From: Macrostomum lignano
Taxonomy: Eukaryota
Direction: 5' to 3'
Assembly: GCA_002269645.1 (NCBI GenBank)
Contig: NIVC01002043.1
Location: 117,413-181,412, forward strand
DNA length: 64,000 bases
Part shown: positions 1 to 64,000 of the stretch, piece by piece
Position numbering within the stretch: the stretch's first letter is position 1
Layout of the letters: the number at the start of each line of letters is the position of its first letter
Notes under the pieces: model-generated
What the model saw: the letters and a program-made list of their open reading frames with translations, nothing else
What the model was told of the DNA's origin: nothing
Databases searched by the model: none
Position numbers and translations under genes: made by a program

Positions 1-194
1 CTCTCTTCCAGCTCTTTTAATTCATTTTTTTCTTTAGTCGACGTTCCGTTTACGCGCACATTGCTCAGAATTTTCTGCTTCTATTGGCCATCCATCTCGG
101 GGCAGCTCGTCTCGTCTGGCTTCCCCTCCTGCACGGCTTCTCCTAATCATTCTCCACTGGGATTTGGGCTCGGGTTTGCTGCACCCAGTGCGTT

Positions 195-205
195 CTGTCT
201 ATCTG

Positions 206-268
<63 letters not shown>

Positions 269-297
269 GTCTATCTATCTATCTATCTATCTATCTG

Positions 298-383
<86 letters not shown>

Positions 384-437
384 CATCCATCTATCTATCT
401 ATCTATCTATCTGTCTATCTATCTATCTATCTATCTG

Positions 438-508
<71 letters not shown>

Positions 509-537
509 GTCTATCTATCTATCTATCTATCTATCTG

Positions 538-579
<42 letters not shown>

Positions 580-633
580 CATCTATCTATCTATCTATCT
601 ATCTATCTGTCTATCTATCTATCTATCTATCTG

Positions 634-687
<54 letters not shown>

Positions 688-692
688 CATCC

Positions 693-724
<32 letters not shown>

Positions 725-769
725 GTCTGTCTATCTATCTATCTATCTGTCTATCTATCTATCTATCTG

Positions 770-824
<55 letters not shown>

Positions 825-825
825 C
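195..825. repeat. (TATC)n microsatellite, left flank of the Penelope-like element
   Basis: Direct reading: ATCT units with occasional GTCT/ATCC variants. Confidence 0.98.
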
Positions 826-841
826 ACACGCGATGTGAGAT

Positions 842-1392
842 ACGCAGGCGGAGGAATATGGAGCAGAAGCTCATCGCTTTACTACAGACCCAGACTCCAG
901 CAGGCTTAAACACCGTCATCACTGAAAAAGACGCCTGCATCCCAATAGTGATCCCTTTCACGGACCACTCTGGGCGAATTGTTCATCAAATTCGCACGGC
1001 CATTTCGAACCACGCTGCAGAGCTGGATACGGTGGCTGCCTATACTCGCTCACGCTCATTAAAGGACATTCTATGTCCATCCAATCTGCCCGCCGTAACT
1101 AATGGTCAGGCCCGAAACTCAAACCTCTTTTCAGATGAGCACTAGATGTACAGATGTACACACGCGTTGCAACGTGCCCGCCCAACCATATTGATCATTT
1201 TATTTTATTCGCGTCTTTCTATACTCACTATAAATATTTAACTCTGTTTTAATTTGCCCTTTTTCACAGTTTTTTATTTACAATATACCCTGACGAAGAC
1301 CCTGTTTAGGTCGAAAATTCGGTTCTTTTCTTAGAATTAAAGAAATTGTGAATTTGCTTCAACTGTGTGCGTGGTTTCATTTCGCATTATCT
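842..1392 (+). repeat. Left direct repeat (pseudo-LTR): 5'-truncated copy of ORF2 3' end plus 3' UTR
   Basis: Near-identical to 5343-5893. ORF 858..1145 reproduces the last 95 aa of ORF2. Confidence 0.95.
1287..1323 (+). ncRNA. Minimal type I hammerhead ribozyme motif (copy 1)
   Basis: ACC-CTGACGA-A-GACC(ctgttta)GGTC-GAAA-ATTC-GGT: core CUGANGA/GAAA, 4-bp helix II, palindromic AAUU in place of helix III, UUC cleavage triplet ending at 1320, ACC/GGT helix I. Confidence 0.75.
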
Positions 1393-1429
1393 TCTCCCGG
1401 GACCAGTGAAGCAATCTCACAGTTTCCTT

Positions 1430-3376
1430 ATGCCGACCAAAAGCCGAAGCTGGTACAGCTCGCATCATCGCCGAGCAAGAGTACCTCAACAACCAAACAG
1501 TCGTCCACATGGCCAGCAGTACCAAGGTGTGCGTTCGACTGTGAGGCGACTACCTCCAGAACATGGCCGGCAGTTTGATCGCCAGCGTGACGGCGATGTC
1601 AGATCTAGAAGCCGCCATCGCCAAAGAGACCGCGCTACGCAGGACAGGACGGGCGGCGACCGGCAACAACGTCGGAATGCAGGTGGGTCGCTGACAACCG
1701 CCGCGTCCGGAGTCGCCCGCCAAGTCAAACAGCTGTTTCGTGCTGCTCACCACCTGGAAAATTGGCAGGTGACACCATCTTCGATCCGACTAAAGTCTCA
1801 GCAGCTGAAAACACTAATCAGGCCTGCAGTGCCCACGGAATCGACAAAATCGCGGATTGCTGAGAACGCCGATCAGTGGGAAGTCAGCACGCTAGACACA
1901 ATGCAGAGCCATTATGAGATCAGCATCCATCATCTAGCTGCTGAACTTCTGGAAGCCAGGAAGGACGCTGACCCTTCTGATTGGGAAACCGGCTGGCAAG
2001 TCGGTTTTCACTGGGCGGCGAAGGACCTCGGCAGAAGATTCAGCTACAGCCCTGATCTGCTGCAATACCGGCTGAAAAAAATGTCCATCGAGCTGAAGGT
2101 ACCTGAATTTAATGCTAACAAAGGTAGGACTATCTCTTCTTTTGATACTGTGATTGTAAGTAACCAAACCACCAGCTCTATGGGGGTTCCCGTTTCAAAC
2201 CTCTTGTCTGGGGTGGTGGGTTCGAATCAACCCCACCAAGCCGCCAGCCCTGTGACAACTGAGCAGGGGAGGGAGCAACCAGCAGGGAATCGTCCCTCCA
2301 GCCCTTCAACGGGCATGGAAGAATCTCCCGACTGGCGAGGCTTTAACGAGGAACCGAGCATGCTAAGCCATACGGACGAGGACAACCAAGCTTGCCCGCC
2401 GATTTTTCCGACAGAAGAGCCGCCTGAAGGGCTCAATTCGCAAATGCAGGGTCCAGTTGCCTGTGACCAGGGGCTGGACACGGGGGTGGTCTGTGACCAG
2501 ACACCTCCACCTGCAAACTCCATTGCTGCTGATCAAAACGAATCAGCTATTTCGATACCTGCCATCTTGACTTCGAGTCGTCAACAGCAGAGTCAAGTCG
2601 CCTGTGACCAGGGGCTTGACACGGGAGTGGTCTGTGACCAGACATCCCCAGCTGCTGCTAATAGCAACAACATCGATGCCAGCCAGGCTGACTCTTCCGT
2701 GTCTTTTGCGACACCCACCGACAACGTTGCAGTTTTACAGAGTAGATTTGCTTGCGCTGAGCCACCCAGGCTTGCCAGTGACAGCAATAGGGACAGTCTT
2801 GAGCTGACCCCTCCTCGATCGGCACTTGCTCAACCAAGCCAGATTAACGTCCATAGGGGACTTAAGAAAGACTGGAAACTGACCCCTATCGAAAAGTCAA
2901 CGATCGCGATCGGCGATGAGAGTCTCTCTGAGCCCGGGCAAGCGCACCCAGATGTACAATTTGAAATTTTTCCGAATCTACGCGCTGAGAACCTAATCAG
3001 GGTGCTGCGTGAGCAGTTGAAAAGCCCTAGCTCAGCTGTCAAAGCGGTCATTCTCTTCCCTTGTGGTCATGACCTGTCGAGACAATTTGAAGGTGTCCTC
3101 GACAAACAGCTCACGACAATCGTGAATCATTGTCGCAAGGCCTTTCCAGAGGCAAACATCTACACACTTGACTCAGTGGTGGATGCCGAGGCAACGGACA
3201 GCGTCCGAAGCAACGTGGAAAAATTGAACCGCCATGCCCAGAATCTCAACCAGAAGGGGCACATGTCACTACCCAGACAGGGTTTGACCTTCCTGTCAGA
3301 CAAGGTCACACTATCTGACCAATCGGCCTTGGAGGTCTTCAGGATTGTCTACGGCAAAGTGCAAAAAAACTTGTAG
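1430..3376 (+). CDS. PLE ORF1 (648 aa from first ATG): Arg-rich N-terminus, disordered middle, C-terminal SGNH/esterase-like fold
   Basis: Open frame 1367..3376, first ATG at 1430. C-terminal motifs IGDES / FPNL / CGHDL / SDKVTL are in SGNH block order. Confidence 0.8.
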   Translation: MPTKSRSWYSSHHRRARVPQQPNSRPHGQQYQGVRSTVRRLPPEHGRQFDRQRDGDVRSRSRHRQRDRATQDRTGGDRQQRRNAGGSLTTAASGVARQVKQLFRAAHHLENWQVTPSSIRLKSQQLKTLIRPAVPTESTKSRIAENADQWEVSTLDTMQSHYEISIHHLAAELLEARKDADPSDWETGWQVGFHWAAKDLGRRFSYSPDLLQYRLKKMSIELKVPEFNANKGRTISSFDTVIVSNQTTSSMGVPVSNLLSGVVGSNQPHQAASPVTTEQGREQPAGNRPSSPSTGMEESPDWRGFNEEPSMLSHTDEDNQACPPIFPTEEPPEGLNSQMQGPVACDQGLDTGVVCDQTPPPANSIAADQNESAISIPAILTSSRQQQSQVACDQGLDTGVVCDQTSPAAANSNNIDASQADSSVSFATPTDNVAVLQSRFACAEPPRLASDSNRDSLELTPPRSALAQPSQINVHRGLKKDWKLTPIEKSTIAIGDESLSEPGQAHPDVQFEIFPNLRAENLIRVLREQLKSPSSAVKAVILFPCGHDLSRQFEGVLDKQLTTIVNHCRKAFPEANIYTLDSVVDAEATDSVRSNVEKLNRHAQNLNQKGHMSLPRQGLTFLSDKVTLSDQSALEVFRIVYGKVQKNL

Positions 3377-5646
3377 GTTTTAGGAATGCGGCTAGCAACC
3401 AAGTCTTGAACTTATCGAATTATCGTCTTTCTGACTGCGAAACCGAAATTTTAGGAATGGGGAAGAACTTTGTGCCAGCCCCAATTGTTATGGGGTCCAG
3501 CGTCCTTTCTGACTCCATCAAGGTTTTCAAGCAGAGAATAGTTCTTAACTCCCTGCTTCAGCGTCGCACGTGTGCTTTCACCCCGCGCATCCCTTATACT
3601 GGCCGAGCTTCGATCCCCAACATCAACTTGGACAAGTGGCGCTCTCACAGAGACCTTTTTGAAAGCCTTGACAGGATTAGAATTCCAATAATCATACACA
3701 ACAAGCCAAACCTTCAGGAGCAGCAGAGAATGGCACTGAAGACTCTTCGAGACAATAGCAGTATCGTCATTAAACCTGCCGACAAGGGCAGCAATATGGC
3801 CGTTTTGAATCGAACTGATTACATACTGGAGGCTAACAGGCAGCTCTCCAACAGGACCTTCTACCAACCCCTTGACACTGCAATGAGCGCCCAGACCAGT
3901 GCCATTATCAAAGCCATTTTTCAAGATCTTAAAGAAGAAAAGATAATTACTAATCATCAATACTCGCAACTGATTCCGCCAACTATTCCAAGAGATCGAA
4001 TTTTTTACCTTTTGCCAAAAATTCATAAGGATCCCGAAGAATGGCCTACTCCTGGAGTGCCTCCTGGGAGACCCATTGTCTCGGACTGCAGCTCGGAAAG
4101 CTACATGAGCGCCAAATTTATCGATCTCTTCCTACAGCCGATCGCTAAGGAACAAGACTCCTTCATCCGAGACACGGACCACTTTCAAGCGGCTATTAAT
4201 GATTTGATTTTTGAAAAAGACGAAAATGTCTTTCTGGTTACAATGGATGTTGAATCCCTGTACACCAATATTCCCACTGATAAGGGGATGGACGCCATTA
4301 GAGATGCCTTTCAAACATTTCCCCAAACCTCAAGGCCAGATAACCATCTTCTTGCGCTCCTGGACATTAACTTGAACAAAAATGATTTTGTTTTCAACGA
4401 CACGCGCTACCTTCAAATCAAAGGCACAAGCATGGGAAAGGCCTTTGCGCCATCCTACGCCAACATATTTATGTCTGCCTGGGAATCCAAAGCTTTAGAG
4501 ACTGCTCCGTTTACCCCTCGTTTCTTCAAGCGCTACATTGACGACATTTTTATGGTCTTCGTCGGCACTGAAGACGAACTAAAGGAGATGCACAAGCATC
4601 TGAATGAGTTCGATTGCAACATCCGACTCACGATGCAATACAGCAGAGAGAAGGTTCACTTCCTGGACTGCTGTGTCAGTCTGACTGACGAAGGCAACAA
4701 CAAGAGACTTTCGTGCTCAATCTACTTCAAACCCACCGATTCACGCCAGCTTTTAAATCCGGGGTCTTTTCACCCAAAGCACACTTTCAAAGGTATACTG
4801 AAATCTCAGTTCCTCCGTTACGCTCGCCGTTGCACATTTAAAGAAGACTTCGATGAGGCCAGCAGCAGCTTAACAAGCATCCTGAAGAAACAAGGATATT
4901 CTGTCCGCTTAATCAGGGATTCTAAAAAATCTGCCCTCATCCAGCTGGGCCTCTACATTGATGGTCGGTGGGAGTTCGGCTTCCAGGATTGTGGCAATCT
5001 AAGCTGCCGTCCTTGCAGAGAGCACGGGAATTTTGGCCAAGTTTGTTTAGGGTCCAGCGCTACAAAAATGATTTACAAAATTTGTCAAAAAGTCCGCTGT
5101 GACTCCAGGAATGTGGTGTATGCCATTCTGTGCAAGACTTGCAATGACCGCTGTATCTACGTAGGTGAGACTGGAGACGCTCTTAAAGTCAGACTTCAGG
5201 CTCACCTGAGCGACATCAGACTGGCTAAAGACACCCCAATCTCCAGGCACTTTCGGTCACCAAACCACAGTATTCAGGACCTCCGCTTTATGGGTCTGCG
5301 GTACCTCAGTACTGAGTGCCTGACCACTAAAGAGGGCGCTCAACGCAGGCGGAGGAATATGGAGCAGAAGCTCATCGCTTTACTACAGACCCAGACTCCA
5401 GCAGGCTTAAACACCGTCATCACTGAAAAAGACGCCTGCATCCCAATAGTGATCCCTTTCACGGACCACTCTGGGCGAATTGTTCATCAAATTCGCACGG
5501 CCATTTCGAACCACGCTGCAGAGCTGGATACGGTGGCTGCCTATACTCGCTCACGCTCATTAAAGGACATTCTATGTCCATCCAATCTGCCCGCCGTAAC
5601 TAATGGTCAGGCCCGAAACTCAAACCTCTTTTCAGATGAGCACTAG
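3370..5646 (+). CDS. PLE ORF2: reverse transcriptase, Cys linker and GIY-YIG endonuclease
   Basis: VLNLSNYRLS..LGMGKNFVP N-terminal motif, PGRPIVS, VTMDVESLYTNIP, GTSMGKAFAPSYANIFM, RYIDDIF, DCGNLSCRPC linker, NVVYAILC..IYVGET..R..H..EQKLI..GLN. Frame open from 3319; first ATG only at 3457. Confidence 0.96.
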   Translation, partial: LVGFRNAASNQVLNLSNYRLSDCETEILGMGKNFVPAPIVMGSSVLSDSIKVFKQRIVLNSLLQRRTCAFTPRIPYTGRASIPNINLDKWRSHRDLFESLDRIRIPIIIHNKPNLQEQQRMALKTLRDNSSIVIKPADKGSNMAVLNRTDYILEANRQLSNRTFYQPLDTAMSAQTSAIIKAIFQDLKEEKIITNHQYSQLIPPTIPRDRIFYLLPKIHKDPEEWPTPGVPPGRPIVSDCSSESYMSAKFIDLFLQPIAKEQDSFIRDTDHFQAAINDLIFEKDENVFLVTMDVESLYTNIPTDKGMDAIRDAFQTFPQTSRPDNHLLALLDINLNKNDFVFNDTRYLQIKGTSMGKAFAPSYANIFMSAWESKALETAPFTPRFFKRYIDDIFMVFVGTEDELKEMHKHLNEFDCNIRLTMQYSREKVHFLDCCVSLTDEGNNKRLSCSIYFKPTDSRQLLNPGSFHPKHTFKGILKSQFLRYARRCTFKEDFDEASSSLTSILKKQGYSVRLIRDSKKSALIQLGLYIDGRWEFGFQDCGNLSCRPCREHGNFGQVCLGSSATKMIYKICQKVRCDSRNVVYAILCKTCNDRCIYVGETGDALKVRLQAHLSDIRLAKDTPISRHFRSPNHSIQDLRFMGLRYLSTECLTTKEGAQRRRRNMEQKLIALLQTQTPAGLNTVITEKDACIPIVIPFTDHSGRIVHQIRTAISNHAAELDTVAAYTRSRSLKDILCPSNLPAVTNGQARNSNLFSDEH

Positions 5647-5893
5647 ATGTACAGATGTACACACGCGTTGCAACGTGCCCGCCCAACCATATTGATCATT
5701 TTATTTTATTCGCGTCTTTCTATACTCACTATAAATATTTAACTCTGTTTTAATTTGCCCTTTTTCACAGTTTTTTATTTACAATATACCCTGACGAAGA
5801 CCCTGTTTAGGTCGAAAATTCGGTTCTTTTCTTAGAATTAAAGAAATTGTGAATTTGCTTCATCTGTGTGCGTGGTTTCATTTCGCATTATCT
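5343..5893 (+). repeat. Right direct repeat (pseudo-LTR) of the PLE
   Basis: Matches 842-1392; runs directly into (TATC)n via ...CATTATCT. Confidence 0.95.
5788..5824 (+). ncRNA. Minimal type I hammerhead ribozyme motif (copy 2)
   Basis: Identical to 1287-1323; CTGACGA starts at 5791. Confidence 0.75.
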
Positions 5894-5910
5894 ATCTATC
5901 TATCTATCTG

Positions 5911-5960
<50 letters not shown>

Positions 5961-5965
5961 CATCC

Positions 5966-6005
<40 letters not shown>

Positions 6006-6035
6006 GTCTATCTATCTATCTATCTATCTGTCTAT

Positions 6036-6068
<33 letters not shown>

Positions 6069-6094
6069 CATCCATCTATCTATCTATCTGTCTG

Positions 6095-6157
<63 letters not shown>

Positions 6158-6158
6158 G

Positions 6159-6236
<78 letters not shown>

Positions 6237-6326
6237 CATCCATCCATCCATCTATCTATCTATCTATCTATCTGTCTATCTATCTATCTATCTATCTATC
6301 TGTCTATCTATCTATCTATCTATCTG

Positions 6327-6404
<78 letters not shown>

Positions 6405-6409
6405 CATCC

Positions 6410-6442
<33 letters not shown>

Positions 6443-6466
6443 CCTATCTATCTATCTATCTATCTG

Positions 6467-6508
<42 letters not shown>

Positions 6509-6525
6509 CATCTATCTATCCATCC

Positions 6526-6557
<32 letters not shown>

Positions 6558-6582
6558 GTCTATCTATCTATCTATCTATCTG

Positions 6583-6665
<83 letters not shown>
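5889..6665. repeat. (TATC)n microsatellite, right flank of the PLE
   Basis: Direct reading. Confidence 0.98.
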
Positions 6666-6715
6666 GCATTCTGGTTCTGGATGAGAGTGAAAATAGGTAT
6701 AATTCTAGAGCGAAC

Positions 6716-7040
6716 ATGGAAATGGAGAAAATGGAGATGAGAGTAAGAGTGAAAATGGAGATGAGAGTAAGAGGGAAAATGGAGATGAGAGTAGGAGAGT
6801 GAAAATTGAGATTAGAGTAAGAGTGAAAATGGAGATGAGAGTAGGAGAGTGAAAATTGAGATGAGAGTAGGAGAGTGAAAATGGAGATGAGAGTAGGAGA
6901 GTGAAAATGGAGATTAGAGTAAGAGTGAAAATGGAGATGAGAGTAAGAGAGTTGAAATGGATATGAGAGTAAGAGAGTGAAAATGGAGATGAAAGTAGGA
7001 GAGTGAAAATGGAGATGAAAGTAAGTGAGTGAAAATAAAT
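6716..7040. repeat. 26-bp minisatellite GAGTGAAAATGGAGATGAGAGTAAGA
   Basis: About 12 imperfect copies. Confidence 0.9.
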
Positions 7041-7121
7041 CACACGTCCAGAGAAAATTCTTCAAGTGAGCTTTAAGCCCATTCACAAGCAATTAACTCA
7101 TCAGTGATGAGATGTCCGGTG

Positions 7122-7641
<520 letters not shown>

Positions 7642-8099
7642 CTGTTAGCCGCCAGAGCCAGTTAGTAATAAGCGATTTGCGTATAAATAAATTGATTTCT
7701 GACGTCGGAGTCTGCCTTTAAAAGTCCAAATATATAAGAGGAGTTTCCTAGCTCGTAGTTTGGATAATTAAAGCCATCCTGTACCCCGTTGCCTGAGCTG
7801 TGTACTCTTTTCTTTAACAAATAAGCAATATTTCAACACAACCAGCAATACTGAAAGCTCTGTATAATTATATCTAAGAAGAATTGCAAATTAAAACTAC
7901 AATAAATATTTATGTTAATATAAAGAGGACAAAACACAACTGACAGATATGAAAATTCGAATGCAATGTTAATTGAATATTAAAGAAAACCACTTTTTTC
8001 TATCTATTGGTCGTGATTGTGTGCTCAAAATTTTGATAAGGATTCCCTCGTTCCGACGATTCCCGCGTGTTTATACGAGCGTATGCGAAGGATTCCCGC

Positions 8100-8550
8100 T
8101 AATCTATATGCAAGGGATTCCTCAGTTCTGAGAGGGATTCGCGCTCTAACTGTCTGAAAGGGCTTACCCTTTCTGGGAGAGATTCTCCGTACAGAGAGGA
8201 ATTCTCCGTCCTGATAGGGATTCCCGTGCTGATAGGGATTCCCCATGCTGATAGGGATTCCCCCGTTCTGACAGAGACTCCCCATTCTGATCGGGATTCC
8301 CTGTACTGAGGGATTTCCGTACTGAGAGGGATTCCCCGTACTGAGAGGGATTCCCCGTACAGAGAGGGATTCCCGTACTGAGAGGGATTCCCCGTTCTGA
8401 GAGGGATTTCCACTTATTTATAGCTGAGGGGTCTTCATTCTGACAGGGATTCCCCATTGGGGGAGGGATTTCCGCTTATTTATATGCAAGGAGTTCCCTC
8501 GTTCTGAGAGGGATTCCCTTTCCTTTCTGCTACCCAAGGGATTCCCTCGC
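8100..8550. repeat. Degenerate ~20-bp tandem array (GAGAGGGATTCCCCGTTCT-like)
   Basis: Recurrent GGGATTCCC core, just 3' of the MMACHC stop. Confidence 0.8.
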
Positions 8551-8571
8551 TGCTCCAAGGCGAACCAATGT

Positions 8572-10115
8572 CTACTTGGACACCCCATCAGGAGGCACAC
8601 CCAGCCCAGCCTTAATCAGTCGCCCCTCAGAGCGCCACTGTTGCACAAGAGCCGACCGCTGCGAAGGCCGGGTGTTAAGGTACTCGACAAACTCCGGAGC
8701 GTAGATGCGGGCTGGCCGGCCGGCGGGCAGGCAGTCTCGCCAGAGATTGTCGCGCCAATTGCCGTTGAATTTGCGCAGAAAGTCCAACTCGAGGTCCGGC
8801 CGCCCGCCTAGCGGATCTGAGGTGCCCGACGGCCGGGGCAGGTCGGGCAGGCGGAGGTCGGGCAGGACGGCCACGGCGCGGAAGCCGAACCAGCCGCCGT
8901 GCACGGGGTGCAGCGAGGCGCCTGCGGGAGAGAGAGAGATGGAATCAGCAATCTGGGTACTTACGGGAGCATTGAAATGGCGGATCAGAGTTGAAGGGCG
9001 GATGAGAATTGAGTGGGGCGGATGAGAACTGAGTGGGGCGGATAAGAATTGAGGGGGCGGATGAGAATTGAGGGAGCGGATGAGAATTGAGGGGGCGGAT
9101 GAGAATTGAGGGAGCGGATGAGAATTGAGGGGGCGGATGAGAATTGAGGGGGCGGATGAGAATTGAGGGAGCGGATGAGAATTGAGGGGGCGGATGAGAA
9201 TTGAGGGGGCGGATGAGAATTGAGGGGGCGGATGAGAATTGAGGGAGCGGATGAGAATTGAGGGGGCGGATGAGCATTGAGGGAGGGCGGATCAGAGTTG
9301 AGAGACGAATGAGAATTGAGTAGGCCGTCTTTAAGTTAAGGGGGCGGATGAGAATTGAGCGGGGCGGATAATAGCTGAGGGGAGGGTGAGAATTGAGCGG
9401 GGCGGATAGCTGAGGGGAGGGTGAGAATTGAGCGGGGCGGATAATAGCTGAGGGGAGGGTGAGAATTGAGTAGGGCGGATAGCTGAGGGGAGGGTGAGAA
9501 TTGGGCGGGGCGGATAATAGCTGAGGGGAGGGTGAGAATTGAGTAGGGCGGATAATAGCTGAGGGGAGGGTGAGAATTGGGCGGGGCGGATAATAGCTGA
9601 GGGGGAGGATGAGGCATCCCATTTCCTACCGTACCATACAGCAGCCGATCTGTGTCGCCCTCAGTGTCCCGCCGGGACGGATAAAAGTGCGCGCAGCCGC
9701 TTACGTGACCGGCCGTCTGCACGAGGACGCGAGGCGCCCGACTGCCCGGCTGGATGTCGTAGTCGAAGAAAAGCAGCCGCTGCCGGCACCTGGCGTCGGC
9801 CTCGGACAGGCAGTCGAGCGCCGATCGGATGGCCAGCGAGCAGGCGGTGTCGATGGGGTCTCGGTAGTCGATTTCGTCGCCAGATTCGCCGACCTGCTGA
9901 GCCAGGCGCGGCAGGAGGCACAACTCGAACATGTCGGGCCGGCTCAGGACGCACAAAGCTACGGCGTCTTCGGGCAGGTCGGAGCCGTCGGCGGCGGTCA
10001 GGCGGAACACGGGCTCCACCAGGCTGTTGTACCAGCCGACTAGGAAGGGCCGGCACTCGAATCCCGACTTATCTAGATGGCGCTGGGCCTCGGTTAAGCC
10101 GGGGACTTCAGCCAT
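8572..10115 (-). CDS. MMACHC: Cobalamin-processing protein CblC (MMACHC homologue); exons 10115-9635 and 8921-8572
   Basis: GFECRPFLVGWYN, DPIDTAC, FDYDIQP..PRVLVQTAGHVSG, spliced LYG|ASLHPVHGGWFGFRAV, FNGNWRD..WRD. Phase-1 GT-AG intron 9634-8922 keeps the frame. Confidence 0.92.
8990..9610. repeat. Compound ~19-bp and ~39-bp minisatellite filling the MMACHC intron
   Basis: GGGGCGGATGAGAATTGA units followed by GGGGCGGATAATAGCTGAGGGGAGGGTGAGAATTG units. Confidence 0.92.
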
Positions 10116-10506
10116 GAGATCGATGATGAAGGGGAGCTCGGTGAGTTACGCAATCTACGATGCATATCGGGTGGTTTGAATACCTAAATATCTGTACGCT
10201 TCTTCCTGATCTGAGTCACTATAGTCTGGAATAGGTCAGGTCACTATATAGCCTCAAAATGAGTCACTACAGCTCAATTTTAGTCACTCATACAGACTCC
10301 GATTGAGTTGCTCAAGAGAACTGAGCCACATATCTTACGTCTATCAATTCTGTTTACCGGTATATCCTGAACCAAAAGATGCCCAGACAGGTCACGTCTA
10401 AGGGGCTGATATGTCTGCTCAAAAAATGGAAGAGGAATACCCATTCTTAGTCATCTACAAGCACGGGCAGTCTCGCACACAGAGAGAACGCAAACACTCA
10501 AATCGT

Positions 10507-10517
10507 AATCTATCATC

Positions 10518-10558
<41 letters not shown>

Positions 10559-10615
10559 CCTACCTATCTATCTACCTACCTATCTATCTATCTATCTATC
10601 TACCTACCTACCTAC

Positions 10616-10655
<40 letters not shown>

Positions 10656-10664
10656 TTTTATATC

Positions 10665-10705
<41 letters not shown>

Positions 10706-10710
10706 GACCC

Positions 10711-10805
<95 letters not shown>

Positions 10806-10900
10806 GATCCATCTATCTATCTATCTTTCTATCTATCTATCGATCCATCCATCTTCTATCTATCTTATCTATCTATCGTATCTATCTTATCTATCTATCT
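10507..10900. repeat. (TATC)n microsatellite with TACC variants
   Basis: Direct reading. Confidence 0.96.
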
Positions 10901-11317
10901 CACCCTGACTCTACTTCAGCATAATGTAGGTACATTTATTAGATCGCCGTAATCAAGCCAGGGAAATCTTACAACTTTTTTAAGAACCTGATGACGCGTA
11001 GCTGCATCACCAAGAGGTCATTTACACTCTATAAACTCGTAAACTTCCGCCTAAAATATCGAAGCGTCAATCCAGACTTTAAAGTTTTACAGCTTCTTTT
11101 ACAAGTTTCCACAGGTCACTGTAGCATTTAAACAGAAGCAGAAGATTTGTCGCTAGATGAAGGGTTGGGATTCATCACAAGATCTAAATTTTGCATCACC
11201 TAAAACTTTCAAGCATCCAATTTAATAACGTCAAACCTTTACAAGACCGAAAATTCACAATTTGGATGCTTGAAACTTCTAGGCGATGCGAAATTTTGGT
11301 CGTATAAATTTTTTCCT

Positions 11318-11790
11318 TGTGAAGTTTAGGTCTTGTGAAATTTAGGTTCTGTGAAGTTTAGGTCTTGTGAAGTTTAGGTTCTGTCAAGTTTAGGTCTCAT
11401 GAAGTTTAGGTCTTGTGACGTTTAGATCTTGAGAAGTTTGAATTAGGTTTTGCAAAGTTTAGGTCTCGTAAAGTTTAGATTTTGTGAAGTTTAGATCTTG
11501 AGAAGTTTAGGTTTTGCAAAGTTTAGGTCTCATGAAATTTAAGGTCTCATGAAGTTTAAGGTCATATGAAGTTTAGGTCTTCTAAAGTTTAGGTTTTGTC
11601 AAGTTTAGGTCTCAAGATGTTTAGGTTTCGTAAAGTTTAGATTTTGTGAAGTTTAGATCTTGAGAAGTTTAGGTTTTGCAAAGTTTAGGTTTTGAGAAGT
11701 TTAGGTCTCATGAAGTTTAAAGTCATGTGAAGTTTAGGTCTTAAGAAGTTTAGGTCTCGTGCAATTTAAGAAATTTAGGTATTGTGACTA
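11318..11790. repeat. 16-17-bp minisatellite GTTTAGGTCTTGTGAA
   Basis: About 28 degenerate copies. Confidence 0.9.
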
Positions 11791-13894
11791 AGTTTGTCTT
11801 AAAACTGACAACTCAAAGAGAGTTGCCTTCCCTTAAACTGACTTGCAAAACGATAAATGGCAAAATGCACTGAAAAGACAGGAACCAGTGAAATTTCGCG
11901 GGAACTTTGCTTGCCGATGGTCTCGGGTAGCATTTCTAAGAAAAATCTTAAAATAAACTTCATTTCAAATTGGAAAGTTGGAAAACTATTTAGAATTAAG
12001 TGCTGCAACTAAAAAAACTGAAAAAAGCTTTCCCAATGCATTGTGCAGCTAAACCGGATGTAACAAGCTTGTTCTAAAGAATATGAATAACGATTGCAGA
12101 CAAACCGCAGGGGGGGGGGGCTAACTGGAATTGCTACACATTCAGCCAGATGAACCATATTAACACTGCATCACGGCACAGCTAGTAAGCCAGCCATACG
12201 CCAAACACGCAAATTCTGATAATCCGAATTTACAACCCATATATCTGTTGCTTAAAAGCCTATCTGAATGCCTAAAATCTGCCAACAAAAATTGCCATTA
12301 AGATGGTAAGGATGAGTATAAATCAAGTCGTAAAAATTGTTCTAAAAGCTCTCTCGATGAATTCTGTATCAAACGAGAAAGCAATCCCGGCATCTGGTAG
12401 CCTGAAACTAAATATTATTAGCAAAGAAATCATGAATTTAATGTTTTCCAGGCCTGCCGAGCAATAGCAGCTCGCTAATCTATAAAATCACGGCTGCACT
12501 GTATGTATTAAACATGTACACATATAAGGCGAGAAAGTACAAAATCCATTAATAATAATAAATAGTTTCGTTCGGTCCGCAAACCATAAAATGAAGAATA
12601 AAAACAAGTCTTCAGAAGCAAAACAGCGCAGAAATCAATGATTAGTTTTTTCCTTTATCTAAAACACTTGAAGCAGTTCAATAATTTGAAACGGGGACGG
12701 CACCAGAGGATCAAATCAAGAGAGGACCAGAGGACCTTCAGCGACATAGTGTTGTAATATGAGCACAATTGGGCCCTGAACTCAGTTCATTATACTGCGC
12801 TAATTTCCGTTAATTGCCTCACGTCGCGTGGCGCCTTTTTAAACTCGGCATCACAGATTTAAAGGTGAAATTTATTTGAATATAAATTTTGATATTTGAT
12901 TTGCTTTTTTACTACTAATTAGTACTTTTATTCTACTTAATACGCCACAAGATAATGCTGTTTTTCATCTACAAATAGATCATTAACTCGATAACAATAA
13001 AAAATGGAAGTAAAAAAAACGTTTATCGCATATTTTGCCTTAAAATTTCAACCCAGAAGCTCAAAAATCTTGCTCCGAAAAAATCGTTTCGCTGTAGAGT
13101 CCAACTGTTAGTTAACAAAAATAATGATCCCAATGTAGTAAGCAATACCGCAGACTTGAAAGCAAATTTATCAACTCTTACAGAAAAAGTGAGTTGGAAG
13201 CCAAGCAATTACAAAAATCTTATAAAGATAGACTTTTATAATGATTATTTTATAAACAAGGCAACAAAATATGTGAGCAAAACGAGTTGCCAAAGCGGCA
13301 ATAACTAAACATCAGGCAGGCAATATTACTGTTCCTGATGCAGAAAAAATATTTTTCTCTTATCTGCAACACAGATTGTAGGCGGCTGAAGCACGAGTGA
13401 TATTTCCTCTAAAGCATCTGCCCTGAATATTTCTGTCTGCCTTGTTGGATAAAGAAAATTATAAAAAAATGGCAAAAAGGTAGCTGGCATGGTTTTTGCT
13501 GAATTCACATTTAATCTTACAGATAGTGACGGGGGGCCGTAGCCCAGCGCAGGCTCTGGTGTGCCAGCGACCCAGGCTCGATTCCAAGTGCAGTCACATT
13601 AATTTGGGGCTGAATTGGAATCTCGGCTTGGCTCTGCTCGTGCAATTAACGGCCTTGAGAGCCAACCCCCCAAGGCGCAGTGAAGTGTACATACCTAACG
13701 ATAATATAAAGTTAGGGCCGCTGTACAGTCCTGTGTGAGTGTGTGCCTGCGTACGTATCCGCGCGCTTGTGTGCCTGCTCAGGGGAGTCGGCGGAATGGG
13801 CAGCAATGCCTCTCGCCGGTTGTGTGCCTATGTCGCTTAAAGTGCGCCAGGGTGCACACAACCCCCCTGCCTCTAATAAGAAAAATAAAAGTAT

Positions 13895-14455
13895 AGATAG
13901 TGACTACAAATCCCGTGACAGCGGTTATAAATACCGTGACCTCGAACCTATAGTGGTCACAAATCACGTGAATTTGAAACTATAGTGATTGAAACTCACG
14001 TGACCTTAACTCTAGTAGTTATAAGTCACGTGACCTGAAACTATAGGGATTAAAAATCACGTGACCTGACCACTAAGTGGGTAAAAATCACGTGACCTAT
14101 AACTATAGTGGCTATAACTCGCGTGACTTGAAACTATTAGTGGTTATAAACCACGTGAATTGAAACTATAGTGATTAAAAATCACGTGACCTTGAAACGA
14201 CAGTCGACAGTGCTCACAAATCACGTGACTTTGAAACTATAGTAATTGAAACTCACGTGATCATAGAATTCTAGTAGTTATAAATCACGCGACATTGGAC
14301 TGTAGCGGCTACGAATCACGTGACATTGAACTATAGTGGTTATAAATCACGTGACCTGAAAACTCGTGGGCGATTGAATAATGTGACATGAAATTTAAGC
14401 GACAAATCCACGCAACTGGAAACTACGTAAATAATAACAAAATCACGTGACCTCT
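13895..14455. repeat. ~33-bp minisatellite with ATCACGTGAC core
   Basis: Repeated AAATCACGTGACCTTGAAACTATAGTGGTTAT-like units. Confidence 0.88.
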
Positions 14456-14603
14456 CAACTGGAGCAATATTAATAACCCTCTTGATGTGCGACTCTGCTA
14501 TTAAGCTACCATACTCGGACTAGCAGATAAAAAACAAACAAAACCAAAACCAAAACAAATTCAGGAAGCGAATGAATTTAGGAAGCAGGCGCGATTGAGA
14601 CTG

Positions 14604-16909
14604 TCAGAGCACGGACGAGTAGCGATGCGGATCTGCGTGAAGTTCAAGCCGCCTTGAAGCAGCGGCGGCTGACGCGCCAGAAGTTGACGGTGATGCAGCG
14701 GCCGTAGCCGCACTGTTCCGCCAAAGCATCTGCGTGACCAGAGCCACCCTGTAGCGCTCGTAGGCGGACACAATGGCCTCAGTCTCTTCCTTGGCTAACC
14801 TGGTAAGCAGCTCGGCTGAGCGCTCCAGCTCGCCCTGCGAGAATAGTTGCCATTGAATTTTGGCGTCGTATTCTGGCGGAGCTTTGAAGTAAACCGCCAG
14901 GAAGGACTCCAGATCTGCGGAGTTGATGTTCAGTATCTAATTGTTACAACCCTCAGCTTCCTGACCAGTAATGAAAAGAAGCCGGCATCAATGCAAAGCA
15001 GGGAACAGAGTCGGTGGGATGGAAGGGTGCAAAAATTTAGATAGAGGGCCGTCAAAACAGATTTAGGAGGGAACACAGATGCAGAGCACGCAAAAATGGA
15101 CAGAAGGGGCGCCAAAATGGATGACAAGTGGCGCCAAAAAGGGTGAAATAGGCGCCAAAATGGATGAAGTTAGCGCCAAAATGGATGAAAGAGGCGCCAA
15201 AATGGATGAAATAGGCGCCAATACAGATGAAGTTAGCGCCAAAATGGATGAGAGGCGCCAAAATGGATGAAAGAGGCGCCAAAATGGATGAAAGAGGCGC
15301 CAAAATTGATGAAATAGGCGCCAATACAGATGAAGTTAGCGCCAAAATGGATGAAAGAGGCGCCAAAACAGATGAAGTTAGCGCCAAAATGGATAAAAGA
15401 GGCGCCAAAATGGATGAAATAGGCGCCAAATGGATGCAAAGGGCGCCAAAATGAATAAGCGGTATCCTAACGCAGCAGCAGATCTTGCAGTTATAACGAA
15501 TTGAAGCATGGAAAGTGTCCTCTGAGGCTCCCGGACTCCCGGACAGTCGCCGACTGCGTCCGGCAGCTCAACCTCATGGCCAGTGGCAATACTGTCAGGC
15601 TGAAGTGGATCCCAGGGCACGCAGGGTTTCCGGGGAACGAGCTGGCAGACACCCTCGCCAAGAGGGGCGGCTCTGGCTCCGTCTTTGGCCCTGCCCCCTT
15701 GGTCCCCATGCCTTCGACAGTCATCAATCGTCTGATCGATGACTGGGCTGACTCCCTTCACAGGGACAGATGGGCGGGCACCCAAAACTGCCGACAATCT
15801 CGTGCCGCGGTTCCGTGCCCCTCTCGTAGGCTCAGAAATGTCCTTCTAAAGCAAAATTGGAAGGATTTCCGAGCCCTTGTCATGACCCTCACCGGCCATG
15901 GCAACCTCGCCAGGCACTGCTTCCTCCGAGGCGACCTCGAAAGTGAACTTTGCCCTTTTTGCGAGTAAGACAATGAAGATGCTCAGCACTTTGTCTGTCA
16001 CTGCCCTTTCTTTAACAGAGACCGGCTACGCTACCTCGGGCCGAACCCGTCCATTGACGAGGTCTGCCAGCCCGACAGCATCCCACGGCTCATCCAGTCC
16101 CTTCGGGCAACAAGACGAGCCACTTTCTTCCCCACGGAAGATCACGCTGCAGGACGGACCGCCCGGACCACCCTGACCGGCCCCACGCCTCTGCCTGTCT
16201 GCGGGCCTTCAGGGGCTAGCGGAATGGGCGACCCTCGCCTCCCCGCTGTGTCTACGGACCACCCTGCAGCTGAGTCAAAAAAGTAAGTCAAAGTTCTCTG
16301 AGGCAAACGATGATGCCTGGCTCAGAAATGCACAATACCGTCTGCAATACAAGCAACAGTCAATTACAGACACTGTCAAAGTACGACAGCAAAACAATGG
16401 AGCTTGCAATACAGTTAAAATTTGCCTGCTTAATTTCGGGAAAGCCCATTGTTATAATGCAAAAACAATGGAATGCTTTAATAAAAAAACCTTCTATTGT
16501 TATCGCACAGTGATTTTTCAGCGAGATATTTTTTCCGATTTTGCCTTGCATTAATAAAATGAATTTGTCTGACTGCTATTTATATTCTGTTAAAAGGAAA
16601 TCATTTGAATTCGATCAAAGTTATATACGTTATTTTTCGATTGAGATTTCCTTGCCAATACGGTTTCTGTTTGAAATTCGAATAGTTACTTAGCAAAAAT
16701 TAAGGTTTTAAAATGATAGGCTTTAAAAATGGCCTTTGGTATACTGCTATTATAAGTAGCATGCGGAACATTTTCTGTTCCATAAATTATTTGCTACGTC
16801 TGCTTCTGGCGACTTACAGGGGCGGAAGGGAAACAAATGACCGCATCAAGACTCAAAAAGGACAAACAGACAGAGAACTGGGCGGAAAGACAGACAGACA
16901 TACAGACAG

Positions 16910-16972
<63 letters not shown>

Positions 16973-18644
16973 CACAGACAGACAGACACACAGACAGACA
17001 GACAGACAGGCAGACAGACAGACAGACAGACAAGCAGACAGACAGACAGACGAACATCACGATAAGCATAGCAACAGTTAATAAAGAATTTAGGCAGTAG
17101 GTCAGACTTACCAGTAGCAGCAGATCTTTGTCTGTTCACTTGCTGCTGCTGCTGCTGTTGCTTCTGCTGCTGATCAGTTAAACTGACAGCGCTACCACCA
17201 GCAGCAACAGCAGCAGCAGGGTGTTGCGGAAGCGGCTGCGGCTGCTGACGTAGCTGTTGCTGCTGCTGTTGCTGCTGCTGGTAGTATCTGTGAAGCTCTG
17301 TAGAGGCTTCCGGAGTCGACGACAACGGCAAAGCGGGACGCCGCGGCAGAGGCCGCTGCTGCCTGGTGAACAGGCCGAATGGCAGCGGCTGCTGGGTGGA
17401 CTCGCCGTTGAATGGCAGGCCCGGATGATGCAGCTGCATCACCTTGCTGATGCGACTGCGGGTAGGATAGGGACGGACAATGCGGATTCATTAACGGATG
17501 GGATAGATGCACTGTGGGTGTACACTAGTCAGGATAGATGCACTGTGGGTGTACACTAGTCAGGATAGATGCACTGTGGGTGTACACTAGTCAGGATAGA
17601 TGCACTGTGGGTGTACACTAGTCAGGATAGATGCACTGTGGGTGTACACTAGTCAGGATAGATGTACTGTGGGTGTACACTAGTCAGGATAAATGCACTG
17701 TGGGTGTACACTAGTCAGGATAGATGCACTGTGGGTGTACACTAGTCAGGATAGATGCACTGTGGGTGTACACTAGTCAGGATAGATGCACTGTGGGTGT
17801 ACACTAGTCAGGATAGATGTACTGTGGGTGTACACTAGTCAGGATAAATGCACTGTGGGTGTACACTAGTCAGGATAGATGCATCAGTTGCACTATAGAC
17901 GCACATAGCTCAGTCAGACAAATGTACAGTCAATAAGTTCAAAGCAACTCACTTGACATAATATATACCCTTGTCTTGACTTTCAATCCGCTCCCAACCG
18001 CTTGGCAGAGACTCCTTAGCCAACGGGTGACTCCACGAGGTGGCCCGATTCACATGGTCGATGTAGTACTTGCGGCCGCGCACGGTCCAGTCCACTGACC
18101 AGCCGGGCGGCAGCGGGAACTCCTCGGGCGGAGTTGGCGGAGGAGGCGGAGGCGGTGGCCGCTGACGAACAGGACTAGCGGTGAACTCCTGACCAGTGGA
18201 CGGATAGTGCGTTGATAAAGGCCGCCTGTGCTGCTGCGGCTGAATCGGATTACTGTAATACTGCTTCTGCTGTTGCTGTTGCTGCTGAACAGCAGGCTGT
18301 TGCCGCTGGGCTGCCTGCTGAAACTGCAGCTGCTGCCCGCCACCGCCGGCGCTGCTGCTGATGTTGCCAGACGAGGAGAATTTCCTAGTGATAGTCTGGT
18401 GCCTGTCCAGCTGCTGCAGCATGGCTGCGGACGGCGAGGCTGTTGGCGACTGTCGTAGCAGCTGCGGCTGTCGCTGACGCTCCGGCACCGGCGGCGGAGT
18501 CGGCGAGGCGCGCACAGCGAAGGCAGCCGCCTGCTGCTGCTGCTGGTGCTGCTGCATTGCCAACGGGGCCGGATCCTTCCTGACGTACTTGCCGGTGACG
18601 CCGCTGCTCATGCCGCCGAGCTCCTTCCTGCCGCGGGTGAGCAT
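14604..18644 (-). CDS. sav: Salvador (Hippo pathway WW-WW-SARAH scaffold), 448 aa; exons 18644-17953, 17455-17112, 14914-14604
   Basis: N-terminal MLTRGRK..GKYVRKD; WW1 [25 protein letters not shown]; WW2 spliced [13 protein letters not shown]|[12 protein letters not shown]; [40 protein letters not shown]. Splice phases 2 and 1 are consistent; total 1347 nt. Confidence 0.92.
15095..15452. repeat. 21-bp minisatellite GGCGCCAAAATGGATGAAAGA in sav intron 2
   Basis: About 16 copies. Confidence 0.93.
15529..16295 (+). mobile_element. 5'-truncated non-LTR retrotransposon (RNase H C-terminus plus CCHC region, I/R1/LOA-like), antisense in sav intron 2
   Basis: [19 protein letters not shown] RNase H motif; LTGHG..CPFC(stop)..[10 protein letters not shown] knuckle with one in-frame stop; AAGT-type tail; 9-bp TSD CTCTGAGGC at 15520-15528 and 16296-16304. 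Confidence 0.9.
16860..17052. repeat. (GACA)n microsatellite
   Basis: Direct reading. Confidence 0.97.
17502..17883. repeat. 31-bp minisatellite GATAGATGCACTGTGGGTGTACACTAGTCAG filling sav intron 1
   Basis: About 12 near-identical copies. Confidence 0.97.
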
Positions 18645-19354
18645 CTCTGTGGAGGAGGACAGCGTCTGCCTGTCTCGGCTCCTGTGCCTGGATAAAAATA
18701 TTCCAACAGGGCAAACTGCTGCCGCATGCATGAAAATTTATTTTCTAATGATAACTTTCTAAGAATTGTCTGCAACCATCCCTCCGGCTAGAGCAGGCTC
18801 ACTATAATATCCTCATATGCTACTAATAAGTACTAATAAGTAGCCATCTTATTTGCAGAAATAGACTAACAATGAAACCAATTTTTCGACTGCACGCGCA
18901 ATCTGTTGCGTTAATGTCGAATAATAATATTATTATTAGTAATAGTAATACGAAAAAAACAAAAAGCAGCAGCCGACAGTAAATCAACTAGTACAAACGG
19001 CTTTGGATGGCAAAAAGAAGCAAGACAAAGAGAGACAGATACAAATATTTGTGAAAATTAAAAAACCTGTGCGGGATAGGAGAGTCAGTAGAAAAACACT
19101 TGTAGATCTAGCAGCCTGCTCAGATAGAGGCTCAAAGTTAAAGTTTGAGTATCAAAACGGCACGCAGCACTACAGCACTAAGACGGCGTGACCTTGCCAC
19201 CTTGAAGGAGCTGGGATACAGGAAAACAATGTAGAATGAGTAAATGTCAACGGATAGCCGGTCTGTTGATTTATCGCGGGCGCACCAACGAATGAGACGT
19301 GAAAACCACTTGCATTTACTGTATGAAGATTATCTGCTGGGTAAGGGAATCAAT

Positions 19355-19690
19355 GGGGAATTTATAGAGGTGGATGGGGAATTTATGAAGATAGATGGGG
19401 AATTGATGGAGATAGATGGGAATTTATTATGATAGATGGGAATTTATGAAGGTAGATGGGGAATTTTTGGAGACAGATGAGGAATTTATGATGATAAATG
19501 GGGAATTCATGGAAACAGATGGGAAATTTATTGAGGTAAATGGGGAATTTATGGAGACTGATGGGGAATATATTATGATAGATGGATAATTTACGGAGAT
19601 AGATGAGGAATTTATGATGACAGGGAATTTATAGAGATAGAATGGGGAATTAGAGAGACGGGTGGGGAATCAGTCGTGGTGAATTTATGG
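19355..19690. repeat. ~21-bp degenerate minisatellite GGGGAATTTATGGAGATAGAT
   Basis: Direct reading. Confidence 0.85.
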
Positions 19691-20559
19691 ATAATCTATG
19701 GTTAAGATACCATTTACCTTTTCCTTCAATCAAAATGAATTGGCAACAGTAAAAAATATGCTCATAAATGAGTTAATACCTGCATTCTATTTGATCACAA
19801 CAAACCAGAGTCTAAAGGAGGTCAGCAGCATTAGTAAAGCAAAATTTACACACTTGAATTATGAACACTAAAGAGAAATGATAACACAGGATAACATGTT
19901 AGTCATATCAATCTGGCACAGCAAATTTAAGCCTCAACGCAGCTTGTTATTGTCCACGGGAAAATTAACAAAATAATAAATACGTCTTAATTGCAACAAA
20001 GAGCTACAGTGACAAGGACGCTAAATTGTATATTAAGAGTAAAACACAGAGGAAAAAGTTGAATCACTGCAGCTGAACTGAAAGATCGCAGCGAACACTT
20101 CAGTCGCACTGTCTGTCACAAACAGATTAATCTAGGAAAACAAAGGAAAACGCGCTGTCATAAAAATTGGCTACCAGGTGACAGAATTCCACAGAACCCC
20201 TATTGCATGCTTTTGCATAGATACCATGTACTACATCGAGTAATCATTAAAAATGGAAGCATTACTCGCTCAGGTTACTACTTGCAGCGACAGCTAAACA
20301 ATTATAAAAAATTATTATAGTCAGTATAGATTTTACTTGTCGAAAACAAAAAAGGTTCTGAAAAAAAACACACTGAAAAGAAGACAAAAACCACACAGGA
20401 ATGACTCGATGCCAGTTTTCGCTGGATAAGATGGTCGAGGGTTGGTTGTGTCATTAATTAAGCAGAACCTTCACCTTATAGAGTGCAACTATTGCAAAAA
20501 GAGAAATATAATATTAAAGAAATGTTCTCAAGCAAGCAATTGATTAGAGTAGCTAATAA

Positions 20560-21062
20560 ATCAATTAATTATCCAGCTAATCAATCAATCAGCCGATCAA
20601 TCAATCAGAGGATCAATAAATCAATAAGCCGATTAATTCATCAATCAATCAGCCAATTAACCAATCAACCAATGAGCCAATCAATCAATCAGCCAATCAA
20701 CCAATCAGCCAATCAACCAATCAGCCAATCAATCAATCAGCCAATCAATCAATCAGCCAATCAACCAATCAGCCAATCAATCAATCAGCCAATCAATCAA
20801 TCAGCCAATCAACCAATCAGCCAATCAATCAATCAGCCAATCAATCAATCAGCCAATCAACCAATCAGCCAATCAACCAATCAGCCAATCAACCAATCAG
20901 CCAATCAATCAATCAGCCAATCAATCAATCAGCCAATCAACCAATCAACCAATCAGCCAATCAACCAATCAGCCAATCAACCAATCAATCAATCAGCTAA
21001 TCAATCAATCAGCCAATCAACCAACCAATCAATCAATCAGCCAATCAATCAGCCAATCAATC
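20560..21062. repeat. (CAAT)n / CAATCAGC simple repeat
   Basis: Direct reading. Confidence 0.95.
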
Positions 21063-21108
21063 CAAAATCCGCAACTCCAGTAAAGTCAGTCAATCGCATC
21101 AATCTCCA

Positions 21109-24100
21109 TCAATCGTAGGCGTCAACAACGGCGGGACTCTCTGGCCTGGCCGCCGCGGTCAGATCCGCCGCGCTGTCCTCCTCTTCGAATGCCGCCGAGG
21201 TCACGGCGCAGGGCGGTTTCAGCTCGGACGAAACGGAGGCAGTGCTGTCGGCTGGAATTTGACGGCGCAGTGCCATGGGATTAAAATCCCGTATTTACAC
21301 ATGTGTGCCGAAACAAGACACTAACTTACCCTGAATCTCACACACCGGGAAACTAAGATTTCTCGAATCTCTCACCACGAGACAAAAAATCTCATACCCC
21401 ACACCCCATAACAAAAACATCCCAAATCCCACACCTTACAACTAAAATATCCCAAATCCCACACCTTACAACTAAAATATCCCAAATCCCACACCTTACA
21501 ACTAAAATATCCCAAATCCCACACCTTACAACTAAAATATCCCAAATCCCACACCTTACAACTAAAATATCCCAAATCCCACACCTTACAACTAAAATAT
21601 CCCAAATCCCACACCTTACAACTAAAATATCCCAAATCCCACACCTTACAACTAAAATATCCCAAATCCCACACCTTACAACTAAAATATCCTAAATCCC
21701 ACACCTTGCAGCTAAACATCCCAAATCCCACACCTTGTAACTCAAATACCCCAAATCCCACACCTTGCAACTAAAACATCCCAAATCCCATACCTTGTAA
21801 CTAAAATACCCCAAATCCCACACCAGTTGCAGTTGCAAGCGCGGACAACTTGGAGTAACCGGCAATGCAAAGCCTCACCCGATTGATCATCGTGCGATCG
21901 AGCCACCTGTTGAATGTCGGCGGCATTCGGAGCGCTGCCTCTTCCTGCAGAGCGAAGGGGAATGTTGGATGCGCTGAATTCAACTGCATTCTTAATGTAC
22001 AGGCAGCTACTGCGGATTGAATGGAATTCTATAGATATTGAATGGAATTCTATAGATATTAAATGGAATTCTATAGATACTGAATGGAATTCTATAGATA
22101 TTGAATGGAATTCTATAGATATTGAATGGAATTCTATAGATATTGAATGGAATTCTATAGATATTGAATGGAATTCTATAGATGTTAAATGGAATTCTAT
22201 AGATATTGAATGGAATTCTATAGATATTGAATGGAATTCTATAGATATTGAATGGAATTCTATAGATATTAATTAAATGAAACTCTATAGAAATGTTAAA
22301 TGGGATTCTTAAACCCCAAAAAAAAGATTTTATGGAAGTTTTATGGTTTCACGGAATACAGAGTTTCAGGGCTTAAAGGGGGGTTTCTATGGAACTTAGT
22401 GTGCGATTATTTACTTTGTAGGTTGAAGAAGAATTCCATTGAAAGTACAGAGGACTGTTCTACTAAGTAAAAGCGTAAATGTTTTTCCTAGGCCAGTCTA
22501 CAGTGACCGCTGGTGAGCGACAGCTAGGGGGCAGTAGCGCAAAAATCAATCAATAATTGACTCACTAGACGCAACGCTAGCCGAAGAAGCTCTCAGAGCA
22601 AATTTCGACTCGGCGGTTATCTTTTCTGGCGGCGAATCGTCCGACTTATGCGACACGGTGGACTCGTGTGTCATGAGCGCCATCGGACCGCGGAACATGT
22701 AGTAGTTGGGATAGTACAGCAGGTTCGTCACGCTCTGGGCGTACAGGTCAGCGTAGCGCTCCAGCTGGGAGGCAAAGCTGGTGAGCCGTCCCCCTGACCG
22801 GAATAGCGAGCCCATGAAGCCGTAAGAGGCGTCCATCGCTTGCACGGTCTCCCGTATCGATCGCTTCATCTTGTCAACCGATTGAGCTTCCAGCGCCTGG
22901 CTTGGGCCGCTCTTAGACACGATGGTGCAGCCCTGATAGGCCCGGCTCATCTCCGCGTCCAGCTCCTGCAGGCGGACAAACAGCGCCTCCTCTTTCTTCC
23001 AGACGAACAGCTCGTTAGCCAGCTCGGGCACTATCAGCAGGGTGCGCCAGCCAACCTTCTTGCTCTTCACAATGTCGCCGAATATGTGGTCACCGATGTA
23101 CAGCACGTCCTTGCCGCGGCAGCCAATCAGGCGAGAGAAATCGGCGCACGAGCCTGCACAGAGGGTGTAAAAAACACCAAGGTAATTCCGCTGACTGCTG
23201 AGCACAATACAAGCGCGCCAATACGCACTCATACACACGCTCGCACAGGATGTACAGCTGCCGTAGCATGTACATCCTTTGTGACTTGTCGGTTGGCCCT
23301 CATGCCTGTGAACCGCAAGACAACCTTTACTGGCCAATTTTCGCGCACAAAAGCCCCAAATGAATGCGTTTGCGCACGGAATCGAACCACAGGGGTCGTG
23401 ACCACAGATACTAGAATAACTAGATGGGCCACTCAGCACATTTGCGTGTAAGCTACTTTCAGTTCAGTAGTAAGTTAAACAAAAGCATTTTAATGTATTT
23501 TTAAAGCCAAGGCTCATTTATTGACTCTTACCCCCAGCTTAAACCCTCCAACCGAGCCTTTCCACACTACCCCCGCCCCGCCCCAATTTTTATTGCCTTT
23601 CTCTCGGACTTCCACCATAAAGCCGCCATGTACATTCCAGTGGACTGGCTAATGTACATTATTGCTGAACCAATTAGCAAGTTGTTTACGCCTGCAAGCT
23701 TGGCTTCTAAACTTATCAAAGTCGTTTCAGCTGCCTTTATTAGCTTATGTATTCTTCTTTGCTACTGAACTGAGTAGAAAGCTGTTTTATTAAGTACATG
23801 TATATATGCCTGAGTGGCCCATCTAGTTATTTTAGTATCTGTGGTCGTGACGCCCCTCTTTGAATAGTAAAGGTTCGCAACAAAAGATGCTGGGGTTTTT
23901 TATTCCTGAGAAATCATTTTACCAGCTGGCACCTGAAGCTCAAAATTCAGCTGCCAATTGCCATCTTTGCAGTTGCCTCCTGAAATTTTAGCCCGTGTCC
24001 TTAAACCAGGGGTCCGCAAACTCAGACCCGCCAAGCCTCTCTATCCAGCCCTCGGGTCCTTTGAAACTTCACAATAGCAATCTAGCCTGCTCAAGGTTTG

Positions 24101-26482
24101 TGTCTCTTCTCAGCCCTCCTCTCCTTTTATCTCTCAATTTGCCGAACCCCTGCCTTAAACAGTGAGCCCATGGAGTCGTTGATCACGAACAAGAATCTAT
24201 CGGAGTCTATGCTTAGTTAGAGGAAGAAGTTCCCGCTGGGGGAGGCAGAGTGCTTAGCGGTAAACACGTCTCGACTCTCGTGCCAGATTCCCCGTGAATT
24301 CGACATCGCGTCTCGTTGACAAAAAAGTGGCCAAGAGGCTTGAGCTAGTGTACATGCCTGACCCGATTGAAACAGTATCCTAGACCAAGAAGTGTCCCAG
24401 AGTCGTTTCAGAGTTGTTGCAGGTGACAACAGGTAAAACAGGAAATATATGACTCTAGTAGGAAGTTAGGCGCCAACACAACGAGTTTAGGACGACTTTT
24501 TCACGATTCTGCAACTCACGTGCTGCGCTCGTGACTCGACATTCGTCTCTTCGTCGCGTTAAAAAAAGTCACAAGAATCGCCCTAGATTCGCTGATTATT
24601 TAGTGATTCTTGTTACGGTAATGTTTTCAACGGGTGACGGCGCGAAAGACAGGTCCGCTGTACCGTACACCCCGTGTGAGTGTGTGCCTGCTAAGGGGTC
24701 AGCGAACTCGGTACAAATGCTTTAACCTATCGGTGTCTTTGTGAACTAACTGCTAACCAATAGGCAATATCATGCCTTCCCTAGCAGAACTCACCGCCAG
24801 AGTACACGGTGCCCTTCTGCAGCGGCCCGGTGTGAGTCCCCAGTTTGAGTTTGCCGCTGGCCGGATCGACAACCCGCATGAGGCTGCCATCAGCGAAGAA
24901 TCTCGGCTTGCAGGCGTCAACAACAGCGTAGTCGAAGTAGTCGCGCCACGAGTCGCCTAGCAGGTAGGTCATGATGTGCTCGGTGTACCAGTAGCCGGAG
25001 TTGGTGAGCAGAAACAGCTTAGCGCCGCCTGCGGACAGCTGGCGCAGCAGGTCGGCCAGGTCCGGGTCTTTGTGCACGTAGCGATCAACCTGCTCAACTG
25101 TGAGCTTCTTCAACTCGCCCTTGTCGTGAATATAATTAGTAGCCTCTCTGACATCGTTAAACAGGGTGCGAAATGAGATGAACACTTCGTTATAATTGAA
25201 TCCGCTGCGGCTGACCGTGCAGTTGGATACAGACTTGAAGAACTCAATCACCGAGGCCAGGCAGTAGATCTCCGGCAAGTTAAACAATGTGTCGTAAACG
25301 TAGAAACGGTTGCTTAGCAACACAAATTTGTTCTCGTAGTGATTGCGCAATTCGGCAGCCGTGACGAAGCTTAAGCCAAACAGGCAGCTCAAAATGTTTC
25401 CAAACGTGTCCACCTTCAATAACAGGCCCTTCTCCTTGTCAAACCACAAGCCTCGGATGGGCACTGTGTGATCGTATTTAAACTGCAGAATGTCGGGCGG
25501 ATACCCGGTCTCCACTAGCCGCTCCAGCATCAGTTTGAAGGACATGGTCTCGTACAGCGGCGACACGTACTGGGCCAGAGTGTAGTCCATGTCGAACCCG
25601 TAGAACTTGATCTTCTCCATTTGAACGCTGCGATTCACGAATATTCTGGCATGAGGGAGGAGACATTAAACTTATTGGTCATTCATTATTAGGGCGAAGA
25701 ACATACAGGCGCGCCAATACTGTATGACGCAGGCATGCACTGATACACACGCTGCACCCTCATGACTGTGAATCGCGCAACCCCACCCCGATCTGGCCAA
25801 TTTTCAAAAGTCAAGCGTCGAACTCTCTAGAATTTGAAAGGAACTTTTCATATTTTGGATTCAACCCGATGAAAACGGTACGCAGGCCAAGAAGCGTATC
25901 AGAGTAATAATAAAGTGATTCAAGACGACTCTAAAACGATACACGACACAAGTAGCCAAAAAATCGTAAAAGAGTCGCTTAAGAATCACTTTGAAGCGTT
26001 TTTGGGTCTTCTATAGAGTCACTATAGTCTCAGAATTGTGTCTAAGTGCTCTAACTAGCCTACTGAGTTAGCAGAAAGTTAAACGCTAACACAACGATTC
26101 TTGGACGACTCTTGTGACTCGTTTACGATTCTACAACTCACGTGACGCGCTTGTGACGCAACAGTCGCCTCTCCGTCGTATAACAGTCGTTTTGAGTCGT
26201 TAAAAAGTCACAAGAGCCCCCCAGAATCGCTAGTGAGCTGTTTGCAATGACTTTTCAGCAATTCTTGTCACGGTATCTTTTTCAACGGGCAACCAACTCG
26301 GCCCAAAAAGTCTGATAAAGCAGATTTTATCAAGAGTTTGCAGCCGCAATCAAACAATAGTTCTGAAGATTTAGTGGAAAAATGTCTCACCTCTGACTTG
26401 TCTGCCGTTTGAACAAGTCAGCTGACGTCACTGACAATGACTCGCCACCGTTACGACGCGGATGCTGCTCTGTGTCTGCCAT
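21109..26482 (-). CDS. NT5C2: Cytosolic purine 5'-nucleotidase (cN-II type HAD), 579 aa; exons 26482-26391, 25645-24795, 23153-22566, 21944-21879, 21251-21109
   Basis: QR|[79 protein letters not shown]. All four introns GT-AG with compatible phases; total 1740 nt. The last two exons are less certain. Confidence 0.93.
21395..21825. repeat. 30-bp minisatellite CCCAAATCCCACACCTTACAACTAAAATAT in NT5C2 intron 4
   Basis: About 13 copies. Confidence 0.96.
22018..22272. repeat. 21-bp minisatellite GAATGGAATTCTATAGATATT in NT5C2 intron 3
   Basis: About 12 copies. Confidence 0.96.
24007..24152 (+). mobile_element. hAT-type MITE (146 bp)
   Basis: TIRs CAGGGGTCCGCAAA ... TTTGCCGAACCCCTG; perfect 8-bp TSD CCTTAAAC at 23999-24006 and 24153-24160. 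Confidence 0.9.
24362..24634 (+). mobile_element. CCC...GGG MITE (CACTA/CMC-like), short copy
   Basis: Ends CCCGATTGAAAC ... GTTTTCAACGGG; 3-bp TSD TGA; internal homology to 25865-26289 and 43709-44254. Confidence 0.8.
25865..26289 (+). mobile_element. CCC...GGG MITE (CACTA/CMC-like)
   Basis: Ends CCCGATGAAAA ... TTTTCAACGGG; 3-bp TSD CAA; GACTC/GAGTC-rich interior. Confidence 0.8.
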
Positions 26483-28419
26483 CGCCTTTCAAAGCTAGCT
26501 GGCTGGCTGCAATTAGATAATTATAAGCTGCTGTGCTAAGTCCTCGCTTTTGCTCTCTTTCTTTTGCCTTCTCCTCTCCTGCTTTGCCAATATATTCAGT
26601 GTAGCTTCAAGGTCAATCCTTCAGCTATCGCTAGTCGCAGGGCAGAACAGTAGCCGCTGATAATAGGGCAAGTGTTGACTAGGCGGACTTACGCACTTGG
26701 CTTTAGGAAATTCCTCACTGAATAACAAATGTCTATCCTATATACAGAAGCAAACTTGGCATTGACGCGCACAGTTGCAGGCAATATTTTTTTACTTCAA
26801 AACAAAATACTCATTGTTCAATAAACTTTTCCTATACAATAACCACTTCAGCTGAAACAGTTGGCGCTTTGCTAGCACGCACAGGGTTCATTGCGTAGAA
26901 AGACTATTCTCATAAAAATATTTGCGCGCGAGCAAACATAGATAAGGCTTGATTTAATAAGATTTCTCTGAACCAGGGCGGACTGTAGAAGAGTGCAGCA
27001 GAAAGAAATGGACATAACCCAAGGCCGGCTCAGGGTGAGAAGTTGACTGCTGCGACAACACTCTGGCTGACGCCAATATTTCAGGGGAAGGGGATCAAGT
27101 AGGGTCGACCCGTATATAGTACAATAAAGCAGTAAAATATCCTGTATTTTACGAGACTGTCTACTCACAAAACACAAGTAGCAAGAAGTGAGTGTGGAGA
27201 GAATATTGCTAGATCTATTCAATCGTTTTATAAAAGTTGAATAAATCACATTTATCACATCTATTCAACTGCTGTGGTGATGACTGACTGACTAACTCAC
27301 TGATATCATTATGTATCACACTCTCCTTTCTCTCCCTTCCTATATGTTGTAGCCTAACTGTTCCCTTCAAACCTGTATGCATATTCGTCATCACGTGACC
27401 CTGACTGTGGCGTTTTTAAGCATCAAAACTGTAGTGCCATTTGACATCCTAGGTCTAAACTTGAATTACCAAAATGAAAGCCAGGATACTAGCTAGAATT
27501 AGCTGAAAAATTCAAAATTGAACCAAAATATCTGCCCTTTACACTATGAGGCCTCTCTGACCCACAGAAGTTGCAGAAATTTATAGACTCTGTGTTTACA
27601 GATTATTCAAATTTTGAAAATTGATAGACATCTAAGATCTTGGAATCTTAGGAATCTATATTTTAAAAAATTATACTTCAAATGAAATATGAATTATAGA
27701 AAATATGAAATATAAATATTGCATCACCTTTGAAAAAAGGTAGGTGCCAATTTGTTATTTGGAGTCCAAATTAAATTTAGACATCAAAATTAAATTTGAT
27801 GTCTAAACTTTTGTATACCTTATATTTGCTTATATTACTACTAAATAGGCTATTTATACTTCCACATTGTACTTTAAATTGAAGTATCTAGTTAGGAAAT
27901 AAAAACTTGTAAAATCTACTTCTAAATGGTATATAAATGAAAACTCTAATATATCTCTTAAAAAATCATTAGAATTATACTTTAGGGATGTTAAAAAGAC
28001 CTTGACATATAATTATTAATATCATTTGATATTACCCACAAATAGTGATCAACTTACTAAAATAAAAGCTTAGTAAGATAAATATTATAAACAATTGTCT
28101 ATTGTAGAAAAAAGCTTGAGTAGATTTGTTTGAATTTTGACTTTACTTTTGATGTTCATTCATAAATATGAATACTAGAATACATTTGCTCCATTAGAAA
28201 TTGTACATTATGAGGATAAAGGATTAATAGGCTTTGATTTGGTAGTGCAATCCACTGAAAATAAATTCATGCTGTTTGGTTAACTTTGGTACCTGGCTAA
28301 TCAGGAACAGCCAACAAAACTGCCATTTGAGCAGGCTGACATGCTTGAGACATTGAAAATTTCTGACTAATGCTTGAGCAGACTATTCAATTCAAAAGCA
28401 TAGTGGCAGTATAAATAGC

Positions 28420-28479
28420 AAAATGGGTATTTGCACCTTCCCCTCTAGGACAGCTTTGCAGCTAAGTCAAGTAAGTCAA
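28420..28479 (+). mobile_element. Diverged 3' tail of the non-LTR family seen at 16221-16295
   Basis: ...TGCAGCTAAGTCAAGTAAGTCAA matches the family tail; the upstream body is not recognisable. Confidence 0.55.
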
Positions 28480-29513
28480 TTCGTGGTGGCAGCCTCCGCA
28501 ACTGCATACCTGGCTTCATTGATACTAGTTATCATAGGGTATTTTGAGCAGTCACATTATGCTAGCAGTGTTAGCCATTAAGATGACATACTACACCCCA
28601 ATGTAGACTATTTAAACTCCTATGCTAAGAAAATTCATTTATTAGGCTCTTTATCAGTGTTGGGAAAGTGGTCATCTATTAATTAATACTGTCACAGAAT
28701 GCTAAGAAATATTTTAATGGTCCTGAAAATGAGGCTTATACATTAATGATGCCAGCTTTTTCTTGTAGTTTTAACCCAAAAAACTCATTGATTGGGCCAA
28801 ATTCTAACTCTTAATCAATGCTCTAGTGTCTTATCAGGCAAAGAAAAAAGTTTTCTTTCAAGCAGATTCTGTGGGCTTCCTAAACACCCATACTCTATAA
28901 TGACAGTACTGGTTATTGAATGTCTATGGCATAAAGTAGGGATTATTAGTGCTTAGAACAGGGTCATTGCCCAAATAAAGATGTATAAAGATGCAATGAC
29001 TCTAGCCAACCTCAGTGCACTTCTTCACAAGATAGTGCAAGGTTGTTTCAGTGACAACAAGCTCTTGGTAACATTGTTGCGCAGCTGCACTAGCATTTAT
29101 AGGCCATTGTCAACTACCTGGCTAGAATTGACATTGCCACCAATATGAAAGTGGTTGAAAAAGCTTATATTCAGTGTTTTATCACTGTCAGTTGACATTG
29201 TAACAGGGGTGTTTCTTCCTTCTTAATAATATCCCACTGTTGTTACCAAAAGCTGTCCCAGGGCTCTTATTTGTTTTCTTGTTTAGCCTTACTAGCTGCC
29301 ACCAAAGTTGTCAAAGGGCTAAACTAATCTTTTAAGTTGGTAGCTGCCACCAGGATTATCCTATTAATAAATTATGAGTTTATCAATCTTAGAATAATCT
29401 GAGAAATGTTTCTTAGAATTGATCTGAGTATATATCTTAGTATTTAGTCTGAGTATTTAGTCTGAGTATTTATTCTGAGTATATCATTCTTAGAATATTC
29501 TTTAGCCCTTACA
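28480..29513 (-). mobile_element. Decayed LTR retrotransposon relic (Ty3/gypsy-like): LTR 29309-29513, PBS-like 29295-29304, gag-like remnants
   Basis: LTR reads TGTCAAAGGGCTA...TAGCCCTTACA (inverted termini). Minus-strand TGGTGGCAGC lies just inside. A stop-ridden gag-like stretch reads ASFSGPLKYFLAFCDS..TTFPTLIKSLINEF. Confidence 0.55.
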
Positions 29514-30054
29514 ATTGTTATCATTCTCCTGTTATTCTGGTAGCATTTACTATTGTTCTGGTAGCATTTATTATTATTCTGGCCTGAGTGGTCTATTGGC
29601 TATACTGGTATATGTATTTCATGTACTTTGCAAGTCCTTGGGCATTACCGAGATCAGAGGGTCACAGCCTCCGGTTATTCTTACACTTATTACTTAAGAA
29701 CTACTTTGTATTCTCTTACTACTCAATGCTGCTGCTTCTCAATAGTATATACTGTATACGCTTCAGTCTATTTTGCTCTTATGTCTGCAAATGAATGACT
29801 CGGAAAACGGCTTCTCTTATATTTATTTGTAACACTCCTTTCTTTATATGCTTACTCCTTTCATAGGAACTGCACGAAGGCAAGTTGCTCTCTCTCGGCC
29901 CAGATCGCGTCTATTTATACTAAATTATTCCATAGTTTTAAACAAAAATTAATTTGCGAAAATATTTTGGAAAACACGTACATTATAGCAAATCATTTGC
30001 TTAGTATTTTGGCACGAATTTAAAAGCATCAAATTGTAAAAATATAGATCGCCC

Positions 30055-31790
30055 TGCACAACATGAAAAAGAAGTGTTTGCCTATAAAGAAATGTTGTCA
30101 AGGTGTGACTGCCAATGTCTGATGCACCTTGTTAGGACTGAGTAATATCTACAATTGCTTCTAGCATAACAAAATTTGTTTGACCTATATGGGACAATAT
30201 AGATTGGCCTGTTTCCCCATGTTTCTAAATTGGTTTTCCTTTGGAAATATGTTCCTTCCCATATAAAGCAACTAACTACATTATTATACTTAGTTCTAGG
30301 CTTGTAAACTTGAATAGCACCAGGAATATAGCTTGGTGTCTGACTATATTCCATAGCCTTATCCTTTTCCTGTTTTTAAATTATTTTTATATTGTTTGTT
30401 ATTTATGTTAATGCAGCACTAGTTTTTCCAAACTATTTTAATCTGTTTATGTTTATGCTTAATATTATTTAAAAGTTGAATCAAAAGTTGCAACTCTATA
30501 TTTTATCCACATCTACTTTTCACAAAGTATATTTACTCCAAATGGCATATTTATGTGCCTAGTTTTTATTTGCTTCAAAAATCATATTTATTTGTCAAGT
30601 GCATCTACATCTGCCATCTATGCTAGATAGAACATTTATATACATAGTTTAACTGCTTCAAACTGCACATTTACTTATCAATTGCATTTGCACCAAAGGC
30701 AAATTTATGCAATTAGTATAACTGCTTCAAACTGCATATTTAATTGTCAAAGGCCAAATGGTACATTTATGGCATAGTTGTATATAATTATAAGCACTGG
30801 CACAGTTGATGCATAGTTATAGCACAAGAGTGCACAATTAAAAAAAATTAATTGTCATTTGAGCCAAGTAGCATAGCATAGTTATATTTGTGCCAAGCTA
30901 TAACTATTAATTGTTGATAATGCTTATTTTTGTCTCATTTTGACAGTCACTTTGTTATTCACTTTAATTCATTTTTTATGTGCCATTTGATGCATTTAAT
31001 TAAAGGGCTATTATTCTCAGTCAGGTGATAAAACTTATAAAAATCAATAAAAAATATTAAAGAAGCAATTTATTACATAAAGAAATAATAATTATATATT
31101 CAATAAAACAAATAATTGGTTTGATAAATTAATTGCAAAAATAACCTAGCTAGAACAAAATATTTTATGGATATTGATAATTATTATAAGCATTACTTAA
31201 AGTTAAAGCACAAAGCATTTAGTCAAGAAAATATCTTAAAGCCGAATGAATTGCTTTAAATTTGAATTATAAAGGCTTATTTAATATATAAGGCAATAAT
31301 ATGGTCTGGATTTTGTTTTGACAATGACAATGATAACATTTTACATTATAATTTAATTGCTATCGTCATATTCCATTTCGTCATATCGGATGACAAAGTG
31401 ACCAGAAGCAAAGTAGCTTGAAAAATAATATGACGAAGTGACCAAATATTTAGTTATACTGGATACTTCGTCATCAACCAATCAATCTGTGCGTGATTCG
31501 AGTTAGTATAAACTAACACTATTTTTTGTTTAATAACTAAAAGCTGCGGCAAGCAGAACCGATCGATTGACAGATTTTATCAATCGAGATGACAAAATGA
31601 CTGGGATCATTAGGATTCCAAGTAAATATATTTAATTGCCACAATAATTCACTAATATGATTGGTGGATGACGAAATGACTCTCTTCAGGTAGTGCATGT
31701 TAATAAAGATGACGAAGTGACCATAGTCGAGGTGAGCACCCCAGACACCCAGATGACGAAATGGCAGATGACGAAATGACTAGGAACCGC
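30055..31790 (-). mobile_element. Probable degenerate DNA transposon (possible FLYWCH/MULE type) with GACGAAATGAC-rich end
   Basis: Repeated GACGAAATGAC/GTCATTTCGTC motifs at 31360-31790 ending GACTAGGAACC; weak FLYWCH-like text FIWEGTYFQRK..IY..YRSNKFCYAR in ORF 30082..30354. Confidence 0.3.
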
Positions 31791-32646
31791 CTAGTCCTAA
31801 CCTAAGCTTTCAATTAACATATCCTACAGATATGACCTAAGGATTTTTATACAGAATAATCTAAACAAAAATTTACTATGTTATGCTTCAACCCTTGAGA
31901 CACCTGTATGCATAGTAAGTCTTAAATAAGTCCAGCAAACTATTTTGTCATTAATTGCATAATAGGCCCTATGAAGTTGAAGTCCTATGCCAATGCCAAT
32001 GGCAATTTGGCTACATAAATTTTGCAAAATGTTTCCATTGGCAGAGCCTTTAGAATTAGAAGTTAGCTGCGGCATTTTGAATTAAAATTTGCAAAAAAAC
32101 AAAAAAGATACACTAATTTAGATAAACTACACTGATCAGGAAAGTGAAAAATGAATATGTCCGCGTGTTTGTGTTTTCTCTTTTTTCAATCTTATTATCT
32201 TCACAAAGTTCATAAGCTAAATTCCAAACACAACTTCAGAAGCATTTACAAAACAATTTATTTTATTAATTCTTGCCGTATCCAAGCGTCTATCACTTCA
32301 GAAATGACATTTATTGGTGGCTGTTTTGCTTCGACAAGATAATTAAGCACGCAATAAAAAAATTCATTTCACTTTTTAAAAAGCTGAATAATTTCTTAGA
32401 AATTAACAGTAACCAAATTCGTCCGTGATATCGGAAATGGAATTATAATATTACGAGCTCGTCGGTTTTTCTTTTTGAATTTTGAAAAATCTTTCGAGGC
32501 AGCTTAAAAATTAAATGTCAAAATTTTCACGATATCCTGCGACACTGATGCTCCTGTTATTTAGAAATTAATTCTCCATATTTTTTGCAAAAAATTACAC
32601 TAGCAGACTTAAAGATAAACAAAAGAATTTTCACCCGCTCACTTTT

Positions 32647-32742
32647 TGGTGAGATCTGCTAAAATCTGCCACCGAGTGCATGTACGTTTTAAAATGTACA
32701 TGAAGTGATTCATTAAGGTGGCAGTCGTGGCAGATCTCACCA
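32647..32742. repeat. 96-bp nested palindrome (MITE-like)
   Basis: TGGTGAGATCTGC / GCAGATCTCACCA 13-bp inverted ends, with inner CTGCCACC/GGTGGCAG and CATGTAC/GTACATG pairs. Confidence 0.75.
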
Positions 32743-33179
32743 GATTGAGAAAGAATTAAATCAATACTCCGGGTAGGGAAAGTCTGTCGACATCCAGATT
32801 TTTTCTGTTGAAACTCCCGTGTGCTCTCTCTCAGCTGGCGCCGATATGTACGGCCACCAAGCCTCGCTCCCTAGGAAATTCACCTAAGTTGATGCTTTGA
32901 CGGTATGGCCTTCAAGTTTTCATATTCCTGTTTAAAACTATAGTGATCGACCCAATTTTTCTTTAATCAATCGCATACCCATATACATACAGACAACTCA
33001 TTTTTAGTAGTATATTGGATCTAGGGTACGTGTTTGAAGGCTACACGCCAAAGGCACAGCCAACCACTGCAGTTACTTGCGCAAAAGTACCACCCAGACA
33101 AAAAGCTACTAATGAGATAGGCATCCTAGCCTGGCTTTAAGGGCACTTCTAGTCTGGCTATGGCCGGTCTCTATAATTG

Positions 33180-33440
33180 GGACACTATATGCGAGGTAAC
33201 AAAATTAAAATAATGTTTTGCATTGGGGCCATTCTTCCGTCTAGGGCTAGCAGAATTGCATGGCCTTCCTGAATGATCTACCAGCTGGTTCTCTGTTGCT
33301 GCTACATGACGCTGATAACAAAGTTATCCTTCTCAAATGGGCACGCGTGCATATGTCTCCGATTATAATTATAGATCCCCGGACCTTCGTGATGCTCGGA
33401 CTAGGCCTTAAGTATCTGTACTATTGCTTCAACCTGTTGT
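33180..33440 (+). mobile_element. Possible degenerate LINE 3' end (CR1/L2-like)
   Basis: LNDLPA-like text followed by a 3' UTR ending in an AAT-rich repetitive tail. Confidence 0.3.
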
Positions 33441-34554
33441 ATTAATAGTAATAGTAATAATGGCAATGCTTCAAATAGTTGTTACAATAATCAAACACCA
33501 GTTTCACTTCTAAATATGCAGTGCGAGCTGCACTCTACTCTCGCCGATCGGATAGCCGGGCATGACTAACAACGAGAAACGGCTGGTCATTTATTAACGA
33601 GATATAAAAAAACCGGCAACTTAGAAATTATGACAATTAAAAGTGCGCTTGGACTTTAAAATGAGCAAAAACTTGAGTAAAACGCCCAAAAAATAATATA
33701 ACAGCGAAATACTTTTATTTTGCATGGTAGACAGGTGGGTCACTGTGCTAGCTGGGCGCTGTCACAGGCTTCGATGATCCTGTTGACGTTTTATTATGAT
33801 CGTGCTAGGCTTCAATTTCTTTGTTTGGGGTTTGATATTCGGGGGATTTCTCAGTGAAATCGGATGGGAGAGGGATTATCAGATTCTCTAGAGGGAGATC
33901 ACGGTGATATTTTGTCCAAAACAAGTGAATAGGAGACATCACAAATCCTAATGGGGGTGGAGGTGGGGAGACATCGGTTATATGGTTCTGGCAGGAAAGG
34001 TCGAAGCGAGCGCCAACCCTGCCTGTTTATATAGAACCCGAATCACGAATTGCGCGCGTGAATAAAAGGCCTTAAATTGACCTTGACCTGTGTCGCTTAG
34101 CTGTGCTGTGATTGGTTTGTAAAATTGGGTGGGTGTGCGCAGCTTTGGAAGGGATCAAATGGAGATTACCATGTGATCGGGAGAAAAAGACTTTACAGAA
34201 GTGGGGCTTTACTGGGTGCGTTTTTCTTGAGGTGATTCGAACCATAGCCTGGATGTTGGGGTGGGTTGGCAAGGGAATGGGGTGGGCATAGGGAATGAGT
34301 CAAGCGATGGGTCATTGTCTTGTTGAGTGTTTATGAAAAAGTTGCTTGCTTTTATTTATAGCGACAAACCACACAACTAGCATATAATCGATAAATTTAA
34401 GCTAGAACTTAATCAATGTCTATGGGGTTCAACATTTTATTGCTACAATGCCTACCCTGAGTTCAAGGACATTTAAGAATTGCTCAATAGTCACGCCGCA
34501 GTTGTTTTGGTTTTCTAAAATTTAGCATCAAGCAGGAGCTTCAACCGATCGATA

Positions 34555-37500
34555 ATGCCGAGAAACTCGTCGCCGCAGAATTCATCGGACGAATCGCCGT
34601 CGTGCAAGCACGGCTACCAGCGCGAGCTGCTCCTGCTGTACCCGAGCCTGTCCATCTACGGCCCCATACCCGGCAACATTACTCAAATCCAACGGCTAGA
34701 CAATCGGCGCGCCGTGTCCGTCAAATTTACTTGCGAACCGAAGATCAGCGAGTTCCTCAAGAGTGTGGCCAAGATGCAGGTGAAACTATTTTTCGATTGG
34801 TTTGTTCGCAATTATTACATAATTCAGCTCCTTCCAATTGAGCTTTAAGGCTTAGTGCGCCTAGTCTTCTCACATTCTTCGCCTTTAGAGCTAATTAGCT
34901 ACTCTTGAATTTTCTATGCTGTAGCAGGTGGCCGTTCTGCTTAATAGCTTCAATGGGACTTCCACCACTTTACACTTCTTCGACGTGCATGACAAAAACA
35001 ATTACAAGAGGGTTTTGGGCACCCTGACGCAACGCCTTCAGCTACGTCGTCCCACAACCAGTGCTGACAGCAATTCTGCTCATTCCGCTAACTTTCTGAG
35101 CACTTACACGTACATGCGCGCAGACTCTGTACGCAGGCACAGCATTCATACACACGCTCACACAGGGTGTACAGCAGCCCTGACTTTCTAATCGTCAGGC
35201 ACGTACACTCATGAGTCTAGCTCGTAGCACGCACGATAAGTCATGACCAATTTTCGCGCACTGGATCCACAGCTTACTTAAAATCATACTTAATCGTAGT
35301 TTAAAATGTTATAATAGTAAAAGACCCCGATAGAGCCAGCCTTGGCCAGACGGTCGGCTAACTCAGTGCCTGAAGCGCAGGCTCGTATCACAGAGCCTGA
35401 GCAAACTGAACATTCAATTCAATGTCGAAATAAATTCTTCCGCTATAGCTATAAATCCAATATACTAAAAATCAAAACTATGTACCTACCTACCTATATA
35501 TAGGAACCTTCGTGTAATCCAATATACTAAAAATCAAAACTATGTACCTATAGGAACCTTCGCTTAACTTCACTCTACATGGTCGGAATTTCGTGAGGTT
35601 TTCTGCATTCGATGCGTATTGATGGTGCGCTGGTACACAAAATTTTGCTAAGAAATTGCTTCATTATTTCGGGCTTAAATATTCGAAAAACTCGATTTTC
35701 TCCCTGTTTTTTAAAGTTCAAACAGTTATTTCCGATTGAGAAGCAGTCTGCCGGCCGATGGAATAGTATTGCATCATAACTCAGTGCCAACTATAGCATT
35801 GGTTCTCCACACTCGCGTGGAGAGCTACAAGCGTTGAAAGGTTGCGCAACACATTTTAATTGAGGGGCGGGTGTCGCTATTCAATTATTCATGGGCTGGC
35901 TTGGTTGTTAATTTCAATGCATCAACTTGCAGGCCTCTTACTGTAGCTGGCGCTGAATGTACGCCTTATGAATTTGATTGAATGCTTTAAAGCAGGAATG
36001 TTCAATCATTGTTTGTGCTTCGAGTTTTTTACTTTCAGAAGAGAGCCTTGTATTGCTAGAAAGAGCTTGAAACGCTGAGTTCGGGAATAATTTCTTTGCT
36101 TACTCGTAGATTCGAAAAATTAAAAGCACAGCATTAAAAAGAAGATTCCTTTGAATTTTACTTTATATACTCATTGTACATCTCCAATATCGCAAACCCC
36201 TACTTTATCGCAATTCCACAATTCAAGCCAGCGCCATTGAATTTAGATTTAGATTGCGTAACCATATTGGTGACTTTATTTGAAACTGATACAGACTGGC
36301 TGAGAAATTATGTCATAACTGCTTTGCGTGATTTACTCTGTGCGTGGAGTTTTGAAAGTGTTGAATTATGTAAGTGCTACAATTTATGTTATCAAAGCAT
36401 TGAGAGATAGCCTAGAGGTAAACAGACTGACCTGCTAATGCAGCGACGTGGGTTCGAATTTTTAAATTGTAGAAGTATTTTATTAAAAAAAATTAATTTT
36501 AAACTTTTTAGCTAAAGAAAACTAAAAAAACGTCAGGTAAATCAGGTAGAAGAGAAGCTACGAGTATTATATTCAAAAAAAAATTATTAAACTGAGATGC
36601 CAAGGCTAAGAGGGAATTGCTGAGATATCAAGACGTGAGGGGAATTGCTGAGATGTCAAGACTTACTGGGGGAATTACTGAGATATAAGGGCTTACTGAG
36701 AGAATTACTGAGATGCCAAGGCTTAAGAGTGAATTGCTGAGATGTCAAGGCTTGGAGGGAATTTCTGAGGTGTCAGGGCTTGGTGGGAATTGCTGAGATG
36801 TTAAGTCTTGGGGAGGAATTCTATGGATCGGGGAATCTTTGAACGAGAAATGCTTCTAATGGATATCTCGAGGAGATGAGGGGATTCTTTGGCCAAGAAT
36901 TCTATTCATGGGCGGATTATTTGGATGGGAGTTTCTTTGGATTCCTTGAATGGGGGATTCTGTTGATGGGGATTATTTGGACGTAAAGTTTTTTGAACGG
37001 GTTTCTTTAGATGAGGGTATTATTTGGCCAATTATTCTTTTGATGGGAGAATCAATGGATAATGTGGATGGAGATTCTGTGGATGGGGATTATTTGGACG
37101 TGGATTATTTGCATGGGGATTTTTTGGAGGGAGATTCTTTAGTTAGGAATGGATGGGGATGGATAGGAGGATTCTTTGGATAGGGATAAATAGGGGCATT
37201 TTTTCGATAGGGATGGATGGGGATTCTTTGGATATGGATGGGTGGGGGGGTTCTTTGGATATGGATGGGAGGGGGATTCTTTGGATATAGATGGGTGGGG
37301 GGGATTCTTTGGATATGGATGGGTGGGGGATTCTTTGGATATGGATGGGTGGGGGATTCTTTGGATTTGGATGGGTGGGGGATTCTTTGGATATGGATGG
37401 GTGGGGGATTCTTTGGATATGGATGGGTGGGAGATTCTTTGGATATGGATGGGTGGGGGATTCTTTCGATGGGGACTCTGTGAATGAGGGACTCTTTTAA

Positions 37501-40500
37501 TAGGGATTCTTTTGAAGGGGATTCTTTGCATGTGAGATGTTATGGATGGGCAATGCATTGGATGGGAAATTCTTCAGATAGGAGAATTCCTTGAATGGGG
37601 AATTCTTTGGATCCGGGATTCTATTGATAGGGGTTCTTTGGATGGGAGATTTTTTGATATGGATGGAGGTCGAGGATTTTTTGGATAGGGATGGATAGGG
37701 GGATTCTTCGGATCGGGGATTCTATCGATGGGGGTTCTTTGGATGGGGATTCTCTGCATGTAAGATTCTATGGATGGGCAATTCTTCAGATAGGAGAATT
37801 CCTTGAATGGGGAATTCTTCGGATCGGTGATTCTATCGATGGGAGGTTTTTTGGATGGCGGATTCTTTGCATGTGAGATTCTTTGCATCGTGGATTTTAT
37901 GGGTGGTGTATTCTTTGGATGAGGGATTCTTTGTATGGGAGATTCAGTTGGGTGAAATTTTATTGCGTGGGAAAACTGTGGCTGGAGTTTGGACGGAAAG
38001 CCTCAACGGGAGTTGGAATTGGCTAGCTGAGGAAATTGCTTCATTAATCTTGCTGGGGTACTTTCTATCAGGGGTTGCTTGCTATCGGAAGGACGCTTGC
38101 TCTTGGGGTATGCTTGCTCGGAAGAGAATTTTAAGATGTCAAGATTTACAAGGGGAATTATTGAGATACATGTATAAAATCTTACCTTGGGGAATTAATG
38201 ACATGTGAAGGCTTAAGTGGGACTTGCTGAGATGCCAAGGCTTGTGGGGGGAATTGCTGAGGTGTGAAGGCTTAAAAAGGAATTGCTGAGGTCTTAAGTC
38301 TCGGGGAGGGGAATCGCTAAGATGTCAAGACTTACTGGAGGAATTACTGAGATATGAAGGCTTACTGGGAGAATTACTGAGATATCAAGGCTTGGGGAGG
38401 GGAATTACTGAGATGTCAAGGCTTTGGACGGGGAGAAATTGGTAACATGTCAAGGCTTGCGCCGGAATTGCTTAGATGTCAATGCTTGGGGAAAATTTCT
38501 GAGGTGTCGAGGCTTGGGGAAATTGCTGAGATGTTAAGTCTTGGGGGAATTCTATGGATTGATGATTCTTTGGATGAGGGATGCTTCTAATGGATAAATT
38601 TGAATAGGTGATTCATTGGGCAATTTCTTCGGTGGGGCATTGTTTCGATTGAGGGTTATTTGAACGGGGGTTCTTTAGATGAGGGGATTCTGGATTCTTT
38701 GGCCAATTATGCTTTTGATGGGGGATTATTTAAGGATGTGAATTATTTAGAGGGGGGATTTTTTGGAGAAGGAATTTTTTGGATATGGATGGTTAAGGTG
38801 ATTATTTAGATAGGAATGGATGGGGAAATTCTTTGGATAGGGATGAATAGGAGGATTCTTGGGATAGGGATGGATGGGGGATTGTTTAGATAGGGATGGA
38901 TGGGCGATTCTTTGGATAGGGATGGGTGGGGGATTCTTTGGATAGAGGGTTTCTGTGGATGAGGGATTTCTTGAATAAGGGATTTATTGGACGGGGAATT
39001 CTTCAGATGGGAGGATTCCTTGAATGGGGAATTCTTCGGATCGGGGATTCTATCAATGGGATGGGATGGGGATGGGACGGGAAGGATTGGTATTCTTTGC
39101 ATGTGAGATTCTATGGATGGGCGATTCATTAAATAGGGAATTCTACAGATAGAGGATTCCTTGAATGGGGAATTCTTCGGATCGGGGATTCTGTCGATGG
39201 GAGGTTCTTTGTATGGGATTCTTTGGATGAGGGTTTTTTGCACGTGAGATTATTTGCATCAGGGACTTTATGGATTAGAGATTCTTTGGATGGGGGGGGG
39301 GTTCAGTTGGGTGAATTTCTTTTGCGTGGGAAAACTTTGGTAGGAGTTCTGACGGAAAGCCCCAACGGGGGTTGGAATTGGCTAGTCCTATATACTAAAA
39401 ATGAGTTGTTTGTTTGTTTGTTTGTACGCAATCGATTAGAGAAAAAATGGCTGGACCGATTTTCATGAGACTTGCACTGTTCGATCAGAAATTTTCCCGT
39501 GACGGTACATGCATCGTGGCTAAGAAATTGCTCGATGCTAAAGGCATTAAATATTCGAAAAACATGCTTTTTTGCAAAGGTCAAGCAAACTTTTCGACTT
39601 GAAATGCATTGTAAGAATGCTAGAGAAAAAACTGACTGGTTGAATTCTGATTCTGAAATAGATTGCATCATCACTGAATTGTAACTCCGACTTGTTGAAT
39701 TGAAAATGCAGTGTGGAAGCGTAGCACCAGACTTGATTTAAATTGCGTAACCATATTGTTAACTGATACTGACTGACTGAGAAACTGATTATGTCATAAC
39801 TGCTTCGTGTGATTTACTCTATGCTTGGATTTTAAAGTGTTGAATTATATAAATGCAAAATTTGATGTTATCAAAACGATGAGAGCTAGCCTAGAGGTGA
39901 ACAAACTGAACTGCTAAATGCAGCGACGGTGGTTCGAATTTTCATAGAGTGGATTTTTTTTAATTAAAGCTTTTCAACGTCAGGAAAACTAAAAGACTTT
40001 TTAAAAAGAAGCGTCCTGTAAAAATCATGGAAGCGTCATTTACAAAATCATAGAAGCATCATTTAAAAAATCATAGAAGCGTCATGTAAAAAATCATAGA
40101 AGCGTCATCTAAACAATCATCGAAGCGTCATGTAAACAATCATAGAAGCGTCATTTAAAAAATTTAAAAAAAGAGTGAATTGCGTCACTTGGGGCTGAGC
40201 TCTGAGAAAAATTGGCTACTTGTTTCAAGGCGCAAACTATAAAATGTTGCCGAGTGCATTTAACAGAGTAGCTAATCCCTCGCAAAAAATTCTCAATAGC
40301 TAAAAGTTATAAACTTGGAGACCGTGGACACTGACAGACTTACCCGAGTAACATTTTGGCGTAAGATCGGCGACGGGATAACCAACGAGACACTGTAGCG
40401 CCGCGACGGCCTGACCCTTCCAAGCCAACTCTGTTGCTTCGTTATTGACTCCAGCTTGGTTCCATCTCTCTATTTTGGTCTATTCAAAAAGTGTCTTTTG

Positions 40501-40844
40501 TTTAACAATCAAGTGACTGATTTGTATACAGACCGGTACTTTCGGTCATTGAACAATCACGCAATCACCGCCCAATGCAGGCCCAGTTCAACGATACGGT
40601 GTTCTTCGAGTTGAAGATTCTCCGTCGGATGTCGCAGCCCGGCCAGCCGGCCAAGCTGAACATCTACACCGGCCGGGCCAACCTGGCCAGCCAGATCGAC
40701 TCCGAGCGGGACAATTTCGGCCGCGAGGTGCACATCAGCATGGATTTGGACGAGCGCCTGTCGTCCACGTGCGACTTTGAGTTCGCTGGGCAGCAATTTT
40801 TCAGCCTGACGGCCAGGAAGATCGAGGCTTACTACTCCACCTGA
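34555..40844 (+). CDS. Uncharacterised 162-aa protein; exons 34555-34779 and 40581-40844
   Basis: Two GC-rich segments with host-like codon usage. CAG|GTGAAA donor and TGCAG| acceptor are both phase 0, giving KMQ|AQFNDTVFFELKI. No family recognised; an upstream exon is possible (acceptor near 34537). Confidence 0.7.
35456..38026 (+). mobile_element. Non-autonomous Helitron-like unit 1
   Basis: A|TCCAATATACTAAAA 5' end (duplicated at 35518); 3' end with hairpin-like CCTCAACGGGAGTTGG then CTAG (38023-38026); internal 28-bp and G-rich repeats. Confidence 0.6.
38110..39385 (+). mobile_element. Tandem duplicate of the 3' part of the Helitron-like unit
   Basis: Parallels 36590-38026 block by block; ends CCAACGGGGGTTGG-AATTGG-CTAG. 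Confidence 0.65.
39386..39990 (+). mobile_element. 5' part of a second Helitron-like unit, abutting the previous CTAG
   Basis: TCCTATATACTAAAA, (GTTT)n, GGCTGGACCGATTTTCATGA; 39730-39950 resembles 36235-36470. Confidence 0.65.
40020..40165. repeat. 21-bp minisatellite AAAATCATAGAAGCGTCATGT
   Basis: About 7 copies. Confidence 0.88.
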
Positions 40845-41122
40845 CCCGACTAAATTGATTTCTCTGATTCTCATTTAATAAAATTATCGAAAAAAAGTTT
40901 GACCGCGGTTGAAAATGTGTGTTGGAGCAAAAACACTTGTCTAATCCCAACCAAAGTGAGAAAAAAGCTGACATGTCATAAGCTTCAAACCTATTCGATT
41001 TTAAAAGGATTTCAGAGAGAACAAATATTTTTATGGAGTGACTGCTGTAATAATAACTCCACAAGGAAGGAGATCAATGGATACTTGCTAAATATTGTCC
41101 GTTGGCAATCAAGGACGTCCTT

Positions 41123-41410
41123 ACAGCCACTGTAATTGCGCGTGTACGGCATGCACAGCCACTGTAATTGCGTGTGTACGGCATGTACAGCCACTGTAAT
41201 TGCGTGTGTACGGCATGTACAGCCACTGTAATTGCGTGTGTACGGCATGTACAGCCACTGTAATTGCGTGTGTACGGCATGTACAGCCACTGTAATTGCG
41301 TGTGTACGGCATGTACAGCCACTGTAATTGCGTGTGTACGGCATGTACAGCCACTGTAATTGCGTGTGTACGGCATGCACAGCCACTGTAATTGCGTGTG
41401 TACGGCATGC
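41123..41410. repeat. 32-bp minisatellite TACAGCCACTGTAATTGCGTGTGTACGGCATG
   Basis: About 9 near-identical copies. Confidence 0.96.
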
Positions 41411-41719
41411 AAGCGCTGAGATTGTGGATGCATGTAGGGAGACTTTCGAACTCCCCCCCCCGACTCACACCACCGTAGATTTCTGCTCAGAGCTGCTAAC
41501 TCCCTGTCACAGAAAGCAGAACTGGATCTTAAGCCGAGCATTTTTATGCAATTGTATCGAGTAGTGTGGAATCAAGCGACGTGTTGTGCAGTCGGCAACT
41601 GGACGGGCCACAACATCCACGCCGAGTCGTATTGCCCATAGCCGGTGTAGGAGGTGCTGCTTCTGACGCTGCAGGCACCCTACAAGCGAGGACAGGCTTG
41701 CTCAACTGTCTAACAAGCT

Positions 41720-42005
41720 CGTGTCACTGTCGAACATGTTTGTGTCACTACTGCTGAACGTGTTTGTGTCACTGTCGAACGTGTTTGTGTCACTGTCGAA
41801 CATGTTTGTGTCACTACTGCCGAACGTGTTTGTGTCACTGCCGAACATGTTTGTGTCACTGCCGAACATGTTTGTGTCACTGCCGAACATGTTTGTGTCA
41901 CTGCCGAACGAGTTTGTCACTGCCGAACATGTTTGTGTCACTGTCGAACATGTTTGTGTCACTGCCGAACATGTTTGTGTCACTGCCGAACGTGTTTGTG
42001 TCACT
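41720..42005. repeat. 21-bp minisatellite GTCACTGCCGAACATGTTTGT
   Basis: About 13 copies. Confidence 0.94.
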
Positions 42006-42699
42006 TCCGTGGCCAACATCCTATTGACTTTGCCATGAATGAATTATAATTCTTTCATGCATAAATGTAATCAAGTTTTTGTGTAACGAATTAAAAAGGA
42101 CTCAAGGACTCAGACCAGAGTCCGTTAGATTCGATTTAATTATTCTGTTCATTCGATAATTAAATCTGGAGTAAAAATGCTGATATGACTAAAGTCAATT
42201 AGAATTCATGAAGTTGCGACACAGAACAGATAAGCACTAATTAGCATGGCTTCAAGAGATATGATGAAGGATTTGTATGAATGTTGGCTATATAAAAATC
42301 ATTACAGAGTCGGTGCCACCCGTCTGCATCATAAAACACAATTAAAAAATAATTTTTGCCAATCATTAAAGAAGACGACGCCACACGGTCGCATAAGCAA
42401 TAAAAATAATTTACAGCAAATCGCGTACAGTTAGAGGCAGGGTTGACACCTGAACCAATGATTAAATCCTAGGTAACAGGTTCGCCTAGCTACTTATTAG
42501 GTTATGCTCTAACTGAGCCAATTTCTACTGAAAATTGCTCGCTATTGCAAGCATTGAATTGCGATTTAAGCAAAATTTTGCATATAGAACTCTAGAAGTC
42601 CCACGTCAGATACATGCATTCGGGTCTAGTTGCGCGAAAATGGGTATAAGGGTTCAGTGACCCATTTTTCCTATAGGGATCCTCCTAGACATGGGGCTG

Positions 42700-43350
42700 C
42701 ATGTGACCAGTGGAATGCTTGGGAATAGGGGTAGAGGTGACCAGTTGAATGCTTGGGAATAGGGGTAGAGGTGACCAGTGGAATGCTTGGGAATGGGGGT
42801 AGAGGTGACCAGTGGAATGCTTGGGAATAGGGGTAGAGGTGACCAGTGGAATGCTTGGGAATAGGGGTAGAGGTGACCAGTGGAATGCTTGGGAATAGGG
42901 GTAGAGGTGACCAGTGGATTGCTTGGGAATAGGGGTAGAGGTGACCAGTGGAATGCTTCCAGGGAATAGGGGTAGAGGTGACCAGTGGATTGTTTGGGAA
43001 TAGGGGTAGAGGTGACCAGTGGAATGCTTCCAGGGAATAGGGGTAGAGGTGACCAGTGGAATGCTTGGGAATAGGGGTAGAGGTGACCAGTGGAATGCTT
43101 GGGAATAGGGGTAGAGGTGACCAGTGGATTGTTTGGGAATAGGGGTAGAGGTGACCAGTGGAATGCTTCCAGGGAATAGGGGTAGAGGTGACCAGTGGAA
43201 TGCTTGGGAATAGGGGTAGAGGTGACCAGTGGATTGTTTGGGAATAGGGGTAGAGGTGACTAGTGGAATGCTTCCAGGGAATAGGGGTAGAGGTGACCAG
43301 TGGAATGCTTGGGAATAGAGGTAGAGGTGACCAGTGGATTGCTTGGGAAT
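42700..43350. repeat. 34/37-bp minisatellite GAATGCTTGGGAATAGGGGTAGAGGTGACCAGTG
   Basis: About 18 copies in two length variants. Confidence 0.95.
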
Positions 43351-43452
43351 AAAGTATATAGGTGGCCAGTTTAAAAAATACTGGACCCGCATTAGCTATG
43401 CTATGGACTTAAGCAATATTTTCCTGTTTCATTAATTACAATAAATCTTATT

Positions 43453-46400
43453 TTAACGTCCATTCTCTATGCTGGCGACGCGTTGAACGAGGCTGTCTAA
43501 TTGGCGAGACAACTTTGACACGCCTCTCAAGGTCCAACCAATTTGATGCTCCAGCGCCGGCCGCTTGAGGAACAGCGGGTCATCTACGAATGAAGACTCT
43601 GCCGCTGTCGCGCTGCGGGTTCCAGAAGTGGGCGAGGAGAGGCTTGGGTTGTAAATGCTCAAAAATTTACTGCACTGGATTAATTTATTCTACGATTGAA
43701 TGACGCAGCCCGATGAAAACGATATGGAGACCAAGAAGCGTTCCAGAGTCACTAAAAATAGTAAAGAAATGACTCTAGGCGACTCTAAAACGACGACATG
43801 TCACTGTACAAATCGTCTAAGAGTCAAGTTGAGGCGTTTTATTGTCAGCAACTCTGAAACGACTCTTGGGTGAGGCAAGGAACTCTGGGGCGCTTCTATG
43901 AAGGCTTTCAGGACAGATAGTCGTATCTGAGGCCTGCCAGAGTCGCCAAAGAATCACTGAGTTGCGTCTAAAGCGCATCTGCGTCACTTTATGAATTAGA
44001 ATCGCATTTCGCATTTATAACAACTCTATTTAGACTACTTGAGTTAGTAGAATGTTAAACACTAACACAACGACTCTTGGATGGCTTTTCTTGACTCTTT
44101 TACGATTCTGCAACTCAAGTGATGCGCTCGTGACTCAACAGTCGCCTCTCCGTCGCGTTACAGTCGTTTGAGTCGTCACAAGAGTCGCTAGAGTCACTAG
44201 ACAGTTGTTTGTAATGACTTTAAGCGATTCTTGTCACATGACGTTTTCGACGGGCCCTACCAGACAAAAAATAATGCTTACATTTGCGTCGCCGCGAGAG
44301 CCGCGACCTGCCTTTGCAGCAATATTACCCGGTAAGAGAGAGTGACAGCAGATATTGTGCATAGAAGGAGGCTGCAACGGTAATTGTTTACATAGGTTAA
44401 AATGGTTCTTTTTTATTTTCCTCCTTTATAACTGTACAAATCAAGGTCACTAAAACTCCACTTTCAACAAATTCAAGATGGCTAAGAGAACGGTGGTTTT
44501 TGGTTCTGAATATGCTGGAGGGACAGTGGCTTTGGTCTTGGATATCCTGGAGGGACAGTGGCTTTGGTCTTGAATATCCTGGAGGGACAGTGGCTTTGGT
44601 CCTGGATATCCTGGAGGGACAGTGGCTTTGGTCCTGGATATCCTGGAGGGACAGTGGCTTTGGTCTTGAATATCCTGGAGGGACAGTGGCTTTGGTCTTG
44701 GATATCCTGGAGGGACAGTGGCTTTGGTCTTGGATATCCTGGAGGGACAGTGGCTTTGGTCTTGAATATCCTGGAGGGACAGTGGCTTTGGTCCTGGATA
44801 TCCTGGAGGGACAGTGGCTTTGGTCCTGGATATCCTGGAGGGACAGTGGCTTTGGTCCTGGATATCCTGGAGGGACAGTGGCTTTGGTCCTGGATATCCT
44901 GGAAGGACAGTGGCTTTGGTCCTGGATATCCTGGAGGGACAGTGGCTTTGGTCTTGGATATCCTGGAGGGACAGTGGCTTTGGTCTTGAATATCCTGGAG
45001 GGACAGTGGCTTTGGTCTTGGATATCCTGGAGGGACAGTGGCTTTGGTCCTGGATATCCTGGAGGGACAGTGGCTTTGGTCTTGAATATCCTGGAGGGAC
45101 AGTGGCTTTGGTCCTGGATATCCCGGAGGGACAGTGGCTTTGGTCCTGGATATCCCGGAGGGACAGTGGCTTTGGTCTTGAATATCCTGGAGGGACAGTG
45201 GCTTTGGTCCTGGATATCCTGGAGGGAGTGGCTTTGGTCCTGGATATCCCGGAGGGACAGTGGCTTTGGTCCTGGATATCCTGGAGGGACAGTGGCTTTG
45301 GTCCTGGATATCCTGGAGGGACAGTGGCTTTGGTCGTGGATTGATAGTTCCTCCAGCTATAGCGCCAGCGTACGAGAGCGGGATAGCAGAAGAAGACAAC
45401 AACTCACAGCATCAGAGAGACAACTGCCCCCGCTGACACCCAAGTGAGTCGCGGTGCGTATCGAACAGGAGTAGCCAGTTTTGCCAGCCAGCGGTGGCAG
45501 ACACTGTTCAATCTTCCAGTCTCCATAGCTGGCTGACTTTGACTTACTTGACTTAGCTGCAGGGCGGTCCGAAGACGCAGCGGGGAGGCGAGCGTCGCCC
45601 ATTCCATAGCTGGCTGATTTCTGTTCGTCTCTAACTGCCGGTCCTCTTGCTGTTCCTCTTGCTGCTCCTCTTGCTGCTCCTCTTGCTCCTCTTCCTCCTC
45701 CTCCTCCTCCACATTGCCATCGAGCTCTTCTCCGTCGTCCTCTATTCGATCGCCGACGTCCTGTTGTAACTGCAGCTGCTGAACAACTGGGCTGGCGTCG
45801 AATCCCGAGTCACCTGAGTCGTCCGTTGAAGCTTCGACCTGACTGACGACGGCCTGTTGATTGGATTGAGAGCGGGATGTGGAATATTTCTTCAGCTTTA
45901 ACCGGGTTAGTTCCTTAGCTTCTTAAGGAAAATTATGTTTACAGCCGGCTATCTAGCCAAAGATATCAGAATCCCCCTATGAGCCTTGACATTTCAGTAG
46001 TAAGCCTTGACTTCTCAGCAGTTCCCACATGAGTCTTGACATCTTGGTAATCCCCCATGAGCCTTGACATATCAGCAATCCCCATGAGCCTTGACATATC
46101 AGCAATCCCCCATGAGCCTTGACATATCAGCAATCCCCCATGAGCCTTGACATATCAGCAATCCCCCATGAGCCTTGACATATCAGCAATCCCCCATGAG
46201 CCTTGACATATCAGCAATCCCCCATGAGCCTTGACATATCAGCAATCCCCCATGAGCCTTGACATATCAGCAATCCCCCATGAGCCTTGACATATCAGCA
46301 ATCCCCCATGAGCCTTGACATATCAGCAATCCCCCATGAGCCTTGACATATCAGCAATCCCCCATGAGCCTTGACATATCAGCAATCCCCCATGAGCCTT

Positions 46401-49400
46401 GACATATCAGCAATCCCCCATGAGCCTTGACATATCAGCAATCCCCCATGAGCCTTGACATATCAGCAATCCCCCATGAGCCTTGACATATCAGCAATCC
46501 CCCATGAGCCTTGACATATCAGCAATCCCCCATGAGCCTTGACATATCAGCAATCCCCCATGAGCCTTGACATATCAGCAATCCCCCATGAGCCTTGACA
46601 TATCAGCAATCCCCCATGAGCCTTGACATATCAGCAATCCCCCATGAGCCTTGACATATCAGCAATCCCCCATGAGCCTTGACATATCAGCAATCCCCCA
46701 TGAGCCTTGACATATCAGCAATCCCCATGAGCCTTGACATATCAGCAATCCCCCATGAGCCTTGACATATCAGCAATCCCCCATGAGCCTTGACATATCA
46801 GCAATCCCCCATGAGCCTTGACATATCAGCAATCCCCCATGAGCCTTGACATATCAGCAATCCCCCATGAGCCTTGACATATCAGCAATCCCCCATGAGC
46901 CTTGACATATCAGCAATCCCCCATGAGCCTTGACATATCAGCAATCCCCCATGAGCCTTGACATATCAGCAATCCCCCATGAGCCTTGACATATCAGCAA
47001 TCCCCCATGAGCCTTGACATATCAGCAATCCCCCATGAGCCTTGACATATCAGCAATCCCCCATGAGCCTTGACATATCAGCAATCCCCCATGAGCCTTG
47101 ACATATCAGCAATCCCCCATGAGCCTTGAAAAACCAAGCCCAACCAAACCTTAAACCTTGGCATTTCAGCCACCTGTACGAGCTAAGTAAGTGCGTAATT
47201 AATAACTCATACTAATGAGAGTGGCATTTGACTGAAGTTACTAAGATAACCACTTCTTTTATTGCTTCACATCAGTTTAAATGTAAGGCAGAAGCAGAAA
47301 TCTGGAAACAAATACTCGTAGAATAGGAAAGAAGAGAAGAGAGACGGCCACAAACTCAATGGAGTCTGAATTTCTATTCTTAGAGCGAATCACGCCACCA
47401 TTTTGCTTACGGGGAGTGGCGAGCAAAAGGCGTGACTGCGAACTTAATAGCATAAACTTAGAAAGAGCCCTGTCAGTAGAATTAAATATGAAACTCTAAC
47501 TGCTTGTCAAACTTTGCTCATCTATTTTCAACTCGAAGATCTGAGGCGCATTTTAGCCTATCTGAGCTACAGTCTAGCCTCAATCTGAGCTACAGTCTAG
47601 CCTCAATCTGAGCTACAGTCTAGCCTCAATCTGAGCTACAGTCTAGCCTCAATCTGAGCTACAGTCTAGCCTCAATCTGAGCTACAGTCTAGCCTCAATC
47701 TGAGCTACAGTCTAGCCTCAATCTGAGCTACAGTCTAGCCTCAATCTGAGCTACAGTCTAGCCCCAATCTGAGCTACAGTCTAGCCTCAATCTGAGCTAC
47801 AGTCTAGCCTCAATCTGAGCTACAGTCTAGCCTCAATCTGAGCTACAGTCTAGCCTCAATCTGAGCTACAGTCTAGCCTCAATCTGAGCTACAGTCTAGC
47901 CTCAATCTGAGCTACAGTCTAGCCTCAATCTGAGCTACAGTCTAGCCTCAATCTGAGCTACAGTCTAGCCTCAATCTGAGCTACAGTCTAGCCTCAATCT
48001 GAGCTACAGTCTAGCCTCAATCTGAGCTACAGTCTAGCCTCAATCTGAGCTACAGTCTAGCCTCAATCTGAGCTACAGTCTAGCCTCAATCTGAGCTACA
48101 GTCTAGCCTCAATCTGAGCTACAGTCTAGCCTCAATCTGAGCTACAGTCTAGCCTCAATCTGAGCTACAGTCTAGCCTCAATCTGAGCTACAGTCTAGCC
48201 TCAATCTGAGCTACAGTCTAGCCTCAATCTGAGCTACAGTCTAGCCTCAATCTGAGCTACAGTCTAGCCTCAATCTGAGCTACAGTCTAGCCTCAATCTG
48301 AGCTACAGTCTAGCCTCAATCTGAGCTACAGTCTAGCCTCAATTTGAGCTACAGTCTAGCCTCAATCTGAGCTACAGTCTAGCCTCAATCTGAGCTACAG
48401 TCTAGCCTCAATCTGAGCTACAGTCTAGCCTCAATCTGAGCTACAGTCTAGCCTCAATCTGAGCTACAGTCTAGCCTCAATCTGAGCTACAGTCTAGCCT
48501 CAATCTGAGCTACAGTCTAGCCTCAATCTGAGCTACAGTCTAGCCTCAATCTGAGCTACAGTCTAGCCTCAATCTGAGCTACAGTCTAGCCTCAATCTGA
48601 GCTACAGTCTAGCCTCAATCTGAGCTACAGTCTAGCCTCAATCTGAGCTACAGTCTAGCCTCAATCTGAGCTACAGTCTAGCCTCAATCTGAGCTACAGT
48701 CTAGCCTCAATCTGAGCTACAGTCTAGCCTCAATCTGAGCTACAGTCTAGCCTCAATTTGAGCAAACCAAAGCAACCTAAAAGATGCGTCCTCACCAGAG
48801 CAGCGTGGGATTCTACAATTGCGCTGGCACTGTTCGCTGCATCAGCTGAGGCATCCCAGGCGGACTGCAGCTGCTGCAGCAGTCGATCTCGGGAGCCAAT
48901 GTTTGAGAAGGTTACCTAAAAAATATGACAAAAGAAGCATTTTTTAATATTAAATAGTTAATGCAGATTGGCAAAGCTTATGACTCAAGTTATTTTTCTG
49001 ATGCCCAAAACATAGTGACTTAGAGCTTTATGACATAGATCCTTATGACTCAGATCCTTATGAACCAGATCCATATGACCCAGATCCTTATGACCCGGAT
49101 CCTTATGACCCAGATCCTTATGACCCAGATCCTTATGACCCAGATTCTTATGACCCAGATCCTTATGACTCAGATCCTTATCATCCAGATCCTTATGACC
49201 TAGATTCAAATGACCTAGATTCTTATGACCCAGATCCTTATGACCCAGATCCTTATGACCCAGATTCTTATGACCCAGATCCTTATGACTCAGATCCTTA
49301 TCATCCAGATCCTTATGACCCAGATCCTTATCATCCAGATCCTTATGACCTAGATTCAAATGACCTAGATTCTTATGACCCAGATCCTTATGACCCAGAT

Positions 49401-52400
49401 CCTTATGACCCAGATCCTTATGACCCAGATCGTTATGACCCAGATCCTTATGATCCAGATCCTTATGACCCAGATCCTTATCATCCAGATCCTTATGACC
49501 CAGATCCTTATCATCCAGATCCTTATGACCCAGATCCTTATCATCCAGATCCTTATGACCTAGATTCAAATGACCTAGATTCTTATGACCCAGATCCTTA
49601 TGACCCAGATCCTTATGACCCAGATCCTTATGACCCAGATCGTTATGACCCAGATCCTTATGATCCAGATCCTTATGACTCAGATCCTTATCATCCAGAT
49701 CCTTATGACCCAGATCCTTATCATCCAGATCCTTGTGACCTAGATTCAAATGACCTAGATTCTTATGACCCAGATCCTTATGACCCAGATCCTTATAACC
49801 CAGATCCTTATGACCCAGATCCTTATGACCCAGATCCTTATGACCCAGATTCTTATGATCCAGATCCTTATGACCCAGATCCTTGTGACCCAGATCCTTA
49901 TCATCCAGATCTTTATGACCTAGATTCAAATGACCTAGATTCTTATGACCCAGATCCTTAGGACCCAGATCCTTATGACCCAGATTCTTATGACCCAGAT
50001 CCTTATGACTCAGATCCTTATCATCCAGATCCTTATGACCCAGATCCTTATCATCCAGATCCTTATGACCTAGATTCAAATGACCTAGATCCTTATGACC
50101 CAGATCCTTATGACCCAGATCCTTATGACCCAGATCCTTATGACCCAGATCCTTATGACCCAGATCCTTATGACCCAGATCCTTATGACCCAGATTCTTA
50201 TGACCCAGATCCTTATGACTCAGATCCTTATCATCCAGATCCTTATGACCCAGATCCTTATCATCCAGATCCTTATGACCTAGATTCAAATGACCTAGAT
50301 CCTTATGACCCAGATCCTTATGACCCAGATCCTTATGACCCAGATCCTTATGACCCAGATCCTTATGACCCAGATTCTTATGACCCAGATCCTTATGACC
50401 CAGATCCTTATCATCCAGATCCTTATGACCCAGATCCTTATCATCCAGATCCTTATGACCCAGATCCTTATCATCCAGATCCTTATGACCTAGATTCAAA
50501 TGACCTAGATTCTTATGACCCAGATCCTTATGACCCAGATCCTTATGACCCAGATCCTTATGACCCAGATCGTTATGACCCAGATCCTTATGATCCAGAT
50601 CCTTATGACTCAGATCCTTATCATCCAGATCCTTATGACCCAGATCCTTATCATCCAGATCCTTGTGACCTAGATTCAAATGACCTAGATTCTTATGACC
50701 CAGATCCTTATGACCCAGATCCTTATGACCCAGATCCTTATGACCCAGATCCTTATGACCCAGATCCTTATGACCCAGATTCTTATGATCCAGATCCTTA
50801 TGACCCAGATCCTTGTGACCCAGATCCTTATCATCCAGATCTTTATGACCTAGATTCAAATGACCTAGATTCTTATGACCCAGATCCTTAGGACCCAGAT
50901 CCTTATGACCCAGATTCTTATGACCCAGATCCTTATGACTCAGATCCTTATCATCCAGATCCTTATGACCCAGATCCTTATCATCCAGATCCTTATGACC
51001 TAGATTCAAATGACCTAGATCCTTATGACCCAGATCCTTATGACCCAGATCCTTATGACCCAGATCCTTATGACCCAGATCCTTATGACCCAGATCCTTA
51101 TGACCCAGATTCTTATGACCCAGATCCTTATGACCCAGATCCTTATCATCCAGATCCTTATGACCCAGATCCTTATCATCCAGATCCTTATGACCCAGAT
51201 CCTTATCATCCAGATCCTTATGACCCAGATCCTTATGACCCAGATCGTTATGACCCAGATCCTTATGATCCAGATCCTTATGACTCAGATCCTTATCATC
51301 CAGATCCTTATGACCCAGATCCTTATGATCCAGATCCTTATGACTCAGATCCTTATCATCCAGATCCTTATGACCCAGATCCTTATCATCCAGATCCTTG
51401 TGACCTAGATTCAAATGACCTAGATTCTTATGACCCAGATCCTTATGACCCAGATCCTTATGACCCAGATCCTTATGACCCAGATTCTTATGACCCAGAT
51501 CCTTATGACCCAGATCCTTATCATCCAGATCCTTATGACCCAGATCCTTATCATCCAGATCCTTATGACCTAGATTCAAATGACCTAGATTCTTATGACC
51601 CAGATCCTTATGACCCAGATCCTTATGACCCAGATCCTTATGACCCAGATCGTTATGACCCAGATCCTTATGATCCAGATCCTTATGACTCAGATCCTTA
51701 TCATCCAGATCCTTATGACCCAGATCCTTATCATCCAGATCCTTGTGACCTAGATTCAAATGACCTAGATTCTTATGACCCAGATCCTTATGACCCAGAT
51801 CCTTATGACCCAGATCCTTATGACCCAGATCCTTATGACCCAGATCCTTATGACCCAGATCCTTATGATCCAGATCCTTATGACCCAGATCCTTGTGACC
51901 CAGATCCTTATCATCCAGATCTTTATGACCTAGATTCAAATGACCTAGATTCTTATGACCCAGATCCTTATGACCCAGATCCTTATGACCCAAATGCAAA
52001 ACTCGTAATGCACTGTAAGCCTCTCACCGCCCGCTGAGCCGTGGCGATTCTGATCCCGGTGGGAAACAGGGAGAAAACCTTCTCCTTGCAGATGGAGACG
52101 ACGTCAGAGAATTTTAGTTTCACCTGATATCGTAATTGTGAATCAGTTTGCACTTTTGTCAGCAATCAATCATGTGTGGATGCCAAGGTAATGGTTCTGC
52201 AGCAAAACTTACCTCCGGGGTGAGGCTGGGCAGTGCCGGCCAGAAGCAGATGTGCCGGCGAGTGATCACGATGGTGCCGCGTGCGGGCACGTCCGATACG
52301 CAAAATGCGGGCATGGCTTCAAGTTTGGGGTGGTGGGGTGGAGATTTTTATCCTCATATACTTGCCGAAATCTGCTTTTTCTGATCATTCAATTATCGAT

Positions 52401-53097
52401 CATATGATTTCATTTCTTCTTCCACATTACTTCTATCCTAATCCTCCAAAGACTTCTATCCTAATCCTCCAAAGACTTCTATCCTAATCCTCCAAAGACT
52501 TCTATCCTAATCCTCCAAAGCTGGACTTCTAATCTAATCCTCCAAGGACTTCTAACCTAATCCTCCAAAGATTTCTATCCTAATCCTCCAAGGACTTTTA
52601 TCCTAATCCGGCAAGGACTTCTAACCTAATCCTCCAAAGATTTCTATCCTAATCCTCCAATGACTTCTATCTTAATCCTCCAAAGACTTCTATCCTAATC
52701 CTCCAAGCTGGACTTCTAACCTAATCCTCCAATGACTTCTATCCTAATCCTCCAAGGACTTCTAACCTAATCCTCCAATGACTTCTATCCTAATCCTCCA
52801 AGCTGGACTTCTAACCTAATCCTCCAAGGACTTCTAACCTAATCCTCAAAGGACTTCTATCCTAATCCTTCAAGGACTTCTATCCTAATCCTCCAAGGAC
52901 TTCTATCCTAATCCTCCAAGGACTTCTAACCTAATCCTAATTGTCTCACTTGTCACAATGCTGTCCCTGTGCGACAGTCGCAGCCTTCTAGCCAGCTTGT
53001 TCAGCTTCTGACTGATGCTTCTTCGTCGAGTCCCAGAGGCGGCGGCGACCGGCTGCGCCTTTTCTATCGTTTGCGGATCCTGTTGTGACCGACGCAT
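43453..53097 (-). CDS. GRAM-domain protein with acidic linker, C-terminal TM helix and short coiled coil (GRAMD2/3-like architecture), 372 aa; exons 53097-52950, 52316-52213, 52123-52028, 48915-48796, 45853-45408, 43657-43453
   Basis: GRAM-like text RGTIVITRRHICFW..VKLKFSDVVSICKEKVFSLFPTGIRIAT..VTFSNIGSRDRLLQQLQSAW; hydrophobic LTWVSAGAVVSLML|IY. All five introns GT-AG with matching phases; total 1119 nt. Confidence 0.85.
43709..44254 (+). mobile_element. CCC...GGG MITE (CACTA/CMC-like), long copy, in GRAM gene intron 5
   Basis: CCCGATGAAAAC ... GTTTTCGACGGG; homologous to 25865-26289; flanks CAG/CCC give no TSD. Confidence 0.75.
44505..45335. repeat. 32-bp minisatellite GGATATCCTGGAGGGACAGTGGCTTTGGTCCT in GRAM gene intron 5
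   Basis: About 26 copies. Confidence 0.97.
45537..45602 (-). mobile_element. 66-bp 3' tail of the non-LTR family inserted in GRAM gene exon 5
   Basis: About 90% identical by eye to 16221-16295; 15-bp TSD TCCATAGCTGGCTGA at 45522-45536 and 45603-45617. Confidence 0.92.
45975..47128. repeat. 28-bp minisatellite GAGCCTTGACATATCAGCAATCCCCCAT in GRAM gene intron 4
   Basis: About 37 identical copies plus degenerate leading copies. Confidence 0.98.
47560..48763. repeat. 23-bp minisatellite TCTGAGCTACAGTCTAGCCTCAA in GRAM gene intron 4
   Basis: About 52 almost identical copies. Confidence 0.98.
49025..51992. repeat. 15-bp minisatellite CAGATCCTTATGACC with higher-order variant pattern, GRAM gene intron 3
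   Basis: About 198 units with no indels seen. Confidence 0.98.
52427..52938. repeat. 23-bp minisatellite TTCTATCCTAATCCTCCAAGGAC in GRAM gene intron 1
   Basis: About 22 copies. Confidence 0.95.
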
Positions 53098-53275
53098 TGC
53101 TGCTGCTGTGTATATTGTTCTGAGAGGGGTTGGTCAGTGGCTTGCTTCAATTTATAGACTGCAAAGATAGCCTTGCAAACCAGTATTACTCATGGTGAGA
53201 ACGGGGAGTGCGATGCGTGCAAACATGAGTTGATGCATGCGTACACTGTGTGAGCTATGTATATGAACTCTGTGT

Positions 53276-53276
<1 letters not shown>

Positions 53277-53321
<45 letters not shown>
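53277..53321. repeat. (CT)n microsatellite
   Basis: Direct reading. Confidence 0.95.
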
Positions 53322-53326
<5 letters not shown>

Positions 53327-53769
53327 AATTGGCCTCCATATACCCTATGAAGTGGGGGCGGGGCCCCATTCGCGACCCTTTTTTTTGGGGGGGCTCGTTT
53401 TCTGGTTCATAGGCGGCCCTCTGCGCAATTCAATTGAAATATTGAGAAGAAACAGGCTATAACTTGTGAGTTCTGTTTGACTTTATACTGTGGAACTATT
53501 CTGGATGTGCAGCGAAGGCACAGCTCATTCCTGTTGCGTCATTCTCTCATTGACGAGCATGATCTAGATCGTACTCACCACTAAGCTGCATGAATTTATC
53601 TGCATGAATACACCAGTGAGTCTCATGCAAGTATAAATGCATTTTACATAAGCAACTATTTGCGTTTGCATGCGTGGGTGACGCAATTATTTGTTTAAAT
53701 AACCAGGGGCTCGGAGCTAATGCATATTGGTATGCGCACTGACTCGGCAGCTCAAGCATCATTTAGCTA

Positions 53770-54320
53770 CTCCTCAGCAACCGATAACTATAATATACTC
53801 GCAACAGATGACTGTATACTCAGCAACAGATAACAGTATACTCAGCAACAGATAACAGTATACTCAGCAACAGATAACAGTATACTCAGCAACAGATAAC
53901 AGTATACTCAGCATCAGATAACAGTATACTCAGCATCAGATAACAGTATACTCAGCAACAGATAACAGTATACTCAGCATCAGATAACAGTATACTCAGC
54001 AACAGATAACAGTATACTCAGCAACAGATAACAGTATACTCAGCATCAGATAACAGTATACTCAGCATCAGATAACAGTATACTCAGCAACAGATAACAG
54101 TATACTCAGCATCAGATAACAGTATACTCAGCAACAGATAACAGTATACTCAGCAACAGATAACAGTATACTCAGCAACAGATAACTATGCTCAGCAACA
54201 GATAACAGTATACTCAGCAACAGATAACAGTATACTCAGCAACAGATAACAGTATACTCAGCAACAGATAACTATGCTCAGCAACAGATAACAGTATACT
54301 CAGCAACCGATAACTATGCT
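53770..54320. repeat. 22-bp minisatellite CAGCAACAGATAACAGTATACT
   Basis: About 24 copies. Confidence 0.96.
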
Positions 54321-55392
54321 CAGCCAGTTGCCCCCATGCAGAATAGCTTTAGCGTCCACTCAATTGAAGTGGCGCCGCCTCTACCCCCAATTCCCCACAG
54401 ACGCGGCTCCAATGAAAGATCTTGTTGGCCACACCTCAGATGTCATGACCAGTGACCAGTTCCTCACACGTTATACTGAATCACCACCAAGGTATAAGCT
54501 AGTGCGTACTACTCGTGCTGTTTGGTCATTATTTCAGTCCGTGAACTAAGCAACGTCATTGTAGCAATGACACACGGTCATTGTCCATGACCTTTTTGCC
54601 CGGCGGGAACTAAACCATTCTCTTTAATACCATACTCGTAGACTACATTTAGTTAATTAGTTAACAAAAGTAAAAGTCAAAACATTAACTGCCCGCAAAA
54701 TTGCTGATTCAGTAAGCTTCGTTTTCATCAAATGAAAGTGTCGATGGTTGAAATTAGGTGCTTCGCCCAAAGATCATATACACGTACACAGGATGGCCCA
54801 CTCATTAACCATGCACTTATGTGGCCATAGAAGACAATATAAAAATTTTCGCAACTCGCGACAGCGCGAAAATCATAACTACTGAACTCAATTTCATATA
54901 TCTTGCATATATCTTTTTTAGTTTGCTTGAATAGCTTTTTATTTAATTTCTTGAAAAGTTCTATCACATTCTCAATATTTAGCGTTTATGTCCCTAAGCT
55001 ACTCGTACTAAACAAACAATTTAAGCAACCCATGTCGAGCTTTTTCGCACAACTGACGAAAAACAGCGGTCGCTCTTTCCGTTTTTGCTGCAATATACTC
55101 GTATTAATATAGACTGGCTGTTGAGGACGCGCCGAGGCTTTTCAGTTCATTTCAGCCCGAACAGCCAGTCCATATTAGTGTTTTGGGTTAGGCTGAAGTG
55201 CGGACGCACAAGTGGTTTCACGTCCACAGAAACTATCTATGGTTGAAAAAGCTTTAGCTATATGCTTCGTGGCGGTTTCGCAGTCCGCGGAGACTGTCTA
55301 TGGTTGAAACCCAAATAGAGTTTGAAGCATTCTTCTCTTGGTGGGTGGGAGAGAAAATAAGATTTAAACAGCTTTAAGGTTCGGAATTAGCC

Positions 55393-55923
55393 ATGTTTCA
55401 CTGGGAATCAATACTAGAGGAAGATATTAGCGGTTTAGAAATGAATGAGATTGAGTTTCTGCAGCAACTTGGACATCGTGATCCTGGTGAAGAAGTTAGT
55501 CAGTGGACCGGTGTGACCGTAAGACAGCAGGAGTTGATTGACGCAGAAATGTCCAATCCAAGCATTCTGAATAATGCCGAGCTTCTGCGGGAACTGACGG
55601 AAGAAGAGGAAGCTGCTGTGCAAGACGTCGAAGAGGCTGCAAAACGCAAATCGACCACGGATCAAACCGCTCTCCATGTGAAACGCTTCAAAAAATATCT
55701 GGTGGAACAGAAACTGCCGGACAACATCAAAACAATGCCGATCCGCTATCTTTGTGCCTATATGCGGCTGTGGTTTGTGTCACTGAGGACTCAGGAAGGC
55801 AAGCCATACGCTGTCCGAAGTCTGGTGTGCTTCAGGGCGTCTATTCATCGGTACGTGCTGGAGACAAGGAACGTGCGAATTGAGGTAACTATTGATGAAC
55901 TCTCCAGCCACATATCATTTTGA
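55393..55923 (+). mobile_element. Crypton-like ORF (N-terminal core-binding domain of the tyrosine-recombinase / ZMYM-KCTD1-QRICH1 type), catalytic part missing
   Basis: KSTTDQTALHVKRFKKYL..YMRLWFVSLRTQEGKPYAVRSLVCFRASIHRYVL fits the T..T.W....F..F....R..DG..Y...SL...A..RYL pattern; flanked by 16-bp inverted repeats at 55293-55308 and 56049-56064. Confidence 0.7.
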
Positions 55924-58900
55924 GCTTCCAAGCGTTATTTACTGAATTATTTCGTTTACTTTCATTCCTGTTGTGTTTGGTCTTGTGTTTGTTGGCAGTG
56001 AAATATACAGTGGCTATAAGTGATGAATTGAATATAATTGAAATATGCTTCAACCATAGACAGTGACGGCGGACAAATGTAGAGCGTTTCAATCGCGTTT
56101 CAACCCAGGCAGCCTACCCATAATACCCATTCTTTTACGAGCGTACAATATAAATGGCAAATCCTCCTGCGCCCTTAAAGACAATATACAGCTAAAATTG
56201 CTAGCTAGGGGTGCTATTGATTTGGAACATAGACTACAATAGCTTGAGTGGCCTGCGTATAGTAGTGTCTGTCTATTTGTTACTCGCACTTCTCAGTGGT
56301 CCCACCAGGCGCCTGTCTTTGTCTAGCCGTTACAGTCATCACTGTACAGTTATCACTGGCTAATGCACGCGCAAGTCCGATGCACTAATCCTGTCTGCAT
56401 CGACCCCGCACCCCCCAAAAAGCATAGGCCTACCGGATTGTATTTCCCCAAGCTAAGAAGCAGAGAAATAAATAAAGCACCCGGGCCTGGCGCTCTGCAA
56501 GAAGCTGAGAACCAAGATCGAGCATTTCATTTTGAGCTAGACTCCACAGCCTGATATGATTTAGACTACTCGTAGATAAAAAATTGTCAGATTAACTGAA
56601 TGCGTGAGCTAGCTTGAATCTAAAATATCAAAGATGCAAGTGTGATTCTACAGGGAGCTAGTACTCGTATTACTACACTATAATTTACGCGCCGAATTTA
56701 GCACATTTTTATTCATATTATAAATACACAACAGCTATTATCTAGAGCTGTATCTAGCACAGTTCTGAGTACAGTATCCAGAGTCCGCTCTAGACGCGTT
56801 TAGAATCCAGTGCAAATAAAATAGAATATAGCAATTCAAATTTTAAAATAATAGGTTAAAACTCTTTTAAACCAGTTATTAAAAAATTACTCTAATAGTA
56901 CACAAACAGTGAGACAAGTTTTGTTTTAGTGGTCAAATCTTAGTAATATTATAAATTCGTAAGTTACTAGGAAAAAACGAAGCGACGAGCGTACAAATAT
57001 GAACTTTAGTTTTAATTATCGCGCTGCATTGTGAACCCCACAGTCACTTTTCTTCAACACGTAAGTTTGCTAATTTTAGCACATTAATAATTATATGTTC
57101 AGTAATAGTAGTACGTTTATTTACTCACTAAATAGCTATAAGAACGTAGAAAAACTATATGGCAATATAATAATTTCTTTGAGACCAGAAGTCATAATTC
57201 ACTATTCACAAGTCGTCAAAAGTGTGCGAGTAAAATGAAAAAAAAATGTAACTTCTGCATCGATTAAATTATCCTCACATTACTCCGCAAATCTGGGCAT
57301 ATTTCAGTTTCGTCTTTATGTTCATAATACTGCTATTTAATTTTGCTGATTTATATTATAATATAGCTGTCATATGATACAAGTCTTTATTGGATATAAT
57401 GAGTAGTAATATCTTAAGCTAACTTAAGATACTATCTTATATGATACAGAAGTCATTAAATTAATTGATATAACTTATAACTATGATATTAAAATAGATG
57501 TATACATATTCAATTTAAACTACACTGGATTAAGGTGAAAATTATAGCCAAAATAATAAGATAATGAATATTGCTATTTGCTACAATATTAGTAATGAAT
57601 GTAACCATATTTAATCCTGTTGTAGTAATGTTTGATTTTTTTGTGGATTTTTAAATTAATATAAAGTGGCAGCAGTGTCAATTTTTATTATGTATACCAT
57701 AATCTTTTTTAGTGACATCTAACCATATTATTTTTATATTCAAATCTTGATGAAACTTTGACATAGAATTATTTAGTCTAATATATATTACTTTAACTAT
57801 TTGAAATCCACGCAGCCAGTTATATCTTTTTATAAAGTTTTTAAACTGCATTAAGTAGCATAAAAAGAGGATATTTTCCTTTATTCTCAAGATTGAACTC
57901 ATAATCAATGAATCATTTTTATTAATCTAACGAGTTTTCATCTAGAGACTATAAGATTAATAAATACATACTTTTTCAGCTTTTTATTGGGATATTTTTC
58001 AGTTCTACTTATAGTAGCATTTGGCTGCAAAAAATTTCAACTGTAAGGAACTAGATTTTTTCATTTCTAAGCTGAATTTCATTTTACGAGTCAGAAAATT
58101 TGTTTGACACTTGGCTGAAACAGATAATTAGTAAAGATGGGACTTAAACTTGTGGTTAATTTATGCAAATTCTATAGACTTCAAAATAGTCTGGCATTGG
58201 CCATGTAGTCCCTGGAATGGGGCGATTCTTGACGAGAATGGGGCGATTCTCACAGGGAATTGGGAAGCGAAGCCTTAAGATTTTTTGCCATGATTTTGCT
58301 TTCTTCGGGTCTCGGTTTGTTTTAGTTACTGGACAGTTTTCTAAACATTTTGTTATTCAAAAACTCCCATGCAAGTATTATACCATAAAATATTTTGTTT
58401 ACCGGTATTATGAATCGCCAGCAATTATTTTATACCAGGAGTTCATCAGGACTTTTGAATTTTGAATTTTCTACTTAGATTCTATATAGGAATTAAATTA
58501 TCCGAAAAATTCTCAAGTCAGTGCAAATTCGGTCAAGCTATAATTGTAAAAGCAGGCAGTAAGCTCCAAATGCTTGGATTGCTTTCTCACTCTTTGCCTT
58601 CGTGACCTCTTTAAACCCTATAAAACACGACGGCTTGTATGTAGCTTGGGTCATAAATTAAATATGGCTCACATGGGCTTTCTGTATACCGCCTATAGTT
58701 TTTTATTCGCTTTTATTCAAAATTTAAGCCTGCAATTGCACCCGGCTGAGAGTTACCTGTGCGCAAATGCTGAGGTTGCGAATGGCATTGATTAATTGGT
58801 ATTAAGCCAGCCGCCCCTCGAAGAGAATAAAAAGAATTCTGGGTGCAGAGAGGCTGACAAAACCCGCCTTTATATAGGCATTAGCTAGCTACTGTTTCGC

Positions 58901-59782
58901 TTGGAGCTCATGCTCATACAGAATTGCGGGAGAGGCGGTCACTTGTCGCGCACCCCCTGCGTGAGTCAGCAGTCTAAGTGTTTAATAATTACAGACAGTG
59001 AACTGAGCTGAAATATTTTTTCGTCTTAAGTTTCCCGCTAGCTACCTGAAGTTAAGTTTTTTTTCAACAGGAGGCCCGGCGTTACGAAGAAGCAGCATTT
59101 TTAAGGGCGTCATTTCGCTTTTGTTTCGGTAAAACCCAACCGCTCCACAGTTCTGTGAGAGTTGGCTATAAGCAGCCATCCCTCCTCCATTTTGAGCCGG
59201 TTCGTTTCGGCTTTAGATGCTCTCAACTCTATACTTGTAATATAGAGTGCACACAGGCTAGCCAATTCTTTCTTTTTAGAACACCTACCCGAGGCCATGC
59301 CTTCCAAATAGCATTTGTGCTTAGCTATAATAGTGCAGTCGCTATTAAGAGAACAGTTTATGAAGATTCTGCCAGGTTAATATATCTTTGCACTGAATTC
59401 GAGAGACATATAGAGAAAAAACGCTAGCGGTGGCTTGATCAACGCTCGAATTCAGGTGAGTAACTTTTCACCATGGCTTGCAGACCTTTTGCGAACACAC
59501 TTGAAAGTTTAGTAGGTACTGTCAGGGCGCCTTTGAAAGTTCAGCTTAAAACGGGTGTAAAAGGCTCGGATCTATTTGTCTTCTTACGGCCTGTGGAAAG
59601 GTCAGGTAGTCGGGACAAGCCTAAAAAAGTGGTAATAAAATTCCCTATAGTAGCCGGCAGCGTTGTTAATGACACTAGCGTTATTATTGTAAACTCCTGA
59701 TTTTAAGGATAGAAGGATATAAGTACAAAAAGTACTCGACGATTATTCCAAGCAGTATAGTGTCCAAATTTAACAGTCTCGG

Positions 59783-60747
59783 CTAATGACTTGCACAATG
59801 CCAAGTCACTAGCACTGCCAGTAAACAGACCAAGCTGAGGGTTAATTGCGTCAGTAATCTACCGCCGGCATTGCACACGTCGCCCCTGCAGAAGCACATG
59901 AATCCTTGGCCGCTGCGCGACTCGTAAATGCACACAGACGCTGTCTGGACGAAGCGCAGGTCTAGGCTTGTTGAGCAAGTGCGCATTATGCTGCTTGGTC
60001 CGCCTTTGAACGAGTGGTTGGAATTAAAAATTAATAAAGTGGTTCTTGCAGATAGAGATAATATCAGTGAAAGCATACGAGTACAGCACCTTAATTGTTT
60101 TGCAAAATGTCTTAAGTCATGCGATGCGATCATTTAAGGCAGGGATCAGATAGAGAACCCAGCGCATGACTGAGAACCAGATAAGGGGGAGAGAAGAGAG
60201 CTATGAGAAATGACAGGCGAAGGAAGAGAAGAGATACTCTTAGAAGAGCAGAAAGAGAGAGGAGAGGAGAAAAGAGAGGGGAGAGAAGGAACAGAAGATG
60301 AGAGAAGAAAGCTGAAAAGAGACACAAGCCTTGAGCGGACCGGATTGCTATTGTGAAGTTTCAAAGAACCCGAGGGCTGGATAGAGAGGCTTCGCAGGCC
60401 CCATGTTGCCCGCGGGCCGGAGTTCGCCGACCCTTGTTTTAACGCCAAAATATTCCACGAAACTTAGTGAAGATTAAAACAAAATGGTATAATTAGCTAA
60501 CATTAAGCTAACTCGTATATTGAAGATCAAACGAGCTCTTTCTCAGTACCCTTGACTGTACCTGTATCTGAAATCTTGATCCATTTGACACAGAGTCCAT
60601 CGCATGGCACAATGCTCAAGTTTGCGGGCCTTTTGTGCAGTGGCCGCTTCAGCTCTTTGTGCAGCTTGGGATCGAATGGATCGCTGCACTTGCTCCGGGC
60701 TGGGTCGCTGGGCTCTGTGCTGCACTGGAGGCAGCTGATGCCTTTCT
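59783..60747 (-). CDS. Ly6/uPAR three-finger (quiver/sleepless-like) GPI-type protein; exons 60747-60562 and 60003-59783; signal-peptide exon probably near 61027-60945 but unresolved
   Basis: ISCLQC..KC..PCDGLCVK..DT|GGPSSIMRTC..VC..MCFCRGDVCN, 10 Cys, hydrophobic C-tail; phase-1 intron 60561-60004. Confidence 0.85.
60140..60436 (-). mobile_element. hAT-type MITE, same family as 24007-24152, in the Ly6 gene intron
   Basis: Reverse complement shares AAGCCTCTCTATCCAGCCCTCGGG..TTTGAAACTTCACAATAGCAATC; flanks ATTTAAGG / TTTTAACG (6/8, decayed TSD). Confidence 0.82.
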
Positions 60748-62228
60748 CTGTGTGCGTGCGGTGTCGAGTTAGAAAACAGTTTATTTGAAATACTTTACCT
60801 AGTTAGGGACAGGGAGCACACTGGCGCGACGTCTTTGGCGACATCGCTACACAACCCTACAGTGACTCTTGAGGGCTGAATAGGCGCGCATGACATTAGC
60901 GCGGATGTTTGCGTGTTTTTTACAATATTTGGCATAGGCGCTCACAAGCAGAAGCGCGCAAACGTGGCAGTGACACAAGCGCACAGACAATTGAGGGCCT
61001 CTTCGGTTGCCCGCGACTAGCTCCATTATCAAACTGTTCAGATTAGTGACATTGGAATAAGAGTAGCGGGCATAATGCACAAACAGCCATACACAATTCC
61101 GATCTTCGTGGTTGTAGGCATTCATCGTAGATTTAGGACCATAAAAGATGTACATCGCCTGACTGACTAGCGCCCCTCTAATCTAGCCTTATATAGTCGT
61201 AGTCCATAAAACTTCCACGCCATAAACCACCCGAGCTCAAGTTGCATTCAGATTCAGGCACGCACTCATACACACGCTCACACAGTGTCCCCCCGGGTCA
61301 ATCAAACGAGTGGCTGGTGCTCACTTTGACACGACTCTTCCGGATCAGACGCGCTGACTATGACCGACTGTAGAAGCGTGTGACACGCAACTGGAATCAG
61401 ATGTTTTGATTAGATGCCACTTGTGTACATCAGAGTTCATGTTGGGCTTTATCATTCTCAAAGTTAAACAAAAACTATGCGTTGCTTACCGGCAATAAAA
61501 AGCTTTGTTGCTATAGCAACGTAGCTGGCCATATTGGCTTGCATGAAAGCGCCGCAGGTTCAACTAGGAAAAACACTATAAACACTTTACCGATGGGACA
61601 GGAGATTAACGTCGACTAATCTTTTTATTTTCTTACTTCTTGCGTAGCCTTTGAACCGGTTTGCAGCGCCCCGTTGCTGGCTGCAGGTACTAGCTATCCT
61701 CCGTCTGCCAGAGGCGCCTGCACCGCATGGGTCCGGCATTTATGGGCAAAGGTGCAGAAGTCTGTGAATGGATTCAGACGCAATCGCCGTTGGAAAGGAT
61801 TTTCTCGGAAGAAGTTGGGGATAGAAAGGAGGCAGGATTTGCTTTTGCCGCTAGCAAACCAAACAGGCACGGAGAGTGAGGGAAGAATCAATGGGTTGGA
61901 GTTGAGAAAATGGTCGAGTGAAGGATGCAGCGTTGATGTCTGGCACCGACCATGTCTGTCTCGCCACCATAGAAGCCTTGGTACCCCATCCTTTATATTT
62001 TTCTGTGTATATCTTCCCTCTCATCCCAATATATTTGGCTTCTCGAACTTCTGCAGGCTATTGATGAGTGATATTGACAAGGGAAAAAGGGAAAATTCAG
62101 TCCTGTTTGGTACTGTGGTCGGTAGGAATTCAATCATAGGCTTTAGCTTGATTAAATCCTTGAATTTTTGTCAATTTTGCAGCTATGCCCGCCTTTGCCA
62201 GACCGAATTTAGGCTGTCGAAAGCTCCG

Positions 62229-62732
62229 ATGCCGCTGCTGCTGCTGCTGTTTCTGCAGCTCTGCGGCAGGTGCAACGGCGCGTCAAAGTGCTTAGCCTGC
62301 GACAACTATTTCGAGTTGAACTTGCGCAACCTGGATACCACTAGCAAGTCGGAGATTCTGAAGCGCTACTGCGGAATAGAAGCTCGTATCACGGATAGCA
62401 ACCAGGCCGACTGCGGTGGTGCCGACTATGACGGCTGCGTGAAGATTGTCACCCGCTCCTACCGGTATCACATCGACCGAGAGGGCGTCGGCATGCGGGC
62501 TCCGGAGACTCTCATTTCAACTGTGGTCACTCGCGACTGCGCCGAGATTCCCAAAGCAATGGGCGTCGGGTGTCACATGCTGTACGGCGCTGGAAGCACT
62601 ACAGAGATGTGCTACTGCAAAGGAGACTATTGCAATGCGGCGGGGCGACTGCAACTGCAGCATGGCTTGTTGATGGGCCACCTCTTGCTTCTGCTGCTGT
62701 CTGTGGTTGCTCTTCGGGTTACGGGTCTTTAA
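62229..62732 (+). CDS. Ly6/uPAR three-finger (quiver/sleepless-like) GPI-type protein, 167 aa, single coding exon
   Basis: Signal peptide MPLLLLLFLQLC.., KCLAC..YC..DC..GCVK..RDC..GC..MCYCKGDYCN, hydrophobic tail LLLLLLSVVALRV. Confidence 0.88.
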   Translation: MPLLLLLFLQLCGRCNGASKCLACDNYFELNLRNLDTTSKSEILKRYCGIEARITDSNQADCGGADYDGCVKIVTRSYRYHIDREGVGMRAPETLISTVVTRDCAEIPKAMGVGCHMLYGAGSTTEMCYCKGDYCNAAGRLQLQHGLLMGHLLLLLLSVVALRVTGL

Positions 62733-62874
62733 GCAGACACATTACATAACGATATAGCTATGTGATAAAGTGAATTATGAGGTTATTGTAGACTAAGCAA
62801 TGATCAGGCGTTAAATTAGCTAGTAATTCCAGGCCAACAAGAGCCTGACAATCAGCCCAATTTCAGCTAAGCTT

Positions 62875-63843
62875 GATCTTTCAAGGATTTCTATTAGTTC
62901 TTCAAGGACTTCTATGCTAATTCTTCAAGGACTTCTATCCTAATTCCTCAAGAACTTCTATCATAATTCTTCAAGGACTTCTATCCTAATTCTTCAAGGA
63001 CTTGTATCATAATTCTTCAAGGACTTCTATCCTAATTCTTCAAGAACTTCTATCCTAATTCTTCAAGGACTTCTATCCTAATTCTTCAAGGACTTCTATC
63101 CTAATTCTTCAAGGACTTCTATCCTAATTCTTCAAGGACTTCTATCATAATTCTTCAAGGACTTCTATCATAATTCTTCAAGGACTTCTATCCTAATTCT
63201 TCAAGGACTTCTATCATAATTCTTCAAGGACTTCTATCCTAATTCTTAAGGACTTGTATCATAATTCTTCAAGACTTCTATCCTAATTCTTCAAGGACTT
63301 CTATCCTAATTCTTCAAGGACTTCTATCCTAATTCTTCAAGGACTTCTATCATAATTCTTCAAGGACTTCTATCCTAATTCTTTAAGGACATCTATCCTA
63401 ATTCTTCAAGGACTTCTATCCTAATTCTTCAAGGACTTCTATCCTAATTCTTCAAGGACTTCTATCCTAATTCTTCAAGGACTTCTATCCTAATTCTTCA
63501 GGACTTGTATCATAATTCTTCAAGGACTTGTATCATAGTTCTTCAAGGACTTGTATCATAATTCTTCAAGGACTTGTATCATAATTCTTCAAGGACTTGT
63601 ATCATAATTCTTCAAGACTTGTATCATAGTTCTTCAAGGACTTGTATCTAATTCTTTAAGGACTTCTATCCTAATTCTTCAAGGACTTGTATCATAATTC
63701 TTCAAGGACTTTATCATAGTTCTTCAAGGACTTGTATCATAATTCTTCAAGGACTTCTATCCTAGTTCTTCAAGGACTTCTATCCTAGTTCTTCAAGGAC
63801 TTCTATCATAATTCTTCAAGGACTTCTATCCTAATTCTTCAAG
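62875..63843. repeat. 23-bp minisatellite TTCTATCCTAATTCTTCAAGGAC
   Basis: About 42 copies; same family as 52427-52938. Confidence 0.96.
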
Positions 63844-64000
63844 TTCGAATCCTCATGATTTCTTAGAATCTCATGTACTTTTATTGGTTGAAAAAGAGAA
63901 ATGAAAACTTTTTTTTCGATGTACTCAGCTTTTGATAAAAAAGTTTTCTGATGTACTTTTGTTAGACTTTTTCCATTTTACGTAAGAAATTTTACACTGA

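What the first reader, a model, noticed from the sequence alone, without database searches (positions are those of the whole stretch)
45522..45617. In-frame 81-bp LINE-tail insertion in a coding exon that also imports a consensus splice donor upstream of the TM helix
Seen: 66 bp of the LINE 3' tail plus a 15-bp TSD make exactly 27 codons with no stop, adding [27 protein letters not shown] to the acidic linker. The tail contains CAA|GTAAGT (GT at 45547-45546), a better consensus match than the native CT|GTGAGT. Using it (phase 0) would skip the TM helix and frameshift exon 6 to HLQPKPLLAHFWNPQRDSGRVFIRR-stop. Inference: a retrotransposon tail acting as a portable donor could convert a membrane-anchored GRAM protein into a soluble isoform. 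The same tail occurs at 16221-16295 and 28420-28479, so the effect may recur genome-wide.
Basis: partly seen in the sequence, partly recalled or inferred. Interest (0 to 1): 0.7.

Follow-up and report, generated by a model that had tools for sequence, protein, structure and literature searches.

The report
In-frame LINE tail in flatworm exon
A 66-base end piece of a jumping gene (LINE) landed in frame inside a coding exon of a GRAM-domain gene of the flatworm Macrostomum, adding 27 amino acids to a floppy acidic linker; a related copy of the gene lacks it, and the idea that it supplies a working splice site remains untested.

Summary
On the minus strand, two exact 15-bp repeats (45603-45617 and 45522-45536) flank 66 bp (45537-45602). 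Those 66 bp are 93% identical to the 3' end of an RNase H-bearing LINE fragment at 15471-16295. The 81 added bases lie in exon 5 of a six-exon, GT-AG, 392-codon gene with a Pfam GRAM domain. They add 27 stop-free codons.

New evidence: the only database relative is Macrostomum lignano protein A0A1I8H0P1, a spliced exon 5-6 fragment, 95% identical over the C-terminus. It lacks exactly these 27 residues (NRNQPA-TETGRL). This is the empty site, seen at protein level. M. lignano is a neopolyploid with three paralogous subgenomes that differ mainly by indels.

The imported CAA|GTAAGT does outscore the native GCT|GTGAGT. Its use is unsupported:
- A comparably good older cryptic donor in the same exon is read through in the relative.
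- The "TM helix" is a marginal 16-18-residue hydrophobic stretch.
- The two other tail copies in the window are not known to lie sense within any gene.

Verdict: a tolerated 5'-truncated LINE insertion in a disordered linker of a redundant gene. This is a known kind and of modest interest.

The parts
45603..45617 (-). 5' copy of the target-site duplication, TCAGCCAGCTATGGA. The last 3 nt (GGA) are also homologous to the LINE, a junction microhomology.
45537..45602 (-). 66-bp 5'-truncated 3' tail of a non-LTR retrotransposon, in sense orientation to the gene. It ends in two copies of a TAAGTCAAG-like 9-mer.
   Evidence: 64 of 69 identities plus a 4-nt gap to 16221-16295
45522..45536 (-). 3' copy of the target-site duplication
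45542..45550 (-). Imported donor-like 9-mer CAA|GTAAGT (GT at 45547-45546, phase 0). Its use is not shown.
   Evidence: PWM 5.35 bits, 8 of 9 U1 matches, the top GT of 29 in and around exon 5
45408..45913 (-). Exon 5 of the GRAM-domain gene: acidic E/Q-rich linker, the insertion, and the start of the hydrophobic segment (45448-45408). The native donor is GCT|GTGAGT, phase 2.
   Evidence: The exon 5-6 junction agrees with P0001.
45808..45816 (-). Pre-existing cryptic donor-like site CAG|GTGACT (G at 45813), read through in the related protein
43453..43657 (-). Exon 6 including the stop codon. The acceptor implied by P0001 (cccgcag|CGCGAC) gives a start at 43612. The two are 45 nt apart and in frame.
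52950..53097 (-). Exon 1 (start codon at 53097)
52213..52316 (-). Exon 2 (GRAM domain, part 1)
52028..52123 (-). Exon 3 (GRAM domain, part 2)
48796..48915 (-). Exon 4 (GRAM domain, part 3)
15471..16295 (+). 5'-truncated LINE fragment with an RNase H domain, a zinc-knuckle-like motif and the reference copy of the tail at 16221-16295. It shows what the 66 bp derive from.
28420..28479 (+). Third, more divergent tail copy. It is a related subfamily or a tail-sharing short element, lying upstream of the 5'-nucleotidase-family gene.

Best explanation
A non-LTR retrotransposon of an RNase H-bearing lineage integrated by target-primed reverse transcription into exon 5 of a GRAM-domain gene. The host is Macrostomum lignano or a very close relative. 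Reverse transcription stopped after about 66-69 nt. The cDNA end joined at a 3-nt GGA microhomology, and a 15-bp target-site duplication formed.

The net gain is 81 nt, and the tail has no stop in the host frame, so the reading frame survived. The 27 added residues sit in a long, strongly acidic, low-complexity linker between the GRAM domain and the C-terminal hydrophobic segment. This linker also varies by other indels between gene copies.

The genome carries three paralogous subgenomes, so a change to one copy is buffered. The insertion is therefore most likely a tolerated, near-neutral, copy-specific indel that arose after the copies diverged.

The GTAAGT in the tail belongs to the element's own terminal 9-mer repeat. 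In the host exon it is most likely a silent or minor cryptic donor.

Shown: the insertion anatomy, its homology to the LINE end, frame preservation, the GRAM domain, and an empty site in a relative. Inferred: the TPRT mechanism, neutrality, non-use of the donor, and the timing relative to the duplication.
For: Insertion anatomy:
- The two 15-bp repeats are exact and occur only twice in the window.
- The 66 bp are 93% identical to a LINE 3' terminus and stop at the same end.
- The reference copy is preceded by an RNase_H Pfam hit and a zinc-knuckle-like motif.

Gene and frame:
- The six-exon GT-AG model has an intact 392-codon ORF and a Pfam GRAM hit of 36.4 bits, above the 23.6 cut-off.
- The linker has net charge -23 over about 100 residues. 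The inserted peptide has near-neutral hydropathy and net charge +1.

Empty site:
- M. lignano A0A1I8H0P1 (P0001) has a gap of exactly 27 residues at the site. It is 95% identical over the C-terminal 104 aa.
- P0001 also differs in the same linker by an 8-residue E/Q indel and a roughly 25-residue frame-shifted stretch.

Genome background:
- M. lignano has three paralogous subgenomes with 1.1% SNPs in CDS. Indels account for 5.5% of CDS differences (PMC10733133).
- Tandem repeats make up 15% of the genome, and genes average about 5 introns (PMC5730564). Both fit this window.

Donor:
- A cryptic donor of similar strength in the same exon is read through in P0001.
Against: - No transcript of this copy could be examined. 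Both retention of the insertion in mRNA and non-use of the imported donor are inferred.
- The imported donor really is the best-scoring GT in the exon, 3.6 bits above a weak native donor. Some use is therefore plausible.
- P0001 is a predicted protein from an earlier assembly, with odd frameshifts. It could be the same locus in another assembly or haplotype rather than a paralogue. The insertion would then be polymorphic, not copy-specific.
- The RT and endonuclease domains of the source element are not in the window. Its LINE clade is unresolved.
Confidence: 0.75

Rival explanations
1. The LINE tail acts as a portable 5' splice site. Splicing from 45548 (phase 0) to exon 6 skips the hydrophobic segment and shifts the frame, giving a C-terminally truncated soluble GRAM isoform of about 288-303 aa. 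The new stop lies in the last exon, so the transcript should escape nonsense-mediated decay.
For: - CAA|GTAAGT scores 5.35 bits and matches 8 of 9 U1 positions. The native donor scores 1.79 bits and matches 5 of 9. The imported site is the top GT of 29 in the exon.
- The predicted frameshift and stop are correct for both possible acceptors.
- The GTAAGT motif is conserved in all three tail copies.
- LINE-borne splice sites are known to be used in mammals (PMC2176070, abstract seen in the listing).
Against: - There is no transcript evidence.
- U1 duplex energy does not favour the imported site: -5.6 versus -5.5 kcal/mol.
- An equally good older cryptic site (4.50 bits, -8.1 kcal/mol) in the same exon is read through in the related protein.
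- That protein joins the native donor to exon 6.
- The PWM came from human frequencies recalled from memory, not from Macrostomum.
- The claim of a membrane-to-soluble switch also needs the hydrophobic segment to be a real TM helix, and it scores below threshold.
Confidence: 0.12
2. This gene copy is a redundant, decaying paralogue in a neopolyploid genome. The insertion is one lesion in a copy that is no longer expressed or selected, so neither the added peptide nor the donor matters.
For: - There are three paralogous subgenomes, with many indels even in CDS (PMC10733133).
- This exact protein is absent from the protein collection.
- Only one related M. lignano protein was found.
- The native donor of exon 5 is weak.
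Against: - The ORF is intact over six exons and 392 codons, and every intron is GT-AG.
- The GRAM domain passes Pfam's threshold.
- Both copies of the target-site duplication are identical, and the insertion is in frame and stop-free.
- Absence from the collection is weak evidence, because the word-indexed searches demonstrably missed P0001.
Confidence: 0.1
3. The 81 bp are ancestral to all copies, and the relative (P0001) lost them by recombination or slippage between the two 15-bp direct repeats.
For: Deletion between direct repeats would leave exactly the empty-site sequence seen in P0001. I know from the literature that precise loss of retroelements through their flanking duplications has been reported as a rare event; I did not look up a paper for this.
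Against: - Such events are rare compared with insertion.
- The duplication copies are still identical.
- M. lignano paralogues diverged recently, about 1-2%, which fits a young copy-specific insertion.
Confidence: 0.03

Closest known systems
5'-truncated LINE insertions made by target-primed reverse transcription, including exonic L1 insertions catalogued in human and mouse (reviews PMC4859970 and PMC6466679, titles and abstracts seen in the listing)
   Same: - A flanking target-site duplication of 12-15 bp.
- The insertion ends at the element's 3' terminus.
- Extreme 5' truncation, with microhomology at the 5' junction.
- Sense insertion into a coding exon.
   Different: - Most catalogued exonic insertions are long and disrupt the gene. 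This one is only 66 bp, in frame and stop-free, so the ORF survives.
- The element ends in a short 9-mer repeat rather than poly(A).
- The element carries RNase H.
- The host is a neopolyploid flatworm.
LINE-borne splice sites and L1 exonization or domestication (PMC2176070; PMC12129022; PMC10901741; abstracts seen in the listing)
   Same: A retroelement sequence carries a consensus splice signal into a host gene, and part of the element is read as host protein.
   Different: - In those cases, use of the sites is shown by transcripts, and the elements are usually intronic and recruited as new exons.
- Here the element landed in an existing exon, is read through by default, and use of its donor is untested.
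'Stringent' LINEs whose conserved 3' tail, a stem-loop plus short terminal repeats, is what the reverse transcriptase recognises. The eel UnaL2/UnaSINE1 pair is an example. This comparison comes from my own knowledge; no paper was looked up.
   Same: - The tail ends in two copies of a 9-mer (TAAGTCAAG) rather than poly(A).
- A GGGCGA-NNN-UCGCCU hairpin is kept in two copies, with a change in the loop.
- A divergent element at 28420-28479 shares only the terminal ~25 nt.
   Different: - The hairpin folds no better than shuffled sequence (z = 0.0 and -0.5).
- Recognition by the reverse transcriptase is not tested.
- The clade is unknown.
GRAMD2/GRAMD1(Aster)/Lam-type GRAM-domain proteins anchored in the ER by a C-terminal transmembrane helix
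   Same: - An N-terminal GRAM domain: Pfam 36.4 bits, and a weak PDB match to the Lam6 GRAM domain, E = 0.02.
- A long linker.
- One hydrophobic segment near the C-terminus.
   Different: - There is no VASt/StART-like domain.
- The hydrophobic segment is only 16-18 residues and falls below the usual hydropathy threshold.
- About 50-65 further residues follow it.
- No orthology to any named GRAMD protein was shown.

Membership tests
Non-LTR retrotransposon (LINE) insertion by TPRT | Direct target-site duplication immediately flanking the insert | tested here: met
   An exact 15-bp repeat occurs only twice in 64 kb, against 0.01 expected by chance.
Non-LTR retrotransposon (LINE) insertion by TPRT | The insert is collinear with, and ends at, the 3' terminus of a longer element copy, with variable 5' truncation | tested here: met
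   64 of 69 identities to 16221-16295, with the same ...GTAAGTCAAAG end. Homology stops at the GGA of the duplication on the 5' side.
Non-LTR retrotransposon (LINE) insertion by TPRT | The source element encodes reverse transcriptase and an endonuclease and has no LTRs | tested here: inconclusive
   Only the C-terminal part is in the window: RNase_H at 31.8 bits and a zinc-knuckle-like motif. The RT and EN regions are missing, because the copy is truncated at ~15471 by a minisatellite.
Non-LTR retrotransposon (LINE) insertion by TPRT | An empty (pre-integration) site exists in a paralogue, allele or relative | tested here: met
   Met at protein level only. M. lignano A0A1I8H0P1 reads NRNQPATETGRL, with a gap of exactly 27 residues. 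No DNA of that locus could be fetched.
GRAM domain proteins (Pfam PF02893) | The sequence matches the GRAM profile above the curated threshold | tested here: met
   36.4 bits against a cut-off of 23.6, aa 40-137 across exons 1-4.
Membrane-anchored GRAM proteins (GRAMD2/GRAMD1/Lam type) | A C-terminal transmembrane helix | tested here: inconclusive
   The best 19-residue Kyte-Doolittle window scores 1.31-1.43, below 1.6. The hydrophobic run is 16-18 residues. No topology predictor or experiment was available.
Functional 5' splice site | Consensus or U1-complementary sequence at a GT | tested here: met
   CAA|GTAAGT matches 8 of 9 positions and scores 5.35 bits. The PWM values were recalled from memory for human.
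Functional 5' splice site | Exon-exon junctions in transcripts that start at this GT | not testable with these tools
   No RNA-seq or transcript collection for this organism could be reached. The only related protein uses the native donor.
Classical TE exonization (an intronic TE recruited as a new cassette exon) | The TE lies in an intron and supplies the splice sites that create a new exon | tested here: not met
   The tail lies inside a pre-existing exon that is open across 172 codons, and it is read through.

The most novel reading that the evidence does not exclude
The terminal 9-mer repeat of this Macrostomum LINE family (TAAGTCAAG, which contains AAG|GTAAGT-like donors) is a mobile source of working 5' splice sites. 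In this GRAM gene it would produce a truncated isoform without its anchor, from one of three paralogous copies. That would be an early step of sub- or neofunctionalisation after whole-genome duplication. Sense-oriented tails elsewhere in the genome would do the same.
Probability: 0.1. Interest if true: 0.5.

Novelty: new member of a known kind. Interest (0 to 1): 0.25.

Why it matters
As it stands, this is a tidy, fully dissectable example of a retroelement fragment becoming protein-coding sequence directly. It has a target-site duplication, a junction microhomology, an in-frame stop-free tail and an empty site in a relative. It happened in a genome whose three young subgenomes diverge mostly by indels, and it shows one concrete source of those coding indels.

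It would matter more if the imported donor were used. A LINE family whose terminal repeat is itself a consensus donor could then spread alternative 3' truncations through genes. In a neopolyploid, such changes can persist in one copy. That idea can be tested directly with existing M. lignano RNA-seq.

Tried and rejected
1. Word-indexed protein searches with the whole 392-aa protein and with a version lacking the E-rich run found nothing. A short C-terminal query later found P0001 at E = 7e-57.

2. Exact-sequence look-ups were run for the full protein, the empty-allele protein, the alternative-donor isoform, the 102-aa genomic ORF, the MMACHC-like ORF and the LINE ORF. None is in the collection.

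Exon 5 alone was accepted and gave the key hit. The second hit, P0002, is a repetitive 903-aa protein matching 28 residues and is unrelated.

4. No contig is on record for P0001, so no DNA-level view of the empty site was possible.

5. A scan of metagenome contigs with the terminal 22-mer of the tail gave three hits. None has homology upstream of the 22-mer. One lies in what reads as an open, bacterial-looking coding stretch, and two are copies of an unrelated repeat in WLWD01 contigs. They were rejected as unrelated matches to a low-complexity 9-mer repeat.

6. A stem-loop in the tail is present in two copies but folds no better than shuffled sequence. It is kept only as a remark.

7. I considered that the insert region might be intronic or spliced out. 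I rejected this because the 172-codon open frame, the phase agreement with exons 4 and 6, and P0001 all read through the site.
Full report
**1. What is in the sequence**

The features below are on the minus strand.
- The 15-mer TCAGCCAGCTATGGA occurs at 45603-45617 and again at 45522-45536, and nowhere else in the window even with one mismatch. Shuffled sequence gives 0.01 matches on average.
- The 66 bp between the two copies (45537-45602) is unique in the window at up to 3 mismatches.
- These 66 bp align to 16221-16295 on the plus strand with 64 of 69 identities and one 4-nt gap. Both sequences end in ...GTAAGTCAAAG.
- A third copy at 28420-28479 (+) shares the last ~25 nt nearly exactly. 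Upstream it is much more diverged, with 47 of 56 aligned positions identical and several gaps.
- On the 5' side, homology between the exon and the 16-kb copy extends 3 nt (GGA) into the direct repeat. This is a junction microhomology. The duplication is therefore 12-15 bp and the tail 66-69 bp.
- The net gain is 81 nt under either reading.

**2. What the 66 bp come from**

- The 16-kb copy is the end of a longer fragment at 15471-16295 (+).
- Its reading frame contains [24 protein letters not shown], a Pfam RNase_H hit of 31.8 bits against a cut-off of 25.8.
- A CPFC...HFVCHC zinc-knuckle-like motif follows, and the frame stays open almost to the element's end.
- The reverse transcriptase part is missing, because a minisatellite replaces it upstream of ~15471.
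- Four features identify a non-LTR retrotransposon: RNase H followed by a zinc knuckle with no LTR, a defined 3' terminus shared by three copies, variable 5' truncation, and a 15-bp duplication at the exon copy.
- The clade is not resolved.
- The terminus consists of two copies of a 9-mer (TAAGTCAAG TAAGTCAAAG). The GTAAGT is therefore part of the element's own terminal repeat.
- A GGGCGA-NNN-UCGCCU hairpin is kept in two copies. It folds no better than shuffled sequence, with z = 0.0 and -0.5.

**3. The host gene**

Open stretches and splice signals on the minus strand give a six-exon model. The exons are 53097-52950, 52316-52213, 52123-52028, 48915-48796, 45913-45408 and 43657-43453.
- All introns are GT-AG, the phases agree, and the product is 392 aa.
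- Residues 40-137 match Pfam GRAM at 36.4 bits, against a cut-off of 23.6.
- There is a weak PDB match to the Lam6 GRAM domain, E = 0.02.
- After the GRAM domain comes a linker of about 100 residues with net charge -23.
- The 27 inserted residues [27 protein letters not shown] occupy aa 260-286.
- A hydrophobic stretch LTWVSAGAVVSLML... follows and spans the exon 5/6 junction. A tail of 50-65 residues ends the protein.
- The tail has no stop in two of its three frames. Because 81 is divisible by 3, the downstream frame is kept.
- Every intron is packed with minisatellites.

**4. Organism and empty site**

- The first two word-indexed protein searches found nothing. Exact look-ups of six candidate products also failed.
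- A full HMMER scan with exon 5 alone found P0001 at E = 4e-26.
- P0001 is UniRef100_A0A1I8H0P1 of Macrostomum lignano.
- It is a 161-aa fragment that runs from the linker through the exon 5/6 junction to the same C-terminus ...VASIENGR.
- It is 95% identical to the window over the last 104 residues.
- In the alignment P0001 reads ...ETNRNQPATETGRL..., with a gap of exactly 27 residues where the window has the insertion plus one copy of the duplication.
- This is the empty site, seen at protein level. No DNA for P0001 could be fetched.

P0001 differs from the window in three further ways:
- an 8-residue E/Q indel in the linker;
- a stretch of about 25 residues read in another frame of the same DNA;
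- a different exon 6 acceptor. P0001 joins ...SLML to ATAAESS..., which corresponds to cccgcag|CGCGAC (exon start 43612). The two sites are 45 nt apart and in frame.

**5. Genome background**

- M. lignano is a neopolyploid whose assembly holds three paralogous subgenomes.
- They differ by 2.2% SNPs overall and 1.1% in CDS. When indel length is counted, the difference reaches 36% overall and 5.5% in CDS (PMC10733133).
- Tandem and simple repeats make up 15% of the genome. Genes average 5 introns of about 1.4 kb (PMC5730564).
- The window fits this description.
- The 5 substitutions in 104 residues between P0001 and the window are consistent with a paralogous copy. An allele, or the same locus in the earlier and more error-prone assembly, cannot be excluded.
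- Retroelement insertions are not normally excised precisely, so the empty state is most likely ancestral and the insertion specific to this copy.

**6. The splice-donor idea**

I scored all 29 GT sites in and just beyond exon 5. I used a donor matrix recalled from memory for human, a count of matches to CAG|GTAAGT, and ViennaRNA duplex energy against the 5' end of U1.

| Site | Sequence | PWM (bits) | U1 matches | Duplex energy (kcal/mol) |
|---|---|---|---|---|
| Imported donor (GT at 45547-45546) | CAA\|GTAAGT | 5.35 | 8 of 9 | -5.6 |
| Native donor (exon end 45408) | GCT\|GTGAGT | 1.79 | 5 of 9 | -5.5 |
| Cryptic site (G at 45813) | CAG\|GTGACT | 4.50 | 7 of 9 | -8.1 |

- The gene's other four donors score between 3.55 and 7.65 bits.
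- The pre-existing cryptic site at 45813 is encoded as DSGDSG and is read through in P0001. A good consensus inside this exon is therefore not sufficient for use.
The stop would lie in the last exon.
- The logic of the model is sound, but nothing shows that this splicing happens.

**7. The "TM helix"**

Both fall below the customary 1.6.
- The hydrophobic run is 16-18 residues long.
- Membrane anchoring is plausible by analogy with GRAMD2-type proteins, but it is not established.

**8. Recurrence**

- The other two tail copies in the window are on the plus strand. The neighbouring ORFs are all on the minus strand: MMACHC-like with its M at 10115, the WW-domain ORFs at 16846-18731, and the 5'-nucleotidase-family exons at 22546-25638.
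- I built no full gene models for these neighbours. On the ORF evidence, neither tail copy is known to lie sense within a gene, so the window gives no support for recurrent donor use.
- A metagenome scan with the terminal 22-mer returned only unrelated sequences.

**9. Comparison with what is known**

- Exonic LINE insertions, LINE-borne splice sites and L1-derived coding exons are all documented (PMC4859970, PMC6466679, PMC2176070, PMC12129022, PMC10901741; listing).
- This case is a new instance in a flatworm. It is notable for being very short, in frame, and paired with an empty relative.
- It is not classical exonization, because the element landed in an existing exon.

**10. Verdict**

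- The insertion interpretation is supported and strengthened by the empty site.
- The portable-donor and soluble-isoform inference is untested and somewhat weakened.
- Novelty: a new member of a known kind. Interest: 0.25.

Noticed in passing
window 1367-5646 (+): An apparently intact Penelope-like retroelement. It has a 669-aa ORF with no Pfam hit, then a 746-aa ORF with RVT_1 (36.8 bits) and a GIY-YIG motif (20.2 bits, just under the cut-off). TCTA-type microsatellite arrays flank it at 61-909 and 5849-6802.
   Followed up: partly
window 40000-54000, e.g. 49028-51992, 47560-48763, 46003-47129, 44499-45341, 42703-43351, 52429-52938: Every intron of the GRAM gene is largely filled by a different minisatellite, with periods of 15-34 bp and up to 198 copies. 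Several create long spurious ORFs, for example the 1004-aa 'GHKDL' ORF. This fits the 15% tandem-repeat content reported for M. lignano.
   Followed up: partly
window 45700-45800 (-) versus P0001: The M. lignano relative reads about 25 residues (QLLSSCSYNRTTTEKSSMAI) in a different frame of the same DNA and skips an 18-nt stretch that contains a stop. Either that copy carries two compensating frameshifts, or the earlier assembly or annotation has indel errors at a C-run.
   Followed up: partly
window 43612 and 43657 (-): There are two in-frame candidate acceptors for the last exon, 45 nt apart. The related protein uses the downstream one. The 15 residues IYNPSLSSPTSGTRS may therefore be intronic or alternatively included.
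   Followed up: partly
window 15969-16283 (+): In the 16-kb LINE copy the ORF frame after the zinc knuckle stays open for 105 codons. Its first stop is the TAA inside the terminal GTAAGT, about 12 nt from the element's end, which suggests almost no 3' UTR. The exon copy differs by a 4-nt indel there, so this is uncertain.
   Followed up: no
window 45551-45562 (-): The tail also carries an acceptor-like CCGCCCTGCAG| just upstream of the donor-like motif. M. lignano uses spliced-leader trans-splicing, so an internal acceptor could in principle matter. There is no evidence that it does.
   Followed up: no
window 61674-62732 (+), 55393-55923 (+), 9336-10115 (-), 17949-18731 (-), 22546-25638 (-): Other genes in the window:
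- a DUF5746/Quiver Ly-6-like protein (155 bits);
- a 176-aa ORF with no Pfam hit;
- an MMACHC-like first exon whose ORF runs on into a proline-rich minisatellite;
- a WW-domain protein;
- a 5'-nucleotidase-family (NT5DC-like) gene in two large exons.

   Followed up: partly
tool behaviour, versus 33: the search for homologous proteins returned no hit for queries that contained a 28-residue exact match to P0001. Negative results from long or low-complexity queries in this tool should not be trusted.
   Followed up: yes
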